Part shown: positions 1 to 64,000 of the stretch, piece by piece
Numbering within the stretch: the stretch's first letter is position 1
How the letters are laid out: each line of letters starts with the position of its first letter
Source of the DNA: Bryobacterales bacterium
Lineage (GTDB): Bacteria; Acidobacteriota; Terriglobia; Bryobacterales; UBA6623
Length of the DNA: 64,000 nt
NCBI GenBank assembly: GCA_028819255.1
Contig: JAPPMB010000116.1
Span: 34,810-98,809 of the forward strand
Direction: 5' to 3'
The notes under the pieces: generated by a model
What the model saw: the letters and a program-made list of their open reading frames with translations, nothing else
What the model was told of the DNA's origin: nothing
Database searches by the model: none
Position numbers and translations under genes: made by a program

Positions 1-191
1 TCCGAGCAGGGCTCCGGCCGTGCCTCGGCGCCGGCGGGACTGCGACTCGACACCAAGTATGCCACGGCGCCGAAAGTGCCTGAGAACCAGTACCCTACGC
101 CCGACAGCGGCGGTCGGGAGCCATGCGCGGGACGGGGTATCCGATGCCCCGAGCATCATCGGGCAGGCCCCGGACCCAAGGTCCGGCCGAG

Positions 192-1649
192 TCAGGTCTC
201 GACCTGGTAATTCGGCGCCTCGGTCGTGATGACGACGTCGTGCACGTGCGCTTCCCGCAGGCCCGCGGCCGAAATCCGAACGAAGCGCGTGTCTTTCCGC
301 ATGGCCTCGATGTCCCGGCATCCGCAGTACCCCATTCCGGCCCGCAAGCCTCCCACCAACTGGTGGACGAGGTCGCTGAGCGCGCCCTTGTGCGGCACTC
401 TCCCCTCGATGCCTTCGGGGACCAGCTTGCCCCGCCCGTCCCCCATCTCGTACCGGTCGCTGCCGTCGGTCATAGCTCCGAGCGAGCCCATCCCCCGGTA
501 GGTCTTGTACGTCCGGCCCTGGTAGAGCACGGTCTGTCCGGGACTCTCCTCGGCGCCTGCAAACAGGCTGCCGAGCATCACGGAGTGGGCTCCGGCGGCG
601 ATGGCTTTGGAGATCTCTCCCGAGTACTTGATTCCACCGTCGGAAATGATCGGGATGCCGGAACCCTCGGCGGCCTTCACGCACTCGGAAACCGCCGAGA
701 TCTGGGGTACGCCGGCGCCCGACACGATCCGAGTCGTGCAGATCGATCCCGGGCCGATCCCCACCTTGACGGCATCGGCGCCCAGGCGGACCAGGTCTCG
801 CGTCGCCTCTCCGGTGGCGACGTTGCCAACGATCAGCTGCATGTCCGGCAGGCTTCTGCGCAGCTGCCTGACCGCCTCGAAGACGCGGCTGGAATGCCCG
901 TGCGCGGTGTCGACCACGATCACGTCGGCCTTCCTTGCCGCGAGTTCCTGGGCCCGCTCAAGATAGTCGCCCTTCGCCCCTACCGCCGCCCCGGCGAGCA
1001 GCCGCCCTTGGGAGTCCTTCGCCGAATTCGGATACTTCCACTTCTTCTGGATGTCCTTCACCGTGATCAGGCCTTTGAGGAATCCGCTCGGGTCGACGAC
1101 CAGCAGCTTCTCGATCCGGTGCAGGTGCAGCAGCTTCTCGGCCTCCTTGAGCGTCGTGCCGACCGGGACGGTGACAAGGTTCTCCTTGGTCATGACCTCG
1201 TCGACTCTGAGGTCGAGACGCCGCTCGAACCGCAGATCCCGGTTCGTGAGGATTCCGACGAGCTTGTTCTCGACAGTGACCGGGACGCCGGAGATCCGGT
1301 AGCGCGCCATCAGGTCCAGGGCATCACGGATCTTCTGCTCCGGCGAGATCGTGATGGGGTCCACGATCATCCCGGACTCGCTGCGCTTGACGCGATCGAC
1401 CTCCCGGGCCTGCCGCGCGATCGGCATGTTGCGGTGGACGATGCCGATGCCGCCCTGTCTGGCGAGTGCCACCGCAAGCCTGGATTCGGTGACCGTGTCC
1501 ATCGCGGCACTCAGGATCGGAATGTTGATCGACAGGCCGCGCGTGATCCGTGTTTCCGTGTCGACCTCCGACGGCAGGACCGCGCTGTAGGCCGGCAGCA
1601 GGAGGACGTCGTCGAAGGTGAGGGCGAGCGGAAGCGTCTCGGGGACCAT
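192..1649 (-). CDS. guaB: IMP dehydrogenase
   Basis: ORF 192..2228 trimmed to the internal ATG (cat at 1647-1649), giving 485 aa starting [23 protein letters not shown]-pair region and the catalytic loop [11 protein letters not shown] are present. The 193 upstream codons are Arg/Pro-rich and overlap the divergent gene. Confidence 0.95.
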
Positions 1650-1685
1650 AAACAATTGTAGGTACGGCGGCGCCCGGTTGTCACA

Positions 1686-2807
1686 ATGGGAATGGTGCGT
1701 GGAAGCCTGCATCGGTCCATTCGGAGGCCCGCGGCCCTTGCCGCGCTCGTTTCGGCGGCGGCGGCGGCCCTGCTCGCAGAGCCGGTCAGGATTGGTTTCG
1801 TCGGCCTTCGGCACGGACACAGCTGGCGCCAGCTCCAGGACGTGACGGGAATTCCGGAGGCGGAGTTCGTCGGGGTTGCGGAATCGATTCCGGGCCTTGT
1901 GGAGGAGGCGCGGAAAGTCCAGCCCGATGCGCACTTCGCTTCCGACTACCGGGAGTTCGTCCGTTCGAGGAAACCGGACGTCATCTGGGCGTTCGTGGAG
2001 AACAACCGCCACTTGGAGATCGTCGAATTCGCGGCGCCGCTCGGCGTCCACGTGATCTTCGAGAAGCCGCTGGCCGGGAGCCTTGCCGACGCCGTGCGGA
2101 TTCGGGAGCTTGCCAACGAGCACGGCATCGAGGTCATGACGAACTACCAGATGGCGTGGTGGCCGTCCAACCACGAGCTTCACCGACAGGCAGCAGACGG
2201 CAGGATCGGAACCGTGTGGCGGCTCCACGGCGTTGTCGGAAACGCCGGTCCGTCGCCGAGAGACCTGCGGCGGAAGGTGTTCTTCGACTGGCTGACCGAT
2301 CCCGAGGCGAACGGCGCCGGCTCACTGGTGGATTTCGGGATCTACGGCGCGATATGGGCAGCCTGGCACAGGGGACTGCCAAGCCGGGTCTACGCGGCCG
2401 TGCACAGCCTTCAGCCGGACCGCTTTCCCAAGGTCGAGGACAACGCGGTGATGGTGCTCTCGTACCCCGATGGCGTCGGCATCTTCGAGGGCAGCTGGAA
2501 CCTGCCTCGCGGCTTCCAGCAGCTGGAGCTGTTCGGAACCTCGGGAAGCCTCTCGATGGACCGCACGGCACTGACCCGCCGTGACGGTCGGAAGCGGGCC
2601 GCGTCCGTCGAGCCGGCTCCGCTCCCGACCACCGACAGCCATCCCATCCGCTACATCGTCGACCGCGTGTCCGCCGGCGAGCCGCTCCAGCACATCGTCG
2701 CCCTGGACGTCAACGTCGACGGGGTCCACATCCTGGAGGCGGCGAAGCGTTCGGCGGAGTGCCGGTGCGCAGTCGCGCTGCCTCTCAAGGATTTCGGGGC
2801 GCCGTAG
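1686..2807 (+). CDS. Gfo/Idh/MocA family oxidoreductase, signal/Tat-like N-terminus
   Basis: 373 aa. The N-terminus [21 protein letters not shown] is followed by the Rossmann start [12 protein letters not shown] typical of Gfo/Idh/MocA enzymes. Diverges from guaB with only 36 bp between the start codons. Confidence 0.8.
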
Positions 2808-2826
2808 GACCGCCGCACCTCAGGGC

Positions 2827-4143
2827 CTATTGCGGCGCGCCTCCCGACTGGGGCTCGACCTGCGCCCGAAACCTCTCGAGCCGTCCTCTTAGTTCCGCAA
2901 CAATCTCCGGCTGTTCGTTCGCGACGTTGTACCGTTCCGACGGATCGACGTCGAGATGGAAGAGTTCGACGCCGTCCACGGCGCGAAGCTTCCACGGACC
3001 GGATCGAACCCCCTGGACCTGGGAGCCGCGGTGGTAGATGAAATCGAGCCGGGGCGACCGGCCGGTGCGGCCGGCCCAGAGGCCTGTGAGATCGTGTCCG
3101 TCCGATCCCTCCGGGATCCCCCCGCCTCCCGCCGCGATCAGCGTCGCGTAGAGGTCGAGCGTTGCGCCCATCTCGGCTGTCACCGTCCCCGGAGGCACCG
3201 TTCCCGGCCAGCGCACAACCATGGGGACGCGCACTCCGCCCTCGTAGGTCGTGTGCTTGGCGCCCCGCAGCGGGCCCGGCGATCCGGCGTGCCAGGGGAC
3301 AACGCCGCCGGACAGCATTCGGTCCGGGAGGTTCAGCCAGGGGCCGTTGTCGCTGGTGAAGACGACGATCGTGTCGTCGCGCTTGCCGGCGTCGTCAAGC
3401 GCCTTCATGATCTCCCCTGCCGACCAGTCGATGGCCTCGATCACATCGCCGTAGAGACCGGCCCTCGACCGGCCACGGAACCGCCCGGCGGTCCGCAGCG
3501 GCAGGTGGGGCATGCTGTAGGCCAGATAGGCGAAAAAGGGCCTGTCCGACTCCTCTCGGATGACGTCCACGACTTCCGCGGTGTAGCGCATGGTGAGCTG
3601 ATCCTGGTCCACCGGATGCTCAACTCTCTCCGCGTTCCGGTAGAGCCAGAGGGGCTCGTCAGTCTGCACCCAGGGCTTGATCATGTCGTTGGAGTACGGC
3701 AGTCCGAACCACCGGTCGAAACCCTTTCCGACCGGCAGGTACTCAGGTCGGGCGTAGCCCAGATGCCACTTGCCGGCCATAGCCGTGCGGTAGCCGACTT
3801 TCCGCAATGCCTGCGGAAGAGTTGTGAGCTCGGCCGGAATCCCCCCTTTGCCGCCGACGCTGGTCCCTCTGACCCGGGCTCGGCTCGGATACCGGCCCAG
3901 GAGGAGCTGGACCCGTGCCGGCACGCAGGACGGCGCCGAGTAGAACGACGTCATCCGCAGGCCCTCAGCCGCAAGCCAGTCCAGGTTGGGGGTTCGGATG
4001 GTGGGATTCCCGAAGACGCCCAGATCGCCGTATCCGAGGTCGTCGGCAAAGAGCACGACGATGTTAGGAGCGCCTGCACAAACGGCCGAGGCGAACAGGG
4101 CGAGGCAGGGCAGTGCCCAACAGGATCGAGACATTGGCGCCAT
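2827..4143 (-). CDS. Formylglycine-dependent sulfatase (arylsulfatase family), secreted
   Basis: 438 aa with a signal peptide. N-terminal NIVVLFADDLGYGDLG and the sulfatase signature C-x-P-x-R (SCVPARVQLLLGRYPSR). The start ATG shares one base with the panC stop (TAATG at 4141-4145 on the minus strand). Confidence 0.9.
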   Translation of the reverse strand: MAPMSRSCWALPCLALFASAVCAGAPNIVVLFADDLGYGDLGVFGNPTIRTPNLDWLAAEGLRMTSFYSAPSCVPARVQLLLGRYPSRARVRGTSVGGKGGIPAELTTLPQALRKVGYRTAMAGKWHLGYARPEYLPVGKGFDRWFGLPYSNDMIKPWVQTDEPLWLYRNAERVEHPVDQDQLTMRYTAEVVDVIREESDRPFFAYLAYSMPHLPLRTAGRFRGRSRAGLYGDVIEAIDWSAGEIMKALDDAGKRDDTIVVFTSDNGPWLNLPDRMLSGGVVPWHAGSPGPLRGAKHTTYEGGVRVPMVVRWPGTVPPGTVTAEMGATLDLYATLIAAGGGGIPEGSDGHDLTGLWAGRTGRSPRLDFIYHRGSQVQGVRSGPWKLRAVDGVELFHLDVDPSERYNVANEQPEIVAELRGRLERFRAQVEPQSGGAPQ

Positions 4144-5006
4144 TATCGCGCCTTAGGCGGGGAGGCGGCGAGATTGTCGATCAGTCGGATCGGGCCGAAG
4201 AACGCCGCAACGGCGATTCTCACGGGATGTTCAATCCTTTCGACGGGCTGGAGCGTGTTCGGGTCCACGATCTCGAAGTAGTCGAGCCGCACATGAGGGT
4301 TCCGCCGGAACAGATCCTGCGCCCGCCTGCACAGGCCCCGAGCGTCGAACTCGTTCGCCTCAATCGCGTTCCGTGCCGCCCGCAGCGTCCGCACCAGGAT
4401 CGGAGCGGCATCCCTTTGCTCCGCACTCAGCAAGGCGTTTCGCGAACTCAGTGCGACTCCGTCCTCCTCGCGCACGGTCGGCACGCCCACAATCTCCACC
4501 GGCATGTTCGCGTCCTCCACGAGGCGGCGGATGATCGCAAGCTGCTGATAGTCCTTCTCCCCGAAGCAGGCGAAGTGGGGCTGCACGATGTTGAGCAGCT
4601 TGAGGACGACGGTGGCGACACCGCGGAAGTGCCCCGGCCTGCTCGCGCCGCAGAGCGTTGAGCCGAGTCCCTCCACCTCCACGTAGGTAGCCGGCCGCCT
4701 CGGATACATCTCTTCGACGGGCGGAGCGAACAGGATGTGCACGCCATGCCTTCCACAGATCCTCAGATCCGTCCCCATGTCGCGAGGGTAGCTCTCAAGG
4801 TCGTCGCGCCGGTCGAACTGGAGGGGATTGACGAACAGCGTCGCGACCAGGAGGTCGCAGTCCGCGCGGGCGTGGTCGAACAGCGCCGTGTGTCCCGCGT
4901 GCAGCGCGCCCATCGTGGGCACGCACCCCACGCGAAGGCCGGATCCCCGGGCGTCCGCCACTCTTCTTCGGAGAGCCGCGATGCGCGTCTCGATTTCGGG
5001 GGCCAT
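4143..5006 (-). CDS. panC: Pantoate--beta-alanine ligase
   Basis: 287 aa with the motif VPTMGALHAGH (HxGH) and overall PanC-like sequence. Lies directly downstream of panB. Confidence 0.93.
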   Translation of the reverse strand: MAPEIETRIAALRRRVADARGSGLRVGCVPTMGALHAGHTALFDHARADCDLLVATLFVNPLQFDRRDDLESYPRDMGTDLRICGRHGVHILFAPPVEEMYPRRPATYVEVEGLGSTLCGASRPGHFRGVATVVLKLLNIVQPHFACFGEKDYQQLAIIRRLVEDANMPVEIVGVPTVREEDGVALSSRNALLSAEQRDAAPILVRTLRAARNAIEANEFDARGLCRRAQDLFRRNPHVRLDYFEIVDPNTLQPVERIEHPVRIAVAAFFGPIRLIDNLAASPPKAR

Positions 5007-5012
5007 GCGCGG

Positions 5013-5858
5013 CTAGTCGCGGCGGGCACCACTCAGCGCGGACTTCCTGATGGCCGGAAACGAACCCTCGCGGACCTCCTTCGCGTACTCCTCAGCCGCG
5101 GCGGTGATCTCGCTCCCCAAGTCCGCATACCGCTTGACGAAGCTCGGGACGAACTCGTCGTACAGACCCAGCGCATCGTATGTGACGAGCACCTGGCCGT
5201 CGCAATGGGGACCGGCTCCAATGCCGATCGTTGGAATCTGCAGCGCCGTCGTGGCCTCAGCCGCGACGCTGTGAGGAATCATCTCCAGGACGATCGCGCA
5301 TGCGCCCGCGGCCTCCAGCGCACGGGCGCTCTCCAGCAGCTTCTCGGCATCGCGGCGCGTGCGCACCTGCTTTCGGAATCCGCCGAGCTGGTGGACGGAC
5401 TGCGGCGTCAGGCCGAGGTGTCCCATCACGGGAATGCCGGCCTCCACGAGCCGCTGGACCACCTCCAGAACAGGGTGGCCGCCCTCGACCTTGACGGCCT
5501 GCGCTCCCCCTTCCCGCACGAGCCGCCCCGCGGCCCTGACCGCGTCGGGCACTCCCGTGTGGCAGCTCAGGAACGGCATGTCAGCGACGACGAGAGCCCG
5601 CGAAGCTCCTCGGGACACCGCGGCGGTGTGATGCACGACCGCGTCGAGCGTGACCGCCAGCGTATTGTCGTAACCGAGCACGACCATTCCCAGTGAATCG
5701 CCGACCAGCAGCACGTCCACCCCGGCCCGGTCCAGGAGACGCGCCATCGTGAAGTCGTATGAGGTGAGCATGGCGATCCGCTCGCCGCGGAGCTTCATGC
5801 GCACCAGATCCGGAGCCGTCACACGCCGGCGCGAGGTGGCCATCCTATCCGCTCCCAC
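5013..5858 (-). CDS. panB: 3-methyl-2-oxobutanoate hydroxymethyltransferase
   Basis: 281 aa with a PanB-like N-terminus (KLRGERIAMLTSYDFTMARLLDRAGVDVLLVGDSLGMVVLGYDNTL). An alternative start MATSRR at 5843 would remove the 14-nt overlap with the upstream gene. Confidence 0.93.
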   Translation of the reverse strand: MGADRMATSRRRVTAPDLVRMKLRGERIAMLTSYDFTMARLLDRAGVDVLLVGDSLGMVVLGYDNTLAVTLDAVVHHTAAVSRGASRALVVADMPFLSCHTGVPDAVRAAGRLVREGGAQAVKVEGGHPVLEVVQRLVEAGIPVMGHLGLTPQSVHQLGGFRKQVRTRRDAEKLLESARALEAAGACAIVLEMIPHSVAAEATTALQIPTIGIGAGPHCDGQVLVTYDALGLYDEFVPSFVKRYADLGSEITAAAEEYAKEVREGSFPAIRKSALSGARRD

Positions 5859-6693
5859 GCAGGACGGCCTGCACTTCGCGCGCTTCCCGCTCCGGCAGGC
5901 CGCTCCGCATCGCCAGCGACAGCAGGTACAGGCCGCACTCCCGGTAGAACTCCGTCAGTCCTGCCGGGAGACCGCGCATCGCCTCAAGATGATGCCGGAC
6001 GGTGATCGCGTCCCCTCTCATTACAGGCCCGGTCAGCGCCTGCGCCTGCCCCATTGTAAGCGCATTGGCGAGGGTCGCTTCGACAAGCGGACGCAAGGCA
6101 TGGCTGGCCGCGGTCCGCTCGAGTCCGGCCCGGTGCATCAGTTCCGAGGCGGCGTGCAGGAGTCCGACCGCGCAGTTGCTCGCCATCACCGCGGCCGCAT
6201 GGTAGAGCGGAAGCCGGGCCTCGGCCACCTCCACCACGGTCCCGTCCAGCAGGGCGGCCAGGCGGCCGCACCAGGTCGCAGCCGCGCCGGCGCCGCACAA
6301 CCCAAAGCACGATCCAGGGAGGGCGGCCACGCCGGAATCAGGATCGGGAACCGTCTGGAGAGGGTGGAACATGGCGCACGACGATCCCTGATCCGGCAAG
6401 GGCGCAAGTCCGGACGGGCCCTGACTGCCGCAGGTGTGCAGGACGACGCCGGGCCGGTGGGCGGCGAGCTGCGCGGCCACGGCGCGGACGGCGCGATCCG
6501 GGACCGCGACCAGGATGCAGTCGCTGGCTTCGGCCAGACTCTTCAGTGAAACGGCCCTGGCGCGCCCTCCGGCAAACTCGGCGGCTTCGCGCGCGCGGCT
6601 GCGGGAGGCGATGACGACCTCGAACCTTGGCTCGAGCAGCCGCGCCAAAGCCCTTCCGACATTGCCCCCGCCAACGATCCCGAGAGTTTCCAC
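5845..6693 (-). CDS. Rossmann-fold NAD(P) oxidoreductase, DUF2520-like (candidate ketopantoate reductase)
   Basis: ORF 5845..6828 trimmed to the GTG at 6693 (VETLGIVGGGNVGRALARLL), which avoids overlap with the upstream gene ending at 6740. It has a GxGxxG dinucleotide fold followed by SDCILVAVPDRAV. The reductase role is inferred only from its position upstream of panB-panC. Confidence 0.65.
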   Translation of the reverse strand: METLGIVGGGNVGRALARLLEPRFEVVIASRSRAREAAEFAGGRARAVSLKSLAEASDCILVAVPDRAVRAVAAQLAAHRPGVVLHTCGSQGPSGLAPLPDQGSSCAMFHPLQTVPDPDSGVAALPGSCFGLCGAGAAATWCGRLAALLDGTVVEVAEARLPLYHAAAVMASNCAVGLLHAASELMHRAGLERTAASHALRPLVEATLANALTMGQAQALTGPVMRGDAITVRHHLEAMRGLPAGLTEFYRECGLYLLSLAMRSGLPEREAREVQAVLRGSG

Positions 6694-6739
6694 GCGCCTG
6701 CCAAGAGCAATTATTGCGCGGCGGAACGGCGCACGTCCG

Positions 6740-7162
6740 TCAGGCGAAGGAACGCTCGGGTCTGTTCTTGCGCAGGTATTCGGTGATCGATTCCAGGGAG
6801 GCGCCCGGCTGGAATACGGCGGCGACACCCCACTTGCGCAGCACGGGCACGTCGGCGTCCGGAATGATCCCTCCTAGGATCACCCGGATGTCGGAGGCGG
6901 CGCACTCTTCGAGCAGGTCGAGCACCCGCGGGACAATCGCCATATGAGCGCCGGAGAGAATCGACAGGCCGATGAACTCCACATCCTCTTCGAGAGCGGC
7001 ACTCACAATCTGTTCCGGGGTCTGCCGCAGGCCCGTGTAGACCACCTCCATGCCGGCGTCCCGCAGCGCGCGGGCAATCACCTTCGCGCCCCGGTCGTGG
7101 CCGTCCAGGCCGGGCTTGGCCACAAGCACCCGGATCGGCACCTCCTGCAGGCCGGAAGGCAT
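6740..7162 (-). CDS. Cobalamin (B12)-binding domain protein, methylmalonyl-CoA mutase C-terminal-domain type
   Basis: 140 aa with [33 protein letters not shown] (DxHxxG B12-binding motif) and GLSILSGAH. Confidence 0.85.
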
Positions 7163-7338
7163 GGCTGGCCCAATCCTAGCAGCGCCACATCGACTTCCCC
7201 GCGCGCTCCGGCGCGGGACCGACCGCCGAGGTTCCGGCAGCGGACGGGAAACCCATGGGGTCTGAAACGCACCTTATAAGTTGATTGATACAATAGGCCG
7301 CACCCGGGGCGGCGTATTTTCACTCCCCAAGCCACGAG

Positions 7339-9564
7339 ATGAGACCGCTCAAGTCCCTTTGCCCGTTCGCCTGCCTGCCGGTTCTGCTCGCTCTGGCGTC
7401 GTTCCCCGTGCCGGCGTCCGCAGACACGTGGGCGTCGTGGCGGGGCGTCAACTCCGACGGCGTGTCGGCGGACACCGGGCTACCCTCGTCCTGGTCCCCC
7501 GACGGAGAGAACCTCCTGTGGAAGGCGCCCTACGGCGGACGGTCGGCGCCTGTGGTCGTCGACGGCCGCGTGTGCGTGGTCCGTCTGGCGGAGCCTGGCA
7601 CCGTGGAGCGCTGGCAGGAGCAGATCGCCTGCCTTGACGCCGAGACGGGCGAGCTGGTGTGGGAGCACCGCTACAACGTCTTCCAGACGGACATTCCCCA
7701 TCACCGGGTCGGCTGGGCCAGCCTCGTTGGCGATCCCGACACAGGGAACGTCTTCGCGCACGGAGTCGAAGGCATGGTGATCGCGTTCGATCCCGAGGGC
7801 AGCATCATCTGGTCCCGATCCACCTCCGAGGAGGTTGGCCGGATCTCGGGCTACGGCGGAAGGACGTCGACCCCGATCCTCGACGGCGACCTGCTGGTCG
7901 TGAACTTCCTGTCGGCGGGCTGGGGGTCGACATTCATCCCGCGCCACCGCTTCTACGCCCTCGACAAGCGCACCGGTGAGACGGTCTGGCTCTCGACTCC
8001 CGGGAATGCGCCCTACGACACGACGTACACCGTTCCGGTCGTCAGGGAGATCGACGGCCAGCGGCTGCTCATCTCGGGCAACGGAGACGGCGCGATCCAT
8101 GCGATGCAGGTCGCGACCGGCCTCAAGGTCTGGGAGTTCCCGATCTCCAAGCGGGGCATCAACTCCTCCGTGGTGGTGGACGGATCCACGGTCTATGCCT
8201 CGCACAGCGAGGAGAACGTCGACGAGAGCACGGCCATGGGCCGGCTCGTCGCGCTGGATGCAAGCCGGATCACCGATGGGAAGCCCCGGCAGGTGTGGGC
8301 GGTCGACGGCTTCGCAGCCGGATACGCGTCGCCCGTAATCCACGAGGGCATCCTCTACGGCGTGGACAACTCGGCAAACCTGGTGGCGTTCGACAGCTCG
8401 GACGGGACGGAACTCTGGAAGGAGAACATCGGCATTGCGCAGCGGTCGTCCCCTGTGGTCGGCGACGGCAAGCTCTACGTCTCGGACGTCGACGGGCAGC
8501 TCCACATCCTGCAGCTGGCCGGCCGGGAACCTCCCGAGAAGACCGACCACGACGAGTTCAAGGACCCCGACGGCAGCGCGACCCAGATCAACGGGTCCCC
8601 GGCGATCGCCAACGGGCGGGTCTACTTCATCACGAACAACACGCTCTACTGCATCGCCTCGGCGCACGGCGCGTCCGGCGCGCCCGCCGACCACGTAGGG
8701 GAAGCGGATTCCGCCCCGCAGGACGCCGAGCCCGCACACCTGCAGATCGTTCCCGGCGAGACAATTCTCGTTCCGGGCGGCAAGGCAGCGTTCCGGGCGC
8801 GCTTGTTCGACGCCAAGGGGCGGCTCATCGGCGAGACGGAGGCCGCATGGAGCCTGGACGGGCCCCTGGGGGGGCAGTTGAACACGATCGGGGAATTCAC
8901 CGCCTCGGACCTGGCTCCGCAGGGCGGCCATGTGGTCGCCACCGCCAAGGGGCTCACGGCAAAGGCCCGGGTGGCCGTGCGGTCGTCGGGCGGCTTCCTG
9001 GAGGATTTCGAGCGCTACGACGTCGATTCCGTACCCGACGGCTGGTCGGCGATCCGCGGCCGGTTCAGGGTCGTGGACAGCGGGGGCGGCAAGATGCTGC
9101 TGAAACCCTCGGGCAACCCGCGAACCTGGCGCACGACCGTCTACGTCGGCATGCCGAGCCAGAGCGAGTATGAGATCGAAGCGGAAATGATGTCGATGGA
9201 GCAGCGCAGGCGGATAGCGGACATGGGGCTGGTCTCCCACCGCTATACGCTCGCGCTGATGGGAAACGCGCAGTCCCTCATGGTCCGCACCTGGCTCTCG
9301 GAGCTCGAGAGATTCTCCAAGGAGGTCCCGTTCGAGTGGGACCCGGAGGTCTGGTACCACGTGAAGCTGCGCGTGGAGCCGGACGCCGACGGCAGCACAT
9401 CAATCCGCGGAAAGGTCTGGCCGAGGGGCCAGGACGAGCCGGCCGAATGGAGCATTGAAGCGGTCGACGCGATCGGCCACGATCACGGAGCGCCCGCAAT
9501 CTACGGCTACTCTTCCGCGGACATCCACTACGACAACGTCAAGGTCACGCCCTTCGGCGACTGA
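7339..9564 (+). CDS. Secreted PQQ-like beta-propeller protein with Ig-like and LamG/DUF1080-like C-terminal domains
   Basis: 741 aa with a signal peptide. Repeated blade motifs of the PQQ-like repeat family start at TWASWRGVNSDG and include LLWKAPYGG and ELVWEH. The C-terminus ends IHYDNVKVTP, as in DUF1080/LamG-like modules. Confidence 0.8.
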   Translation: MRPLKSLCPFACLPVLLALASFPVPASADTWASWRGVNSDGVSADTGLPSSWSPDGENLLWKAPYGGRSAPVVVDGRVCVVRLAEPGTVERWQEQIACLDAETGELVWEHRYNVFQTDIPHHRVGWASLVGDPDTGNVFAHGVEGMVIAFDPEGSIIWSRSTSEEVGRISGYGGRTSTPILDGDLLVVNFLSAGWGSTFIPRHRFYALDKRTGETVWLSTPGNAPYDTTYTVPVVREIDGQRLLISGNGDGAIHAMQVATGLKVWEFPISKRGINSSVVVDGSTVYASHSEENVDESTAMGRLVALDASRITDGKPRQVWAVDGFAAGYASPVIHEGILYGVDNSANLVAFDSSDGTELWKENIGIAQRSSPVVGDGKLYVSDVDGQLHILQLAGREPPEKTDHDEFKDPDGSATQINGSPAIANGRVYFITNNTLYCIASAHGASGAPADHVGEADSAPQDAEPAHLQIVPGETILVPGGKAAFRARLFDAKGRLIGETEAAWSLDGPLGGQLNTIGEFTASDLAPQGGHVVATAKGLTAKARVAVRSSGGFLEDFERYDVDSVPDGWSAIRGRFRVVDSGGGKMLLKPSGNPRTWRTTVYVGMPSQSEYEIEAEMMSMEQRRRIADMGLVSHRYTLALMGNAQSLMVRTWLSELERFSKEVPFEWDPEVWYHVKLRVEPDADGSTSIRGKVWPRGQDEPAEWSIEAVDAIGHDHGAPAIYGYSSADIHYDNVKVTPFGD

Positions 9565-9587
9565 TCGCAAACTTACCGGAGAACAAA

Positions 9588-11015
9588 ATGCCTGCTCGCC
9601 CGATCCCGAGCCGACGGCTTGCCATCGCCTTGGCGGTTGCGACCGCCCTGCCCGCTTCCGGAGCCGACTGGCCCATGTGGGGCGGCAACGGGTCCCGCAA
9701 CATGGTCTCGGCGGAGACCGGCATCCCGAACACGTGGGACATCAAGACGAAAGAAAAGATCAAGTGGGTCGCCGAGATCGGCTCCCAGTCGTACGGCAAC
9801 CCGGTGGTCGCCGGAGGAAAGGTGTTCCTCGGGACCAACAACGAGCTGCTGCGCGATCCGGAGCAGGACGGCGACCGCGGCGTGGTGATGGCCTTCGACG
9901 AAGAGACGGGCGAGTTCCTGTGGCAGATGACTCACGAGAAGCTGGCCGCCGGGCGCGTCAACGACTGGCCCGAGCAGGGCGTCTGCTCGTCGCCGGCCGT
10001 CGTCGGCGGGCTGGTCTACTACGTCTCGAACCGCGCCGAGGTCCTCGCGCTCGACGCGGAAGGATTCCGCGACGGGGAGAACGACGGGCCCTTCCAGGAC
10101 GAGAAGTACAAGTCCGAGGCCGACGGCGATGTGGTGTGGGCGGTCGACATGTACAACGACCTCGGCGTGTTCCCCCACAACATGGCGGCAACATCGCCGC
10201 TGGTCGCAGACGACATCCTCTTCGTCAACACGTCCAACGGCGTGGATGAGAGCCACATCAACATCCCTTCGCCGCGCAGCCCCAGCTTTCTGGCGCTCAA
10301 CCGCCACACGGGCGAGGTCCTGTGGGAGGACAGTTCCCCCGGGCGGAACATCCTGCACGGACAGTGGTCCTCGCCCGCCTACGGCGAGGCCGGCGGCAGG
10401 AAGCAGGTGGTCTTCGCGGGCGGCGACGGCTGGGTGTACAGCTTTGTGCCCGAGAACGGCGAGCTGATCTGGAAGTTCGACGCGAATCCCAAGGAATCGG
10501 AATGGAAGCAGGGTCGCGGCGACAGGAACAACATCATCGCGACCCCGGTTCTGCTGGACGGGATCGTGTACATAGCGGTGGGCCAGGACCCGGAACACGG
10601 TGAAGGCACGGGACACCTGTGGGCCATCGATGCCTCGGGGACCGGCGACATCACCGGGACCGGCGTCGCGTGGCACTATCCCTTCCGGCGCACGATCTCG
10701 ACGGTCGCGATCCATGACGGAATCCTCTATGTGCCGAACTTCTCCGGCTTCTTCCATGCGCTTGACCTGCGGGAGGGCAAGCTGCTGTGGGAACACGACA
10801 TGCTGGCGGCCGTCTGGGGATCGCCGTACGTGGTGGACGGCAAGGTGCTCCTGGGAGACGAGGACGGCGACCTTTCGGTGCTCAAGACGGGACGGGAGAT
10901 GGAGGTGCTGTCCGAGGTCAACTTCGGAAACGTGATCTACTCGACTCCCATAGCGGCGAACGGAAGCCTGTACATCATGACCCGATCCCATCTCTACGCG
11001 ATCGCGAACGAGTGA
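9588..11015 (+). CDS. Secreted PQQ-like beta-propeller repeat protein
   Basis: 475 aa. The signal peptide is followed by DWPMWGGNGSRNMV and repeated G-x-L/V-W blade motifs (GEFLWQM, GEVLWED, GELIWKF, GKLLWEH). Starts 23 nt after the previous gene. Confidence 0.8.
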   Translation: MPARPIPSRRLAIALAVATALPASGADWPMWGGNGSRNMVSAETGIPNTWDIKTKEKIKWVAEIGSQSYGNPVVAGGKVFLGTNNELLRDPEQDGDRGVVMAFDEETGEFLWQMTHEKLAAGRVNDWPEQGVCSSPAVVGGLVYYVSNRAEVLALDAEGFRDGENDGPFQDEKYKSEADGDVVWAVDMYNDLGVFPHNMAATSPLVADDILFVNTSNGVDESHINIPSPRSPSFLALNRHTGEVLWEDSSPGRNILHGQWSSPAYGEAGGRKQVVFAGGDGWVYSFVPENGELIWKFDANPKESEWKQGRGDRNNIIATPVLLDGIVYIAVGQDPEHGEGTGHLWAIDASGTGDITGTGVAWHYPFRRTISTVAIHDGILYVPNFSGFFHALDLREGKLLWEHDMLAAVWGSPYVVDGKVLLGDEDGDLSVLKTGREMEVLSEVNFGNVIYSTPIAANGSLYIMTRSHLYAIANE

Positions 11016-11025
11016 GGCGACCACA

Positions 11026-12108
11026 TTGCCCGACCTGCAAGACAAGACCGACGCCGCCAGAGCGGCCTTAGACGCCCATGTCCGGGAGACGATCACGTGG
11101 CACTTCGACCCGAAGACCGGCTGCCCCTTCTGGCTGGAGTTCGCCAGGGACCGCCTGGGATGGGATCCCAGGGACCGGATCGGGAGCTTCTTCGACCTGC
11201 GCCTGCTCCCGGCCTTCGAGGACGAGTGGCTGCGCGGAGGCCCGATCCGCCGGTGGGTTCCCAAGGGGCTGGCGGACAAGCCGGTCTACGTGTTCGAGAC
11301 CGGCGGGACCACAGGCCTGCCCAAGTCCCGCATCAACGTGGAGGACTTTCGCACCGACTACGCGGAATTCTCCAAGACCCTGCCGGACGAGTTCTTCCCT
11401 CCGGGCAGCGACTGGCTGCACCTAGGACCGAGCGGCCCTAGGCGGTTGCGTCTGGCCGTCGAGTACCTGGCGCAGGTGCGGGGGGGCATCTGCTTCTCGG
11501 TGGACCTGGACCCAAGGTGGGTCATCAAGCTGCTGAAGCGGGGGCACCTCGAGGAAGCGGAGCGCTACAAGCAGCATTGCCTGGACCAGGCGCTGACGAT
11601 CCTGAAGGCGCACAAGGGCGTCAAGTGTCTCTTTGCTACGCCGAAGCTGCTGGAGGGGCTCTGTGAGCGGACATCGCTGCGCAGACAGGGGATCACAGGA
11701 GTGTTTTGCGGGGGCACCGAGATGACGCCGGAGTTCCATCGATTCGCCCGCAACGAGTTGCTGGAAGGGGCGTACTTCGCGGCCACCTACGGGAATACGC
11801 TGATGGGGCTGGCCTGCCACAAGCCGTTCGACCCGGCCGACAACCACGCCATCATCTACTACCCCCCGCAGCCGCGGGCAGTCCTCGAGGTCTGCACCCC
11901 CGACAATCTCGACGAGGTCGTCGACTACGGCGAGACCGGGCGCGCGGTGCTCACGACGCTCACCAAGGAGTTCTTCGTGCCGCGGTTCCCCGAGCGGGAT
12001 GCCTGCGAGCGCGAGGCGCCGATCGACCTCTATCCTTGGGACGGCGTGCGGAACGTCCGCCCATTCCAGGACAAGAAGAGCGGAACAGTCACGGTCGGCG
12101 TGTACTGA
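11026..12108 (+). CDS. PaaK/F390-synthetase-like adenylate-forming enzyme (ANL superfamily), short form
   Basis: 360 aa. The motif FETGGTTGLPK resembles the SSGTTGKPK P-loop of phenylacetate-CoA ligase-type enzymes, followed by GGTEMTPE. Starts 10 nt after the propeller gene. Confidence 0.6.
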   Translation: MPDLQDKTDAARAALDAHVRETITWHFDPKTGCPFWLEFARDRLGWDPRDRIGSFFDLRLLPAFEDEWLRGGPIRRWVPKGLADKPVYVFETGGTTGLPKSRINVEDFRTDYAEFSKTLPDEFFPPGSDWLHLGPSGPRRLRLAVEYLAQVRGGICFSVDLDPRWVIKLLKRGHLEEAERYKQHCLDQALTILKAHKGVKCLFATPKLLEGLCERTSLRRQGITGVFCGGTEMTPEFHRFARNELLEGAYFAATYGNTLMGLACHKPFDPADNHAIIYYPPQPRAVLEVCTPDNLDEVVDYGETGRAVLTTLTKEFFVPRFPERDACEREAPIDLYPWDGVRNVRPFQDKKSGTVTVGVY

Positions 12109-12126
12109 GCAGGGATCCGGTCAGAC

Positions 12127-12585
12127 TTGATGCAGGTGAAGCGATGGGGCAGGAAGGCTCCTCTGCTGCTGTGCGCCCTCCTGCTGGCTCCGGGCGGGTC
12201 CGCTTCAAGTGCGGAGGACGAGGAAGCAGTCAAGGACCTGGTCGGGCGCTACGCGGCGGCACGGGAGTCCAGGGATCCGGATGCGATCCGGCAACTGTTC
12301 ACGGAAGACGCCGATCAACTGGTGTCCTCCGGAGTCTGGCGCCGAGGGCGCGAGACTCTCGTCGAGGGGATGCTGGGAAGTTCGCGGCGGAATCCGGGAA
12401 GCCGCACGCTGGCAGTGGAGACCGTCCGCTTTCCTTCGGCGGGCCTTGGAATCGCCGACGCCCGCTACATCATCAGGGGCAGCGGCGGCGCTCCCGACCG
12501 GAAGATGTGGAGCACGTTCGTCTTCACGCGCACGGACGGCGGCTGGCGGATTGCCGCGATTCGCAACATGCTTCCGGCTCCTTAG
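12127..12585 (+). CDS. NTF2-like SnoaL/DUF4440 (SgcJ/EcaC-type) protein, secreted
   Basis: 152 aa with a signal peptide. Contains [29 protein letters not shown] and a C-terminal [20 protein letters not shown], typical of DUF4440. Confidence 0.65.
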
Positions 12586-12797
12586 GCGCCCCGGACTCTG
12601 AGCCAGCTTCGGGATCCAGCCCAGGGTTCCTGTGGTTCGGAAAGGGTCTTGGAATCCGGTCCGGCGGACAGCGTGGGCGCAAAATTCCGAGCACTGCGCC
12701 GTAGCCTCACGCCAGCAGACATCGGAATCCAGTGCAGGGAGCCAACAAGCCAGATCCGTGCCTTGGCAATCGGTGTTGAAAGTCGCATGATGTTCGC

Positions 12798-14066
12798 ATG
12801 AACCGCCGCCAGTTCATTCGCACCGGGGGCTCGCTCGCCGCCGCCGCCCAACTGCGCTCGCAAACGAACGAGCAGATCGAGCGTTACAGGAACACCGCCT
12901 TGGATCTCCTCAAGCCCGGTGCCCGGGATCTCGACTACGGAACGAGGATCCACCAGGAAGCACTGGTCTTCGACGCCTACGGGTTCTCTCCGCGAGCTGC
13001 TGTGGATGGTGACGCGGTGCGCGCGCTGGCGGAAGAGGGAGCTTCCGAGATGGAGCTGCAGGACCAGCGCGAGGAAATGACGATGACCCGCGCCGCCGTA
13101 GACGAGGGTGAGAGGGCGGAGTTTGTCCGGGCGTGGAACGCCTCGGGTGTGACGTGCATCTTCCAGAACTGCGGAGAGGAGAGCAACGATCCGCTGCGCC
13201 TGATCAAGCGCCTTGCGCGCTTCACATACCTCACCGACCGCCTGAGGGGCGTGCTGAGACGAGCCGTGACGCCTGAGGACGTAGAGCGTTCGCACCGCGA
13301 CGGCGTCGGGTGCCTCTATTTCACCGGTAACGGCGTTCCGCTCACGCAGCAATGGAACTCGGTTGAGGACGAGCTGCGATACGTCCGGATCTTCTTCCAG
13401 CTCGGCATCCGCATGATGCACGTGACGTACAACCGGCGCAACCGCCTGGGCGACGGGTGCGCCGAAGTCGCAAACGGAGGCCTCAGCGACTTCGGGCGAG
13501 CGGCAGTGGGCGAAATGAACCGGGTCGGAGTGATCGTTGATGTCGCCCACTCGGGTTGGCAGACGAGCCTCGATGCCGCCCGAGAATCCACTAAGCCGAT
13601 GGTCGCCAGCCACACCACCTGCGGCGGGATCTTTCCGCACATCCGCTCCAAGCCCGACCGAGTGATGCGGGCGATCGCGGACACCGGAGGGTACGTGGGG
13701 ATCTGCTGCATTCCGCGGTTCCTTCGGCGCACCGGCGATATCCGTGCCCTGCTGGATCACGTCGACTACGCGGTCAAGACGATCGGCGCCGACCATGTCG
13801 CGATCGGCACCGACATAGCGTACCGTTCAACACGCTCGGCGGCGGAATCCCGCAAGGTTCCCCGACGCGGACCTACCCGGACGCGATTCGCCGCTCTCTG
13901 GCCGGCGGACGACTTCGTCGAGACTCCGGCCATGACCCGCAGTCTGGCCTGGACAAACTGGCCGATGTTCACCGTTGGAATGGTTCAACGAGGGCATTCG
14001 GACGAGACGATCCGCAAGATCCTCGGCGGAAACGTGCTGCGGGTCGCGCGGGCAGCGCATTCGTGA
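12798..14066 (+). CDS. Peptidase M19 (membrane/renal dipeptidase)-like protein with Tat signal
   Basis: 422 aa with the Tat motif MNRRQFIRTGG. M19-like blocks are GIRMMHVTYNRRN, DVAHSG, ASHTTC and HVAIGTD. By eye, the N-terminal DGHND-type metal motif reads FDAYGF. Confidence 0.8.
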   Translation: MNRRQFIRTGGSLAAAAQLRSQTNEQIERYRNTALDLLKPGARDLDYGTRIHQEALVFDAYGFSPRAAVDGDAVRALAEEGASEMELQDQREEMTMTRAAVDEGERAEFVRAWNASGVTCIFQNCGEESNDPLRLIKRLARFTYLTDRLRGVLRRAVTPEDVERSHRDGVGCLYFTGNGVPLTQQWNSVEDELRYVRIFFQLGIRMMHVTYNRRNRLGDGCAEVANGGLSDFGRAAVGEMNRVGVIVDVAHSGWQTSLDAARESTKPMVASHTTCGGIFPHIRSKPDRVMRAIADTGGYVGICCIPRFLRRTGDIRALLDHVDYAVKTIGADHVAIGTDIAYRSTRSAAESRKVPRRGPTRTRFAALWPADDFVETPAMTRSLAWTNWPMFTVGMVQRGHSDETIRKILGGNVLRVARAAHS

Positions 14067-14129
14067 GCCGGGAAGGCGGCCCCAAAGCCGAGCCGGCAAT
14101 AATGCGGCGGAGAACGCTGCTTCTCTCGG

Positions 14130-14160
14130 TCCGGCCACTGGCCGGCCGGATTCGGTTTCC
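14130..14160 (+). terminator. Possible intrinsic terminator between convergent genes
   Basis: Stem tccggcc (14130-14136) pairs with ggccgga (14144-14150) around a 7-nt loop, followed by ttcggtttcc. Lies 64 nt after the dipeptidase-like stop. Confidence 0.3.
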
Positions 14161-14187
14161 AAAAGGAGCAGAAACGGTCTGCGGCGG

Positions 14188-15354
14188 CTACCGCCAGTTG
14201 GGCCATGCCAAGAGGCGTCGCTCGGACCAGTACAGGTCATGAAACGGCACGTCCTCAACAGGTGGCCGGGGATCGTCGAACGCCTGGTGGATCCGATCGG
14301 CGATCGCGGCTGCATCGGCCTCGCTCATGACGCGCAGATCGAGCCAGAGGGAGGAATCCAGGTCGTCCGCGCGATGCACCCAGACCGGCGGGTCGCCCTC
14401 CCGCAACTGATTGGCGAGGGCGCGCGCCGAAGAATCGCATCCCTCGGGGACCGGACACGCCACAACGTGCGGGTGCGGTCCGGACCGCACCTTGAGCCTG
14501 CCTGCAAGAATTCCGGCGAGCCTCTTCCAGCGAGCCCGCCGGGTCTCGGGCGTCTCGGCGTACCAGGCATCGAGGGCTGCAATGCAGCCGACAATGCCCT
14601 CCTTGCCGACCTTCATTGCACGTCCGATGCCGTAGTTCTGAAGGTAGCAGGAGCGGACCAGGTCGAGGCTGCCGCAGATCATTCCAGAGGTTGGCGCACC
14701 CATCTGCTTGTGGGCGCTGGTAAGCACTAGGCCGGCACCAGCATCGAGGAACGGCCGAACATCGGATCCAGCGGCCGTGTCAACGACGACGGGAACGTTC
14801 TTCGTCCGTGCGATCTCGATGCACCGCGCCAGCGACAGGAAGCTGCCTGCGGGATTGACATCGGCCGAATCGACGAAGAACATGGCCGCGACCCGTTCGC
14901 TCATCGCGCCTCGCAGGTGGTGGCCGTCGCAATGGCTTGCCGTGCCGACCCGAACGACCTCCGCTCCGCTGATGCGGATCATCTGAGAGACCGGAGCGCC
15001 GAAATTCACGTCGTGACCCAGTGGAAGAACGATCTGGTCAGACAGGCCAGCGGTGTCGGGAAGGCGTGCGACCTTGGCGAGGTCCGGCCCAGTCATGGCC
15101 GCCGCCGCCGCGACTGCCAATGCCGCCGAGCACGACGACGTCACGCAACCCGCCTCAGCCCCGGTGTGCAGGCTGATTGACCGCGAGGCTGCCGCCTGCA
15201 GCTCGTCGATCTCGACACTGAGCTGCAGGGCGGAGTCAACCGCCGACCGTACGTCGGCGGAGACCGCGTTCGCTCCGAGAATCGTGGGCATGCCCATCCC
15301 GTTCAGCACGCGCTTGACGCCAAGCCGGCGGCACAGGTTGTGGCGGTCGTGCAT
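14188..15354 (-). CDS. SelA/DgaE-like PLP-dependent enzyme (class V-fold aminotransferase superfamily)
   Basis: ORF trimmed to MHDRHN (cat at 15352-15354), 23 nt after the upstream stop. Contains a SelA-like core with the PLP-lysine context TSAHKQMGAPTSG. Confidence 0.7.
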   Translation of the reverse strand: MHDRHNLCRRLGVKRVLNGMGMPTILGANAVSADVRSAVDSALQLSVEIDELQAAASRSISLHTGAEAGCVTSSCSAALAVAAAAAMTGPDLAKVARLPDTAGLSDQIVLPLGHDVNFGAPVSQMIRISGAEVVRVGTASHCDGHHLRGAMSERVAAMFFVDSADVNPAGSFLSLARCIEIARTKNVPVVVDTAAGSDVRPFLDAGAGLVLTSAHKQMGAPTSGMICGSLDLVRSCYLQNYGIGRAMKVGKEGIVGCIAALDAWYAETPETRRARWKRLAGILAGRLKVRSGPHPHVVACPVPEGCDSSARALANQLREGDPPVWVHRADDLDSSLWLDLRVMSEADAAAIADRIHQAFDDPRPPVEDVPFHDLYWSERRLLAWPNWR

Positions 15355-15377
15355 ACGGTCGGTGAGGGGTCGAAGCG

Positions 15378-16229
15378 CTATGTGAGGTCGGCTGCTCCGA
15401 TGAGATCCTGACCCAGGATCGAGGGACACCAGAACTGTTCGATGTGCTGGATCACAAGTTCCGTCCCCTGCCTGTGACTGACGAAGGGCCTGTCACGCGG
15501 ATCATACATGGCGTCGGTCAAGTCTCGCGCGAGGACCACGTTCTTTCCGAGACGCACCTGCTGGCGAATGCCGAAGGGACGGCCCAACACGCAAATGTTC
15601 GTGTGAACACCCATCAGGACGACGTTGTCAATCCCGCGCTGTGCGAAGAAGTTGAAGATCTCCTGCCCGTCGTCGCTGATGGCGTCCTCGTCGGCAATAT
15701 GGATGTCCGGGTGCTGACGGCTCCAGACCCGTCTGCTCTCGCTCGGGAACTCATCGTCACACGGCTCCTCGTCATCGATGGGAAGCGGCGCTTCGGATTC
15801 GGGATCGAGGTAGCACCACTTCGCGATCGGCACGGGCGCGTCGACATGTGGCGCGGATCGAATGCGAGTTCGCTGGGGAGTTCCGTCGTAGAAGTCCATC
15901 GTCCCGCTTGGGGCGTGGACGATCGACACACCGAGGGCGCGAGCGCTCCTCACGACACGATTCATCCAAGGAATCATTCCTTCAAGACGCGCCACTGAAC
16001 TCATGCAGTGATGGTCATCCCACATGTCGCAGATGATGATTGCCGTCTCGGAGGCCGACCACATCAGTGTGCGGTCGATCGACTGCACGGCACCTTCACG
16101 CTCCTCGCGCGAGCGCGCCGTCAGGCGCAGCAGTGCGCTCCCCTCAGCGGGCCGATGCACCAGCCTTCTGGATGCGGCAACGGCGGCGATGCCGCATGCG
16201 CCGCAAAGCAACGCCTGTCTACGAGTCAC
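15378..16229 (-). CDS. Isochorismatase-family cysteine hydrolase with Tat signal
   Basis: 283 aa with the Tat motif MTRRQALLCG. Contains AIIICDMWDDHH (Asp) and NVVLMGVHTNICVLGR (nucleophile Cys). Confidence 0.8.
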   Translation of the reverse strand: MTRRQALLCGACGIAAVAASRRLVHRPAEGSALLRLTARSREEREGAVQSIDRTLMWSASETAIIICDMWDDHHCMSSVARLEGMIPWMNRVVRSARALGVSIVHAPSGTMDFYDGTPQRTRIRSAPHVDAPVPIAKWCYLDPESEAPLPIDDEEPCDDEFPSESRRVWSRQHPDIHIADEDAISDDGQEIFNFFAQRGIDNVVLMGVHTNICVLGRPFGIRQQVRLGKNVVLARDLTDAMYDPRDRPFVSHRQGTELVIQHIEQFWCPSILGQDLIGAADLT

Positions 16230-16286
16230 GTCCGCACTCCTACCACGGAATCATTCTACCGACGACAAGAACCCGCCGTCTGCGCT

Positions 16287-16322
16287 CGGCGGCTGATCTC
16301 CGGCGGCTGATCTCCGGCGGCT
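16287..16322. repeat. 14-bp tandem repeat, about 2.6 copies
   Basis: cggcggctgatctc occurs at 16287-16300 and 16301-16314, followed by a partial cggcggct at 16315-16322. Confidence 0.7.
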
Positions 16323-16972
16323 TGCGGGGCCGGACCGACACCAAGTTTGGCGGCCCGCACATGAACTGAGGGAACAGCGGTTTGTCGAGGGTGAGCAGCT
16401 AGACACCGGCAGGTACGTGCGGCCATAAACTGGATGGACTCGGCAGGGGTACGCACGAGTTCTCTTTCTAACCAAACGGGCCGTCTGTGCGTCCGCGAAC
16501 AGTGCCGGCGAAATCGTGACCATCGGCGCAGGAAACTACGGCAGCGTCGTATTTCCTCACTTTCTGACGGAATCTGGTCGAGCACTCGCCTAGCTGATCT
16601 GTTTCATGGCGGCGAGGTGGTTAAGGCGCCGTCCATGAGGGTTAGGCCTCGGAAGAATCGCGATTGAAGACGAACTCGGCAACGAGAAGCCACCTGTGAT
16701 ACGCGCCCGCACCGGGGACAAGCACCTCTTGGATTGTTAGAACCCGCACTTCTTCGGCGGGGAATCTGCAATCTGTTCCGGCGGCACTCCAAGCGCTTCT
16801 CGAAGACCAAGAGCGACCCCGGTGGTCGGCCAAGACGCGGCCCCTCCCAATTGCAATACGAGCTCGTGGAGGACTGCTCTTGGCGCTGTCCGTCGAATCC
16901 GGAACGAAGTCGCACACCTTCCCGGATGCTGCGTCCTTGACGCAGTAGCAACTTGTTACTACCTTAGAGTGG

Positions 16973-17251
16973 GTGAGATCGGTTGGGATCAGAGTCCTCA
17001 ACAGTCGGCTCAGCGAGTATGTGCGTATGGCAGCGAGCGGAGAGACCATCCTGGTGACGGACCGCGATCGGGTGGTAGCGGAAATCGGCCCACCCCGAGA
17101 AACAAGGAGCCCGGTTCTGGCGGACGCGGTGCGGAAGGGTTGGTTGACTCCCCCGCTCCTGCCTTCCGTCGGAACGCCTCCAGGGCGGGAACCAAGGATG
17201 GCATTGAACGAAGTTGGTGCGGAGTTGGAAGGCGACCGAAGCGAACGGTGA
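16973..17251 (+). CDS. vapB: Type II antitoxin, Phd/YefM-VapB-like
   Basis: 92 aa. The N-terminus (IRVLNSRLSEYVRMAASGETILVTDRDRVVAEI) is typical of prevent-host-death-type antitoxins. Its stop overlaps the PIN gene start (GTGA at 17248-17251). Confidence 0.8.
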   Translation: MRSVGIRVLNSRLSEYVRMAASGETILVTDRDRVVAEIGPPRETRSPVLADAVRKGWLTPPLLPSVGTPPGREPRMALNEVGAELEGDRSER

Positions 17252-17634
17252 TCTACGTAGGCACTTCCGTGGCTCTCGCTCACCTTCTGGCCGAGGATTA
17301 TCGCCCGCCTGACGCTTTTTGGGGCGCAACTCTTGTCTCCGGAAGCTTGATCAAGTACGAGATCTGGACTCGACTGAACGCACGCAATCTTGACAAATCC
17401 CATGGTGATGCGGCTCGCGGAATCATCGGTTGCATCGCTCTGCTGGAGCTGACACCCGCTGTCCTCGAACGTGCCCTGGACGTTTTTCCCCATTCAGTTC
17501 GCACCCTTGATGCCTTGCATCTGGCAAGTTTCCATTTTCTGTGGCGACAAAGACTGCCCATCGAGCTCGCCGGTTACGACCATCGGATGTTGACCGTGCC
17601 GGAAGCCATGGGAATGCCTCGCTTCATCTCCTGA
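17248..17634 (+). CDS. vapC: PIN-domain toxin
   Basis: GTG start within ORF 16822..17634, giving VIYVGTSVALAHLL...LIKYEIW...TLDALHLASF...GYDHRM. PIN acidic residues 2-4 are present, but the first (usually D in I-x-x-D-T-S) is Gly (GGC at 17260-17262). Confidence 0.8.
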   Translation: MIYVGTSVALAHLLAEDYRPPDAFWGATLVSGSLIKYEIWTRLNARNLDKSHGDAARGIIGCIALLELTPAVLERALDVFPHSVRTLDALHLASFHFLWRQRLPIELAGYDHRMLTVPEAMGMPRFIS

Positions 17635-18472
17635 GATTCCCGAGGAGTGGTGACTGCTCCTAGGTGCGCTCGACTCAGCTTCGACATTTGATTGCCAGTT
17701 CGAAGTACGCACCACACCAACTCATTTACATCCTGTTTCGCCTGGACCCGGCAGCGAGGCAAGCAAACTGAGTGTTCAGAATCGAGGGATAGATTAGGCC
17801 AAAGTAGGATGGGACCGCGACTTGGCCGCAGCTGGAACTCTGCTCGCGAAGCGGGTGGAATGGCTTGCGCCCGCCGCACATAGCGCCGCAATGGGTAAAG
17901 GGACACGGTCTCGGGCCGTTCGTGCTGTGGGTAGTTGAGGAGACCGAGCGTGGCGCCGACCTCAATCCAATTCGCGGAGCGGTGGCCGGTCCAGACAAAC
18001 CGCGCCGGGGCCACAAGATTCACCGTCCGCCCGATGGTGCAGGTCATAGAGACATGGATCGCTGCGGACGCAAGGGCCATGGCGTGGCACCACTCCAGAT
18101 TCTCGAAGGCTGCTTCGATGCGCGAGGTCCCTCGCCCCGGCGGGACCATCCCTTGGCCTGCTAGTGGCTATTCAGCACCTCCGCACTGGCCTCCAACCCC
18201 ATTCCCACAGTTGTCGACGGCGTGTGGAGGTCCGGGTAGGACGATCCGCCAGTCCCGTCCGGCATGCAGTGCCCGTCTCAGCGGCAAAACGGGCCACTCT
18301 TCCAAGCGCATCCGGGCTGACGCGTGATTCGCACGTCTCCACAGCTACTGCGTTCATGGGCCGAGCGACCACCGCCGATGGTTCTCGGAAACAGCCACCA
18401 AGGCTGGTCGCTCAGCACGGCCCCGGCTTGGTTGAGTTCTCTTGGCAGCGCGGCCAGACGGGCCCGCCGAAT

Positions 18473-19840
18473 CTACTCATAGATCCTTACGCTCGTGCGA
18501 ATCTCCTCTCGGGGAAGGAGCGAGGCATGGTGAGCGACGATTTCGCGAACCCGAGGCCTCCCTTCGCCGAAACCGGTCGCGGTGGGCGGCCCGTTCAGCA
18601 CCAAGGGGATCATTTCGCGGCTGAAGCGCTCGACCGGCTCGCGCTCCGCGGCGCGTACGCCCATGCGAAGCACCACCTCGGGCGGGTCCGGAGCGGGGGC
18701 GGCCGCCGGGCCGTGGCAAGCGCCGGCACCCAGGATCTCTCCGTGAACCTCCTGGAACCGCAAGCCCAGATCCTCCAGCCTCCGGCGCACGATCTTCTCG
18801 GCGGCCCGCGCCTTCTCGACAGCCTGCGGCCAGCTGTAGACCAGAGTGCCAACGGCCTGGTAGCCCGCAACGTACGTGAGTGAGGTCTTCAGAGTGGGAG
18901 GTCGCCGGCTCCCGCGGACTCCCTCGACAGCCACCCGATCCGGACCATCCGGTCGAAGGCGGATGCTCGTAAAGTCCGCCCGACAATCGGGTGTCAGGTA
19001 GTTCCGGGGATCGCCGAGTTCGTAGAGCAGCTGTTCCTTGATGGACGCCACGGTAACTCTGCCCCCCGTCCCAGGATGCTTGGTCACCACGAATTCCCCA
19101 CTGGGACTCGCCTCGACCACCGGGAACCCGATGTTGGCAATGTCCGGGATCGACTGCCAGTCGATTGAGCAGTTTCCTCCCGTGCATTGTGCGCCGCACT
19201 CGACGATGTGCCCGGCGACGGTGCCGGCGGCCAGCGGGTTCCAGTCGTCCGACTCCCATCCGAATCGGTGGATCATCGGAGCGAGTGTCAGAGCCGAATC
19301 GGTCGAGCGACCCGCGATCACGATGTCCGCGCCGGTGGCCAAGGCTTCGGCGAGAGGAAACCCGCCAATGTACACATGGGCGCTCAGCAGGTCATTCCGG
19401 ATGGCCTCGAGCGGCCGGCCCGTGTCGATGTCGTCGAAGCGAATGCCCCTTGAAGCCAGTTCGTCGATCCTGCCGCTGATGTCATCGCCGGAGACGACAG
19501 CGATCCTAGTGCCGCACCTGTCCGTGGTGCGGGCGCGGTCAAGAATTGCCCGAGCGCACGCCTCGGGATTCACCCCGCCGGCGTTCGTCACGATCCTGAT
19601 GCCATCCGAGGCGAGCCGGGGCAGCAACCCGACGGCAAGGTCCACGAAGTCGGCAGCGTATCCTCTCGCCGGATTCCTACGGCGCTGCTTCTCCAGGATC
19701 GACATCGTGACCTCGGACAGATAGTCGAGGACGAGATAGTCGATCGGGCCGTCCCGCACCAGCCGGCGTGGCGCCTCCAGCCAGTCGCCCCAGAAACCCT
19801 GACCGTTCGCGATGCGAATCAAGTCTGTTCCTCCCGCCAT
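18473..19840 (-). CDS. AtuA-family (DUF1446) acyclic terpene utilisation-like protein
   Basis: 455 aa with the characteristic N-terminus IRIANGQGFWGDWLEAPRRLV...IDYLVLDYLSEVTMSIL and HIVECGAQCTGGN. Confidence 0.85.
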   Translation of the reverse strand: MAGGTDLIRIANGQGFWGDWLEAPRRLVRDGPIDYLVLDYLSEVTMSILEKQRRRNPARGYAADFVDLAVGLLPRLASDGIRIVTNAGGVNPEACARAILDRARTTDRCGTRIAVVSGDDISGRIDELASRGIRFDDIDTGRPLEAIRNDLLSAHVYIGGFPLAEALATGADIVIAGRSTDSALTLAPMIHRFGWESDDWNPLAAGTVAGHIVECGAQCTGGNCSIDWQSIPDIANIGFPVVEASPSGEFVVTKHPGTGGRVTVASIKEQLLYELGDPRNYLTPDCRADFTSIRLRPDGPDRVAVEGVRGSRRPPTLKTSLTYVAGYQAVGTLVYSWPQAVEKARAAEKIVRRRLEDLGLRFQEVHGEILGAGACHGPAAAPAPDPPEVVLRMGVRAAEREPVERFSREMIPLVLNGPPTATGFGEGRPRVREIVAHHASLLPREEIRTSVRIYE

Positions 19841-19864
19841 TCAGTCGGACCGCCTTCTGCCCGC

Positions 19865-20485
19865 CTACTGGCGCATCCGTCCGTTCCCGCGTGCAAGCTG
19901 CTCCCGGCGCTGGCGCCGCTGTCTCATGGTGATCATTGCCTGAAGAAAAACGGTCACCAGCTCCACTCGGTCGACTTCGCTGACCGTCCTCAGCAACTGC
20001 TGCTTGAGATCCTTGGACACGGGCAGGGCTGCTGCGACCTTGAAGCTCAGCCAAGGATGGTTGGGATCCCAGCGTGACGACTTGGACCCAGTCAGCCGCC
20101 GCACCTCGTCCCCAAGAGCAAGCATCGCCTCCACCTCCGATGCGGAAGCCTGTTCCGGCGTCTCGTCGGAAAAGTAATCGACGGCCCCTTGGAGGTATTC
20201 CTCGGACTTGTCGAATGCGCGGACGAAGAAGCGCCGGGAACCGATCACCTGGACATTGAAGCGGCCATCGTCGAAACGCTCCGTGATTTCGCGCACCCTG
20301 GCCGCACACCCAATCCGTTCCAGTTCGTCGCCACTCTTGAGTACGATTCCGAACTCGCTCCCGTCGGAATGGCATTTCGAGATCATTTTGCGATATCGCA
20401 TCTCGAAGATATGCAGTGGCAGCACCTCGCCAGGCAGCAGGACCAAGTCGAGCGGAAACAGGGGAAGGAGCGATTCCTGAGCCAT
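19865..20485 (-). CDS. Lon protease N-terminal (substrate-binding) domain-only protein
   Basis: Trimmed to MAQESLLPLFPLDLVLLPGEVLPLHIFEMRYRKM (cat at 20483-20485), a LON N-domain signature. No AAA+ or protease domain follows. Confidence 0.8.
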   Translation of the reverse strand: MAQESLLPLFPLDLVLLPGEVLPLHIFEMRYRKMISKCHSDGSEFGIVLKSGDELERIGCAARVREITERFDDGRFNVQVIGSRRFFVRAFDKSEEYLQGAVDYFSDETPEQASASEVEAMLALGDEVRRLTGSKSSRWDPNHPWLSFKVAAALPVSKDLKQQLLRTVSEVDRVELVTVFLQAMITMRQRRQRREQLARGNGRMRQ

Positions 20486-20524
20486 GCTACAGTATGCAGT
20501 CTTGGCGGGGGCTACGCGCACACC

Positions 20525-21307
20525 ATGAGCCTTGCCGCCAAGACCGCTCTGATCACAGGCGCATCCTCAGGGATCGGGAGGGCGTGTGCATTCCGGTTTG
20601 CCCGCGACGGAGCAAGACTGATTCTTGCAGGGCGCAATCGGGCGGCCTTGGAGAAGACAGCGGCCGAGACGGGAGCCGTCGCGATCGTCGAGGCGGACCT
20701 GACGATGCCCGGGGATCTCGCTCGGTTTTGCGACCGTGTCCTTGAGGCCGCACCCGTGCTCGACATCCTGGTCCACAATGCGGGGGTAGGTATCTACGCC
20801 CCTTCGTTCGCAACGGATGCCGAGAAGGCGAAGAGCCTCATGGCACTTAATCTCCTGGCACCGGTGGAGATCACCCGCAGGCTTCTCCCCAGCATTCCTG
20901 CGGGCGGCTCTGTGGTGGCGATCAGTTCGATCGCCGGAAAGGTCGCCCTTCCCGGGATGGCTGTCTACTGCGCTTCCAAGCATGCCCTGAATGCGTACGC
21001 CGACATTCTTCGAATGGAATCGCGCCAACGAGGGATTCACGTGCTGAGCGTCTGCCCCGGCTACGTCAAAACACCGTTCATCGGGAACATGCTGCAGGGA
21101 GAAACGGATAGACACCCCGAACGGCGCGGGCGCTTCGGAATCACCGCCGAGCAGTGCGCTGAGGCAATTCGTCAAGGAATCCTGGGTCGAAAGCGGACGG
21201 TAGTCGTGCCCCGGATTGGCTGGCTGCTTGTTGCCGCCGAGCGGCTTTTTCCCGCGATGACGCACAAGCTGATGACACGGCACTTGCTCGGGGACGGCAC
21301 TAGATGA
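20525..21307 (+). CDS. Short-chain dehydrogenase/reductase (SDR)
   Basis: Internal ATG at 20525 of ORF 20189..21307. Contains ALITGASSGIGRA (TGxxxGxG) and the catalytic YCASKHAL (YxxxK). Confidence 0.9.
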   Translation: MSLAAKTALITGASSGIGRACAFRFARDGARLILAGRNRAALEKTAAETGAVAIVEADLTMPGDLARFCDRVLEAAPVLDILVHNAGVGIYAPSFATDAEKAKSLMALNLLAPVEITRRLLPSIPAGGSVVAISSIAGKVALPGMAVYCASKHALNAYADILRMESRQRGIHVLSVCPGYVKTPFIGNMLQGETDRHPERRGRFGITAEQCAEAIRQGILGRKRTVVVPRIGWLLVAAERLFPAMTHKLMTRHLLGDGTR

Positions 21308-21870
21308 CGAGTGACGATCCCACGATTAGGGTGGTCGGCACCGCTCCGAACGCAATCTTCGTCGCGGGATTCATGGGATCCGGAAAATCCACCGTGGGGC
21401 GCACCCTAGGCAGCCGACTGGGCTGGCCTTTCGTGGATCTGGACGACGAGATCGAACAAGCTGCCGGACTCACGATACCCGAGATCTTCGAGGAATTCGG
21501 CGAGCAGGGCTTCCGGGACCGCGAGCACAACGCGTTGCGCGACCAGGCTGCTCGCGGGCTAGCCGGGCATCGATTCGTCCTCGCCCTCGGAGGGGGAACG
21601 TACGCTTACGCCCGCAATCGCGACCTGCTGCGACAGATTGGACCGACGCTCTGGATCGACGTTGACGCGGACACGCTGTGGAGGCGCGTCCGGGGCGCAA
21701 CGCACCGGCCACTCGCCCATGACCCCGGGGCGTTCAAGCGGCTCCACGCGTCACGCAAGGATTCCTACGCCAAGGCCGAGCACCGGATTGACGGCGCAGG
21801 GTCGGTGGCCGAGGTGGTGGCGCGGATCTTCGGGCTAGGATGGATGCAGGACCTGCTGGCCGATGCCTGA
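21304..21870 (+). CDS. aroK: Shikimate kinase
   Basis: 188 aa with Walker A GFMGSGKSTVGR and VDLDDEIEQAAGLTIPEIFEEFGEQGFRDRE. Overlaps the SDR stop by 4 nt. Confidence 0.9.
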   Translation: MTSDDPTIRVVGTAPNAIFVAGFMGSGKSTVGRTLGSRLGWPFVDLDDEIEQAAGLTIPEIFEEFGEQGFRDREHNALRDQAARGLAGHRFVLALGGGTYAYARNRDLLRQIGPTLWIDVDADTLWRRVRGATHRPLAHDPGAFKRLHASRKDSYAKAEHRIDGAGSVAEVVARIFGLGWMQDLLADA

Positions 21871-22549
21871 TCCTGTCATTCGCGCTGAAGGCCTGGGCAA
21901 GACGTTCCGCACGGGGCAGCAGGCACTCACGATCTTCTCCGGCCTCACCTTTCGGGTCAACGAAGGGGAGAGCGTCGCCCTCGTGGGGGAGTCCGGCGCC
22001 GGCAAGTCCACGCTTCTGCACATTCTTGGGGCCCTGGAGAGACCCACGGCGGGCAAGGTGATCTTCAGGGGCACTGCGCTCGGCTCGCTGAACGAGCGGC
22101 AGCTGGCCAACTATCGCAACAGGGAGATCGGATATGTCTGGCAGAACTGCCATCTCCTTCCGGAATTCACCGCCCGCGAGAACGTGGCCCTTCCGCTCCG
22201 AATCGACGGGAATGCCGAGAAGCCAAGCCTGAGGGCAGCGGACCGCCTGCTGGAGCGCGTGGGCCTGGCAGACCGTGTTAACCACCAGTCCGGAGAGCTG
22301 TCCGGCGGGGAGCAGCAGCGCGTCGCAATCGCTCGCGCACTGGTCGCCGGGCCGAGGCTGCTCCTTGCGGACGAGCCGACCGGAAACCTCGACGAGCGGA
22401 CGGGCGAGACCGTGATGCGGATGCTGCTCAGCCTGGTTCGCGAGGACAAGCTGGCGATCCTTGTTGCGACCCATAACCCCGCCTTCGCCGCGCTCTGTGA
22501 CAGGATGTTCCGGTTCGAGCACGGCCGTCTGCGTCAATCGGGCCGCTGA
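21863..22549 (+). CDS. ABC transporter ATP-binding protein, LolD/MacB-type
   Basis: 228 aa with Walker A GESGAGKST, signature LSGGEQQRVAIARAL and Walker B LLLADEPT. No permease gene is adjacent. Confidence 0.88.
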   Translation: MPDPVIRAEGLGKTFRTGQQALTIFSGLTFRVNEGESVALVGESGAGKSTLLHILGALERPTAGKVIFRGTALGSLNERQLANYRNREIGYVWQNCHLLPEFTARENVALPLRIDGNAEKPSLRAADRLLERVGLADRVNHQSGELSGGEQQRVAIARALVAGPRLLLADEPTGNLDERTGETVMRMLLSLVREDKLAILVATHNPAFAALCDRMFRFEHGRLRQSGR

Positions 22550-23347
22550 CAGCGGCTGGCCGAGAGAGAAGGACCGGCGGCGCGGGCAGAGCTTCTTGGG
22601 ACGCGCCATCGTTGCATGCGTAGGCAGGCATGTTGATATCCGACGGGATCACTGTCCGCTCTCTGCGGCGCAGTCCTCAACCTCCAAGGAACCGTTGAGC
22701 TGGTTGAGCTCCAGCGGATTGGCAGGTGAGCCTGGTGCGCAGCGCTTGGGACCAACCCGGAGCGCGTGCATTTTCGTCCCTTGCAGCCAAGGTGCCATGC
22801 CCAGAAGGGCTAACTTATCGAGGACTCCGATCAAGAGTGCCCCGTAGGCTGGGGCTGGCGATTGTGAGAGTTGTCTGCCAGTTCCGCCAAATTCGCTTGC
22901 CACTCGTCGAGAGTTTCCGCTCGTGGGACCGCCGGTTCGATCGCCCGTCGGGACTGGTTCCGGACAAACGTGAAGTCGCGCCGGACGCCGTGCGGCCCCG
23001 GATGGAGACAACCCGCAGCCCCAGCGTGTCCGTGACACGGCGCTCTCTGGCAGTTGCGTGCGCAGGGCCAGATTCGGGACGACCTCCAGCATGACCCCGA
23101 ACAGAACCGCTTCCGGGGACCCCGCGTCGATCGACGGGCGCACAGACCGTACACTGATGCTGACCCCTACGCCGATCTTGAGAAGCTTCAGACGGCTAGC
23201 CGACGCGTAAAGGGGGCGGAGGAGCCGCCGGAGCCAATGGTCGCCGACCGCAATTCCGGGTTCTGGCACGGGAGCATCGATCCGTGCATGCCCAAGGCTA
23301 CGATTTCACAGCGATAATGTGACGAATAATGCTACTTTGCTAGCGTC

Positions 23348-24056
23348 ATGTCTGCATCTGCCGCACCGTGAGCCCGCGACGTCATCCGGGACATAGCTGC
23401 CTGCGGCCGGTATCACTTTAGTTCGTTCGAGATTCGCTCTGCGCTCGAAGTCTCCGATCAGGCGGCACGCCAATCGCTGAGCCGCTGCGCAGCCAAGGGG
23501 GAGATCGCAAGTTCCGCGCGTGGATTCTATGTGGTCATGCCTCCCGAATACAGGCGTATCGGCTGTCTCCCTGCGCACCAGTTCGTTCGGGCGTTGATGG
23601 AGCACCGCAGCACCCGCTACGTCATCGGATTGCTCTCGGCCGCGCAGTATTACGGAGCGGCCCATCATCGCCCGCAGGGATTCCAGATGATGTTAAGGAG
23701 GAACCGGCCGGCAATCGTGTGCGGATCCGTCAGGGTTGTCTTAGTTGCGTGCAAGGAACTCGCTACCGTGCCAGTGAAGAGCTTCAACAATCCGCGGGGA
23801 CCAGTTCTGGTCTCGACAGTGAAGGCGACAGCGTTCGATCTGGTTGGATACATGCATCGCGCCGGCGGCGTGGTTCGGGTGCTGGGCGTGCCTTCCGAAC
23901 TCGGTGAGGATATTCGTCCGGAGCGCCTAGTTGAAGCTTTCGGGTCCTCGTCGATCCATTGGGCGCAGCGCCTAGGCTATCTCCTCAAGCATGTCGTTGC
24001 CGGGGAAAGAGCTGTGCCTCTCAAGGAGCATGTTCGGCGGAGCGCGAGAAACTATA
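23348..24056 (+). pseudogene. abiEi: abiEi (type IV TA antitoxin/transcriptional regulator), 5' part: premature stop plus IS insertion
   Basis: ATG at 23348, then an in-frame TGA at 23369-23371 (codon 8). The frame continues ARDVIRDIAACGRYHFSSFEIRSALEVSDQAARQSLSRCAAKGEIASSARGFYVVMPPEY..., which is AbiEi-like. The reading frame is broken at 24056/24057 by the IS terminal repeat. Confidence 0.75.
24049..24056. repeat. Target-site duplication, left copy (AAACTATA)
   Basis: Identical 8-mer directly abutting both outer ends of the 34-bp TIRs. Confidence 0.85.
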
Positions 24057-24090
24057 GGGGATTATATACGAGAGTGACCGCAGGGCGGGC
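24057..24090. repeat. Left terminal inverted repeat (IRL)
   Basis: ggggattatatacgagagtgaccgcagggcgggc is the exact reverse complement of 28307-28340. Confidence 0.9.
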
Positions 24091-24140
24091 CGGCGGGGGC
24101 GGGCAGACTCTTCCAGCGATGGCTTTCAGGTGTATCGCGC

Positions 24141-24551
24141 TTAGTACGCCGGTGGCGGCTGTCCGTCTTCAGTGGGAAGCGGCAGCGTGCCGAAATTCGA
24201 CGTTGCGGACTGCAGGTGCTGGATTGGAACGATAGAGAAGCAGTCGTTTGTCAGCGTATCTGACAGCGTACAGTCATTGAAGTACTGGTATACGATGCCG
24301 GTCTTCGTGTTGTACAGAAACACTGTAGGCTGATCTGTGAATGATGTCGTTTCCGTCACGCGGTTCGTGAGTTGGGCTCGAATCGTTGCCGGCTGCATAC
24401 GCCAAGGACCGGGCTCGACAACGACTGTTCCGGCGTCCTGAGAATCCGTGTCCGCGGTCTGGGTGTAGATCACTGGAACTCCTAGAATCACCGCAAGCAG
24501 TCCCCCGGCTATCACCAACCTCGCGAACATCGCTCCCCCTCTGTCGCTCAT
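24141..24551 (-). CDS. Hypothetical membrane-anchored protein (IS cargo)
   Basis: 136 aa. An N-terminal TM helix (FARLVIAGGLLAVILGVPVIY) is followed by a Thr/Val-rich soluble domain. The start overlaps the upstream 61-aa ORF stop (ATGA at 24548-24551). No family recognised. Confidence 0.5.
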   Translation of the reverse strand: MSDRGGAMFARLVIAGGLLAVILGVPVIYTQTADTDSQDAGTVVVEPGPWRMQPATIRAQLTNRVTETTSFTDQPTVFLYNTKTGIVYQYFNDCTLSDTLTNDCFSIVPIQHLQSATSNFGTLPLPTEDGQPPPAY

Positions 24552-24733
24552 GACCGGCCCCTCTCGGGCTGCTTCACATAGCGCACCCGCGCCGGGCGGA
24601 CCAGTGCCTTCGCTGCCTGCTCGAAGTCATCCCACCTCGAGCCCATCCGCAGATCTTCCCGCAGTTCCGCACGGTTCGGCTGGTAGCTCGGATGCACGAT
24701 CTTAACGTCACGCGGCTCGGGCTTCGACTTCAT
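24548..24733 (-). CDS. Hypothetical small basic protein (IS cargo, possible regulator)
   Basis: 61 aa (MKSKPEPRDVKIVHPSYQPNRAELREDLRMGSRWDDFEQAAKALVRPARVRYVKQPERGRS). Translationally coupled to the 136-aa ORF and preceded by a perfect palindrome. No family recognised. Confidence 0.45.
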   Translation of the reverse strand: MKSKPEPRDVKIVHPSYQPNRAELREDLRMGSRWDDFEQAAKALVRPARVRYVKQPERGRS

Positions 24734-24739
24734 GACACC

Positions 24740-24806
24740 TGAATCATAGCATATTTGGCGGTTTTCCGGATTTTCGCCCGATTTTCCTTGCGTATGCTAT
24801 GATTCA
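24740..24806. promoter_or_regulatory. Operator-like 14-bp perfect inverted repeat flanking an AT-rich spacer
   Basis: tgaatcatagcata (24740-24753) pairs with tatgctatgattca (24793-24806). The spacer contains three TTTTC-core repeats (ggttttcc, gattttcg, gattttcc). Starts 7 nt upstream of the 61-aa ORF start. Confidence 0.4.
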
Positions 24807-25099
24807 AGCGGACACATCAGCGGGGAGCCCGTGCCGGGCCGCCTGCTGAATAAACCGACGCAGTGGCGATGGGTAGCTCCCGGAGCCCCGGCGAATAGGC
24901 AGGATTTCACCTAATCTCCGGATGATGTGTCCACGACCCGGCTCCACGGAGCCGGATGGGGGAGACCCGTGGGAAAGATGACTTGCACTGCCTTGTCGGC
25001 AGGAGCATGACTGGTGTCGGGCCATGAAGCTCGCCTATGGGGGAACGGCGGCCCTACGTATTCACCGGGGAGGCTTGACCTGCGGGTGTCCATCCGCAT

Positions 25100-25837
25100 A
25101 TGGGAGACAACATGAAGAAGCACGTACTGCCCGTTGCGGCAGCCATCGCGCTGTGTCTCTGGGCGGCGATCACGCCCGCGAACGCAGCGGAACGATACGA
25201 GGCGGTGGTCAACGCCGTTGCCTGTGACGACAAGCCCGCGATGATCGAGTTCGTTAGGGCACTCAATTCTGGGCAGGACTCTCGTGCGCTGTCCATAGCC
25301 AACAGGGCTCGAAGCTCAGGTGCGTCTTGCACCGTGGTCAAACAGGGAACATTCGTGGCGGGAGCACCTTCTGGATGGGGACTGATCTACTTGCCAGGCG
25401 GTGGCTACTACTCCCCTATGGCTGGGTTTGATCCTGCTCCACGCCTTGCCATGAGAGGCGGCTGGAAATGCAACGAGCAAAGTGAGTTCGAGAAGTCTCA
25501 AGGGATGAGGCAGGCTTCGAATGTGAGCCAGCGCCTGATATTGACCCGCTCTAGGGAAAGGTTCATACTTGCGTTCATGATTCCTGACGGCGGAGTATGG
25601 CTCTTGGAACACTCTCCGAGAGAGGTGAAATTCACGGTTGACGGAGGTGGAACGCACACCATCGAGACTCAGTATGGGAATCTGGAGGCCGTCCTCACCA
25701 ATGAGTTGACAACGGCCCTCAAGCGAGGTCTGAATGTATGGATCGAGATCGTGCCAGACAGTGGCAGGACATACAGCTACAGTGCCAGCCTGATCGGATT
25801 CACAGCGGCGCACGCCTGTGTCAGTCTGCCGATCTAG
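25100..25837 (+). CDS. Hypothetical secreted protein (IS cargo)
   Basis: 245 aa with the signal peptide MKKHVLPVAAAIALCLWAAITPANA|AE. An alternative start exists at 25112. No family recognised. Confidence 0.55.
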   Translation: MGDNMKKHVLPVAAAIALCLWAAITPANAAERYEAVVNAVACDDKPAMIEFVRALNSGQDSRALSIANRARSSGASCTVVKQGTFVAGAPSGWGLIYLPGGGYYSPMAGFDPAPRLAMRGGWKCNEQSEFEKSQGMRQASNVSQRLILTRSRERFILAFMIPDGGVWLLEHSPREVKFTVDGGGTHTIETQYGNLEAVLTNELTTALKRGLNVWIEIVPDSGRTYSYSASLIGFTAAHACVSLPI

Positions 25838-25908
25838 GAACCTAGGAACAGGAGATCGCAGCTTAGGCCGCCCTGGCTTCGGACGCCTGACCGTTGCCGC
25901 CATGAGGT

Positions 25909-26199
25909 ATGATGGTCTCAGTGTCGGAGCAGGAGCAGGACCGCCATCTGGGAGAGTTGCTTGTGGAGCAGCGCAGACTTCGCAGGTCGCTTGCGTGCCT
26001 GAAATCGAAGATCGAGAGGATTAGCGAAAAACTGAAAGCAGCTGTCGAGTCCAATCACGTTAATTTCAAGCATAGGCACAACGACTTCCTCAAGGTTGGT
26101 GGCGGTGATCTGTCCCGCTACATGAAAGAGTACAAGGATGGACTTGAGAGGAAGGGCACACTGGATCGTCAGATTCGAGAAATCGACGGCTATGAGTAG
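25909..26199 (+). CDS. Hypothetical coiled-coil protein (IS cargo)
   Basis: 96 aa with a charged heptad-like sequence (LGELLVEQRRLRRSLACLKSKIERISEKLKAAVES). Ends 12 nt from the convergent transposase stop. No family recognised. Confidence 0.4.
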   Translation: MMVSVSEQEQDRHLGELLVEQRRLRRSLACLKSKIERISEKLKAAVESNHVNFKHRHNDFLKVGGGDLSRYMKEYKDGLERKGTLDRQIREIDGYE

Positions 26200-26211
26200 C
26201 TGTGGATTGTT

Positions 26212-27192
26212 CTAGGCAGCCCGAGCACTGGACGCCCGCCCGTTTTCCTTTATCAGGGCCTTGTAGGTGAGCCGCTTGCCGTCCATGCCGTCCGCAACGG
26301 CCTCTATTTGCCTGATGGTGTCCAGTTCGCGGATGTTGTGCTTGCCCGCAAACTCGTCCACATACCGCTGCAGGTGCTTCGGGCTCATCTTGTGGAACGT
26401 GCCCTTGTGCGCCCGCTTGAGCATGGACCAGAACGATACCACGCCGTTCGTGTGAACCGAGCCCCGGACGTACTCCTTGAGTGAATGCTTCACCGCATCA
26501 TGGTTGTGGGGCAGGCTCTCGTAAGCCTTGGCCTCGTCCGTGTAGACGGTGGCATTGGGATCGGCATGCTCGGCAACGAAGCCCTGTAGCGTCTCCTTGT
26601 CCGTCGAATCGACCGCCTTGGCCGCGACCTTGTTGGTGGCGCGATCCTTCGCGCCGACCACGGCCGCCTTGCCCGTCGGTCCACGGCCTGTCATCGTCTT
26701 GCGCTTCGCATTGCTCATTTTCTTGCGCTTCCCGCCCATGTACGTCTCATCCACCTCCACGGGTCCGGCGAAGTCGCCGGCACCGTCCGCCATGCCGGAG
26801 CGCACGCGATGGGCAAGGAACCACGCACTCTTCTGCGTGATGCCCAGGTCACGGTGCAGCTTCATGCTCGAAACGCTCTTGAGGCTGGTGTTGAGCAGGA
26901 ACGTGGCAAGCAGCCAGTCCTGATAGCCGATCTTCGATCCTTCCATCACCGTGCCGGTCTTGACGCTGAAGAACTTCCGACCGCAGACTTTCTCCCGGCA
27001 GCGGTAGGGCATCGTCTTGTGCGTCGTGCCGACCTGCACGTTGAATGATCCGCAGCGCGGGCACCAAATGCCGTCCGGCCAGCGCTGCTTGACGAACCAC
27101 CTCTCGGCGGCCGCGTCAGTCGGAAACAGCTTGAAGAACTTCTTCAGCGGGATTCCCTCTCGACGTGCCTTGCCCGGTCCTGTTCCTGCCAT
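26212..27192 (-). CDS. IS1595-family transposase
   Basis: 326 aa. It has an N-terminal Zn-ribbon (CPRCGSFNV...YRCREKVCGRKF) and a DDE region (VEVDETYMGG, VYTDEAKAY, HTNGVVSFWSMLKR), as in ISXO2/IS1595 transposases. Confidence 0.92.
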   Translation of the reverse strand: MAGTGPGKARREGIPLKKFFKLFPTDAAAERWFVKQRWPDGIWCPRCGSFNVQVGTTHKTMPYRCREKVCGRKFFSVKTGTVMEGSKIGYQDWLLATFLLNTSLKSVSSMKLHRDLGITQKSAWFLAHRVRSGMADGAGDFAGPVEVDETYMGGKRKKMSNAKRKTMTGRGPTGKAAVVGAKDRATNKVAAKAVDSTDKETLQGFVAEHADPNATVYTDEAKAYESLPHNHDAVKHSLKEYVRGSVHTNGVVSFWSMLKRAHKGTFHKMSPKHLQRYVDEFAGKHNIRELDTIRQIEAVADGMDGKRLTYKALIKENGRASSARAA

Positions 27193-27274
27193 GACTACAG
27201 TTTACAGGAAAGTAACCACGATGTCAAGCAAATTTTGGGAAAATCGTCTGCTAGAATATTTCAAGCAAAAGAAC

Positions 27275-27301
27275 GAGGCCGGCGTTAGCAGCGCCGGCCT
27301 C
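27275..27301. other. Stem-loop 1 in the transposase leader (complete copy)
   Basis: gaggccggcg / ttagcag / cgccggcctc: a 10-bp perfect stem with a 7-nt loop. The counterpart in the deleted copy is at 28125-28143. Confidence 0.6.
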
Positions 27302-27333
27302 GAATGTCGGGGAGATCATACACAACCCGAACG

Positions 27334-27353
27334 CTGAACAAAAGCATGTTCAG
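27334..27353. other. Stem-loop 2 in the transposase leader (complete copy)
   Basis: ctgaaca / aaagca / tgttcag: a 7-bp stem. The counterpart in the deleted copy, with a different stem sequence, is at 28208-28255. Confidence 0.5.
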
Positions 27354-27467
27354 TATAGCATTTGGGCTGTGCCTGTGTCTCCCCAGAGTTGCAGTTATTC
27401 GAGACTGTTGCAGGGGTTGCGCCGGTGCCCTTGCGTCAGGCGATCAAACCGGCTGGAGAAAACAGCT

Positions 27468-27761
27468 ATGAGCAATTCCTACCCGTACAACGACCTAGCG
27501 ATTAGCCTGAATGTCCCGCACAGCCCAGGAGTCTACCTGATTCAAAGCGTGGACGGAACACACATCTATGTTGGACTTGCCGAAGCAAGCATCCGCGATC
27601 GACTCTTGCAGCACTGTGGCGGATCAAGCATGCAGGCATACTGCATCAATCAATGGTCGCCGGCAACCTTCCAGTTTCTGGTGATTTTCGACCGAGAACT
27701 GCGATGGGCTAGGGAACGTGAGTTGCGATTTGCGCTGGGTCCTCGTTGCAATCGCCAGTGA
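27468..27761 (+). CDS. Small GIY-YIG nuclease-domain protein (IS cargo)
   Basis: Internal ATG at 27468 with ggaga 8-9 nt upstream, giving 97 aa. Contains PGVYLIQSVDGTHIYVGLAEASIRDRLLQH (GIY...YVG...R...H) and a downstream RERELRF. Confidence 0.7.
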   Translation: MSNSYPYNDLAISLNVPHSPGVYLIQSVDGTHIYVGLAEASIRDRLLQHCGGSSMQAYCINQWSPATFQFLVIFDRELRWARERELRFALGPRCNRQ

Positions 27762-28002
27762 GTGCGCCTCCTGTACCGTTGTACCTTCCAGTCAGTCGAG
27801 TGAAGTACAGGTCGTAGATCTTGCCTCGCTCGGCAATCCTCAACCGGGCGAGCAGAGGTCCGCCCTCGATAATGATCTTCTTACCGGACAGTCCGCACTG
27901 GTGCTCTCCCGGCCAAAGGATCACGGGGGCTCCTGCCAGGTCGAGGATCCCCCCGCAGAACGCCCGAATTGCTATCCATAATGATGCAAAAGCCAGTTTC
28001 AT
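27709..28002 (-). CDS. Hypothetical small secreted protein (IS cargo)
   Basis: 97 aa with the signal-like N-terminus MKLAFASLWIAIRAFCGG. aaggag lies 8 nt upstream. The ATG overlaps the stop of the transposase fragment (ATGA). The 3' end overlaps the convergent GIY-YIG ORF by 53 nt. Confidence 0.4.
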   Translation of the reverse strand: MKLAFASLWIAIRAFCGGILDLAGAPVILWPGEHQCGLSGKKIIIEGGPLLARLRIAERGKIYDLYFTRLTGRYNGTGGALTGDCNEDPAQIATHVP

Positions 28003-28124
28003 GCGGTTAACTCCTTGTAGGTGAGCCGTCTGCCCTGCATTCCATCACTGTTTGACCACGATGTCAAGCGGTTTTCGGCTTTGTGTATGCTAGGCTCAAG
28101 AGCAAGTGGCAGGGACACGAATCC

Positions 28125-28143
28125 GGCCCGGAATCAGCGGGCC
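28125..28143. other. Stem-loop 1 in the leader of the deleted IS copy
   Basis: ggcccg / gaatcag / cgggcc: a 6-bp stem with a 7-nt loop that ends in CAG, like the complete-copy loop ttagcag. Confidence 0.5.
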
Positions 28144-28207
28144 AGAAAGGAGATGAAGATCATGAGAGTTCTGTCGGAAGCATTCATCCCGCAGCCTCCT
28201 TTGAGTT

Positions 28208-28255
28208 GCCGGGGCTGAAGCTTTGAAGTGCCCGAGAGGGTGCTTCAGCCCCGGC
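28208..28255. other. Stem-loop 2 in the leader of the deleted IS copy
   Basis: gccggggctgaagc (28208-28221) is the exact complement of gcttcagccccggc (28242-28255): a 14-bp stem with a 20-nt loop. Confidence 0.6.
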
Positions 28256-28306
28256 AGCAAACCTCTGTGTCCCTGCTCACTTGAGCAATCATACCTCCTG
28301 CTGACC

Positions 28307-28340
28307 GCCCGCCCTGCGGTCACTCTCGTATATAATCCCC
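28307..28340. repeat. Right terminal inverted repeat (IRR)
   Basis: gcccgccctgcggtcactctcgtatataatcccc is the exact reverse complement of IRL (34/34). Confidence 0.9.
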
Positions 28341-28348
28341 AAACTATA
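28341..28348. repeat. Target-site duplication, right copy (AAACTATA)
   Basis: Identical to 24049-24056. Confidence 0.85.
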
Positions 28349-28464
28349 CGAAGCTCCTGCCGAGCACGAGTGCCGAAAGTGCGTTGCGCTCGAAAGACTG
28401 GCGGCTGTTCGTGAACGCCGATATCGGAGACGGATGGGTGATCCCGCGAGACTACATCACCTAG
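28349..28464 (+). pseudogene. abiEi: abiEi 3' part
   Basis: After removing the IS and one TSD copy, the frame continues ...RNY|TKLLPSTSAESALRSKDWRLFVNADIGDGWVIPRDYIT* with the stop TAG at 28462-28464. Confidence 0.75.
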
Positions 28465-28672
28465 CGGGAAGGCTCTTCGAGCGCCGCTTCGAGGCGCTGG
28501 AGCAGCCGGTCCCCGACTGCCCGGCGCCGGGAAAGCCGAGGCCCGCGCTCGTGGTGGAATACGGCCCAGATTGGCCCCCCATCTTAGGGCGACCGAGGCA
28601 ATAGAGCCGGTAGGGGCGCAGCCCATGTTGGCACCCTTACAAGACGGTCCCCGATCCGGCCGCAGTTCAAGG

Positions 28673-29998
28673 TCATCCCGAGGGCGAGTCCTCTCGGGTG
28701 GATGCCAGTGCGTCGGATCTGAAGGCGAGGCACTGGAAGAAGTCGTCAATTCGTCTGTACTCCCGATCGTCCGAATCCATGAAGACTTCCAATCTTCGGA
28801 TCACTTTGTTCCTAACTTCGCGTGCTGACAATTCGACAAGCTCTTCGTTGGAGAGGATCTCCTCGCGATAAACGCCTTGCCAGCGGTAGCTCCAGACCCT
28901 GACGGAGTACTTGTCTGGTTTTTGTCTGTTGATCGGTGTCTTCTCCATGAAACTCTTCAGCCGGTTCACGAAGGAACGCTCCTTGCGGTTATCGCTGCGG
29001 AAAGCGAAGTCTATCTTGACATCGTGACGTGTGAATGTTATGAACCAGGAAAGCGCGTCACGATGGCCGCCCATCCTCAGCACGGCGTCACCCAAGGTCA
29101 CATCGGTCCATCCCAGCCAGTAGGTCCCCGAGCGGTTGTTGGAAGACGTTGGCGTAACGCCCCGGCCTCTCAAGTAGTTTGCCACCGCAGCCCGCAGTTC
29201 CATCGGATTGTGTCTGGACTCCTTCACCAGGTTGACGAGCGAGTTGCGGTACTCTGCCCGGTCTGCTGACACCATCCCGCGGACACCATCGTCGCCGTGC
29301 TTCCCTAGGACCCGGCGCAATCTCTTCAGGATTGCGCGATGGTCGTCGAGAAGCACCCTGTAGCCCTCGCCGCCGGGACGAAACCACCGCTCGATCATGT
29401 CGAGGTACTGCCTGATGAAGGTTTGCACGCTTGGACACGTAAACTCCCCAGCCGCCGAGACCGTACGGATGGCTTGGAGGACCGAGTCCCAACCGACATG
29501 GGCGATGCTCGGGAAGTTATCGCTTCCTTCCAGCGAGGTGGTCAACAGGACGCTTCTCACCGTGTGGCCCTCGTGCTTTCCTAGTAGCGTCTCTTCGTAG
29601 CGCCTGACTTGATCAAGATGGTGGGGAGAAGCCGACTCCGTCTTGTTCTCGACGGCGATCAAGCACTTCTCCGTCTTGAAGCGGATCGTGATGTCGACGT
29701 GGTCCCGTTCTCTCCAGACCTCGACATTCCCCGCCTCGAAGCTGGTCTCGGGAAGAGGCTTCGTATCCGCCGCCGGGAATTGGCCATTGACGTGGTTGAC
29801 GAACCATCTTAGGAACCGCGAGCCGATTCCATGGGTGTCGGCGGGCCGGAGCAGCCATGCCAGCACGTTGCTGTGGCGTATTTCGTAATTCGCGTACTGG
29901 AGAACATCGAACGTGTTGAATTTCCGTGGCCCCCCGAACTTCCGGTGGTATGCCCGAAACCTGGGAGCGTCGATCAGGTTCCGCAGGTCGTCTTCCAT
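28673..29998 (-). CDS. PD-(D/E)XK nuclease-superfamily protein with an uncharacterised C-terminal domain
   Basis: 441 aa. The N-terminal block is FNTFDVLQYANYEIRHSNVLAWLLRPADTHGIGSRFLRWF, followed by the D...E-x-K core (HVDITIRF...CLIAVENKTE) and DQVRRYEE. The C-terminal ~250 aa have no motif I recognise. Confidence 0.75.
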   Translation of the reverse strand: MEDDLRNLIDAPRFRAYHRKFGGPRKFNTFDVLQYANYEIRHSNVLAWLLRPADTHGIGSRFLRWFVNHVNGQFPAADTKPLPETSFEAGNVEVWRERDHVDITIRFKTEKCLIAVENKTESASPHHLDQVRRYEETLLGKHEGHTVRSVLLTTSLEGSDNFPSIAHVGWDSVLQAIRTVSAAGEFTCPSVQTFIRQYLDMIERWFRPGGEGYRVLLDDHRAILKRLRRVLGKHGDDGVRGMVSADRAEYRNSLVNLVKESRHNPMELRAAVANYLRGRGVTPTSSNNRSGTYWLGWTDVTLGDAVLRMGGHRDALSWFITFTRHDVKIDFAFRSDNRKERSFVNRLKSFMEKTPINRQKPDKYSVRVWSYRWQGVYREEILSNEELVELSAREVRNKVIRRLEVFMDSDDREYRRIDDFFQCLAFRSDALASTREDSPSG

Positions 29999-30380
29999 GC
30001 GTCCGCCTCCCCTTCGAGTGTAGTGTGCAGATGGCGTCTCTCGATCCGGGCCATCGGAAAGTCAGCGTGAGTCGGGTCTCTCGCCAGACAAGTCGCGACC
30101 TGATGAGGGACTGCCCCCTCAGTCCGTCGGCGGTCTCGGCCCACCGATGCACAGCCTATGCGCGAGCAATCCACGAGAGCGCATCGGCGATGGCGTTCGG
30201 TGGCGGAGACCCCAGGCGCCCGTTGCCCCGGCAACGGCGAGAAATGCCGGGGTTCAACGCGGCGGAGCGCGACTCCGGGAGATGCGGTCACCAACCTCAG
30301 GCCTTCACTTCCAACGGAATGCAAGCCGGGCGGGTGGCCGGGTGCGATAGCCTATAGACGCGAGCCATAGTATCCCTGTC

Positions 30381-33029
30381 ATGAAGCGCCTGGCCCTAGC
30401 GCTAATGTTCGCGGTTCCGTGTTGGTCCGCAGGCGACCTGCATTTCTTTGAGTCAAAGGTGCGGCCGCTTCTTGCAGAGAGGTGCTTTGCCTGCCACGCC
30501 GATTCGGAGATGGGGGGCCTGCGGCTGGATTCGCTGGAACGAGCACTGCAGGGGGGATCACGCGGTGCCGCGATCGTTCCCGGGGACCCCGTCGGCAGCC
30601 TGCTGCTGACGGCAGTTCGACGTACGCGCGACGACCTCAAGATGCCTCCGTCCGAGGCATTGACGGCATCCGAGATCGCCGTCCTAGAACAGTGGATCGA
30701 CAAGGGAGCAGTTTGGGCAGACAATGCGAGATCCGCCACACCCACTGCGGAAGTGTCGCGCCAGAGTCGGCAGTTTTGGGCGTTCCGGCCCGTACGGAGG
30801 CCCGGAGTGCCCAGCGTCGATGCGGCGGGAGCGATCGACGCCCTCTTGAAGGATCGGCTGGCGGAGGCGGGGCTCGAGCCGGCACCGCCGGCGGACAGGA
30901 GAACTCTGATTCGGCGTGTCTCCTTCGATCTTCTCGGACTGCCCCCGAGCCCCGCGGAGACAGCTGCGTTCCTGGCGGATGATGCGCCCGCCGCCTATCG
31001 GCGGCTCGTCGACCGACTGCTCGGGTCGCCGCACTACGGAGAACGCATGGCCAGGCGGTGGCTTGACCTCGCCCGGTATGCCGACGGGCAGTCGGCTGCA
31101 TACGCCGACACGCCCCTGAAGAACGCCTGGCGCTATCGGGACTGGGTCGTGGAGGCGTTCAACCGCGATTTGCCGTACGACCGGTTTGTTGTGTTCCAAC
31201 TCGCCGCGGATCTCGAGCCCGCGCCTGGGGGCGGCGAGAATCTGGCTGCGCTGGGTTTTCACGCCTTGCGGGACCGTGATGACGACCGAGTGGACGTGAC
31301 CGGTCGGACGTTCTTGGGCTTGACGATCGGTTGTGCGCAGTGCCACGACCACAAGTTCGACCCGATACCGCAAACGGACTTCTACGCCCTGCAGGGCGTG
31401 TTCAACAGCACGGAGGCATACAATCATCCGCTCGCCCCTGTGCAGCAGGTGGAGGCGTACGAGTCGGCGACCAAGAAGGTCAAGGAAAAGGAACTTGCAA
31501 TCGATCTGTTCCTTGAACGCGAACGTGACCAGCTGATCGACATTCTGATGGCGCGCACGGCCGACTACCTGGTCGCGAGCTACCGGGTCATGGCCCAAGG
31601 GGCCGAATCCGGCGACGTCGCTTCCGAGACGGGTTTGGACTCGCAGACGCTTGAGCGGTGGCTGGCCTATCTGAGCGCGCGCCCGCACGATCACCCGTAC
31701 CTGGACGACTGGCACGCGCTGACGGACCGGGCCGGCTCGCTTGTCGAGGCCCGTCAGACCGCCCAGGAGTTCGAGCTCACCCTACTGTCGATCCACCGCG
31801 AGAAGCGGGCGGTCGACGACAGGAATTACGTCAAGCTCGGCGGGGCGGAAGGCGTCCGGACTCAGCGCACCTTGCTCAACACGAACCTCGAGTTTCTCGA
31901 TCCGGTGCGCTACTACCTCTGGCGGGACATGACCGCCCCGCCTGCAAAGAAGCGGGGACTGCCGTTTGTCGGAGGTGTCTACCATTACGGACCGGAGGAG
32001 ATCGAGAGATTCCTCGGTGGCGTGTGGCTCCGGCACCTCGAAGCGCAGAAGGCCGAAGTTGAGCGCCTCAAAAAGGACGTGCCGGCGCCGTATCCGTTCC
32101 TGCACGCGTACCGAGACGCCGAAGTTCCGAAGGACGCTCGCTTGGCGGTCCGGGGCGACAAGAAGAACCTGGGCCCAGCGGTGCCCCGCCGATTCCTCGC
32201 GGTCTTGAGCGACGGCGATTCCGATCGATTCGAGCAGGGCAGCGGTCGTCTGGAGCTGGCCCGGGCCATCGCTTCGCCTCGGAACCCGCTGACCGCCCGG
32301 GTCTTCGTCAACCGTCTGTGGCAGTGGCGCTTCGGGCGCGGCCTCGTCTCGACGCCCAGCAATTTCGGCCAGCTGGGGGAGCGTCCCACGCATCCCGAAC
32401 TTCTGGACTGGCTCGCGGCTGAATTCGTGGAATCCGGATGGTCGATAAAGAAGCTGGACAGGGCCATTCTCCTCTCCGAGGCCTATCGCCGGAGTTCCCG
32501 GGTCGTGGCGGCCAACCACGAGGCTGATGCGGACAACCGGCTCCTATGGAGGTTCAGTCCCGTGAGGCGTCTCGACGCGGAGACGCTCCGGGATTCGCTG
32601 CTTTCCGTTTCGGGCCGGCTCGACCGAACACCGGGAGGCCCTCCCGACGCGCCGGCAGGAAGCGTTCCGCGGCGCGCGCTCTACACAACGGTGGACAGGA
32701 CCAACCCGGACCCGAGCATGGCCCTCTTCGATTTCCCGGATGCGAAGAGCCACGCTCCCATGCGCGACGTAACCGTCGGGCCGCTGCAGCGGCTCTACTA
32801 CCTCAACAACCCGTTCTTCATCGAGCAATCGGTCGCGTTGGCAGGCCGCCTGGCCAAGGACGGGGCGGGCGGCACCGAAGCCCGCGTGAAACGGGCCTAC
32901 GAATTACTGTTCAGCCGGCCCCCGGATGACGAGGAACTTGCCGCGGCGCACCGATACGTCGGCTCCGACACATGGGAGCGCTATTGTCAGGTCCTGCTCG
33001 CTTCCAGCGAGTTTCTGTCTGTAAGGTGA
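30381..33029 (+). CDS. PSCyt1/PSCyt2(DUF1549)/PSD1(DUF1553) domain protein
   Basis: 882 aa with a signal peptide and a planctomycete-cytochrome-c-like CFACHADSEMGGLRLDS motif. Also contains RRVSFDLLGLPPS (DUF1549-like) and GCAQCHDHKFDPI (DUF1553-like). Confidence 0.88.
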   Translation: MKRLALALMFAVPCWSAGDLHFFESKVRPLLAERCFACHADSEMGGLRLDSLERALQGGSRGAAIVPGDPVGSLLLTAVRRTRDDLKMPPSEALTASEIAVLEQWIDKGAVWADNARSATPTAEVSRQSRQFWAFRPVRRPGVPSVDAAGAIDALLKDRLAEAGLEPAPPADRRTLIRRVSFDLLGLPPSPAETAAFLADDAPAAYRRLVDRLLGSPHYGERMARRWLDLARYADGQSAAYADTPLKNAWRYRDWVVEAFNRDLPYDRFVVFQLAADLEPAPGGGENLAALGFHALRDRDDDRVDVTGRTFLGLTIGCAQCHDHKFDPIPQTDFYALQGVFNSTEAYNHPLAPVQQVEAYESATKKVKEKELAIDLFLERERDQLIDILMARTADYLVASYRVMAQGAESGDVASETGLDSQTLERWLAYLSARPHDHPYLDDWHALTDRAGSLVEARQTAQEFELTLLSIHREKRAVDDRNYVKLGGAEGVRTQRTLLNTNLEFLDPVRYYLWRDMTAPPAKKRGLPFVGGVYHYGPEEIERFLGGVWLRHLEAQKAEVERLKKDVPAPYPFLHAYRDAEVPKDARLAVRGDKKNLGPAVPRRFLAVLSDGDSDRFEQGSGRLELARAIASPRNPLTARVFVNRLWQWRFGRGLVSTPSNFGQLGERPTHPELLDWLAAEFVESGWSIKKLDRAILLSEAYRRSSRVVAANHEADADNRLLWRFSPVRRLDAETLRDSLLSVSGRLDRTPGGPPDAPAGSVPRRALYTTVDRTNPDPSMALFDFPDAKSHAPMRDVTVGPLQRLYYLNNPFFIEQSVALAGRLAKDGAGGTEARVKRAYELLFSRPPDDEELAAAHRYVGSDTWERYCQVLLASSEFLSVR

Positions 33030-33034
33030 ATTCA

Positions 33035-34402
33035 ATGCTGTTGTCCCGGCGAGAAACGCTCAGAATCCTGGGAGCCGGCTTCGGGTCCGTGGGTCTGGCC
33101 GCCTCCCTGCAAGCCGACGGCCCCGGGTCCCCGCACTTTCCGGCGAGAGCGAAGCGTGTAATATTCCTCTACCTCAACGGCGGCCTGTCTCACGTCGACA
33201 CCTTCGACCCGAAGCCGGCGCTGGCCAAGTTCGACGGCCAGCCCATGCCGGGGCCCAAGATCAAGACCGACCGTGCTTCCGGCGGCCTCATGAAGTCGCC
33301 CTTCGAGTTCCGGCCATACGGCGAAAGCGGCATCGAGGTCAGCGACATCTTCCCTCAGGTGGGGTCGCGCATCGACGACATTCTCGTCGTTCGCTCGATG
33401 TGGTCTGAGAGCGTCAACCACCTGCCTTCGATGCTGATGATGAACACGGGGCACGCGCTGCGCGGCGGCTCCCGACCGTCGTTCGGTTCGTGGGTCGCAT
33501 ACGGACTGGGAACGGAGAACAGGAACCTGCCGGGATTCGTGGTCCTGTGCCCAGGGACGCCGGTTGGCGCCTCGAGGAACTGGTCTTCCTCGTTCCTGCC
33601 CACCGCGTTCCACGGCATGCTGCTCCGGAACAATGCGGAGACGCCCGACAAGGTCGTCCGGAACATCGCCAACGCGACCTACACGCCCGACCAGCAGCGC
33701 CGTCAGCTCGACCTGCTGAACCGGATTGATGCGTCATTCCTAGATCGGGTCGGCTTCGACCCCCGGCTCGAGTCCAACATCGAATCCATGGAAACCGCGT
33801 TTCGAATGCAGGCCGAGGCACCGGGGATCTTCGACCTGACCAGGGAACCCGAGCATGTGCGCTCGCGTTACGGGGAAGGGGAATTCGGGCGCGGCTGCCT
33901 GATGGCTCTGCGCCTAGCCGAGGCAGGGGTCCGCGTCGTCCAGGTGTACTACGGGGATGGCCAGCCCTGGGACAGCCACGACGACATCATGACCCAAAAG
34001 GACCATGCGGAGCGTTCGGACGGCCCGATCGCGGCCCTGATCGAGGATCTGAAACTCCGCGGAATGCTGGACGAGACCCTGGTGATTGTCGGCAGCGAGT
34101 TCGGACGCACGCCGATGATCCAGAACTCAGGGACCGAGAAGGTCGGCAGGGGTCGCGACCACAATCCTCCGGGCTATTCGATTCTGCTGGCTGGCGGCGG
34201 GATCCGGGGCGGCCAAACCTACGGCGCAACCGACGACTTCGGCTACAAGGCCGCCGTCAATCCGGTGACGCCCCACGACCTGCACGCAACTGCGCTGCAT
34301 CTGCTGGGCCTGGACCACACGAAACTGACGTATCGGTACAGCGGAAGAGACTTCCGGCTGACCGACATCCACGGCACCGTCGTGGAGGACTGGCTCTCGT
34401 AG
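33035..34402 (+). CDS. DUF1501 (sulfatase-like fold) protein with Tat signal
   Basis: Internal ATG at 33035 (MLLSRRETLRILGAGFGSVGL). Ends with the typical DUF1501 C-terminus GGGIRGGQTYGATDDFG...HDLHATALHLLGLDH. Starts 5 nt after the PSCyt gene stop. Confidence 0.9.
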   Translation: MLLSRRETLRILGAGFGSVGLAASLQADGPGSPHFPARAKRVIFLYLNGGLSHVDTFDPKPALAKFDGQPMPGPKIKTDRASGGLMKSPFEFRPYGESGIEVSDIFPQVGSRIDDILVVRSMWSESVNHLPSMLMMNTGHALRGGSRPSFGSWVAYGLGTENRNLPGFVVLCPGTPVGASRNWSSSFLPTAFHGMLLRNNAETPDKVVRNIANATYTPDQQRRQLDLLNRIDASFLDRVGFDPRLESNIESMETAFRMQAEAPGIFDLTREPEHVRSRYGEGEFGRGCLMALRLAEAGVRVVQVYYGDGQPWDSHDDIMTQKDHAERSDGPIAALIEDLKLRGMLDETLVIVGSEFGRTPMIQNSGTEKVGRGRDHNPPGYSILLAGGGIRGGQTYGATDDFGYKAAVNPVTPHDLHATALHLLGLDHTKLTYRYSGRDFRLTDIHGTVVEDWLS

Positions 34403-34547
34403 CTCGCTTCGGGGGATGGCGCCAAGATTGCGTCTTGTTCGGGTCGGCTGATCCCGCAGGGCCAAGGTGCATAGCCGAGGCAAGGAGTCCTGTCGAGCCG
34501 CGTTGGGCTGCATTTGTCCTGCGCGTTGAGCCATGAACCAGGCTCGT

Positions 34548-36764
34548 TCAGGATTCGGCAGACCCCGCACCTGTTGCGCAGGCACTGCGAACCAGTTCGC
34601 GCAGGTTCGACCAGCGGACGGACTGCGAGACCGTCTGGACAGCCTGCCTGACCGCGCCGGGCTGCCCGAGCACGACGACCAGCCGGCGAGCCCTGGTGAT
34701 CCCCGTGTAGATCAGATTCCTCTGAAGCATGACGAAGTGCCTCTTCATGATGGGCAGCACGACAGCCGGGTACTCCGATCCCTGGCTCTTGTGGATCGTC
34801 GTGGCGTAGGCCGGCAGAAGTGCGTCAAGCTCCTTGAAGGAATAGTCCACCTTGCGTCCGTCGAACTCGACCTGCAGATGCTCAAGATCCACGTCCAGGC
34901 TGTCGATGAGGCCGATGTCCCCGTTGTAGACCTCCTTGTCGTAGTCGTTCTCGACCTGCATTACCTTGTCACCCCTCGAGTAGGTCCAGCCCAGTCTTTC
35001 GGCCTTGTCCTCGTTCCTGGGGTTCAGCACTGCCTGCAGTTCAAGATTGAGCGCCCTCGAGCCGACGCCTCCCCGGTTCATTGGACAAAGGACCTGAATG
35101 TCGCGGACGGGATCGAGCCCGAAGCGCTTCGGGATGCGGTTGCGGACCAGCTCCACGATCTTCCGGGTGGCGTCATCCGGAGTCTCGGCTGGGACGAAGT
35201 AGAAGTCGGTCTCGCCTTCCGGTCTGCCCAATTCCGGCATCTCGCCCCGGTTGATTCGATGTGCATTGACGACGATGCGGCTTGTGGCCGCCTGGCGGAA
35301 GACCTCGACCAGCCGCGCCACGGGTACGGCCCCGCTCTCGATCAGGTCGGACAGCACCTGTCCGGGGCCGACCGACGGCAGCTGATCGACGTCCCCAACG
35401 GCGAGCAGGGCCGCTTCACCGGGCAGGGCCCGAAGGAGCGAGTGCATCAGCGGAACATCGACCATTGATGCCTCGTCAACCACGAGCAAGTCGCACTCCA
35501 GCGGTTCGTGCTCGCTGCGCCGGAACCTCCCTCGTCGCGGGTCGAATTCGAGAAGGCGGTGGATCGTCTTGGCGTCCTGACCCACCGTCTCGCCCAGGCG
35601 CCTGGCGGCTCGCCCGGTCGGGGCGCAGAGGCTGATCCCTGTGCCCTTGGCCATGAGAATGCCGAGAATCGCCTTGACGATCGTCGTCTTGCCCACGCCC
35701 GGACCGCCTGTGATTACCATCACCTTCGAGCGGATGGCAGTGCGGACCGCCCCGGCCTGGCTCTTTGCCAGCGTCAGGCCGAGCTTGCGCTCGACCCAGG
35801 GAATCGCCCGGTCAACGTCAATTGGGGGCCACGGGGGCACGCCCTGGACCAGCCTGCCGAGCGCTCTTGCGATACCGCGCTCGGCGAGGTGCAGATGCTT
35901 GAGAAAGATACAGGGCACCTCTGCGGTCCGGTCTTGAACAACGGTCGGTTCCTCTTCACGCAGCTCTTGATCGAGAGCGCTCTCGACGAGCTCGGGACGC
36001 ACCTCGAGCAGTTTCGAGCCGCGGCTCAGCAGCTCGTCCCTGGGCAGGCCGCAGTGGCCGTCCTTGGTCGCCTCGGTGAGAGTGTGTCCGATTCCGGCGC
36101 GGACCCGCCTCTCGTCGTCCTTCTCGAATCCTTGCCGGGAGGCGACCTGGTCCGCGGAGGCAAAGCCGATTCCACGGAAGTCGCGGGCCAGCCTGTACGG
36201 ATTCTCGGTGATGATCTCCGGTGCATCCGCGCCATAGACCTTGAATATCTGGTTGGCGCGTGCAGTGCCCAAGCCGCGGTCGTGGAGGAAGACCATGATC
36301 TCCCGGACGACCTTCTGCTCTTCCCACGCGGCGATGATGCGGTTGGCCCGCACAGGCCCGATGCCCGCCACTTCGTGCAGGCGTTGCGGTTCGCTCGCGA
36401 TGACGTCGAAGACCTTGTCGCCGAACTCGTCGACCAGCTTTCGCGCATAGACCGGGCCAATGCCGGGGATCGCTCCCGACGCGAGGTATTTCTCGACCCC
36501 ATCCTGGGAGGTCGGCTCGGAAGTCCTGATGTACGACGCTTCGAACTGGTGTCCGTGCAGACGGTTGTTGACCCACTGGCCTGACGCGGTGATCCACTCG
36601 CCGCGGTTCACGGACGGCGCACGGCCGACCACGGCTTGCGGGTCCCGAATTCCCCGCGCCTGGACCGTCAGGACTGAAAAGCCGTTCTCCGGGTTGTGGA
36701 ACACGACCCGCTCGACCAGCCCGGAGAGCACTTCGCGGTCATCAGAGTTGGTTTTGCTGGACAC
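34548..36764 (-). CDS. recD2: SF1B ATP-dependent RecD-like DNA helicase
   Basis: 738 aa with the N-terminal OB/HhH region (VERVVFHNPENGFSVL...IPGIGPVYARKLV), Walker A ITGGPGVGKTT and a C-terminal TIHKSQGSEYP. Confidence 0.9.
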   Translation of the reverse strand: MSSKTNSDDREVLSGLVERVVFHNPENGFSVLTVQARGIRDPQAVVGRAPSVNRGEWITASGQWVNNRLHGHQFEASYIRTSEPTSQDGVEKYLASGAIPGIGPVYARKLVDEFGDKVFDVIASEPQRLHEVAGIGPVRANRIIAAWEEQKVVREIMVFLHDRGLGTARANQIFKVYGADAPEIITENPYRLARDFRGIGFASADQVASRQGFEKDDERRVRAGIGHTLTEATKDGHCGLPRDELLSRGSKLLEVRPELVESALDQELREEEPTVVQDRTAEVPCIFLKHLHLAERGIARALGRLVQGVPPWPPIDVDRAIPWVERKLGLTLAKSQAGAVRTAIRSKVMVITGGPGVGKTTIVKAILGILMAKGTGISLCAPTGRAARRLGETVGQDAKTIHRLLEFDPRRGRFRRSEHEPLECDLLVVDEASMVDVPLMHSLLRALPGEAALLAVGDVDQLPSVGPGQVLSDLIESGAVPVARLVEVFRQAATSRIVVNAHRINRGEMPELGRPEGETDFYFVPAETPDDATRKIVELVRNRIPKRFGLDPVRDIQVLCPMNRGGVGSRALNLELQAVLNPRNEDKAERLGWTYSRGDKVMQVENDYDKEVYNGDIGLIDSLDVDLEHLQVEFDGRKVDYSFKELDALLPAYATTIHKSQGSEYPAVVLPIMKRHFVMLQRNLIYTGITRARRLVVVLGQPGAVRQAVQTVSQSVRWSNLRELVRSACATGAGSAES

Positions 36765-37045
36765 TCGGCAAGACGGCCCGACCGGTTTCCCGCCGGTCGC
36801 CGGAGATCCGGCCCTTCATTGAACTCTATCGCATGCTCCGGCCGGCCCTGTCTGAACGCGGGAGGGCCGGCCCCCGCGCATTCCGGGGCGGACTGCGGTC
36901 CGCTTCCGGCGCGCGTCTTGGATGACCCGTGGAAGCGTTGTACGATGACATTTCGGCCGGGGCTTCGGCGGACGGCTGAGCCAGTTCCGCAAACCGGTCG
37001 AAATCCGTTACGGAGGGTTGGCCGGCTGCAATCCGGTCTTCACGG

Positions 37046-37984
37046 ATGTCTGCACGCAAACTCGACGGCAAGGCGATTCGCGACAGCGTGCTTGCGGACG
37101 TTGCGTCGGGCGTGGAGGCCGCCGTACGGCACGGTGTCCGGCCAGGGCTGGCAGCAGTCCTCGTCGGCGACGATCCCGCCTCGAGGATATACGTCCGCAA
37201 CAAGGTCCGGGCCTGCGACCGGATCGGGGCCTACTCGGAAACGATCCGCCTGCCGTCCGAGACTGCAACCGACCGCCTGCTCGCGCTTGTGCAGGAGCTC
37301 AACGACCGGGACGACATCGACGGGATTCTGGTCCAGCTTCCGCTGCCGGGACACATCGACTCCCGCCGGGTGCTGGCTGCGGTCTCCCCGGACAAGGATG
37401 TGGACGGATTCCATCCAGTCAACGTCGGCAGGCTCGCCAGCGGCCAGGAGGGTCTCAAGCCCTGCACGCCTCGCGGCCTGATCGAGATCCTCAAGCGCAG
37501 CCGGATCCCGATCGCCGGGAGCCGGGCGGTCGTGGTGGGCCGGAGCAACATCGTGGGCAAGCCCGCGGCCCTGCTTCTGCTGGCCGAGCACGCCACGGTC
37601 ACGATCTGCCATTCGAGGACGCCCGACCTGCCGTCCGTCTGCAGGCAGGCGGACATTCTGGTCGCGGCGGTGGGAAGGCCGGCGATGCTGACGCGCGAAT
37701 ACATCCGTGAGGGCGCCGTGGTTCTGGATGTCGGGATCAACCGGCTGGTGGATGCGGCCGAGGTCGACAGGCTTCTGGCTCACGCGCCCGCGCGGCTGCG
37801 GAGATTCCGCAGGACCGGAAGCGCGCTTGTGGGCGACGTGCATCCGGGCCACGTGCGCGAGATTGCGTCTGCATACACTCCCGTGCCGGGAGGCGTTGGA
37901 CCACTGACGGTCGCGATGCTGATGTCCAACACGCTTCTTGCGGCCTGCCGCCGCTTGCCCGAGAACGGGCGCAGTTCGGCATGA
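37046..37984 (+). CDS. folD: Bifunctional methylenetetrahydrofolate dehydrogenase/cyclohydrolase
   Basis: 312 aa with KLDGKAIRD...PGLAAVLVGDDPASRIYVRNK...GILVQLPLP...VVVGRSNIVGKP. Confidence 0.93.
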   Translation: MSARKLDGKAIRDSVLADVASGVEAAVRHGVRPGLAAVLVGDDPASRIYVRNKVRACDRIGAYSETIRLPSETATDRLLALVQELNDRDDIDGILVQLPLPGHIDSRRVLAAVSPDKDVDGFHPVNVGRLASGQEGLKPCTPRGLIEILKRSRIPIAGSRAVVVGRSNIVGKPAALLLLAEHATVTICHSRTPDLPSVCRQADILVAAVGRPAMLTREYIREGAVVLDVGINRLVDAAEVDRLLAHAPARLRRFRRTGSALVGDVHPGHVREIASAYTPVPGGVGPLTVAMLMSNTLLAACRRLPENGRSSA

Positions 37985-38940
37985 GCCTCGGCCGGTACGG
38001 CTGGAGTCCGTTCTTCGAGGCCCAGCTGCCGGGTCCGGCCAGGAGCGTGCCGGGAAGGGTTCGGCTCGCCACGGCCAGGAGGGCCCAGCTCTACGCAGCC
38101 AAGCGCGTGGTCAACGTCAGCGTGCCCCGCAACGTTGGGCCCGCCGCCGTTGGGGACTGGCTGCTCTTCAACCCGAAGCGACGAACGGCTGTTCGCGTCC
38201 TCCAGCGGCGCAATGCGATTGCACGCAACCGCCCCGGGCATACTGCGAGACGGCAGATTCTGGCGTCGAACATTGACACGGCACTGGTCGTCGCAACGCT
38301 GGACCGGGACTTCAGCGCACGGCAGATCGAGCGCTATCTGCTCTGCGTCGAGGAGAGCGGCGCGAAGGCCGTCATCGTCCTCAACAAGGCGGACCTGTGC
38401 CCGGACCCCGGGGCAAGGACCGCGGCATGCGAGCGCGCGAATCCGGGCTATCCCGTCGTAGCGACGAGTGCGGTCGCCGGCAGCGGCCTTTCCGCCCTCA
38501 CACGCCACCTGGGCGATCACGACACGGTGGCGCTCGCCGGACCGTCGGGCGTGGGAAAGTCCTCGCTCGTCAATGCGCTACTGCAATCCGACTATCTTCG
38601 CGTGGGATCCGTGCGGAGCCAGGATCGTCGGGGCAAGCACACGACGACAAGGCGGGAACTCGTCGCGCACCCGCGGGGCTGGCTGTTGATGGACCTGCCG
38701 GGTATCAGGGAGCTGTTCCCTTGGAGCCGCCCCGAGACCGTCGACACCGTCTTCACAGAAATCTCCGAACTCGGCGGAACCTGCTACTACCGGGACTGTC
38801 GGCACGGGCAGGAACCGGGCTGCTCCGTGCTGGAGGCACTCGAGGAGGGCCGCATCGATGCGGGGCGGCTCGATAGCTATCGCCAGCTGCGCCAGGAACA
38901 GGAGTCTCTGGCGAGGCTGATCGGGGAACGGCGGAAGTAG
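37981..38940 (+). CDS. rsgA: Ribosome small-subunit-dependent GTPase A
   Basis: 319 aa with the circularly permuted GTPase motifs (VLNKADL, GPSGVGKSSL) and the Zn-finger CYYRDCRHGQEPGC. Overlaps the folD stop by 4 nt. Confidence 0.9.
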   Translation: MSLGRYGWSPFFEAQLPGPARSVPGRVRLATARRAQLYAAKRVVNVSVPRNVGPAAVGDWLLFNPKRRTAVRVLQRRNAIARNRPGHTARRQILASNIDTALVVATLDRDFSARQIERYLLCVEESGAKAVIVLNKADLCPDPGARTAACERANPGYPVVATSAVAGSGLSALTRHLGDHDTVALAGPSGVGKSSLVNALLQSDYLRVGSVRSQDRRGKHTTTRRELVAHPRGWLLMDLPGIRELFPWSRPETVDTVFTEISELGGTCYYRDCRHGQEPGCSVLEALEEGRIDAGRLDSYRQLRQEQESLARLIGERRK

Positions 38941-38954
38941 GGCCGGGAGAGGTC

Positions 38955-39719
38955 TCAGAGCCTGCGCGCCAAGGGCTGGAAGCCCTCCTTGGCAAGCTTG
39001 GTCTTGGCATCGGCGGCGTCCGCCGCGTTGCTGAACGGGCCTACGTACACGCGGTAGAGTCCGTCCCCGCTCTTGTCTCCGATCTTCGCTTCCAGGCCCT
39101 CGCTGCGCAGCCAGCTGACCAGTCCCCTGGCATTTGTCCGCACCTTGAAGGCGGCGATCTGAAAATGGACGCTCGCATCGGGAGGCTGCCTGTCCGAGAC
39201 TGGAGCGGTCATCCGGGGGGCCGGCTTCACCGCGGGCTTCACCCGTGCGGGAGGAGCCGCAGCGGCGGGTGGAGGACTCTGCGCAACCGCCGGCGGCCTC
39301 TCCACCTTCAGCTTGATTCCGGGCACGGGCTTCTCGCGTTCCCTGACCGGTCGCGCCGGCTTCGGGTCGCCGGCTGGTTCGGAGGATTCCTCGGCCGGCG
39401 GCTCTGCGCTCGCACTCCGGGAGTCCGAAGCCGCCGCTCCCGGCTTGTCTGGCTTGAGCAGGACATCCGGTATGTCAACCGGTCCGGGCGCTGGAGCGGC
39501 CTTGGATTCCAGGAAGGCGAGCAGGCTCGCCTTTCCCTCCCCGGCCCGCGTGTGTCCGGTCTCGACGCCCCAGAGGAACGCCCCGCCGAACATGACCACG
39601 ATCGCGATCAGGATGATCAGCGCCTGCTTGAGACCGAATACGACCTCGATCTCTTCCCTGGGTTTGGGCTTCTTCGACCGGGACTTGGGTGGCGGCAGGG
39701 GCTTGGCCGTGCCCTTCAT
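38955..39719 (-). CDS. SPOR domain-containing membrane protein
   Basis: 254 aa. It has an N-terminal TM segment, a Pro/Ala-rich linker and a C-terminal SPOR-like region (HFQIAAFKVRTNARGLVSWLRSEGLEAKI...YRVYVGPFSNAADA). Confidence 0.75.
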   Translation of the reverse strand: MKGTAKPLPPPKSRSKKPKPREEIEVVFGLKQALIILIAIVVMFGGAFLWGVETGHTRAGEGKASLLAFLESKAAPAPGPVDIPDVLLKPDKPGAAASDSRSASAEPPAEESSEPAGDPKPARPVREREKPVPGIKLKVERPPAVAQSPPPAAAAPPARVKPAVKPAPRMTAPVSDRQPPDASVHFQIAAFKVRTNARGLVSWLRSEGLEAKIGDKSGDGLYRVYVGPFSNAADAADAKTKLAKEGFQPLARRL

Positions 39720-39751
39720 GCATCCATCCTACCCCAACTGAAACAATATTC

Positions 39752-40531
39752 CTAGGTTGTGTTCGAGGAATTGCCTCCCTGCTGCGCATCCGCCCAGCCG
39801 GACAGCCCCCGGAAGAGATCGACTGGCAGAGGCAGAACGACGGTCGTATTCTTCTCGGCTCCGATCTCGGTCAGCGTCTGGAGATAGCGAAGCGTGATCG
39901 AGGCGGGCTGGCTGCTGAGCATCTCAGCCGCCTGCGTGAGCTTGGCGGCGGCCTGATTCTCTCCGTCGGCGTGGATGATCTTGGCGCGCCGCTCGCGCTC
40001 CGCTTCCGCCTGGCGGGCGATTGCGCGGATCATCTGCTCCGGAAGGTCGACATGCTTCACCTCGACGGCCTGGACCTTGATGCCCCAAGTGCCCGTCTGC
40101 TCGTCCAGCGTCGACTGCAGCCTGGCGTTGAGCTTCTCCCGCTCGCTCAGGAGCTCATCGAGGTCGGCTTCGCCGAGCACGGACCGGAGGCGCGTCTGCG
40201 CTAGCTGCGAGGTCGCGTGGACGTAGTGCTTCACCTCGACCACCGCCTTGGCGGGGTCCAGCACGCGGAAGAACACTACGGCGCTGACCTTCACAGTGAC
40301 GTTGTCGCGCGTCACGACGTCCTGGGAAGGCACCTCCAGCGTCTCGACGCGCAGAGGAATCCGCACGATGCGGTCGATGGGACGAAAGACGAGGATGATC
40401 CCGGGGCCCTTGGGTCTCGGAAGCAGGCGGCCTAGCCGGAAGATCACGCCGCGCTCGTACTCGGTGAGGATCTTGATGCTGTTGATCAGATAGAGAGCGA
40501 CGATGCCGAAGACGATGAGAGAGAAGTTCAT
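39752..40531 (-). CDS. SPFH/band-7 (stomatin-like) protein
   Basis: 259 aa with [18 protein letters not shown]...[23 protein letters not shown]. Confidence 0.9.
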
Positions 40532-40637
40532 CAGGGGCTCCTTGGGGTTCGCAACGGGCGTCCGCCGACCGCCGCCGGGGCGTAGGCGGACACTGGTTGA
40601 ATTCTAGCCGATGCGGAGTCCCGCGCCGCGAAGGCGC

Positions 40638-41990
40638 CTATCCGGACTTCGCCGGACCGGGACTTCCGTCTCCGGACCCGTTCTCGGGCTCCACCTCGAG
40701 CGTCATCCCGCGCACCTCCGTCACGCGGACCCTCGTGCCCGGCTCCACATAGGCCGCAGAGCGGGCACTCCAGAGTTCTCCGTGCACGAAGACGGTCCCG
40801 CCGGGATCGAGCGCGGTGCGCGTCTCGCCCCACTCCCCGGCCATCGCCTCGGTGCCCGTGGCGACCTTGAAGCGGAAGGACCGGATCGCCAGCTGGAGCA
40901 GGAAGACGCTGATCGCTGCGAACGGCAACGTGATCGCAATCGCCGGAATCCAGCCGATCTGCAATTCGGGCACGTCGGTGTCCACGAGGATGACGATGCC
41001 GAGAACCATGGCAACGACCCCGCCCGTGGCGAGAATGCCATTCACGGGGGTCACCGCCTCAATGACGAAGAATGTCGCGGCAAGCACGATCAGCGCGACT
41101 CCCGCCAAGTTGATCGGCAGGAACGAAAGCGCCATCAGCCCGACGATGAGCAGGATCCCGCCCAGCACGCCCGGCACGATCAGCCCCGGATTCGTGAACT
41201 CGATGTAGACGCCCGCGAGGCCCACGATCAGCACCAGAAGGGCCAGGCTGGGATTGATGAGCGGGAGCAACACCTTCTGCCGCAGGCTCGGCGCATAGCC
41301 GTACGTCTCGGCGCCCGCCAGATCGAGGGTCTCCTCGGTCCCGTCGAACCGAACGACGGTGCGACCGTCGAGCTGGGCCAGCAGGTCATCGATGTCCGTC
41401 GCAATCACCTCGATCAGGCTCGCCTCCAAGGCGTCCTCTTCCGTGTACGACTTGCTCTCCAGGACCGCTTCAACCGCCAGTTCGCTGTTCCTGCCCCGCT
41501 TGTCCGTGACAGCCCGCAGCGAGGCCGCGGTGTCGTTCTCGATCTTCTGCTTCATCGCGCCCTCGATCTCGCCGCCCATGGCGAGCACCGGCTGCGCCGC
41601 GCCGGTGTTCGTGCCGGGCGCCATGGCGGCAACGTCGGCGGAAACCAGGATGATGAAGCCGGCCGAGGCTGCGTGCCCGCCGCTGGGCGACACGTAGGTG
41701 ATCACCGGAACGGGTGACGCGAGGATGGCCTGGACGATCTCGTTGGTCGCTTCGAGCAGGCCGCCCGGCGTGTTGATCCTCAGCACGACCGCGGCGTCCC
41801 CGGACTCGGACGCCTGCTGGAGACCCGCACTGATGATCTCCCGGGTCAAGGGATGCACAACGGTATCAAGTTCCAGAACCAGCACGCGTCCCGCCTGCGC
41901 CGAGGGCGGTGCCGACAGGACCGACAGGACCGCGAACAACACCAGGCAGGGGAGGCAACGGCACAATTTCAATGCCCGGTCAGCCCACAT
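40638..41990 (-). CDS. NfeD-family membrane-bound ClpP-class serine protease
   Basis: ORF 40638..42431 trimmed to MWADRALKLC (cat at 41988-41990). Contains the ClpP-like block INTPGGLLEATNEIV...GHAASAGFIIL, multiple TM segments and a C-terminal OB-like tail. Lies upstream of the SPFH gene, the classic NfeD-stomatin pairing. Confidence 0.85.
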   Translation of the reverse strand: MWADRALKLCRCLPCLVLFAVLSVLSAPPSAQAGRVLVLELDTVVHPLTREIISAGLQQASESGDAAVVLRINTPGGLLEATNEIVQAILASPVPVITYVSPSGGHAASAGFIILVSADVAAMAPGTNTGAAQPVLAMGGEIEGAMKQKIENDTAASLRAVTDKRGRNSELAVEAVLESKSYTEEDALEASLIEVIATDIDDLLAQLDGRTVVRFDGTEETLDLAGAETYGYAPSLRQKVLLPLINPSLALLVLIVGLAGVYIEFTNPGLIVPGVLGGILLIVGLMALSFLPINLAGVALIVLAATFFVIEAVTPVNGILATGGVVAMVLGIVILVDTDVPELQIGWIPAIAITLPFAAISVFLLQLAIRSFRFKVATGTEAMAGEWGETRTALDPGGTVFVHGELWSARSAAYVEPGTRVRVTEVRGMTLEVEPENGSGDGSPGPAKSG

Positions 41991-42139
41991 TTCACACTCA
42001 GTGTAGTGCAGGTTTCCGTTCCGGGTCAGCCGGTCCTCATCCCTCGGGACTCGTTCGGCGGAAGCGCGCCGACCGTGCCTTCTCGACGCTCTCGCGGCGT
42101 CCGGTCTGACGGAGGGCGGGACTATGATGGAATGCTCGT

Positions 42140-44119
42140 ATGAGGTTTCTCGGACTGGGGTTCGGCAAGTCCGAGAAGGCCTTGGCGGCGATGGTCGCGG
42201 CCACGGCTGTGCTGGCGCTGCTGGAGACCGCGCTCCCGTCCCTGCGGTCCCTCCGCCAGTTCGCTCTGGCGCTGGTGCTGATTCTTGGCGGCCTGCTGGC
42301 CATGATCCGGCTGGGCCGCCTCGGGGCGTGGCTGATCCGCAGGTTCCTGTGGCGGGTGCGTCACCGCATGGTCGCGGTGTTCTTCTTCGTCGGCGCTCTG
42401 CCGATCTCGTTCGGCACTCTGGTGGCGACATGGGGCGTCGCCCTCATGCTCGGTCCGATTACGGGATACATGGTCACGGCGCACTTCCTGCGTCATTCCG
42501 ACCGCATCGAGGCGGTGGCGGAGTCCCTCATGTGGCAGCTCCGGAACCAGGCGCAGCCAGACCGTCCGGCAACCGTTGCGAGTTTCCACAGGCACGCCGA
42601 GGAGCGTTTTCCCGGTGTTCTGATCCAGGCGGAGTTCGATGGGGTGCGGGTCTCGTATCCGGAAGGCTCGCTGGCGGGCGAGATGCCTTCCAGGCTGGGC
42701 GAGGAGTGGGCCATGCTGCGCCGGAGCGACGGGCTGTTCCTGACAGCCGCCGTCAAGGACGGGCAGAATGACGACCGTGTCGTCCTAGCGGTCCCGGTCA
42801 CAGAGCAGGTCGTTCAGGACCTGATGCCGGGACTTGGCATCCTCTCACTGTCTGCGGAGGGCAGGGGCCAGGATGGAGGAGGCTGGCCGGCAGAGCCGGG
42901 CCCCGTCGTTGAAGGCGGCGCCCAGATCGCGAGATCCGGCGTTCCGCCGCCACGTCACCCCTTCGACTGGGTGGTGCGCTGGCCTATCCAGGCCAGGATC
43001 CTGGACTGGAACACCAACGAAGTCGAGACCGCCACCTACGCCCTGCTGACACGGGCGTCAGCACTGTGGACGACGATCTTCAGTCCCCAGGGCCCGGAGA
43101 CTTTTCGTTTCTTCGCCATCATCGGCTATCTGCTTCTGGCAACCTTCGGGGCGAGCTTGCTGGTCTCCCTGGTGATCGCCACCTCCCTAACCCGCACCAT
43201 GACCCGGGCAGTGAACGACCTCTATGTCGGAACGCAGCACGTCAACAAGGGGGACTTCAGCTACAGGATTCCCGTCTCGGGATCCGACCAGGTCAGCGAC
43301 CTCTCGCGCTCGTTCAACACGATGACGCGGTCCATCGAGGGATTGATCGAGGAGTCCAAGCGGCGACAGCAGCTCGAGGCGGAACTCGAAATCGCGCGGG
43401 AGGTCCAGTCGAGGCTGTTCCCCGCAACGCCGCCCGAGCTCGAGGGACTTGAGCTGCTGGGCATCTGCCGGCCCGCCCGCTCCGTCTCGGGCGACTTCTT
43501 CGACTACGTGAGCCTGGACGGCGGACGCCTTGCGATCAGCTTCGGGGACGTGTCAGGCAAGGGCATTTCGGCGGCACTCGTCATGGCCTCCCTGCACTCC
43601 ATCGTCCGTGCGCAGCTGTCCCTCCTGCCGTCCGACCAGTCGCAGCCGCTGGAGGGCTCGGCTGCCAGGCTCGTGGAGAGGGCCAACCGGCAGCTTTGCG
43701 AGAACACCTCTCCGGAAAAGTTCTCCACCCTGTTCTTTGGCGCCTACGACGCCCTCACGGGCACCTTGACCTACGCGAACGCGGGCCACCTTCCCCCGCT
43801 GCTGCTCCGGAACGGGAGCGTGCAGCCGCTGGAGATCAATGGGATGATCGTGGGGGCGTTCCCCTTCGCGAAATACACGGCATCGAACCTGTCGCTGGTG
43901 CCGGGCGACATCCTCATTGCCTACACCGACGGCATCACCGAGCCCGAGAACGCGGACGGCCAGGAATTCGGCGAGGACCGGCTGAGGACTGCGCTGGCCA
44001 GGTCCGCGCAGCAGCCTCCGCGGGAGTGCATCGAGAGCGTGATGGACGAGGTGATCGGCTGGACCGGGAACTCAACGCTGCAGGACGACATGACGATGCT
44101 GGTGGTGAAGAAGCGATGA
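42140..44119 (+). CDS. Membrane sensor PP2C phosphatase (HAMP + SpoIIE/RsbU-type)
   Basis: 659 aa with N-terminal TM segments, HAMP (LSRSFNTMTRSIEGLIEE) and PP2C/SpoIIE motifs (REVQSRLFP, SGDFFDY, GDVSGKG, YTDGITE, DDMTMLVV). Confidence 0.85.
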   Translation: MRFLGLGFGKSEKALAAMVAATAVLALLETALPSLRSLRQFALALVLILGGLLAMIRLGRLGAWLIRRFLWRVRHRMVAVFFFVGALPISFGTLVATWGVALMLGPITGYMVTAHFLRHSDRIEAVAESLMWQLRNQAQPDRPATVASFHRHAEERFPGVLIQAEFDGVRVSYPEGSLAGEMPSRLGEEWAMLRRSDGLFLTAAVKDGQNDDRVVLAVPVTEQVVQDLMPGLGILSLSAEGRGQDGGGWPAEPGPVVEGGAQIARSGVPPPRHPFDWVVRWPIQARILDWNTNEVETATYALLTRASALWTTIFSPQGPETFRFFAIIGYLLLATFGASLLVSLVIATSLTRTMTRAVNDLYVGTQHVNKGDFSYRIPVSGSDQVSDLSRSFNTMTRSIEGLIEESKRRQQLEAELEIAREVQSRLFPATPPELEGLELLGICRPARSVSGDFFDYVSLDGGRLAISFGDVSGKGISAALVMASLHSIVRAQLSLLPSDQSQPLEGSAARLVERANRQLCENTSPEKFSTLFFGAYDALTGTLTYANAGHLPPLLLRNGSVQPLEINGMIVGAFPFAKYTASNLSLVPGDILIAYTDGITEPENADGQEFGEDRLRTALARSAQQPPRECIESVMDEVIGWTGNSTLQDDMTMLVVKKR

Positions 44120-45141
44120 AGGCGCCGGGGCCTCTGCACCAGCCCCTGCGGCGAATCGCGGGACTGTTCGCGCTCTCAACGAGCCTGCTGGTCACCGGCA
44201 CCCTGGGCTTCCACTGGATTGAAGGCCAGCCCCTGTTCGACAGCTTCTACTTCACGCTGATCACGCTGACCACCGTGGGCTACGGGGAGATCTTCGAGCT
44301 CAGCAACGCGGGCCGCCACTTCAACGCAATCCTGATCCTGGCGGGATTCGGCGTCGTCTTCATCACCTTGGGAATGATGGCCGAATCGTACCTCGAACTG
44401 GAGGCATTGGGGTACTTTGGTCAGAGAAGGATTCGACGCATGATCGACAAGATGTCCGGCCATCTGATCGTTTGCGGCATCGGTCGCGTGGGACGGGGCG
44501 TGATCGACCGGCTAAAGCACAGTGAGGTTGCGTTTATGGCGGTCGACAGTTCGCCTTCGCTCAAGGACTGGGCGCGAGAGACCGGAGTGCCGCTGCTCAC
44601 AGGGGACGCAACCTTGGACGGAACCCTGGAGCAGGCAGGAGCGAGGCGAGCCAAGGGCTTGGTCGCAGCCACGAGCAGCGACGCCGTGAATGTCTACATC
44701 ACCCTCTCAGCTCGCGTCATCAACCCCGACCTGCGGATCGCCGCGCGAGCCAGCGACGAAGAGGCCAGGACGAAGCTGCTCCGAGCTGGCGCCAATACCG
44801 TCATCACGCCGTACGCCTTCACGGGAGACCGGATAGCTCAGGCCATGCTCCGCCCGGAGTCGTCGAGCATTCTCGACCTCGCGGCCGCCGTCGAGCACTT
44901 GGAATGGGACCTCGACATCGAGGAGTACTGCGTCACGGACCGGAGCCGCTGCTGCGGCAAGACCCTCCAGGAATCCGGACTGACGGACGCATCGAACCTG
45001 ATCGTCCTTGCAGTCATCCGGTCGGGAGGAGCCCTACAGTTCAATCCTCCCTCCGACACCCGGATTGAATCGGGTCACGTGCTGATCGTTCTGGGCCGGC
45101 TGCAAGAACTCGACCGGATGAAGCGGCTAGTGGGCGGCTGA
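44116..45141 (+). CDS. Potassium channel with RCK (TrkA-N/TrkA-C) domains
   Basis: ATG at 44116 overlaps the upstream stop (ATGA). Contains the selectivity filter TLTTVGYGE and the Rossmann-like LIVCGIGRVGRG. Confidence 0.88.
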   Translation: MKAPGPLHQPLRRIAGLFALSTSLLVTGTLGFHWIEGQPLFDSFYFTLITLTTVGYGEIFELSNAGRHFNAILILAGFGVVFITLGMMAESYLELEALGYFGQRRIRRMIDKMSGHLIVCGIGRVGRGVIDRLKHSEVAFMAVDSSPSLKDWARETGVPLLTGDATLDGTLEQAGARRAKGLVAATSSDAVNVYITLSARVINPDLRIAARASDEEARTKLLRAGANTVITPYAFTGDRIAQAMLRPESSSILDLAAAVEHLEWDLDIEEYCVTDRSRCCGKTLQESGLTDASNLIVLAVIRSGGALQFNPPSDTRIESGHVLIVLGRLQELDRMKRLVGG

Positions 45142-46697
45142 TGCTGCGCGTACTAACGGCAGCCGAGATGCGCGAGGCGGATCGGGCGACGATCCAGGAC
45201 CGGCACGTGCCGAGCCTCGTCCTCATGGAGAACGCCGCCTTCGCCGTCACGCGATGCCTTGCCGAGAGGTTTGCCGATCTGGAGCGCGCAAAGGTGCTTG
45301 TGCTTTGCGGCAAGGGCAACAACGGCGGGGACGGCCTTGCCGTGGCCCGGCAGCTGCTGGTCCGGCACCCCGGACTGGACCTCCGGGTCGTTGTGCTCGC
45401 CGAACCGGAGGACCTCTCGCCGGACGCGCTCGCCAATCTGAAGATGCTCGCGGCCCAGGACCACCGGCCTCTCGTCGCCTCGACCCCCGATCGCTGGCAG
45501 GCCCTGCTCCCGGACCTGTCCGACTCGACAGTGATCGTGGACGCGGTGCTCGGAACCGGTCTGTCGGGTCCGGTCCGAGGAATACCCGCACAAGTGGTCT
45601 CGGACGTCAACGCCGGATTCCGCAATGCCACGGTCATCGCCGCAGACATGCCGTCCGGCCTGGGCAGCGACTCGGGCAGGCTGCTGGGCGGGACCATGCG
45701 GGCCGACCACACCGTGACCTTCACGGCCCCCAAGGCAAGCCAGGTGCTCCCGCCGTCGTGTGAGCGCGTCGGAACACTGGAAGTCGCCGCGATCGGCACG
45801 GCCGGTTCGGTGCTTGATGCGCTGCCCGGTCCGCGAGTCCTGCTCAGTGAGGCCTCTGACGCTGCAGAGTACGCGCGGCCCAGAGCATTGGCGGCGCACA
45901 AGGGAACCTGCGGCCACGTGATCGCCGTTGGAGGGTCGCGATCAAAGCCCGGCGCGATCCTGATGGCCGGCACCGCGGCGCTGAGGGCCGGGGCCGGCCT
46001 GGTCACCGTTGCCACCGCTGCGGGCGCGTCGCAGACCATCATCACCGCCACCCCCGAACTCATGCTGGAGCGGGGCCGGGAGCTCCCGGACGGCACCCTG
46101 GGGCCGGATTCCTTCGATGAGGGGATCTTTGACGGCAAGACGGTCGCGGCCCTCGGACCGGGCCTGGGGACGTCCAGGTCGAACGTCGCACTCGCCGGAC
46201 AGGTCTACGAGAAATGCCCGCTGCCCCTAGTGGTCGATGCGGACGGTCTGGCAGCGGTCCGGCTCGGCATCCCCCGCTCCGCCCCGACGGTGCTGACGCC
46301 TCACCCGGGCGAGATGGCCCGGCTGGTCGGAACCGACACGGGGACCATTGCGCGGAACCGGCTTCAAGTCGTGAGGCAGGCGGCCTCCCGCACCGGGGCG
46401 GTCGTGGTGCTGAAGGGCCAGCGCTCCCTGATCGCCTCGCCAGACGGCGATACGGCGGTCAATCCGACCGGCACGCCGGGCATGGCCACGGCGGGTTCGG
46501 GCGACATTTTAACGGGCATCGTTGCCGGACTGATGGCTCAGTTTCCGGACCGACCGCTGTTCGAGACCGTTGCGGCGGCCGTTTATCTTCACGGGCTGGC
46601 GGGCGAGCTGGCCAGCAACGATCTGGGCGAGCAGGGGATGCTGGCGACCGACATCGGGCGCCATCTCGCGGACACCAGGAGGGCGATCGAGACGTGA
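45141..46697 (+). CDS. nnr: Bifunctional NAD(P)H-hydrate repair enzyme (epimerase/dehydratase)
   Basis: 518 aa with the YjeF-N block (VLCGKGNNGGDGLAVAR) and the YjeF-C carbohydrate-kinase-like block (GTPGMATAGSGDILTG). Confidence 0.9.
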   Translation: MLRVLTAAEMREADRATIQDRHVPSLVLMENAAFAVTRCLAERFADLERAKVLVLCGKGNNGGDGLAVARQLLVRHPGLDLRVVVLAEPEDLSPDALANLKMLAAQDHRPLVASTPDRWQALLPDLSDSTVIVDAVLGTGLSGPVRGIPAQVVSDVNAGFRNATVIAADMPSGLGSDSGRLLGGTMRADHTVTFTAPKASQVLPPSCERVGTLEVAAIGTAGSVLDALPGPRVLLSEASDAAEYARPRALAAHKGTCGHVIAVGGSRSKPGAILMAGTAALRAGAGLVTVATAAGASQTIITATPELMLERGRELPDGTLGPDSFDEGIFDGKTVAALGPGLGTSRSNVALAGQVYEKCPLPLVVDADGLAAVRLGIPRSAPTVLTPHPGEMARLVGTDTGTIARNRLQVVRQAASRTGAVVVLKGQRSLIASPDGDTAVNPTGTPGMATAGSGDILTGIVAGLMAQFPDRPLFETVAAAVYLHGLAGELASNDLGEQGMLATDIGRHLADTRRAIET

Positions 46698-47161
46698 CCT
46701 ACCGGACCACTTCAGCAGAGGAGACCACCGCGGTCGGGGAGGCGGTCGCGGCCCGCCTCAGGCCCCCGGCGGTCGTCATGCTGATCGGCGAACTAGGGGC
46801 GGGAAAGACCACGATGGCCAAGGGGATCGTGTCCGCTCTTGGCGTCGCGCCCGTCGCGGACGTGCTGAGCCCGACGTTCTCGCTGGTCCACGAGTACGAT
46901 GGGGACCCGAAGGTCTACCACCTCGACCTGTACCGCCTCGACACCGTGCCCGAACTGGAGACGCTGGGACTCGAGGACATCTGGGACGAGCCCGCCATCG
47001 TCATCGTCGAGTGGGGCGAGAAGTTCGATTCCGAACTGCCGGGCGAGAGGCTCGAAGTGCATATGGAGTACGATGGCGAGGATTCGCGGATCATTCGGCT
47101 GGAGGGGAGCGACTGGCCCGCCGCCCAAGCCGGGAGCCCGGTCCGCACCCGGAATCAGTGA
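46694..47161 (+). CDS. tsaE: tRNA t6A37 biosynthesis ATPase TsaE
   Basis: GTG at 46694 overlaps the nnr stop. Contains GELGAGKTT, SPTFSLVHEY and HLDLYRL. Confidence 0.88.
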   Translation: MTYRTTSAEETTAVGEAVAARLRPPAVVMLIGELGAGKTTMAKGIVSALGVAPVADVLSPTFSLVHEYDGDPKVYHLDLYRLDTVPELETLGLEDIWDEPAIVIVEWGEKFDSELPGERLEVHMEYDGEDSRIIRLEGSDWPAAQAGSPVRTRNQ

Positions 47162-47751
47162 TGATCGCAGCGCTCCGCGGGAAGGTGGCCGAAAAGCAGG
47201 CCGGCGCCATCGTCCTGGACGTGGGAGGGGTCGGCTACGAGGTCCTGATCCCGATCGAGACCTACAGCCGCATCGGCGAGCCGGGCGAGGAGGTCTCCCT
47301 GCACATCCACACCCACGTCCGGGAGAACGTCCTGGCGCTGTTCGGCTTCCATGCCCGCCAGGACAAGGAGCTCTTCGAGAAATTCCTGGGCGTCAGCGGC
47401 GTGGGTCCGCGCCTGGGACTGGCCTTGCTGTCAGGCCTGTCGACGCCGGAACTGCTGCGGGCGATCCGGACCGGAGACACGAAGAAGCTCGTCCGCATTC
47501 CCGGCGTGGGCAAGCGGACCGGGCAGCGGATCATCCTAGAATTGAAGGACAAGCTCGAGGCCTTCGACAGCGACGACGACGGCGCCGGGGACGGCGCGAC
47601 GGCGGTGGAGGAAGACGTGATCTCCGTTCTGGTCAACCTGGGCTGCAGTCCGGCCGCTGCCGCGCGCGGTGTCGCGGCCGCGAGGCGCAAAGGGGCTCCC
47701 GCAGAGTTCGAGACGCTGTTCCGCACCGCCATGGCATCCATCAAGCGCTAG
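47161..47751 (+). CDS. ruvA: Holliday junction DNA helicase subunit RuvA
   Basis: ATG at 47161 shares a base with the tsaE stop. Sequence: MIAALRGKV...GVGYEVLIP...FLGVSGVGPRLGLALLS...IPGVGKRTGQRIILELKDK. Confidence 0.93.
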   Translation: MIAALRGKVAEKQAGAIVLDVGGVGYEVLIPIETYSRIGEPGEEVSLHIHTHVRENVLALFGFHARQDKELFEKFLGVSGVGPRLGLALLSGLSTPELLRAIRTGDTKKLVRIPGVGKRTGQRIILELKDKLEAFDSDDDGAGDGATAVEEDVISVLVNLGCSPAAAARGVAAARRKGAPAEFETLFRTAMASIKR

Positions 47752-47757
47752 CAGCCC

Positions 47758-48798
47758 ATGGCCCGCAAGCAGGTTGTCAGCCCATACGGCTCCGACGAGG
47801 ACCGGGTTTCCGACCTCGCTCTCCGGCCGAAACGGCTGGACGAGTTTGTCGGCCAGAATCCGCTCAAGGAGATTCTCTCGATCGCGATCGAGGCCGCCAC
47901 AAGACGCGGCGACGCGCTCGACCACGTGCTGCTGTACGGCCCGCCGGGCCTGGGCAAGACGACGCTCGCGATGATCATCGCCAACGAGCTGGGAGTGCAT
48001 TCGGACTTCACCTCCGGACCGGTGCTGCAGAAGAAGCTGGACCTGACGGGGGTGCTCACCACGATGCAGAAGCGCCAGGTCTTCTTTGTCGACGAGATCC
48101 ACCGGCTGCTCGCCGACGTCGAGGAAATGCTGTATTCAGCGCTGGAGGACTACCGTGTCGACCTGGTGGTGGGAACCGGACCCGGCGCCCGCATGCACTC
48201 GATTCCGGTGGCGCCGTTCACGGCGATCGGGGCGACGACCCGCCAAGGCCTGATCAGCGCACCCCTGCGGGCGCGATTCGGCATCACTCTCCGCATCAAC
48301 CCCTACGACACGGTCGACCTGACGCGGATCGTCTTCCGGTCGGCGGGCCTGCTAGGCGTGGAAATCACCGACGACGCGGCCGAGGAGATCGCTCGCAGGT
48401 CGCGCGGCACGCCCCGGATCGCGAACCGGCTGCTGCGGCGCGTGAGGGACTACTCGGAGGTGCGGGCGGACGGCCACGTGACCCACGAGGTCGCCGTGAC
48501 CGCGCTCGACATGCTCGAAGTGGATCCGCTGGGCCTTGACGAGATCGACCGCAAGATCATGGAGACGATTCTGGGCAAGTACTCCGGCGGCCCGGTCGGG
48601 CTGAACACCATCTCCGCGTCCGTGGGCGAAGACGCGCACACCATCGAGGAGGTCTACGAGCCATACCTCATGCAGCTCGGGTTTCTTGACCGGACGCACC
48701 GGGGCCGGGTCGGAACGCTCGTGGCGTACGAGCACTTCGACATGACCCCGCCGGCGGGCATCCAGCCCACCCTGGGATTCCTGGGGGCGGACACATGA
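47758..48798 (+). CDS. ruvB: Holliday junction DNA helicase RuvB
   Basis: 346 aa with LRPKRLDEFVGQ, LLYGPPGLGKTTLA, FVDEIHRL and RTHRGR. Confidence 0.95.
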   Translation: MARKQVVSPYGSDEDRVSDLALRPKRLDEFVGQNPLKEILSIAIEAATRRGDALDHVLLYGPPGLGKTTLAMIIANELGVHSDFTSGPVLQKKLDLTGVLTTMQKRQVFFVDEIHRLLADVEEMLYSALEDYRVDLVVGTGPGARMHSIPVAPFTAIGATTRQGLISAPLRARFGITLRINPYDTVDLTRIVFRSAGLLGVEITDDAAEEIARRSRGTPRIANRLLRRVRDYSEVRADGHVTHEVAVTALDMLEVDPLGLDEIDRKIMETILGKYSGGPVGLNTISASVGEDAHTIEEVYEPYLMQLGFLDRTHRGRVGTLVAYEHFDMTPPAGIQPTLGFLGADT

Positions 48799-49430
48799 GG
48801 AAGGCGCCGCACTACATCGCGGTCGAAGGGCCGCTGCGGGTCGGCAAGAAGAGACTTGCCACGGCCCTGGCGGATCACCTTCGGGGCCGCGACATTCTCG
48901 ATGACCGGGAGAATCCACACCTGGAGGGCTTCTACCTGGGCCGGGCCGGGGCCGCGTTTCGAGCTCAGATGCACTCCCTGATCGGGCGCTACCGCAAGCT
49001 CTCCGAAGCCGGAATCGAGCAGTCGCACTTTCCTGTCGTGACGGACTTCCTGTTCGAGAAAGACAAGCTGTTCGCATACCTCAACCTGGACGACGACGAA
49101 ATCGCGATCTACGACGCCTACTACAGGCTGTTCAAGGGCCTGCTTCCGGATCCCGACCTCACGGTCTACCTCAAGGCGACACCCGAACGGCTGCGCGCCC
49201 AGCTGTCGGAACTGCGGGACGACCCGGATGCGAGAGTCTCGGATGCCTACCTAGAAGGGACGGTCCAGGCCTATGACCACTTCTTCAGCAGGTACCAGGC
49301 GGCAGACGTCCTCGTGGTGGACACGGACCAGACCGACATCCTCAGCAATCCCGAGGACCTCGATAGCCTGCTCGAGGAACTGACCAAACCCGTCACGGGA
49401 ACGCAGTTCTTTCTGCCGCTGGGGTCATAG
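48795..49430 (+). CDS. Deoxynucleoside kinase-family protein
   Basis: 211 aa with a dNK-like layout (YIAVEGPLRVGKKRLA...FLFEKD...YL). The P-loop reads GPLRVGKK, with Lys where Ser/Thr is usual. Overlaps the ruvB stop (ATGA). Confidence 0.7.
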   Translation: MRKAPHYIAVEGPLRVGKKRLATALADHLRGRDILDDRENPHLEGFYLGRAGAAFRAQMHSLIGRYRKLSEAGIEQSHFPVVTDFLFEKDKLFAYLNLDDDEIAIYDAYYRLFKGLLPDPDLTVYLKATPERLRAQLSELRDDPDARVSDAYLEGTVQAYDHFFSRYQAADVLVVDTDQTDILSNPEDLDSLLEELTKPVTGTQFFLPLGS

Positions 49431-49486
49431 GCGGCAACGCCCAGACCTGTCCGCAGCCACTTCAGAACCCCGAGGACCCAACCGCC

Positions 49487-50356
49487 ATGCTCTTTGACTG
49501 GACCACACTGCTCGCCGCATTCGGCGGAGGCCTGTTCGCTGCGGCGATCGGAACGCTGCCGTCCTTCGTGTTCACCGGCGTGCTCGTTCTCGTGGGCGCA
49601 GCCGTTGCGGCTTCCGGAGGCGGCACGGAGATGCTGACACACGTGGCGTTCGGTCCGGTCTTCGGTCCGCACATCGCATTCGGCGGCGGCGCGGCGGCGA
49701 CCGCCTACGCCCATCGTCGGGGCCTGATTCCGAGCGGAAGGGACATTGCTCTGCCCCTCATGGGCGTCGGGCGCCCCGAGGTACTGATCATCGGAGGCTG
49801 CTTCGGCATGCTGGGCTATCTGCTGAACGCCGGCTGGCAGTTCGCCGGGCTGGGCCCCCGGACCGACACGATCGCCATGACCGTGGTGGTCTCCGCCATG
49901 GTCGCGCGGCTTGTCTTCGGCCGAACCCCACTGGCGAGCAGGCGGTTTCGGCCAAATGAGAAGTCGAACTGGGTGCGGCATCAGGAACGGCCGACCCAGT
50001 TCGTGACGATCGGCCTGGGAGTCGGCCTGCTGTCGGCCTTTGTCGCGCTCACGTTCGGAGCAGACCGCGGAGGCGACGTCCTAGGGTTCGGAATCGCGGC
50101 GGCGTCCCTGGTCTTCGCACAGTTCGGGCTCAAGGTGCCGGTGACACATCACATGGCGCTGCCGGCGGCCGTGGCGGCGCTGGCCACGGGGGACTTGGTT
50201 GTCGGAACGACGTTCGGGATCGTGGGAGCCTGCGCGGGGGAGGGGTTCTCACGCGTATTCCACCAGCATGGCGACACGCACATTGACCCGCCGGCGGCTG
50301 GAATTGCGATCACGGTGGCGCTGATCCGGATCATCTGGCCGGTCGCACCGATGTAG
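49487..50356 (+). CDS. Hypothetical polytopic membrane protein
   Basis: 289 aa, Gly/Ala-rich, with multiple hydrophobic helices. No family recognised. Its last ~20 codons are duplicated at 51319-51407. Confidence 0.6.
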   Translation: MLFDWTTLLAAFGGGLFAAAIGTLPSFVFTGVLVLVGAAVAASGGGTEMLTHVAFGPVFGPHIAFGGGAAATAYAHRRGLIPSGRDIALPLMGVGRPEVLIIGGCFGMLGYLLNAGWQFAGLGPRTDTIAMTVVVSAMVARLVFGRTPLASRRFRPNEKSNWVRHQERPTQFVTIGLGVGLLSAFVALTFGADRGGDVLGFGIAAASLVFAQFGLKVPVTHHMALPAAVAALATGDLVVGTTFGIVGACAGEGFSRVFHQHGDTHIDPPAAGIAITVALIRIIWPVAPM

Positions 50357-50385
50357 AGCTGGATCCTCGGGAGAACACGGCGGCC
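50297..50385. repeat. Direct repeat copy 1 (3' end of the membrane-protein gene)
   Basis: Ungapped 89-bp alignment to 51319-51407 with 69/89 identities by hand count. The core is ctgatccggatc[a/g]t[c/t]tggccggt[c/t]gcaccgat. Confidence 0.75.
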
Positions 50386-50601
50386 GCTTGGGCCCACTGG
50401 GTTCAAGGCGATTCATCGAGACGGCAAGCTGACCGCAGGCGCCTTCCGGAAGTCAGCCGAACATGAAAGGGTATCGCTGTGGTTCTTCCGTAGTGTGGAG
50501 TGCGCCCCAAAGTCGACCTGGACCTCCGGCCGCACGATGCCGTTTGCCTCAATCAGCGGTTCCTAGCCGACGTAGAGCCGCTCAGCCTCCAGTCAGTTGC
50601 G

Positions 50602-50910
50602 TTACGCGGCCAATCGCGCTCGAGCTCGCGCCAGATCGTACCGTGCCTGACGCCACAGCCATGATTCGGCGCTCCCCCAGCCGGCAGACTCCAGCCGCAC
50701 TGCCATATCCGGGGTAATTGCGCAGTGGCCGTGAATGACGCGACTGAGCGTCTTGCGATCCACTCCCAGTCGCTTCGCCGCCGCGGTCACGCTGGCCGCG
50801 CCACCACGGCGAGCTGCGTCCGCTCCGATGCAGCCATCCACGATGGCCTGACCCGGATGCTCCGGGTTCCGACGCAGCCACGCATCCTCCCTCGCAGCAA
50901 TCTCAGCCAT
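50602..50910 (-). CDS. higA: HigA-family antitoxin (XRE HTH)
   Basis: 102 aa with HPGQAIVDGCI...SVTAAAKRLGVDRKTLSRVIHGHCAITPDMAVRLESA. Lies 8 nt downstream of the toxin gene, in the HigBA gene order. Confidence 0.85.
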   Translation of the reverse strand: MAEIAAREDAWLRRNPEHPGQAIVDGCIGADAARRGGAASVTAAAKRLGVDRKTLSRVIHGHCAITPDMAVRLESAGWGSAESWLWRQARYDLARARARLAA

Positions 50911-50918
50911 TGTCCCTC

Positions 50919-51257
50919 CTAGTGGTGGTAGTTCTCATAGCGGACGGCCCACACGTCGCCCTCCGCGTCGACGCGAAACGTCACTCTCCAGCCGCGCGAT
51001 ACCCTCACGCTCCATTCGCCCGCTCGCTTGCCCTGCAGCCGATGCAGCCAATAGGTTGGCAGAGACAGCGCGCGCAGAGGCTCCGGCCCGTCCAGCGCAG
51101 CAAGGATATCCCCCAGGCGCCGAACATGCGCCGGATTGACGCCCCGCGAGTCGCCGCGATGGAACAGCCGCTCAGCCGCGCCGCGCCTGAAGCTCCGTAT
51201 CGCCAAGCCTAGTGTGTACCAAGACAAGGTACGTTCGTCAAGTGATCCCGGTGGCAC
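50919..51257 (-). CDS. higB: HigB/RelE-ParE-superfamily toxin
   Basis: Contains IRSFRRGAAERLFHRGDSRGVNPAHVRRLGDILAALD...LHRLQGKRAGEWSVRVSRGWRVTFRVDAEGDVWAVRYENYH. A TTG at 51206 (MAIRSF, 96 aa) is the more typical start. Confidence 0.8.
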   Translation of the reverse strand: MPPGSLDERTLSWYTLGLAIRSFRRGAAERLFHRGDSRGVNPAHVRRLGDILAALDGPEPLRALSLPTYWLHRLQGKRAGEWSVRVSRGWRVTFRVDAEGDVWAVRYENYHH

Positions 51258-51318
51258 CGCCCAAAGTGGCGGACCTCCTAGAAGGGAGCTGCGCCGGCTG
51301 CGAGCAGGTCACGCTGGT

Positions 51319-51407
51319 GCTGGATTCGCGCTCATGATCGCTCTGATCCGGATCGTTTGGCCGGTTGCACCGATACGGAACGGGATCCCCGAGGGAGCAT
51401 GGCGGCC
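51319..51407. repeat. Direct repeat copy 2 (relic gene 3' end)
   Basis: Encodes ...AGFALMIALIRIVWPVAPI..., compared with ...AGIAITVALIRIIWPVAPM* in copy 1. Confidence 0.75.
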
Positions 51408-51503
51408 CAGACGCGGCAGCCGCTCGAATCCGCACGGCATCCTCAAGAGCCTTCTGAAACAGGCCCAAGCACCGAGGCTGCGTTGTATCATTGGATTGTT
51501 CCA

Positions 51504-52730
51504 ATGGGCTCGCGCTTCAAGTTCAGCGTTATCTGCAGTTCCTTCCTGATCACGATCCTCCTCGTCGTCGGGGCCGTTCTAGGCAAGAGCGAGGAGCAGG
51601 AGGGGGCCTACCGGCCCCTCGCGGTGTACACGGAGATCCTCGCGAGAATCAAGAGCGACTACGTCGAGGAGCCCGACATCCCGAAGGTCACCCAGGGGGC
51701 GATCCAGGGCTTGGTGGAATACCTAGACCCGGTCTCAAGCTACCTCGTTCCCGAGCAGTACGCCGAATACCAGGCCGCACGGGAATCGATCGACGGCGGC
51801 AGCGGACTGTCCACGGGCATGATCGTCCGCAAGCAGGGGGCCTACACGAGCGTGATGGCGGTCTTGCCGAACTCCCCTGCGGCACAGGCCGGAATCCGGG
51901 CCGACGATCTCCTCGACGCGATCGACAACATCAGCACGCGGGTCATGCCGCCTGCGTATCTGCTGTCGCGTTTGAGCGGCGAGCCCGGCAGCAGCGTCAC
52001 GGTGATGGTGCGGTCTTCGTCGGACTATGACTCGCCGGTCGAGCACACCCTGGTGCGAGTGGAGCCGGTGCTGCCAGATGTTCAGCGCCGTTTGCGGGAT
52101 GACGGCATAGGCTACGTGGACGCCGACGTGCTCGGCGCCGAACAAGTGGACCAGATCGCCGACGCCTTCAAGGATCTGGAAGCCCAAGGGGCCGACCGAC
52201 TGATCCTCGACTTGCGTGGGAACGCGCTGGGAACGCCCGAGGATGGGATCGCACTGGCGAACCTGCTGATGGACCAGGGGCTGATCACCACCCTTGAGGG
52301 CCAGGGCTACTCCCAAGAGGCGATCCATGCCAGTCCCGGCTCCAAAGTGACGTCCCTGCCGATCGCGGTCATCGTCAGCCGCCCGACGGCGGGAGGGGCC
52401 GAGATTGCGGCCGCAGCGATCCAGCAGAGCGGGCGCGGAGAGGTCGTGGGCGAGTCCACGGCGGGTCTCGCCGCCTTGCAGGAGGAGATCCGGCTCGACG
52501 ACGGCGCGGCACTGATCCTGTCAGTCGCGACCTACCGCGGGCCGAATGGAGAGCCGGTGCACAAGGACGGCCTGGAACCCGACCGGCCAGTCTCGCCGCG
52601 CGACCTGCGGCGCTATCGCGATGTCCAGCGTCGGGAATTCGATTCGCCGGAAGCCCGGCGGGAGGCGGTGGAAGAGGCGGGAGATCCGTTTCTCCAGAAA
52701 GCGCTCGAGGCGCTGGGCGGCACTGCCTGA
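51504..52730 (+). CDS. S41 family C-terminal processing peptidase
   Basis: Internal ATG at 51504 (MGSRFKFSVICSSFLITILLVV). Contains S41-like blocks (YTEILARIKSDYVEEPD, a PDZ region, LILDLRGNALG). Confidence 0.85.
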   Translation: MGSRFKFSVICSSFLITILLVVGAVLGKSEEQEGAYRPLAVYTEILARIKSDYVEEPDIPKVTQGAIQGLVEYLDPVSSYLVPEQYAEYQAARESIDGGSGLSTGMIVRKQGAYTSVMAVLPNSPAAQAGIRADDLLDAIDNISTRVMPPAYLLSRLSGEPGSSVTVMVRSSSDYDSPVEHTLVRVEPVLPDVQRRLRDDGIGYVDADVLGAEQVDQIADAFKDLEAQGADRLILDLRGNALGTPEDGIALANLLMDQGLITTLEGQGYSQEAIHASPGSKVTSLPIAVIVSRPTAGGAEIAAAAIQQSGRGEVVGESTAGLAALQEEIRLDDGAALILSVATYRGPNGEPVHKDGLEPDRPVSPRDLRRYRDVQRREFDSPEARREAVEEAGDPFLQKALEALGGTA

Positions 52731-52744
52731 CCCCCTGACTTGGC

Positions 52745-53098
52745 TCACTGCACCAGATCGACCCGGTTCGGCAGCACTTCCTTGGGATTCTCGATCCGAA
52801 TCTCGCCGAACGCCGACTCATACTGTGCAATGTTCTGGGCAAGAACGAGATGCAGGGCCTTGGCCTGCTGCGGACTCATGTAGACGCCGTGAAACGAGGA
52901 GAACGTCACGTCGTTCGGGGACTGGACCTTGAGCCGGCCGAACTGAAGGAAGAAATCCCAGACGCTGACGTTGACCTGGACACTGTTCGCATAGTCCTCG
53001 CGATACTCTTCCAGACGCTCAACGCGCACTTTGTCGGGCTGCGGGCGGACCTGCTCTGCGCCAGCCAGGGGCTTGTTGTCCATGTCCGTATTATGCAA
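52745..53098 (-). CDS. DUF3467 domain protein
   Basis: 117 aa with YANSVQVNVSVWDFFLQFGRL...VYMSPQQAKALHLVLAQNIAQYESAFGEI, which matches my recollection of the DUF3467 pattern. Confidence 0.7.
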   Translation of the reverse strand: MHNTDMDNKPLAGAEQVRPQPDKVRVERLEEYREDYANSVQVNVSVWDFFLQFGRLKVQSPNDVTFSSFHGVYMSPQQAKALHLVLAQNIAQYESAFGEIRIENPKEVLPNRVDLVQ

Positions 53099-53143
53099 CG
53101 GCCGCCGTCTGCCCCTGTTCCCCTGTCAGGTTGAGGGACTCTC

Positions 53144-54562
53144 GTGTTTCAACGCCGACAGCAGCGCGCGGTTCTGCTGCTTGCCACGGTCGACACGATC
53201 CTCGCCGTGATCGCGTTCGCGGGCGCATTCTGGACACGTGCGGCCCTCCCAATGCGGGAACTGCACCTCGATCCCGCCGCCCGGATCCTGGTGCTGGTCG
53301 CGTCGGCAGTTGCGGTCGTGGCAGCCGGGCGGGTGGCCGGCGTCTACTCCAGCCTGTACGCAGGCGACCGGCCGCAGGTGCTCGGCGGAACGCTGAAGCA
53401 GGCGCTGCTCGCGGCCCCCGCCCTGCTCGCATTCCTGTACCTTCTGAATCTCGAAGTGCCGGTCAGCAGGCTGCTCCTAGCGCTCTTCTTCGCCTATCTA
53501 GCGATCCTGCAGGTCGCCCAGCGCCTCCTTGCGGAGGGATTCCTCCCCGAGGTTCGCCGAGCGCTCGGGGCTGTCACCTCGGTTGTGGTCGTCGGCGAAG
53601 GCGACAGGGCGCTCGCACTGGCCCGGGCAGTCGACGATTCCGACCGGCACGGCCTCGAGTTGCTGGCCGTCGTGGGCTGCGGGGACGAAATCGGACCTGT
53701 CGCGGGCCTCTCGCGCGACTACCGCGTGCGGACGGTCGGAGAGATGCCCGCGATGCTCGAGTCGGAGGCGATCGACGAGGTGCTCTTCGCCGTCTCAAGT
53801 TCGCGGCTGCGGTCCCTGGAGGGCGTGTTCGTACTCTGCGACGAGCACGGAATCAAGACGCGTGTGGCCGCGGACTTCTTTCCCCACGTCCACAGCCGGA
53901 TGCATTTCGACCGGCTGGGCGGGCGTCCGATGCTGACCTTCTCGATCGCCCCTGCCGACCATCTCCAGCTGCTGGTCAAGCGCTGTCTCGACGTGCTCGG
54001 CGCCGGAGCGTGCCTTCTGCTGCTGAGCGTGCCGATGGCCCTGGTCGCCGTTTTGGTCAAGGCAACGTCGCCCGGGCCGGCGATTTTCCGGCAGCCGCGC
54101 TGCGGGCTGAACGGCAGGCTCTTCACCTGCTACAAGTTCCGCTCGATGGTCGAAGGGGCCGATTCGCTGCGTGAGGAGATCCGGCATCTCAACGAGAAGG
54201 ACGGACCCGCATTCAAGGTACGAAACGACCCGCGCCTCACGCCGATCGGACGGTTTCTGCGACGCTTCTCCATTGACGAATGGCCGCAGTTCTGGAACAT
54301 CCTGCGGGGCGAGATGTCCTTCGTCGGGCCGCGCCCGGCCATCCCCTCCGAGGTTGGGCAGTACGAGACCTGGCAGCGACGGAGGCTGAGAATGCGGCCC
54401 GGCCTGACGTGCCTGTGGGCGATCCGCGGGCGGGACCAGGTCGACTTCGACAGCTGGATGCAGATGGACCTGGAGTACATCGACAACTGGTCCCTGCTGC
54501 TCGACCTGAGAATCCTCGTGCTGACGGTGCCGGTCGTCGTGGCCGGAAGCGGCGCAAACTGA
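53144..54562 (+). CDS. Exopolysaccharide priming polyprenyl-phosphate glycosyl-1-phosphate transferase (WbaP/EpsB-type sugar transferase)
   Basis: 472 aa with N-terminal TM segments, a CoA-binding-like middle region and the C-terminal bacterial sugar transferase block (PGPAIFRQPRCGLNGRLFTCYKFRSM...DEWPQFWNILRGEMSFVGPRP). Confidence 0.9.
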   Translation: MFQRRQQRAVLLLATVDTILAVIAFAGAFWTRAALPMRELHLDPAARILVLVASAVAVVAAGRVAGVYSSLYAGDRPQVLGGTLKQALLAAPALLAFLYLLNLEVPVSRLLLALFFAYLAILQVAQRLLAEGFLPEVRRALGAVTSVVVVGEGDRALALARAVDDSDRHGLELLAVVGCGDEIGPVAGLSRDYRVRTVGEMPAMLESEAIDEVLFAVSSSRLRSLEGVFVLCDEHGIKTRVAADFFPHVHSRMHFDRLGGRPMLTFSIAPADHLQLLVKRCLDVLGAGACLLLLSVPMALVAVLVKATSPGPAIFRQPRCGLNGRLFTCYKFRSMVEGADSLREEIRHLNEKDGPAFKVRNDPRLTPIGRFLRRFSIDEWPQFWNILRGEMSFVGPRPAIPSEVGQYETWQRRRLRMRPGLTCLWAIRGRDQVDFDSWMQMDLEYIDNWSLLLDLRILVLTVPVVVAGSGAN

Positions 54563-54631
54563 TCCCGTCGATCGCCGGCCCCGGCCCGGTGGGATCGGGC
54601 CCGTTCCGCCCTTGGTATTCTCGTAGGCCCC

Positions 54632-57595
54632 ATGCGTATTGCCATGTACCTCCGATCGCTCGCGTTCATCGTCATAGCCGCGCTCGCCACGCCCATGGCC
54701 TGGAGCCAGTCCTCCACCCAGACCACCCTCCGCAACCCGCCCGATGGGGCAACTCACGCCCTGCTGGTGACGTTCGGAGTCGGTGACAGGAGCGAAACCG
54801 GGTGGAACGGGAGCCTCGAGGTCCGGGACGGCGCGCTGGTCGAGCTGATCGGCTACGAAATGGGGCTGGGCGACGTGATCCACCCGCCGAGGCGGTGGGA
54901 AATGTCGACGCGTCCGGCTTTTGCGTTCAACCGGAGGAACCACGACGAGGACATCCTCGTGGACCTGCCTGCCGACGCCTCCTACCTCACGCCGAGATTC
55001 TATGTGTACCTCAAGGGCTCAGACACCACCGAGATCGCGTTCAGGACGGAGCAGGGAGACTTCGCCGTTCGGATTGCAGACGTTCCACAGGTCGGCGGCG
55101 CAGCGTTCCTGGACGGCCGGGCGAGCGTCGCGCGTGCGCCGATAGCCATGCTGATTGGACGAGGGGGCTCGGGGCGGCCCGACGAACGGCTCACGGACAA
55201 CGATTTCGCCTCGCTGGCGATCGCTTCCGACGACACGATCTGGGTCGCCTACAGCGGATTCGGCGGAGACTCCGACCGCGTCTACGCGGACCGCGTCCTG
55301 CCCGGACAGTCGACAGGGCGGAGAAGGCGGCCACACGCGGTCAGCCGCGATGGCGGCGATGTCTACCGCACCGCGGTCGCCGAAGACGGCGAAGGCAAGA
55401 TCTGGGTCGTCTGGTCAGAGCAGGTCGAAGGGAACTGGGACCTGCGGGCCCGCGCGTTCGACGGGGAGGGATGGGGCCGGATCGTGAGGCTAACGTCAGC
55501 GTCGCAGCCCGACGTCCATCACAAGGTCGCCCAAGACCCCTCGGGCAGGATCCACCTCGTCTGGCAGGGAGCCCGCGGAAACCGGTTCGGGATCTTCCAC
55601 ATGAGCTACGACCCAGCTGCGGGCTGGAGCGAGCCGGAGCGGGTGAGCGCCGCGAATGCGGGCAACGCCTGGGAGCCCTCGGTCGCCACCGACAGCAACG
55701 GGACGGTCTACGTGGCATGGGACCAGTACGCCGAGGCTACGGGATACGACGTGTACATGTCGAGGAAGGCCGGCGCGTCCTGGGACGCCCCCCGAGCCAT
55801 CGCCCGGACGGGCCGGTTCGAGGCCTACGCCACGCTGGCGGCCGACAGGCAGGACCGGGTCTGGATCGCATGGCACGAGTCGGGCATCAATTGGGGAAAA
55901 GACTGGGGCTATCCGTTTGACATCCAGGCGAACGCGACCGGACTCTACAATTCACGCAACATCCGCATGGCGGTCTACGACCGCGGCCAGCTGCGGATGC
56001 CGGCCAAGAGCCTCGACTCCTCCCTGCCCGACCCGGGGCCGGGCAACAACTTCTACGAATACCCGCAGCTGGCGGTAGACGGGGCCAACCGGGTCTGGGC
56101 GCTGTTCCGCCACCGTCGTCCCATGCAGCACAACGTGTACTGGCGCACCCCCTCGCATCACGCGCTGTGGGAGATCCAGGCCAGCTACTACGATGGCGAG
56201 AAGTGGTCGTCTCCGGTGCTCCTGCCGTACTCGACGGGCCGGAACGACATGCGCGTGGAGGCCGGGAGCGATGCGGCCGGAAAGCTGGTGGCCGCCTATC
56301 CCACTGACAGGCGCAGCTTCCGGGATTTCGTCAACATCATGCTTGACGTCTTCGTTTCCCGTCTGCCCTCCCCCGAGGGCTCGGCAGTCTCCCACAATCT
56401 GGTCCCGTTCAGTCTGCCGCCCGTCGAGGCGGCCCGGCAGCCTCCGAACCGGCCCCGGCGCGAGATGGCCGCCAGCGAGCCGGTTCATCCGAACGACGCC
56501 GAGGACGTGGCGCGGATCCGGGACTATGTCTACGACCTTGGAGACAGGCGCTACAAGATCTACCGCGGCGACATGCACCGCCACACCGAGATCTCGTGGG
56601 ACGGCTACAACGACGGGTCCACAGAGGACACCTACCGATACGCGATCGACTCTGCAGCGCTCGACTTCCTAGCGATCACAGAACACAATTTCGGCGTTGC
56701 AGACGAGTACGACTGGTTTCGCAGCCAGAAATACGCGGACATTTTCCGAGTCGGGCAGGCCTTCGTTCCGCTCTTCGCGTACGAACGATCCATCAGGTAT
56801 CCGAACGGCCATCGCAACGTCGTGTTCCCGTACCGCGGCGCACCGATCCTGGACTACCAGCACTACGAATGGTCGACCGGCGCGAGCTACGCCCGCCAGG
56901 GTCCAGAGCGATTCTTCGCCTATCTGCGCAAGTACAAGGGAATCGCGATGGCCCACACCTCGGGAACCGACATGGGGACGGACTGGGCGGACTACGACCC
57001 CGAGGTGGAGCCGATCGTCGAGATCTACCAGAGCGACCGCAACAGCTACGAGTGCGAAGGCTGTTGGCGGTCCGCTCCCGGGGACGAGCCGAGGAAGCAG
57101 TTCGGTGGGTACCGTCCCGACGGGATGGTGTCTGTGGCGTGGGAGAAGGGCTATCGGCTCGGCGTCCAGGCGAGTTCGGACCACCTTGCCACGCACACCT
57201 CGTACTCCATGCTGCTGGCCGAGGAAAACTCGCGACACGGGCTGGTCGGCGCGATCCGGGCCCGCCGCACGTACGGCGCAACCGACAACATCATCGTCGA
57301 CTTCCGCCTGGAGGCAGCCGGTCGGCAGCACATGATGGGCGAGGAAGTGGCAATCGCCGGAACCCCGACCTTCCGCATCCATATCGAGGGCACGGACAAC
57401 GTCGGCGAAGTGGAAATCGTCAAGAACAACACCCGCGTCTACCGGCAGACACCCGGCACCAAGATCGTCGACTTCGAGTATCAAGACGGCGAGGCGCCAG
57501 GAGAGGAAGCAGACTTCTACTACGTGCGGGTCCGGCAGTCCGACCGCGACAGACAGGTCGCGTGGGGCTCGCCCATCTGGGTCACTGCGAAGTGA
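54632..57595 (+). CDS. Large secreted protein: six-repeat beta-propeller-like N-region + PHP/CehA-McbA-type metallohydrolase C-region
   Basis: 987 aa with a signal peptide. Six spaced repeats of a hydrophobic-W motif are present (TIWVAYSG, KIWVVWSE, RIHLVWQG, TVYVAWDQ, RVWIAWHE, RVWALFRH). The C-region has GDMHRHTEISWDG and LAITEHN, which are PHP-like metal motifs. Confidence 0.7.
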   Translation: MRIAMYLRSLAFIVIAALATPMAWSQSSTQTTLRNPPDGATHALLVTFGVGDRSETGWNGSLEVRDGALVELIGYEMGLGDVIHPPRRWEMSTRPAFAFNRRNHDEDILVDLPADASYLTPRFYVYLKGSDTTEIAFRTEQGDFAVRIADVPQVGGAAFLDGRASVARAPIAMLIGRGGSGRPDERLTDNDFASLAIASDDTIWVAYSGFGGDSDRVYADRVLPGQSTGRRRRPHAVSRDGGDVYRTAVAEDGEGKIWVVWSEQVEGNWDLRARAFDGEGWGRIVRLTSASQPDVHHKVAQDPSGRIHLVWQGARGNRFGIFHMSYDPAAGWSEPERVSAANAGNAWEPSVATDSNGTVYVAWDQYAEATGYDVYMSRKAGASWDAPRAIARTGRFEAYATLAADRQDRVWIAWHESGINWGKDWGYPFDIQANATGLYNSRNIRMAVYDRGQLRMPAKSLDSSLPDPGPGNNFYEYPQLAVDGANRVWALFRHRRPMQHNVYWRTPSHHALWEIQASYYDGEKWSSPVLLPYSTGRNDMRVEAGSDAAGKLVAAYPTDRRSFRDFVNIMLDVFVSRLPSPEGSAVSHNLVPFSLPPVEAARQPPNRPRREMAASEPVHPNDAEDVARIRDYVYDLGDRRYKIYRGDMHRHTEISWDGYNDGSTEDTYRYAIDSAALDFLAITEHNFGVADEYDWFRSQKYADIFRVGQAFVPLFAYERSIRYPNGHRNVVFPYRGAPILDYQHYEWSTGASYARQGPERFFAYLRKYKGIAMAHTSGTDMGTDWADYDPEVEPIVEIYQSDRNSYECEGCWRSAPGDEPRKQFGGYRPDGMVSVAWEKGYRLGVQASSDHLATHTSYSMLLAEENSRHGLVGAIRARRTYGATDNIIVDFRLEAAGRQHMMGEEVAIAGTPTFRIHIEGTDNVGEVEIVKNNTRVYRQTPGTKIVDFEYQDGEAPGEEADFYYVRVRQSDRDRQVAWGSPIWVTAK

Positions 57596-57710
57596 ACCCT
57601 GCTGGGCCGAGAATTGCCAGCCGGCTTCGTGCGTGCCACCGGGCATTCGGTGCACCCGCAGGCCCATACCCACGAACGAGGGAAATGCTTGACGCCTAAC
57701 TCGGAACCTG

Positions 57711-58151
57711 ATGGCTGACGTCTTCGACACTGCAAAACGAAGCGAGATCATGTCGCGCATCCGCGGGCGCGACACCAAGCCCGAACTGCTCGTGCGACGG
57801 ATCGCCCACGGACTCGGATTCCGTTTCAGGCTGCACCGGAGGGACCTTCCCGGCTGTCCGGACATCGTATTTCCCAAGTATCGAGCCGTGATCCAGGTGC
57901 ACGGGTGCTTCTGGCATCGACATCCCAACTGTCGCTTCGCCTCCAGCCCCAAGACGCGAACCGAGTACTGGACGAAGAAGTTCGAAGGGAACGTTCTCAG
58001 GGACAGGCGAAACGAACTGGCGCTCACCGATCTGGGCTGGAGGACGATGGTGATCTGGGAATGCGAAACGAAAGACACCAAGGCCGTGGCAGCACGCATT
58101 GAGTCGTTCCTGAGGGAGAAGGAGTCGGATTCGGACGAATCGACGGCGTAA
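57711..58151 (+). CDS. vsr: Very-short-patch repair endonuclease
   Basis: 146 aa with RSEIMSRIRGRDTKPELLVRR...GFRFRLHRRDLPGCPDIVFPKYRAVIQVHGCFWHRH...YWTKKFEGNVLRD. Confidence 0.9.
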   Translation: MADVFDTAKRSEIMSRIRGRDTKPELLVRRIAHGLGFRFRLHRRDLPGCPDIVFPKYRAVIQVHGCFWHRHPNCRFASSPKTRTEYWTKKFEGNVLRDRRNELALTDLGWRTMVIWECETKDTKAVAARIESFLREKESDSDESTA

Positions 58152-58207
58152 GCCGCACAGACTTCACCCGTCCGCTGCGGGCGGTTCTCGCCGGCACTTC
58201 CGCCGCC

Positions 58208-58537
58208 TTGAGAGATTGCGTGCCAGAAGGCATCTCGGTCGGGACGCGAGTTGCCATATTGGGAACTCCGACATCCGGTGGCGTGGGGAAGCCTCGTTGC
58301 GTTCACCAAACCGGGAGCTGCGTTGAGCCGCTCATTGGGAATGTTGGGTGCGACGCTGGGCCAAGCGTCAATGCCATTGACAAGACAGTCTCGGGGGCGT
58401 ACCTGCAGGTCGTGCCTGACGCGACCCGACAATCGCCGGTCGCACTAATCCGGCAGGTTCCGGCTCGGCATTCTCTCGGCGGATCCAGTGCTCCGCATCG
58501 TTCCCAAGCTCTCAATCCTAGGGTCGAAGGCAGCTCA
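58208..58537 (-). pseudogene. Possible relic of a C5 cytosine methyltransferase C-terminus
   Basis: The minus frame reads ...ALDPPRECRAGT...LQVRPRDCLVNGIDAW...(42 aa)...SQYGNSRPDRDAFWHAIS. This resembles the Dcm tail (L-T-P-R-E-C-x-R-L-Q-G-F-P-D ... Q-x-G-N-S-V-P). There is no start and no proper stop, and only ~110 codons fit between the AKR gene and vsr. Matched by eye only. Confidence 0.3.
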
Positions 58538-58579
58538 TGTCAGAGACGGCTCGTCAATGTTCTTCGCCGAAGCTTGCCG

Positions 58580-59590
58580 CTACACCGCGAAGCCGTGTTG
58601 TTTGCGGTGATGTGGTCCGTCAAAGTCCTGAGTGGACTTGAAACGTTCATACCTGCCGTCGCCGGCAACGTCAGCCACCTTGCTGAGCAGGACGGCCTTG
58701 GAAGCGTCGGACATCGGCTTGAAGTCACGAGCGGTCGCGACCACCCCGTGCAGGTCCTCCATGGACATGATGCCGACCACGAGCGTGGAAACCGGCAGGC
58801 TCAGGGCGAAGCGATGGCACTCTACGGCGGTGACAGACGTGTTTGTCGGGATCTCTCCCCGCGGTCCGCCGCCGCCAAGGCTCTTCATGCCGACAACGCC
58901 CACATCGCGGGCCAGGCAGACGGGGATGGCCTCCCTCTGGAAGCTGCGGTAGTGCGCATCCAGAACGTTGACCGGCATCTGGGCGGTTGCCCAGTCGTAC
59001 GGCTTGTTGAGCATCTTGATGTGGATGCTGGGATCCTTGTGTCCCGTGAAGCCGATATGGCGGACCTTGCCCGCCTTCTGGGCCTCGAGAGCCGCCTTGA
59101 GGCCGCCCTTCTCGAAGACCCAGTCGGGGTCCGAGTCATAGACCATCTCGTGGAACTGCCAGAGATCGATCCGGTCGGTCTTCATGCGCCGGAGGCTGTC
59201 TTCAAGGTTGCTCATGGAGCCCTTGTAGTCGCGCTCGCAGTTCTTGGTCATGAGGAAGACCTTGTCCCGCTTGCCGCCCTCGGCGAGCGCACGGCCCATG
59301 ATCTCCTCGGATCCTCCGTCGTGATAGTCCCATGCATTGTCGAAGAAGGTCATGCCCTCATCGATCGCGGCGTGCATGATCTTGATCGCCTCTTTCTGAT
59401 CGGGCACGGCGCCGATGTGCCAGCCGCCGAGACAGAGGATCGAGACCTGCTCGTTGGTCCGTCCGAGCCGGCGGGTGGGCAGTCCGTTCGGGGAGTCCTG
59501 CTGGGCGAGCGCCTGCTGAGCCATGGCGACTGCGGCGGCACTTCCGAACATGCCTTGGAAAAACGAGCGGCGGGTTGCGTCAAGCGGCAT
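58580..59590 (-). CDS. Aldo/keto reductase with Tat signal
   Basis: Trimmed to MPLDATRRSFFQGMFGSAAAVAMA (cat at 59588-59590, ggagg 7-8 nt upstream). AKR blocks are LGRTNEQVSILCLGGWHIG, FFDNAWDYHDG and IGFTGH. Confidence 0.88.
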   Translation of the reverse strand: MPLDATRRSFFQGMFGSAAAVAMAQQALAQQDSPNGLPTRRLGRTNEQVSILCLGGWHIGAVPDQKEAIKIMHAAIDEGMTFFDNAWDYHDGGSEEIMGRALAEGGKRDKVFLMTKNCERDYKGSMSNLEDSLRRMKTDRIDLWQFHEMVYDSDPDWVFEKGGLKAALEAQKAGKVRHIGFTGHKDPSIHIKMLNKPYDWATAQMPVNVLDAHYRSFQREAIPVCLARDVGVVGMKSLGGGGPRGEIPTNTSVTAVECHRFALSLPVSTLVVGIMSMEDLHGVVATARDFKPMSDASKAVLLSKVADVAGDGRYERFKSTQDFDGPHHRKQHGFAV

Positions 59591-59844
59591 TTTGGTCCCT
59601 CCTCTGAGGTGCATATGGCAGCCCCATGTTACAGGATCGCTGCCCTCCTGCCGGGCGCACGGCTTCGGCACCCTCCCTGTTTCCGCATCGGCGGTCGAAC
59701 ACTGACGCCGAAGGCGGGGGGACGGGCTATCAGTCAGCGCAAGGTGCCGTGGCGTTGCGCCTCTTCGCCTGGCGGTGCTCTAATCCACTTGATGAGACTG
59801 TTCCGTCCACGCTCCATTCATCCGTCAGGAACGAGGCAGATCCA

Positions 59845-61488
59845 GTGAAGGTGTCCCGCGCGATTGCGAAGATGCTCAAACAGGAAGGGGTGGACCGCCT
59901 CTTCGCCTATCCGGTCAATCCGGTCATCGAGGGCTGCGCCGAAGAGGACATCCGCACCGTCATCGTCCGTCAGGAGCGCACCGGTCTTCACATGGCCGAC
60001 GCCGTCGGGAGGCTCAGTTCCGGGCGCAAGGTCGGCGTCTTCGCGATGCAACACGGCCCGGGAACGGAAAACGCCTTCGGCGGCGTCGCCCAGGCGTATG
60101 GCGAGTCAGTCCCGATGGTCATTCTGCCCGCCGGCTATTCCCGCGGCCAGACGAATGTCCGGCCCAACTTCAGTTCGCTGGTGAACTTTCAGAGCGTGAC
60201 CAAGTCGGTCGAACAGGTCACGCTCGCCGCGGAAGTGCCGAACGCTCTCCGCAGGGCCTTCACGCAGGCGAAGAACGGGCGTCCCGGACCCTGCATGGTT
60301 GAGATCCCGTGGGACCTGTTCGGCGAGGACTACCCAGGAGGGCCGGACTACCGTCCGTCGATCCGGACGAGAAGCGCCCCGGACCCCGATGCCGTCAGGG
60401 AGGCGGCAAGAATCCTGGTGGACGCGAAGCTGCCGGTAATCTACTCCGGCCAAGGCGTCCACTATGCAATGGCATGGAAGGAGCTGCGCGAACTGGTTGA
60501 CCTTCTCGAGGCGCCGATCACGACCAGCATCGAGGGCAAGAGCTCGATTCCGGAAACCCATCCCCTGTCACTGCAATCCGGCGGTCGGTCCTATTCGCAG
60601 CAGATGGACGAGTTCCTGCTTCGCGCCGACGTCGTGTTCGGCATCGGCACGAGCTTCACGCGGACCGCGTTCGGCATTCCCTGGGCAAGGTATACGGACG
60701 ACACGACCATCATCCAGTCCACGATCGACACAGCGGACCTGCACAAGGATGTGCCGATCGACCTTGGTCTGGTCGGCGACGCACAGCTGACACTCGCCGC
60801 CATTGTCGAAGAGGTTCGCCGCATGATCGGGAAGCCTCGTGGCCGTGCTGCCGGGCTTGCGTCCGAGATCGCCGCGGTCAACGGGCGATGGCGCGCTGTC
60901 TGGGACAGGAAGCTCGACTCCTCGGCGGTTCCCATCAACCCGTACCGAGTCGTCCGGGACCTGCTCCGGACCGTCGATCCGGTGAACACAATCATCACGC
61001 ACGACGCCGGAAGCCCGAGAGACCAGCTCACACCATTCTGGGAATCGGAGGTGCCCCTGAGCTATGTCGGATGGGGAAAGACCACGCAGCTGGGATACGG
61101 GCTCGGCCTCGCCATGGGGGCGAAGCTGGAGCATCCGGACAAGCTCTGCATCAACTGGTGGGGGGACGCGGCGATCGGCTTCACGGGGATGGACTTTGAA
61201 ACGGCGGTCCGCGAGCGAATTCCGATTCTGTCGGTGCTGTCCAACAACTTCTCGATGGCAATCGAGATCCCCATCATGAGGACGGCGACCGAGAAGTACG
61301 GCAGTACCGACATCTCGGGCAACTATGCCGAGTTCGCGAGAGCGCTCGGCGGGTACGGCGAACGGATTACCGATCCATCGGAAATCGTGCCCGCGATCCG
61401 GCGCGGAATCGCCAAGACGAAGGAAGGCGTCCCAACCTTGCTGGAGTTCATCACCTCCAAGGAGCAGGAGATCTCCCGATTCGGCTAG
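59845..61488 (+). CDS. Thiamine-diphosphate-dependent enzyme (acetolactate synthase large-subunit-like)
   Basis: GTG at 59845 within ORF 59626..61488. Contains VSRAIAKMLKQEGVDRLFAYPVNP..., QHGPGTENAFGGVAQAYGESVPMVILP and the TPP-binding GDAAIGFTGMDFETAVRERIPILSVLSNN. Confidence 0.85.
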   Translation: MKVSRAIAKMLKQEGVDRLFAYPVNPVIEGCAEEDIRTVIVRQERTGLHMADAVGRLSSGRKVGVFAMQHGPGTENAFGGVAQAYGESVPMVILPAGYSRGQTNVRPNFSSLVNFQSVTKSVEQVTLAAEVPNALRRAFTQAKNGRPGPCMVEIPWDLFGEDYPGGPDYRPSIRTRSAPDPDAVREAARILVDAKLPVIYSGQGVHYAMAWKELRELVDLLEAPITTSIEGKSSIPETHPLSLQSGGRSYSQQMDEFLLRADVVFGIGTSFTRTAFGIPWARYTDDTTIIQSTIDTADLHKDVPIDLGLVGDAQLTLAAIVEEVRRMIGKPRGRAAGLASEIAAVNGRWRAVWDRKLDSSAVPINPYRVVRDLLRTVDPVNTIITHDAGSPRDQLTPFWESEVPLSYVGWGKTTQLGYGLGLAMGAKLEHPDKLCINWWGDAAIGFTGMDFETAVRERIPILSVLSNNFSMAIEIPIMRTATEKYGSTDISGNYAEFARALGGYGERITDPSEIVPAIRRGIAKTKEGVPTLLEFITSKEQEISRFG

Positions 61489-61590
61489 AAGCCATCCCGG
61501 CAGACAGGATTCGCCGCCGCACGCGGCCGGCAGACGAACGCTCAAGGCTCCCGGCAAGACCCGGCCCCGAGGACCGGACGGGTTCGGACA

Positions 61591-63192
61591 CTACGGAGCA
61601 GCGTTGCCCTGCCGGGCCACCTGCAGCTGGCCAAGCTCTTCGGCCAGCGCCTCCTTCCGCTGAAAGTCCTCGATCGTCTCTTCTGGATTCCAGTACCACG
61701 GATGGTCGACGTGCTCCCGCTCCATGACCGTCTCGATCGTCGCAACGACCTGTGGGTAGATGCCGGAGAGGTCGCGTTCGCAGCCCAGATCCTCCTCAAT
61801 TAGGAACAACTCTAGGGGCTCTCCAGGAGACGGTCGGTACGCCTTCCAAGGTCCCATGCGAACCGCCTGCTCCCCGGCGTTCTCCCAGTACAGCGGCCTG
61901 TCCGATGGGAAGCTCCCCGCGTCGCCGGCCCAGATCGGGACCAGGCTCGAACCGTCGGTCTCCGGCACCGCGAAGGTGCCCCCAAGTTCCGCGAATGTCG
62001 GGAGCAGATCGACGAGCCAGACGGGCACGCTGGATGCGCCGGAGGGAATTTCAGCAGGCCAGTTCACGAAGAACGGGATGCGGATGCCTCCTTCCAGCAG
62101 CGAGAACTTCCCGCCCCGAAACGGTCCCTTGTTTCGAAAGAACGGATCGTCCGGCCAATTGGCGTTCTGGTTTCCCCGCGCGAAGTAACCGCACATCGAG
62201 TATCCGTTGTCCGAGGCGAATACGAGAAGCGTGCGGTCGCGGATTCCAAGGTCGCCGAGGAGGTCAACCAGTTCGCCTGCAAGCGTGTCGATCCTCAGCA
62301 CCATTGAGGCCCATTCCTTGTGGGCTGTCGTCGGGAAGTCGGTGCGGTTGAGGAGCGGGCCCAGGCTGTCGGTCACGACTGGCCCGTGGGGAAGCTGGGT
62401 TGCGAAATAAAGGAAGAACGGCCGGTCCCGGTTGCGGCGCACAAAGTTGATGGCTGCATCCTCAAGCACGTCCTCCGAATAGACCGCCTTCGAGGGCTCT
62501 GCGATGCCGGGCGGAATCAGTCGGCCCGCGCTGTCATAGTGGCGGGCGGAGTCCCTTGAGGCGGGGGGCGTCCGGTTGTCCTCGTACATTTCGAGCATGT
62601 CGAAGCCATTGTTCCCCGGATAGTCGACCTTGCGTCCGTTGCGATAGAGATAGAAGGGGAAGAACGTATGGGCGCGGCGCTGGTCATAGAACCCGAATGC
62701 CTCGTCGAATCCCTGCCTTTCCGGCGTACCCGGAGTCCCGGGCAGTCCGATACCCCACTTCCCGAAGAATCCGGTCGCGTAGCCGGATTGCTTCAGGACC
62801 TCGGCAATCGTGATGTCTGAGTCCAGGAGATGGTCCTGTCCCCGCGCGCTGCGATTGTCGCGAATCGACGCATGCCCCGTGTGCAGGCCTGTCATGAGCG
62901 TGCCTCGGGAGGGTGCGCACTCCGGTGCCCCTGCGTATGCCTGTGTGAAGCGCAGGCCTTCGAGCGCGAGTCGGTCCAGGTTGGGAGTCGAGAATCGGAC
63001 CTGGCCCCAAGAACTCAAGTCGCGATAGCTCAGGTCGTCGGCGAGGATGAGAACGATGTTCGGCCTAGGTGACTGTAGTGGCTGCTGGGCCGTCAGGAAT
63101 CCGGCTGCGAATAAAGTCGCGACAAGCAGCAGCGGGCCGACGCGGCCGAACAATGTCAGCCAGTTGTTCAGTACCCGTTTCTCCCCGATCAC
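61591..63192 (-). CDS. Formylglycine-dependent sulfatase, secreted
   Basis: 533 aa with NIVLILADDLSYRDLSSWG and the C-x-P-x-R signature (PECAPSRGTLMTGLHTGH). Confidence 0.9.
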   Translation of the reverse strand: MIGEKRVLNNWLTLFGRVGPLLLVATLFAAGFLTAQQPLQSPRPNIVLILADDLSYRDLSSWGQVRFSTPNLDRLALEGLRFTQAYAGAPECAPSRGTLMTGLHTGHASIRDNRSARGQDHLLDSDITIAEVLKQSGYATGFFGKWGIGLPGTPGTPERQGFDEAFGFYDQRRAHTFFPFYLYRNGRKVDYPGNNGFDMLEMYEDNRTPPASRDSARHYDSAGRLIPPGIAEPSKAVYSEDVLEDAAINFVRRNRDRPFFLYFATQLPHGPVVTDSLGPLLNRTDFPTTAHKEWASMVLRIDTLAGELVDLLGDLGIRDRTLLVFASDNGYSMCGYFARGNQNANWPDDPFFRNKGPFRGGKFSLLEGGIRIPFFVNWPAEIPSGASSVPVWLVDLLPTFAELGGTFAVPETDGSSLVPIWAGDAGSFPSDRPLYWENAGEQAVRMGPWKAYRPSPGEPLELFLIEEDLGCERDLSGIYPQVVATIETVMEREHVDHPWYWNPEETIEDFQRKEALAEELGQLQVARQGNAAP

Positions 63193-63325
63193 TGTGTGAA
63201 CTTTCGACTCAACCTATCGCGACAGACCTGCTCTCTCACTCTGCGCTGACTCTCTTCGAGCATAGGCTGGGTACCGAGGCCCCGACATACCGACAGTTCC
63301 CTCATCGCGGCGTGGGACTCTGCCC

Positions 63326-64000
63326 TCAGCGATTGAAGATTCTCACCCGGTAGTACGGCTTGCCCTTCTCGGCGGGATCCATCACAAAGGTCTGATGCGT
63401 CAGCATCGGGTCGTAGTCACGCCACAGCCAAGTCATCGCCTCGGGCAGTTCTGCGTCGCCGTACCTGGTGCTGTGCTGGGCGTTGCCGAAGCTGAAGAAG
63501 TAGTCGTACTCCTTCATTTTCAGGGAATTCGCCAGCTGGATGTTCTGCAGCGGCCAGCTGCCGTGGTCGTTCTCGAGGTCGTAGCTCCCGTCCTCCAGCC
63601 AGATCCTGATGTTCTTCCTGTCGCGCTTGCGGATCAGGAACGGCCAGATATTGCCGCCGTCGAGCGGCTCGCACGGGTCCCGGTCGCCAAAGCGGCCCAA
63701 CGGATACTCCCCGAACGGGTTCTTCTGGCCCCAGCGCCATTGAATGCTGGCGTAGCTGCCGATCCGGGACAGGACGCGGCCGAACGCGTGAGGCCGGAAC
63801 CACGCAGAGTTGAGCGAGCAGATGCCGCCGGAGGACTGCCCGCCGATCGCCCGGCTGTAGCCGTCGCTCCGCAGACGGTAGGTCTTGTTCACTTCGGGAA
63901 AGATCTCGTCGACGACCATCTTGTTGTAGTCGTCGTTGAACGTGTCGTAGAGGAGGCTCCTCATGTGGCCGATGGCCCGCGGGGCGTAGCCGCGGCTGTT
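63326..64000 (-). CDS. Esterase-family alpha/beta hydrolase (enterochelin-esterase-like), 5'-partial at the window edge
   Basis: Contains AIGGQSSGGICSLNSAWFRPHAFGRVLSRIGSY (a G-x-S-x-G nucleophile elbow). The frame stays open upstream of the listed Met to position 64000 (...RGYAPRAIGHMRS), so the gene probably starts outside the window. Confidence 0.65.
   Translation of the reverse strand, partial: NSRGYAPRAIGHMRSLLYDTFNDDYNKMVVDEIFPEVNKTYRLRSDGYSRAIGGQSSGGICSLNSAWFRPHAFGRVLSRIGSYASIQWRWGQKNPFGEYPLGRFGDRDPCEPLDGGNIWPFLIRKRDRKNIRIWLEDGSYDLENDHGSWPLQNIQLANSLKMKEYDYFFSFGNAQHSTRYGDAELPEAMTWLWRDYDPMLTHQTFVMDPAEKGKPYYRVRIFNR

Follow-up and report, generated by a model that had tools for sequence, protein, structure and literature searches.

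Insertion sequences that carry passenger genes between their ends (transporter ISs, or tIS) have already been described in the IS1595 family (Siguier et al. 2009, as reported in PMC3129680 and PMC7986276). The element presented here shares with them a transposase with a zinc ribbon and a DDE domain, an 8-bp duplication, and passengers inside the ends. It differs from them in that its passengers occupy three slots, one of them upstream of the transposase gene, and in that this copy has a valine at the position of the presumed catalytic glutamate. Passenger-carrying IS1595 members range from 1.75 to 4.75 kb, and the element falls inside that range; its ends, which begin GGGGATTAT, fit the ggnnatTAT of ISNwi1 in the ISfinder table, and by end sequence we take it to belong to the ISNwi1 subgroup. 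To our knowledge, a conserved second small gene such as the one reported below (orf61) has not been described for the family.

The gene interrupted by the element is a full-length homolog of the AbiEi of AbiE (AbiEi/AbiEii) type IV toxin-antitoxin systems, with the Pfam domain AbiEi_1 and 32% identity to an annotated Legionella AbiEi. Unlike in those systems, no AbiEii gene follows it, and none is found anywhere in the window (the whole 64-kb stretch of DNA that we analyzed) or in the syntenic relative L152. Next to the target lies instead a PDDEXK_4 gene in convergent orientation, a match to the PADLOC candidate PDC-S26.

A 4.3-kb IS1595-family insertion sequence, with extra genes and a structured RNA, has jumped into this AbiEi-type gene. 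We think it quite probable that the unit 24057-28340 is one passenger-carrying (transporter) copy, with a transposase predicted to be dead, in a decaying orphan abiEi. The features are as follows.

23348-24056, plus strand: abiEi pseudogene, 5′ part (Pfam AbiEi_1 3.6e-34; orthologue comparison)
24049-24056, no strand: target-site duplication, left copy, AAACTATA, 8 bp
24057-24090, plus strand: left terminal inverted repeat, transposase-distal end, 34/34 match
24141-24551, minus strand: orf136, passenger, with an N-terminal membrane anchor or signal sequence
24548-24733, minus strand: orf61, second core gene, 61 aa, motif HPSYQPxRAELxEDLR
24740-24806, no strand: palindrome with perfect 14-nt arms, TGCTATGAT, read as twin divergent extended -10 promoters
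24808-24955, plus strand: structured RNA, sRNA-Xcc1-like (conserved core 24831-24946; nhmmer 4.8e-21)
25112-25837, plus strand: orf245, passenger, 241 aa from ATG 25112, secreted, with a weak IalB-like C-terminal part
25909-26199, plus strand: orf96, passenger, small coiled-coil protein
26212-27192, minus strand: IS1595-family transposase gene, 326 aa (Zn_ribbon_IS1595 and DDE_Tnp_IS1595)
27199-27227, minus strand: putative transposase promoter TTGACA-17-TAAACT (10/12 match), stopping 7 nt before the ATG
27274-27302, minus strand: intrinsic terminator, 11-bp stem and T tail, immediately 5′ of the transposase promoter
27468-27761, plus strand: stand-alone GIY-YIG nuclease domain, passenger, 97 aa (Pfam GIY-YIG 5.5e-07)
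27709-28002, minus strand: orf97, passenger, 97 aa, with an AAGGAG ribosome-binding site and an ATG overlapping the transposase stub's stop codon
28002-28046, minus strand: stub of a second transposase gene, 45 nt, reading DGMQGRRLTYKELTA and a stop, then directly into orf97
28055-28078, minus strand: putative second, diverged transposase promoter region GCTTGACATCGTGGT (from the repeat and the alignment with L083)
28103-28306, minus strand: conserved subterminal region, common to the sibling element, with a hairpin at 28207-28256 that shows compensatory changes
28307-28340, minus strand: right terminal inverted repeat, in relatives the transposase-proximal end; 41 nt identical to the sibling's end
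28341-28348, no strand: target-site duplication, right copy, AAACTATA, 8 bp
28349-28464, plus strand: abiEi pseudogene, 3′ part, with an extra G at 28426/28427 that shifts the frame

The left end of this 4.28-kb unit is the exact reverse complement of the right end at 34 of 34 positions, and both are flanked by the same 8-mer, as the initial annotation had noted. With as many as 3 mismatches allowed, the 64-kb window has no further copy of the 34-bp end; 100 shuffles gave none either. The first 20 nt of the left end are common to L023, L037 and L050, and at least 33 nt to the sibling L083. We found 62 related loci with paired GGGGATTAT ends, of which 49 have perfect 8-bp duplications (80% A+T), and AAACTATA agrees with WWWNNWWW, the pattern of the duplications in 48 relatives. 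Because the GGGGATTAT(A/G)T motif also terminates the relatives, likewise next to 8-bp duplications, and none of the 62 loci has a mobile unit ending elsewhere, the 34-bp repeats are, as judged from sequence, the functional ends of the element.

Removing 24057-28348 conceptually joins the two abiEi halves in frame at codon 237, gapless at the junction against uninterrupted 266-aa AbiEi orthologs of 71-83% identity (ARNY and TKLLP on either side here, ARNYTKLLP there). L152 has an intact 266-aa abiEi and an empty site with a single GAATTACA at exactly the same junction; its flanks are 92.7% identical over window positions 19351-24054 and 88.5% over 28342-30045. The ends, the duplication and the empty site confirm the genuine transposition of a passenger-carrying IS1595-family element that had been proposed at the outset. 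Could a chimeric join imitate it? The source is a metagenome assembly, but a misjoin would not be expected to yield an exact 8-bp duplication together with a junction in frame and an empty site in a syntenic genome, and an independent assembly of the sample (Logan contig L080) gives 24061-26398, that is, 2338 bp from the interior to the element end, at 100% identity. An artefact is thus exceedingly unlikely, although the support from L080 is limited to that interval and transposase codon 252 lies outside it.

The initial annotation also had the excision recreate a 274-codon AbiEi-type ORF. What the excision restores is the junction; a functional ORF does not result. The frame from ATG 23348 has a TGA at 23369-23371 (codon 8), where orthologs have Arg (CGA), and near the 3′ end the extra G at 28426/28427 causes a +1 frameshift relative to the syntenic ortholog, whose stop would correspond to TGA 28439-28441; the open frame spans 266 codons and contains no ATG, GTG or TTG upstream of 23531. 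In this metagenome-assembled genome, the TGA, the extra G and the transposase difference described below are possibly consensus errors or minority variants. Taken as they stand, the nonsense codon and the frameshift point to a decaying locus in which the insertion is old or neutral. The element has 58.1% GC versus 64.7% for the window, and its flanking kilobases have 58-61%, a much smaller difference than the 48-55% against 65-70% first estimated by hand.

The related elements comprise 33 distinct types of 1342-4029 bp, mainly in metagenome-assembled genomes of Bryobacterales and other Acidobacteriota. In the restriction-modification relatives (L008, L015, L017, L030, L034, L035, L046, L048), which have the same ends and core genes, the passenger lies directly after the transposase gene. 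Their cargo is of three kinds: methylase-HNH fusions, D12 methylases paired with a NotI-type endonuclease, and Eco57I-like enzymes of some 900 aa. The window element has no methylase. A sibling element of 3950 bp with duplication TTATGCAG is found in another Bryobacterales genome (GCA_028824065.1, JAPPEZ010000057.1, L082/L083, 2804-6753). It has ends identical over at least 33 nt, an 8-bp duplication and the same gene layout, with identities of 87% for the transposase, 82% for orf61 and 92.7% for the RNA region. It differs in being without the 873-bp GIY-YIG/orf97 block, in its small ORFs and passengers, and in having a glutamate at transposase residue 252.

This sibling bears on the age of the insertion, which had been called recent from its undecayed repeats. 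One could read the locus as recently invaded by an autonomous, cargo-carrying IS that is still active and that inactivated a working abiEi, as the perfect ends (34/34) and duplication (8/8), the full-length 326-aa transposase ORF with both Pfam domains, the intact transposase promoter, and the absence of the element from syntenic L152 would all suggest. But the sibling, with a transposase of only 87% identity, has exactly the same ends; their identity is therefore a sign of function and not of age, and perfect duplications are kept in most relatives too. In addition, abiEi carries its nonsense codon and frameshift besides the insertion, has no AbiEii partner here or in L152, and the transposase has changed at a residue invariant in 89 relatives. 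We consider a recent, active insertion improbable.

The transposase matches Pfam DDE_Tnp_IS1595 (4.8e-40) and Zn_ribbon_IS1595, and NCBIfam transpos_IS1595 (1.8e-53), in agreement with the family first assigned; the closest transposases among annotated plasmids have at most 40% identity. It keeps D148 and D219, both invariant, and has K259 at +7, but residue 252 is Val (codon 26437-26439, GTA) where 89 of 89 relatives have Glu (E252V). Because Val replaces the invariant third catalytic residue, the transposase is predicted to be inactive and unable to mobilize its own copy; a catalytic role of E252 would follow from its invariance and from the DDE spacing known from other families. A PDB search with the transposase gave no informative match, and its single-sequence AlphaFold model (pLDDT 39) was unusable. 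The putative transposase promoter is kept in L083.

Was the element then already non-autonomous when it inserted, with E252V the earlier event, and moved in trans by a co-resident sibling IS in the manner of miniature or cassette derivatives? A related genome of the same study contains a sibling that has these same ends and keeps E252, cargo-laden relatives are mostly single-copy versus up to 13 copies for minimal ones, and the Logan contig breaks at 26398 inside the transposase gene, a weak hint that would fit other, similar transposase copies in the sample. However, there is no sibling in the 64-kb window, and one copy cannot give the order of mutation and insertion. We regard this history as possible but on the unlikely side. 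As no second copy of exactly this 4.28-kb element was found, its mobility as a unit is attested by one event only.

Whichever way it arrived, the copy that we read as a probable dead transporter IS retains the core of its clade: inverted ends of about 30 bp beginning GGGGATTAT, a Zn-ribbon and DDE transposase gene with its promoter adjoining one end, and a second gene of about 55-60 aa adjoining the other. Of the roughly six non-transposase ORFs counted initially beside the GIY-YIG gene, we find five, with the GIY-YIG gene in place, and one of the five, orf61, is by its conservation a core gene of the clade and not cargo. It has tblastn matches in nearly all of 79 related loci, the minimal elements of 1.34-1.5 kb included, in every case on the stretch from the transposase gene to the distal end; its differences by codon position 1/2/3 are 12/13/54. 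The family has 261 representative proteins, and orf61 has no match in Pfam or PDB. Core genes have GC3 values of 0.82 and 0.79 (orf61 0.79, like the transposase gene), versus 0.59-0.66 for passengers. The palindrome 24740-24806 would supply one putative promoter toward orf61 (near-leaderless) and another toward the structured RNA, 5′ of which a CTA(T/C)GCT-type box is present in many homologs.

As true passengers we count two secreted proteins, one coiled-coil protein, the GIY-YIG nuclease, orf97 and the sRNA-Xcc1-like RNA; any function assigned to them, or to orf61, is presumptive. They occupy a first slot from the subterminal region to the transposase promoter (GIY-YIG, orf97 and the transposase stub), a second from the transposase gene to orf61 (orf96, orf245 and the RNA), and a third from orf61 to the distal end (orf136). 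The start of orf136 overlaps the orf61 stop (ATGA), and the protein has no match in Pfam, NCBIfam, PADLOC or PHROGs and is absent from all relatives. Homologs of orf245 lie in chromosomal variable regions, not ISs, and its N-terminus is 33% identical to a 120-aa ORF of the sibling. For orf96 there is only marginal similarity, to a 93-aa ORF in L008; the GIY-YIG protein has weak UvrC/Cho N-terminal matches, and orf97 has no family match in Pfam, NCBIfam, PADLOC or PHROGs.

The first slot contains the 873-bp block 27230-28102, which is precisely missing from the sibling between conserved flanks. Free-standing GIY-YIG homing endonucleases exist, and such a clean absence, together with the nuclease domain encoded by the block, could mean that it entered by homing through its own endonuclease and not by recombination with another IS. 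Yet two parts of the block, the in-frame 3′ end of a transposase gene of IS1595 type and a duplicate of the putative transposase promoter, indicate that it came from another IS of this clade. The stub is an 82% repeat of 26259-26292, and the C-termini of L047, L037 and L050 end alike. Moreover, the 97-aa GIY-YIG protein has no DNA-binding domain, and no homologous block occurs in 150 related or metagenome loci, which makes homing very unlikely. The stub suggests instead that the block was captured from another IS of the same clade; internal end remnants supporting such a two-element origin were not found in it.

The RNA passenger has homologs at 63 metagenome loci. Its core, 97.1% paired with 37 double-change cells versus 12.4 in shuffles, is enclosed by an outer helix, GGACACATCA/TGATGTGTCC, which is 9-21 bp long with 40 different arm sequences. 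The only Rfam match of the homologs is sRNA-Xcc1 (RF02221), at the right place and strand; these matches span the whole model but are weak (31, 31 and 24 bits, where the gathering score is 53), and for the window copy there is no RF02221 match. sRNA-Xcc1 is an sRNA carried by integron cassettes, transposons and plasmids, where it precedes a gene (bioRxiv 10.1101/2025.06.18.660453). Both RNAs are on mobile elements and upstream of a gene, but the window RNA has an extra conserved hairpin of about 30 nt and the long variable outer helix, and the genes downstream of its family are mostly signal-peptide or lipoprotein genes, as opposed to symE for sRNA-Xcc1.

For the copy as a whole, the transposase would have bound the ends and joined them at cuts staggered by 8 bp in an A+T-rich target of the form WWWNNWWW, and gap repair would have produced the duplication. 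The insertion point is codon 237 of an orphan abiEi. Although this copy is predicted unable to move alone, a sibling that shares its ends could still mobilize it in trans. With about 60 related elements spanning 1.34-4.03 kb, passenger-carrying forms are common in the clade, and given the disabling mutations in both the target gene and its own transposase, this one is an ordinary, probably fossilized mobile element.

The segment at 24057-28340, 4284 bp long, is a genuine insertion of an IS1595-family element with passengers, as the initial annotation had proposed, and this interpretation holds on the family models, the ends, the target duplication, and an empty site in a syntenic relative. The perfect inverted ends it described are present: 24057-24090 and 28307-28340 are reverse complements at all 34 positions, and complementarity breaks off abruptly beyond 34 nt. 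The window has no further copy of this 34-bp end at up to 3 mismatches, and none appeared in 100 shuffles. The ends abut the 8-bp duplication also described there, AAACTATA at 24049-24056 and again at 28341-28348. In the IS1595 family, target-site duplications measure 8 bp and terminal inverted repeats delimit the mobile unit; here AAACTATA stands on both sides and the repeats bound the unit, as they do in its relatives.

When 24057-28348 is deleted, the flanks join in frame (at ...GAGAAACTATACGAAGC...), and the joined frame has the Pfam AbiEi_1 domain (3.6e-34). A BLASTP search with the restored protein returned thousands of uninterrupted AbiEi proteins, nearly all of 266 aa, the best at 85% identity. 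Aligned across the junction they read ...HVRRRARNYTKLLP..., the window reads ARNY/TKLLP (the slash marks the junction), and there is no indel. One of these proteins comes from a scaffold syntenic with the window, L152 (ENA ERZ23495404 scaffold_1728), which matches window 19351-24054 at 92.7% identity and window 28342-30045 at 88.5%, and which has the same SKI, ABC_tran, abiEi, and convergent PDDEXK_4 neighbours. Where the window has AAACTATA-element-AAACTATA, L152 has one GAATTACA. The L152 locus is the empty site of the element.

An apparent insertion could also come from a misassembly. This is very unlikely, because the empty site exists in L152 and because L080, a Logan contig from an independent assembly of the same sample, matches 24061-26398 at 100%. 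L080 breaks 4 nt inside the left end of the element, which can be explained by an inverted repeat of 34 bp that is longer than the assembler's k-mer size (assumed), and at 26398 within the transposase gene, which hints at similar transposase copies elsewhere in the sample. The low GC noted in the annotation has the right direction (58.1% for the element vs. 64.7% for the window), but the contrast is smaller than had been estimated; the surroundings, at 23-30 kb of the window, are also low. GC is low a second time (59-61%) at 16000-18000, upstream of the locus.

The transposase (326 aa, 26212-27192, minus strand) has the Zn-ribbon and DDE domains of the IS1595 type (Pfam PF12760, 9.4e-06, and PF12762, 4.8e-40), and scores 181.6 bits with the NCBIfam IS1595 model NF033547 (1.8e-53; cutoff 75). 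An exact look-up of this transposase among public assemblies found no record, and a megablast comparison of the element with plasmids gave no match. We scanned one genome per species for relatives, and compared the best 79 (63-72% identity) of the 339 loci obtained. These 79 are mostly from Bryobacterales and other Acidobacteriota MAGs, with some from proteobacterial MAGs; 62 have paired ends beginning GGGGATTAT(A/G)T, and 49 of those 62 are flanked by perfect 8-bp duplications. The duplications are 80% A+T, in DNA averaging 61.5% GC, and show a WWWNNWWW pattern that AAACTATA fits. Because the relatives share paired ends with 8-bp duplications, we take the 34-bp repeats to be the functional ends of the element.

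The relatives fall into 33 distinct element types with lengths of 1342 to 4029 bp. Types present in several copies (up to 13) are minimal elements, while the long types are mostly single-copy, and we place the window's 4284-bp element at the long end of this size continuum. Some relatives have more intricate arrangements. One unit of 9563 bp (L010, 1987-11549) has GGGGATTAT ends, an 8-bp duplication (AAATTAAA), and a transposase gene surrounded by near-perfect inverted arms of 639, 633, and 2348 nt; inverted dimerization or nesting may account for it. In L053 / L063 (4948-8027), two 1536-bp copies of a minimal relative, nested or in tandem, form a 3080-bp unit, also with an 8-bp duplication.

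One pair of ends here encloses five passenger ORFs and an RNA, which makes the element a transporter IS (tIS). A composite (compound) transposon is the other arrangement to consider, and it has two complete ISs; this element has a single transposase gene and a 45-nt stub, and no internal end sequence above chance (best internal match 14/24). Passenger-carrying ISs were first described for the IS1595 family (Siguier et al. 2009, cited by PMC3129680 and PMC7986276), and the element is a new instance of this already described type. Its ends read GGGGATTAT, and the relatives' transposases have a Glu with Lys at +7. The end motif would fit the ISNwi1 subgroup of ISfinder, with ends ggnnatTAT and a DDEK signature, to which the element may belong.

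The annotation had the insertion interrupt, and its removal restore, an AbiEi-type ORF of 274 codons. The in-frame joining of the flanks stands, but a functional ORF does not, and the 274 codons are not open. From the ATG at 23348 the gene reads MSASAAP, an in-frame TGA (23369-23371), and ARDV..., where orthologues have MSASAA(P/L)RARDV; the TGA is CGA in L152. There is no canonical start codon downstream of the TGA before 23531, and a start at that position would lose the N-terminal DNA-binding part. An extra G at 28426/28427 shifts the frame near the 3′ end, so that it runs 8 codons beyond the ...VNADIEADA with which orthologues end. An AbiE toxin-antitoxin system has an AbiEi gene followed by a gene for the AbiEii nucleotidyltransferase toxin; here there is the AbiEi_1 domain alone, as tblastn found no AbiEii in the window, and AbiEii is also absent from syntenic L152. 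It is present at a more distant orthologue locus, L153. We read the target as an orphan abiEi gene with three lesions, in which the element sits. Nor can the insertion be called recent, as had been claimed, on the available evidence; the comparison makes it younger than the separation from the lineage of L152, where the flanks now differ by 7-11%.

In PADLOC, the gene convergent with abiEi (28673-29998, minus strand, 441 aa, PDDEXK_4) hits PDC-S26, a candidate defence family, at 6e-39. The abiEi/PDDEXK_4 pair, with no AbiEii, is conserved in L152, and for this reason an orphan AbiEi-like regulator may be paired with a PDDEXK_4 nuclease. L152, which lacks the insertion, has about 700 bp beyond its PDDEXK_4 gene (7059-7547) a fragment of another IS1595-type transposase gene, with the Zn-ribbon and 69% nucleotide identity to the window's gene. 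The abiEi neighbourhood seems to be a repeated target for the IS clade.

The annotation had counted orf61 (61 aa, 24548-24733, minus strand) as cargo. We consider it instead the second core gene of the clade. Homologues are found in nearly all related loci, including the minimal 1.34-1.5-kb elements, and wherever orf61 occurs it has the orientation of the transposase gene and is placed between that gene and the distal end. Its GC3 is core-like (0.79, with 0.82 for the transposase gene and 0.59-0.66 for the other ORFs), and its substitutions fall mostly at third codon positions (12/13/54 at positions 1/2/3). Among 1.84 billion proteins, 261 representatives belong to the orf61 family, whose motif HPSYQPxRAELxEDLR contains a near-invariant YQP...L core. 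Searches against Pfam and PDB profiles gave no relative, even with a 54-sequence profile, and the AlphaFold model is weak (pLDDT 67, two short helices only), below use for a fold search. A beta-alpha-alpha spacing prompted a ribbon-helix-helix reading, for which we found nothing in support.

How complete is the transposase itself? D148 and D219 are invariant, and K259 is present. At residue 252, however, the window has Val where all 89 of 89 transposase copies in related loci, the sibling described below included, have Glu: they read HTNG[IVAM]E[SG][LF]W..LKR, and the window reads HTNGVVSFWSMLKR. Residue 252 lies 33 residues past D219 with Lys at +7, a placement by which the third catalytic residue is usually recognized in DDE transposases of other families. 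The full triad of the family (D, D, then E/N/H followed by K) is incomplete here by one base change, GAA to GTA at 26437-26439, a call that is the MAG consensus and lies outside the independent L080 coverage. Because the invariant Glu is replaced, we predict that the transposase is inactive, an IS1595 member by descent. The element is probably no longer autonomous, and could be moved only with the enzyme of a sibling. A PDB profile search with the transposase gave a chance match only, and a single-sequence structure model was unusable (pLDDT 39). Two expression signals precede the gene:

transposase promoter, TTGACA-17-TAAACT, ending 7 nt before the ATG
27302-27274, strong terminator, just upstream of the transposase promoter

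The terminator would shield the transposase gene from read-through, an arrangement that is common in ISs.

The sibling element (L082/L083, JAPPEZ010000057.1) is in another Bryobacterales MAG of the same study (GCA_028824065.1). It is 3950 bp long, with duplication TTATGCAG. Its ends are identical to those of the window element over at least 33 nt (41 nt at one end), its transposase is 87% and its orf61 82% identical, while the small ORFs differ. The subterminal region beside the right end (28103-28306) is conserved between the two. Within it a 15-bp hairpin at 28207-28256 has compensatory changes (GGGGC/GCCCC vs. GGGAC/GTCCC), and may be a transposase-binding or regulatory element. Relative to the sibling, the window element has an extra 873 bp between this region and the transposase promoter:

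27230-28102, 873-bp block with the GIY-YIG gene and orf97
28055-28078, diverged second copy of the transposase promoter, inside the block
28002-28046, transposase stub of 45 nt, reading DGMQGRRLTYKELTA and a stop that overlaps the orf97 start

The stub is what remains of the 3′ end of a transposase gene of IS1595 type, and some relatives' transposases have the same ending. The simplest reading is that a different IS of the clade once had orf97 and the GIY-YIG gene behind a transposase gene, and that both came to lie here through recombination and deletion. Since no remnants of internal ends remain, we can only infer this two-IS origin of the block.

The true passengers, judging from these comparisons, are orf136, orf245, orf96, the 97-aa GIY-YIG domain, and orf97. 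The 79 related loci contain no homologue of any of them, except for a distant, partial orf245 homologue in the sibling, and PADLOC and PHROGs searches gave only a marginal GIY-YIG match. The orf245 product is secreted, belongs to a rare type, and has a weak IalB-like part; its occurrences elsewhere are in variable regions of chromosomes. Relatives carry restriction-modification genes in the slot that follows the transposase gene (L008, L015, L017, L030, L034, L035, L046, L048): N6_N4 methylase-HNH fusions, a D12 methylase with a NotI-type endonuclease, and Eco57I-like enzymes of about 900 aa. They often overlap the transposase gene by stop/start codons.

Unlike the passenger ORFs, the RNA passenger (24808-24955, plus strand) recurs in 5 related elements. 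The orf61-orf245 interval is 92.7% identical to the sibling, above the coding regions, and the RNA region is also present in L064, L066, and L069. A degenerate pattern finds it in 63 metagenome contigs, of which about 22 have orf61 or a transposase gene of IS1595 type close by, and the others neither. We analyzed covariation in 46 distinct sequences. The conserved core consists of nested helices, 97.1% paired; double-change cells number 37, shuffles give 12.4 +/- 2.6, and slid controls have far fewer. Every sequence also has a variable outer helix, 9-21 bp long and built from 40 different arm sequences, with a mean of 13.4 for own arms vs. 6.8 for mismatched partners. Abundant U.G pairs place the RNA on the plus strand of the window. 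We rejected the opposite orientation, on the strand of orf61, on account of these pairs, the downstream genes, and the Rfam matches, all of which point to plus.

At most RNA loci an ORF begins within 260 nt downstream, in many a signal-peptide or lipoprotein gene, and the alignment shows that the 3′ strand of P1 can pair alternatively with downstream sequence just before a GGAG box. Structure, downstream ORFs, and alternative P1 pairing taken together suggest a cis-acting leader. A tie to the orf245 family was rejected, as orf245 homologues elsewhere lack the RNA. Several large lipoproteins encoded after the RNA, at L105, L108, and L118/L121, terminate in ...G(V/A)FGA(L/H/K)R(E/Q/K), which may resemble the C-terminal strand of TbpB-like surface lipoproteins. 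Rfam has no match to the element at E ≤ 1, nor to the window's RNA copy at E ≤ 10. The only Rfam resemblance is that of homologues to sRNA-Xcc1 (RF02221), at 31, 31, and 24 bits (gathering score 53); these hits have the expected position and strand and span the whole model. sRNA-Xcc1 also belongs to mobile DNA (integron cassettes, transposons, and plasmids), where it precedes symE (bioRxiv 10.1101/2025.06.18.660453). We have filed the window RNA as a divergent, enlarged relative of sRNA-Xcc1, outside the RF02221 family proper. A 14-nt palindrome at 24740-24806 presents identical TGCTATGAT boxes in both directions, putative divergent extended -10 promoters that would serve the RNA on one side and orf61-orf136 on the other.

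A broader reading, which we offer as speculative and rather doubtful, is that the clade, with a hitherto unrecognised two-gene core in which orf61 would be a new accessory or regulatory transposition factor, is a cross-phylum shuttle that has taken up restriction-modification systems repeatedly, and with them a portable sRNA-Xcc1-like leader RNA driving secreted or surface-lipoprotein genes. Passengers would be acquired by IS-IS recombination followed by loss of the redundant transposase gene, with the stub at 28002-28046 as footprint.

Nothing here overturns current understanding. For annotation, the element is best described as an IS1595-family transporter IS, probably defective, in an abiEi pseudogene, and not as an active element freshly disrupting a defence gene. 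The orf61 family, the relatives' restriction-modification cargo, and the sRNA-Xcc1-like RNA are worthwhile leads, secondary to the insertion finding. The RNA, a well-supported structured element at 63 metagenome loci in several phyla and partly on these ISs, merits its own study. For IS biology, we have a clade of graded sizes (1.34-4.3 kb) with a conserved second small gene, three passenger slots, and frequent restriction-modification cargo, in which the stub and its block leave a concrete trace of the way passengers may be gained.

Follow-up and report, generated by a model that had tools for sequence, protein, structure and literature searches.

The window analysed here, a stretch of 64,000 nucleotides from a Bryobacterales bacterium, carries a 4,284-bp mobile unit (24057-28340) that is an IS1595-family transporter IS, and the two 'leaders' within it have only a 24-nt piece of promoter in common. 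The locus had been read as an IS with an internally deleted copy and conserved leader hairpins; it is now a single 4.3-kb mobile unit whose ends, cargo and history are defined, and the regions under study make up its left 1.1 kb. The explanation that we regard as probable overall is a chimeric transporter IS with a terminator hairpin and, at its left end, a lineage-restricted structured module serving as an insulating or regulatory accessory.

The ends of the element were read directly. Perfect 34-bp terminal inverted repeats lie at 24057-24090 (GGGGATTATATACGAGAGTGACCGCAGGGCGGGC, plus strand, the right end in transposase orientation) and 28307-28340 (minus strand, the left end), and the same 8 bp, AAACTATA, flanks them at 24049-24056 and 28341-28348 as a target-site duplication. 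The left-end repeat has 41 nt identical to both ends of a sister IS (locus L080), a Bryobacterales element with an IS1595 transposase 87% identical to that of the window. The repeat tip GGGGATTAT is common to the window element and more than 60 relatives, and 8-bp duplications are also made by dozens of relatives with the same tips. The intact transposase gene (26212-27192, minus strand, 326 aa) encodes an ISXO2-like DDE domain (PF12762, DDE_Tnp_IS1595; 4.8e-40, 137.5 bits, cut-off 27) and an N-terminal zinc ribbon (PF12760, Zn_ribbon_IS1595; 9.4e-06, 25.9 bits, cut-off 25.4). Genes unrelated to transposition stand between the repeats, as in other transporter IS. The cargo includes a small GIY-YIG nuclease-domain gene of 97 aa (27468-27761, plus strand; Pfam GIY-YIG 3.1e-07, 31 bits, cut-off 22.6); an IalB-like ORF with a weak, sub-threshold match (20.1 bits, cut-off 22.1) and further ORFs also lie inside 24057-28340. 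In the relatives the cargo is placed downstream of the transposase gene and comprises methyltransferase, protease and tRNA genes. A blastn search of a plasmid collection gave no match.

The element is a chimera. Its left repeat, a module of about 200 nt, a crippled promoter and 15 terminal codons derive from a transposase-deleted copy; farther inside follow the GIY-YIG cargo, a terminator and the intact transposase gene, which has its own promoter and lacks a repeat of its own. The sequence of events that made the chimera is one that we infer. The proposal that 27999-28340 represents what is left of an IS copy with a deleted transposase was supported. The last 15 codons of a second transposase (DGMQGRRLTYKELTA*) are present at 27999-28046 on the minus strand, where 28013-28046 is 82% identical over 34 nt to 26259-26292, and 28055-28078 repeats 27215-27238 at 83% over 24 nt. 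This repeat and the alignment to the sister leader define a truncated promoter copy (28047-28078, minus strand), with TTGACA at 28062-28067 and a spacer between the -35 and -10 boxes that is about 10 nt shorter. The suggestion that the intact transposase depends on the repeat of the deleted copy was likewise upheld: no inverted repeat lies beside its promoter, and it must use the one at 28340. ORF97 (27709-28002, minus strand), whose ATG overlaps the stop codon of the transposase remnant (ATGA), is an orphan with no homologue but itself among 5.8 billion proteins and is possibly not a gene.

The original prediction held that the regions upstream of the intact gene and of the remnant are two diverged copies of a leader of about 290 nt, which keep hairpins at equivalent positions in spite of sequence drift. 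All four hairpins are present, two in each region. However, when 27230-27467 was aligned with 28070-28306, outside the 24-nt promoter piece, the Smith-Waterman score was 16, which is the level of dinucleotide shuffles (17.4 +/- 2.4), and 409 of the 500 shuffles scored at least as high as the real pair. In the positive control, 28070-28306 aligned to the sister leader with a score of 231 (shuffles 18 +/- 1.9). Because the two upstream regions are not homologous, the hairpins are not at equivalent positions, and the central argument, that structure was retained despite drift between leader copies, falls. The same order of hairpins is no evidence of conserved structure unless sequence homology has been shown.

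The DNA upstream of the intact gene contains a promoter, TTGACA-N17-TAAACT (27199-27227, minus strand; promoter scan 10/12), which ends 6 nt before the ATG. The same layout was seen in the relatives inspected, with the start codon 5-7 nt beyond the -10 box, and the transposase mRNA therefore appears to be leaderless. For this reason the upstream DNA would not be a 5' UTR, and the proposed role as a 5' UTR regulator does not apply. An inverted copy of the inner repeat, which co-varies with the repeat, lies within the promoter spacer in this clade. An extended -10-like box, TGCTAGAAT (27249-27257, plus strand), faces the GIY-YIG gene as a putative promoter element and has also been kept in the corresponding, homologous part of the sister IS.

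The first hairpin upstream of the intact gene (27274-27302, minus strand) has a perfect 11-bp stem (27274-27284 with 27292-27302) containing 10 G-C pairs, a 7-nt loop and, on the transposase strand, the T-run TTCTTTTGCT. It is an ordinary predicted Rho-independent terminator, an outcome that had been named in advance as counting against a retained functional RNA structure. It is located 45 nt upstream of the -35 box and would shield the leaderless transposase promoter from upstream transcription. In all three elements checked that have extra DNA upstream of the -35 box (window, L080 and L048), a hairpin or terminator lies 45-85 nt away. The homologue of the terminator (L080 6304-6330) is also terminator-like and is situated about 320 nt downstream of the sister transposase gene; the loop ending CAG, said to be shared by the two first hairpins, is not kept on one strand in this homologue. 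The second hairpin (27334-27340 with 27347-27353) is the tip of a long imperfect hairpin (27308-27388, minus strand; fold of 27303-27467, z = -3.4), of which none of the fetched loci contains a homologue. The hairpin order is identical in the two regions and both fold better than shuffles, as would be expected of a functional structured RNA or regulatory end with covarying stems, common to the IS. Yet with no detectable homology beyond the promoter piece, a first hairpin homologous to a terminator that follows the sister transposase gene, a second hairpin without homologue, and, in 45 of the 66 relatives with paired ends, a repeat that lies only 64-117 nt from the transposase match, that reading is scarcely credible.

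The deleted copy does carry structure. Its left-end module (28088-28292, minus strand, about 200 nt) was defined by folding and by conservation in the sister IS (L080 4646-4842) and has five stems. The long outer stem P1 pairs 28267-28288 with 28090-28118, and this outer pairing, as had been proposed, is present in the minimum-energy fold of both strands (z = -6.3 and -7.3). P2 (28209-28254), the second hairpin of the original prediction, has a perfect 15-bp stem (28207-28221 with 28242-28256); P3 and P4 occupy 28160-28204; and P5 (28122-28146; stem 28125-28130 with 28138-28143) corresponds to the first hairpin. P5, the most conserved stem, forms a G+C-rich hairpin that on the transposase strand ends in a U-rich tail. 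It is terminator-like on that strand in L080; in the window its tail holds 4 T in 8 and was not flagged by a terminator scan.

Differences between the window and sister modules fall at 10 of 118 paired columns (8.5%) and 35 of 87 unpaired columns (40%; Fisher p = 1e-7). Four pairs are doubly compensated and 0 of 59 broken, compared with a mean of 7.8 broken when the same substitutions are placed at random; these statistics are partly circular, as the consensus structure was derived from the same two full sequences. Every compensated pair belongs to P1 or P2, long perfect palindromes in which arm-to-arm gene conversion could mimic selection. A 90-nt core, unpaired stretches included, is 91% identical to the sister; fourfold-degenerate sites of the transposase gene are 65% identical, and junction J1, beside the core, is hypervariable (25% identical). 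G-U evidence on the strand of the module was split one to one. Taken together, the comparison points to purifying selection on both the pairing and the core sequence of a module found only in the window element and one sister. The claim of a structured end in the deleted copy thus survives as a conserved module with constrained base pairs; its extension to both leaders, or to IS1595 in general, does not.

The module is present once in the 64-kb window, and covariance model R2 retrieved no further copy in 470 kb of relatives. Since the family members examined other than the sister, multi-copy ones included, are without it, the module is neither a feature of IS1595 elements at large nor a requirement for transposition. 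Contigs from sponge metagenomes carry a third variant with the same leader flanks, in which P1 and P5 seem to be preserved while the interior has been swapped. Two metagenome scans, one of which used the module core as query and the other the lineage-specific repeat, returned 0 matches, and no spurious ORF calls in other contigs came to light when a protein database was searched with the open frame that crosses the module. A screen of RNA-seq runs likewise turned up none that contained the sequence. In Rfam, the 64-kb window had no match at the gathering threshold, and a permissive search (E up to 10) of 25800-28800 and 24000-25200 returned chance-level matches only. Three further candidates were rejected. 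A MITE or nested mobile element is at odds with the copy number and with the shared leader flanks of the sponge contigs; the outer stem is not a copy of the terminal repeat, because the similarity at AGTGA(CC)GCAGGG reached only p = 0.18 against shuffles; and a small ORF on the transposase strand (MNASDRTLMIFISFLAR) has lost its ATG in the sister IS, with all changes non-conservative.

As an insulating or regulatory accessory outside the transposition machinery, the module would most likely act on transcripts entering through the left repeat, a mechanistic step that we put forward tentatively. The conservation of the unpaired core exceeds the needs of a simple insulator and counts against that version. 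A small gene running opposite to the transposase gene would consist of an mRNA with secondary structure, in which a Shine-Dalgarno sequence (AAAGGAG / GGGAGG) precedes an 18-codon ORF (28162-28218, MRVLSEAFIPQPPLSCRG) with P2 at its stop codon, and could encode a leader peptide or a small toxin-like peptide. The sister IS (MRVLTEALIPQPPVNCRD) retains the Shine-Dalgarno sequence, the ATG, the length of the ORF and the place of its stop codon, and of its five replacements four are conservative; the third variant from the sponge metagenomes again has GGAGGTGACGCCGATG after P5, with a different interior. Nonsynonymous changes nevertheless outnumber synonymous ones 5:1, and synonymous positions are conserved far above the 65% neutral benchmark, which points to constraint on the nucleotides and not on the protein. 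Moreover, the 'Shine-Dalgarno' is simply an arm of stem P4, searching proteins with the 28162-28218 frame gave no matches, and a convincing conserved promoter was not found; we consider such a gene unlikely.

Equally unlikely is a palindromic insertion shared by two recently related elements and acting, if at all, as DNA (a protein-binding or cruciform site, or inert sequence), with intramolecular gene conversion maintaining the likeness of its arms. The two strands fold equally well, the observed compensation is confined to the long inverted repeats, and the other relatives examined do without the module, all of which would suit it. The identity of the core set against that of J1 and of the fourfold sites, however, indicates selection on sequence and not recency; nor is the module a repeated genomic element, and it resembles the terminal repeat no more than expected by chance. 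A trans-acting or guide-like RNA for transposition, comparable to the IS110 bridge RNA or IS605 omega RNA, is highly improbable. A multi-stem fold of about 200 nt in a non-coding end beside the repeat, the hypervariable J1 and the apparent retention of P1 and P5 around a swapped interior would fit such a role, but the element encodes a DDE transposase, its repeats are ordinary and its 8-bp duplications A+T-rich, and the module is missing altogether from multi-copy relatives whose duplications are intact. No significant match of the module to element ends or targets was detected (the 7-mer GGGATTA is within chance), and when duplex energies were computed for the module core against the remaining sequence of the element, this low-power comparison of two sequences gave no site common to both elements. 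The features of IS110/IS605 guides, occurrence in active family members with an RNA-guided recombinase or nuclease as partner, were not found here. The accessory reading of the module remains the one that we prefer.

At the other end of the element lies orfB (24548-24733, minus strand, 61 aa), a short gene that is conserved across this IS clade as its second gene and was identified by tblastn. Homologues occur just inside the right repeat in nearly all of 86 related loci, minimal 1.5-kb copies included, and encode proteins of 55-60 aa; OrfB had no Pfam, NCBIfam or PDB match. Just upstream of orfB is a structured RNA-like motif of about 175 nt (24786-24958, minus strand), separate from the left module and 93% identical to its counterpart in the sister IS. 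Covariance model R1 recovered seven instances (E 1e-10 to 1e-49) in elements from Acidobacteriota, Alphaproteobacteria and Chloroflexota MAGs. Sixteen pairs are changed on both sides, a number reached by 0 of 500 shuffles. The motif had no Rfam match. Four scans of viral contigs brought no real match: two yielded nothing beyond chance similarity to phage genes, one was empty, and in the fourth 0 of 14 pattern matches scored with R1. It is possible, if rather doubtful, that the clade encodes its own structured ncRNAs, namely this motif by orfB and, in one lineage, the left module of about 200 nt, and that one or the other might act with OrfB to control transposition or the expression of cargo. 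If so, the general idea of a structured RNA in an IS1595 element would be right, on other sequence and by another argument. No RNA motif described for IS1595-family elements was found in Rfam 15 or in a literature search. Two candidate leads result, a lineage-restricted left module with clear signs of purifying selection and a wider right-end motif with good covariation beside orfB, and either could show how cargo-carrying elements control expression.

IS110 bridge RNAs and IS200/IS605 omega RNAs are, as far as is known, universal in their own families, where their partners are DEDD recombinases or TnpB. The window module resembles them as an RNA-like structured element of about 200 nt in the non-coding end of an IS. 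In contrast, it is missing from almost all relatives, stands beside an ordinary DDE transposase and showed no guide-target complementarity.

IS1595 transporter IS are described, in the passage of PMC3129680 that cites Siguier, Gagnevin & Chandler 2009, as IS with passenger genes. The window element shares with them the ISXO2-like DDE transposase with its N-terminal zinc ribbon, the inverted repeats, the 8-bp duplication and the unrelated passengers. It differs in being chimeric, a transposase-deleted left copy joined to an intact gene without its own left repeat, and its clade differs in the conserved orfB inside the right repeat and, in some members, in structured non-coding modules.

The left end of IS200 contains a terminator against impinging transcription, a 5' stem-loop and the antisense sRNA art200 (PMC4513863). 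There too hairpins lie between the element end and the transposase start, one of them a Rho-independent terminator (predicted in the window) placed against outside transcription, and the additional structure is regulatory, which offers a precedent for extra structure in the window element. IS200 is nonetheless of an unrelated family, with an HUH transposase and a single-strand mechanism. The stem-loop there belongs to the 5' UTR, where it masks the ribosome-binding site, whereas the window structures are upstream of the promoter of an apparently leaderless mRNA.

IS10/Tn10 is reportedly protected from external promoters by fold-back inhibition, as Davis, Simons and Kleckner are said to have described in 1985, and also has RNA-OUT. 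The window module, at 200 nt, is far larger than the IS10 structure and belongs to one lineage only. The logic would be the same, transcripts that enter the element being made unproductive by RNA structure with end sequences.

Two copies of GGGGATTATAT, and no more, lie in the window: one at 24057 (+), the other at 28340 (−). Each is part of a perfect 34-bp inverted repeat, and AAACTATA flanks both repeats; the mobile unit is therefore 24057–28340 (4,284 bp). It carries an IS1595/ISXO2-type transposase gene at 26212–27192 (−) (Pfam PF12762, 4.8e-40; PF12760, 9.4e-06). A deleted transposase copy was confirmed at 27999–28046 (−), which encodes DGMQGRRLTYKELTA* and matches the intact C-terminus (DGMDGKRLTYKAL...) at 82% over 34 nt. 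The intact copy depends on the deleted copy's repeat, as the original prediction held. The window DNA comes from a sponge metagenome, and in the sponge-metagenome runs X1 and X2 contigs join both flanks without the element (joint 24054/28379) at ~5–10x its depth, with 32 diverged letters in place of 28341–28378. These contigs represent a related strain or paralogous locus without the insertion, and the existence of this element-free homologous locus supports a recent insertion at the window site.

The element was compared with 79 related loci from genomes and seven from metagenome or MAG records (L001–L086). Multi-copy families among them have the termini GGGGATTAT...ATAATCCCC and 8-bp duplications. 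The left repeat begins only 64–117 nt ahead of the transposase match in 45 of the 66 loci with paired ends, and the variable DNA (~450 bp to >2 kb) follows the transposase gene. Almost all relatives, minimal copies of 1.5 kb among them, encode a homologue of the small gene orfB (24548–24733, −) immediately inside their right repeat; orfB is a second, conserved gene of the clade. OrfB is 55–61 aa long (consensus ..V..V.PSYQPS.AEL.EDLR...TFEEA.KALV.PVKVRYV) and matches nothing in Pfam, NCBIfam or PDB. In minimal elements, the ~450-bp 'non-coding' tail includes decayed N6/N4 DNA methyltransferase fragments between the transposase gene and orfB, with the motif DLIYLDPPFN in translation (L001 3963–4189; also L009, L024, L031 and L073), and L085 has an intact methyltransferase gene (2715–4289) whose start overlaps the transposase stop. 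Cargo of related elements also includes tRNA genes: a tRNA-Ala(CGC) lies 70 nt past the transposase stop in L082 (6055–6130; ARAGORN), and L080 has a 103-nt tRNA-like sequence at 7066–7168 (class II body, Rfam 48 bits, no ARAGORN call).

The original prediction's four hairpins, its outer pairing and both of its repeated strings are all present. It had read them as two diverged homologous leaders whose hairpins covary. Local alignment of 27230–27467 with 28070–28306 found no homology: the score was 16, against 17.4 +/- 2.4 for 500 dinucleotide shuffles, of which 409 reached at least 16. As a positive control, 28070–28306 aligned with the leader of the sister element at 231 versus 18 +/- 1.9. 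The two upstream regions are thus not homologous, and the premise of structure kept despite drift fails.

The first hairpin of the intact copy (27274–27302), formerly taken as conserved leader structure, has the features of an ordinary, textbook intrinsic terminator: a G+C-rich stem of 11 bp and, after it on the transposase strand, TTCTTTTGCT. The surrounding 27237–27314 is homologous, in the same orientation, to L080 6290–6362 in the sister IS, ~320 nt past the transposase stop codon there, where it is likewise flagged as terminator-like. The stretch 27237–27314 therefore belonged to the cargo or downstream part of the deleted copy and now lies 45 nt before the −35 box of the intact gene. An imperfect hairpin of 80 nt (z = −3.4) has the second hairpin (27334–27353) at its tip; no fetched locus has a homologue of it. 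A conserved extended −10-like box, TGCTAGAAT (27249–27257, +; about 6340–6350, −, in L080), adjoins the terminator on the opposite strand from the transposase gene. It could promote transcription of the window's GIY-YIG gene and of an 84-aa ORF in L080; if it is a promoter, 27258–27467 would be the structured 5' region of the GIY-YIG mRNA.

The intact transposase gene has the promoter TTGACA-N17-TAAACT, then 6 nt, then ATG; GCTTGACATCGTGGT, a string common to both copies, includes the −35 box. The promoter is arranged alike in the inspected relatives. Because only 5–7 nt separate the −10 box from the start codon, the transposase mRNA is predicted to be leaderless, and DNA upstream of 27229 would then lie upstream of the promoter and not in a 5' UTR, which argues against the suggested 5' UTR regulator. 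The promoter spacer always has an inverted copy of the inner left repeat, e.g. GAGAGTGACC versus GGTTACTTTC (window 27199–27227 versus 28307–28340; equivalent positions in L001, L015, L052, L082, L085 and others), and it co-varies with the left repeat across the family. This points to the transposase binding across the promoter of its own gene, or to read-through RNA pairing by fold-back.

The closest relative, with a transposase 87% identical, is a sister IS in a Bryobacterales MAG (L080 and L081, two records of one locus). This element measures 3,950 bp, shares the 41-nt repeat with the window element and has a duplication of its own, TTATGCAG; its 439-nt leader contains the left-end module seen at window 28088–28292. 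In the deleted copy this module folds into five stems: the outer P1 (28267–28288 with 28090–28118), which in L080 is a 24-bp stem with one G·U pair; P2 (28209–28254), the hairpin 2 of the original prediction; a centre of P3 and P4 (28160–28204); and P5 (28122–28146), its hairpin 1, within 31 nt that the two elements share without a difference. Minimum-energy folds gave z-scores of −6.3 to −7.3. Between window and L080, 10 of 118 paired columns differ versus 35 of 87 unpaired ones (Fisher p = 1e-7), a statistic from two sequences only, with the consensus structure derived from the same two. Pairing survives all ten changes (four double compensations and two G-U-compatible changes); the same substitutions placed at random break 7.8 pairs on average. 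Identity is 100% in the P1 5' arm, 91% in the centre plus P5 (90 columns), 80% in P2 and 25% in junction J1. The 91%, set against 65% at fourfold-degenerate transposase sites as neutral benchmark, argues that the module is under purifying selection.

No further module copy was found by its covariance model, R2, in the window and 470 kb of related loci, and metagenome, viral and protein-based searches were also negative. In the five next-closest elements, whose transposases are 73–78% identical, the leader measures about 76–117 nt. Contigs of X1 and X2 contain an L080-type copy and a third variant of the module, which appears to keep P1 and P5 with a different ~108-nt interior and L080-like flanks (window 28109–28166, 28267–28284); one such contig has a depth equal to that of the window's genome. 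The left-end module is a lineage-specific accessory and not part of the family's transposition machinery.

At the other end, a 164-nt block (24792–24955, −) shares 93% identity with the sister IS and so exceeds the transposase gene in conservation. It belongs to a ~175-nt right-end motif, for which covariance model R1 gave seven instances: window 24786–24958 (−), L080 6810–6981, L066 2970–3147, L086 7815–7992, L069 5694–5867, L084 3121–3298 and L082 7354–7529. Each is on the same strand as the transposase gene and sits between the cargo and the orfB operon, close to the right end; the elements belong to the IS1595 clade and come from different phyla. Of the cells in the model-fitted alignment, 89% pair. 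Both partners have changed in 16 pairs, including 9 of the 10 in the long-range helix; none of 500 shuffles reached these values, and slid controls paired at 37–51%. G-U cells numbered 26 versus 15 A-C. The motif matched no Rfam family. This strong covariation makes it a candidate structured RNA. Between motif and orfB in the window is an extended −10 box, TGCTATGAT (24743–24751).

As a tentative and rather doubtful mechanism, the terminator at 27274–27302 would shield the leaderless transposase promoter from read-through, and the left-end module would act on transcripts that come in across the left repeat. Upstream of both the window element and L080 are co-oriented genes; the one in the window, of the PD-(D/E)XK nuclease family (28673–29998, −), points the same way as the transposase gene, which makes read-through into the element plausible. 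A 217-aa open frame (28096–28749, −), running from outside the element across the left repeat into the module, is probably either spurious or a host gene that has been disrupted. On the transposase strand P5 is followed by a U-rich tail; it is flagged as terminator-like in L080, not in the window. Less probably, the module is a DNA-level palindrome or a small gene on the opposite strand, with an 18-codon ORF at 28162–28218. A guide-like RNA is the third and least probable rival to action on incoming transcripts. Compensation within the module is limited to the long palindromes P1 and P2, and G-U evidence for its strand is tied between strands.

The unit is a chimera. A copy with the order repeat, module, promoter, transposase, cargo(...terminator) would have lost its transposase gene and about 10 nt of promoter spacer, and become joined to a second, diverged copy (promoter, transposase, cargo, orfB, right repeat), the inner ends of both being lost. 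The stop of the transposase remnant overlaps the start codon of ORF97 (ATGA), an orphan in the homologue search, and echoes the coupled transposase-methyltransferase pair of L085.

The element is of a known kind: the layout of the relatives, with variable DNA after the transposase gene, is known in the IS1595 family as transporter-IS, as given in PMC3129680 with citation of Siguier et al. 2009. It is a new variant with two candidate structured RNAs, the weakly sampled left-end module and the well-supported right-end motif. In L080 and L048, the other two checked elements with extra upstream DNA, a hairpin or terminator also lies 45–85 nt before the −35 box. This arrangement in all three elements would fit shielding against read-through, like that documented for the left end of IS200 (PMC4513863).
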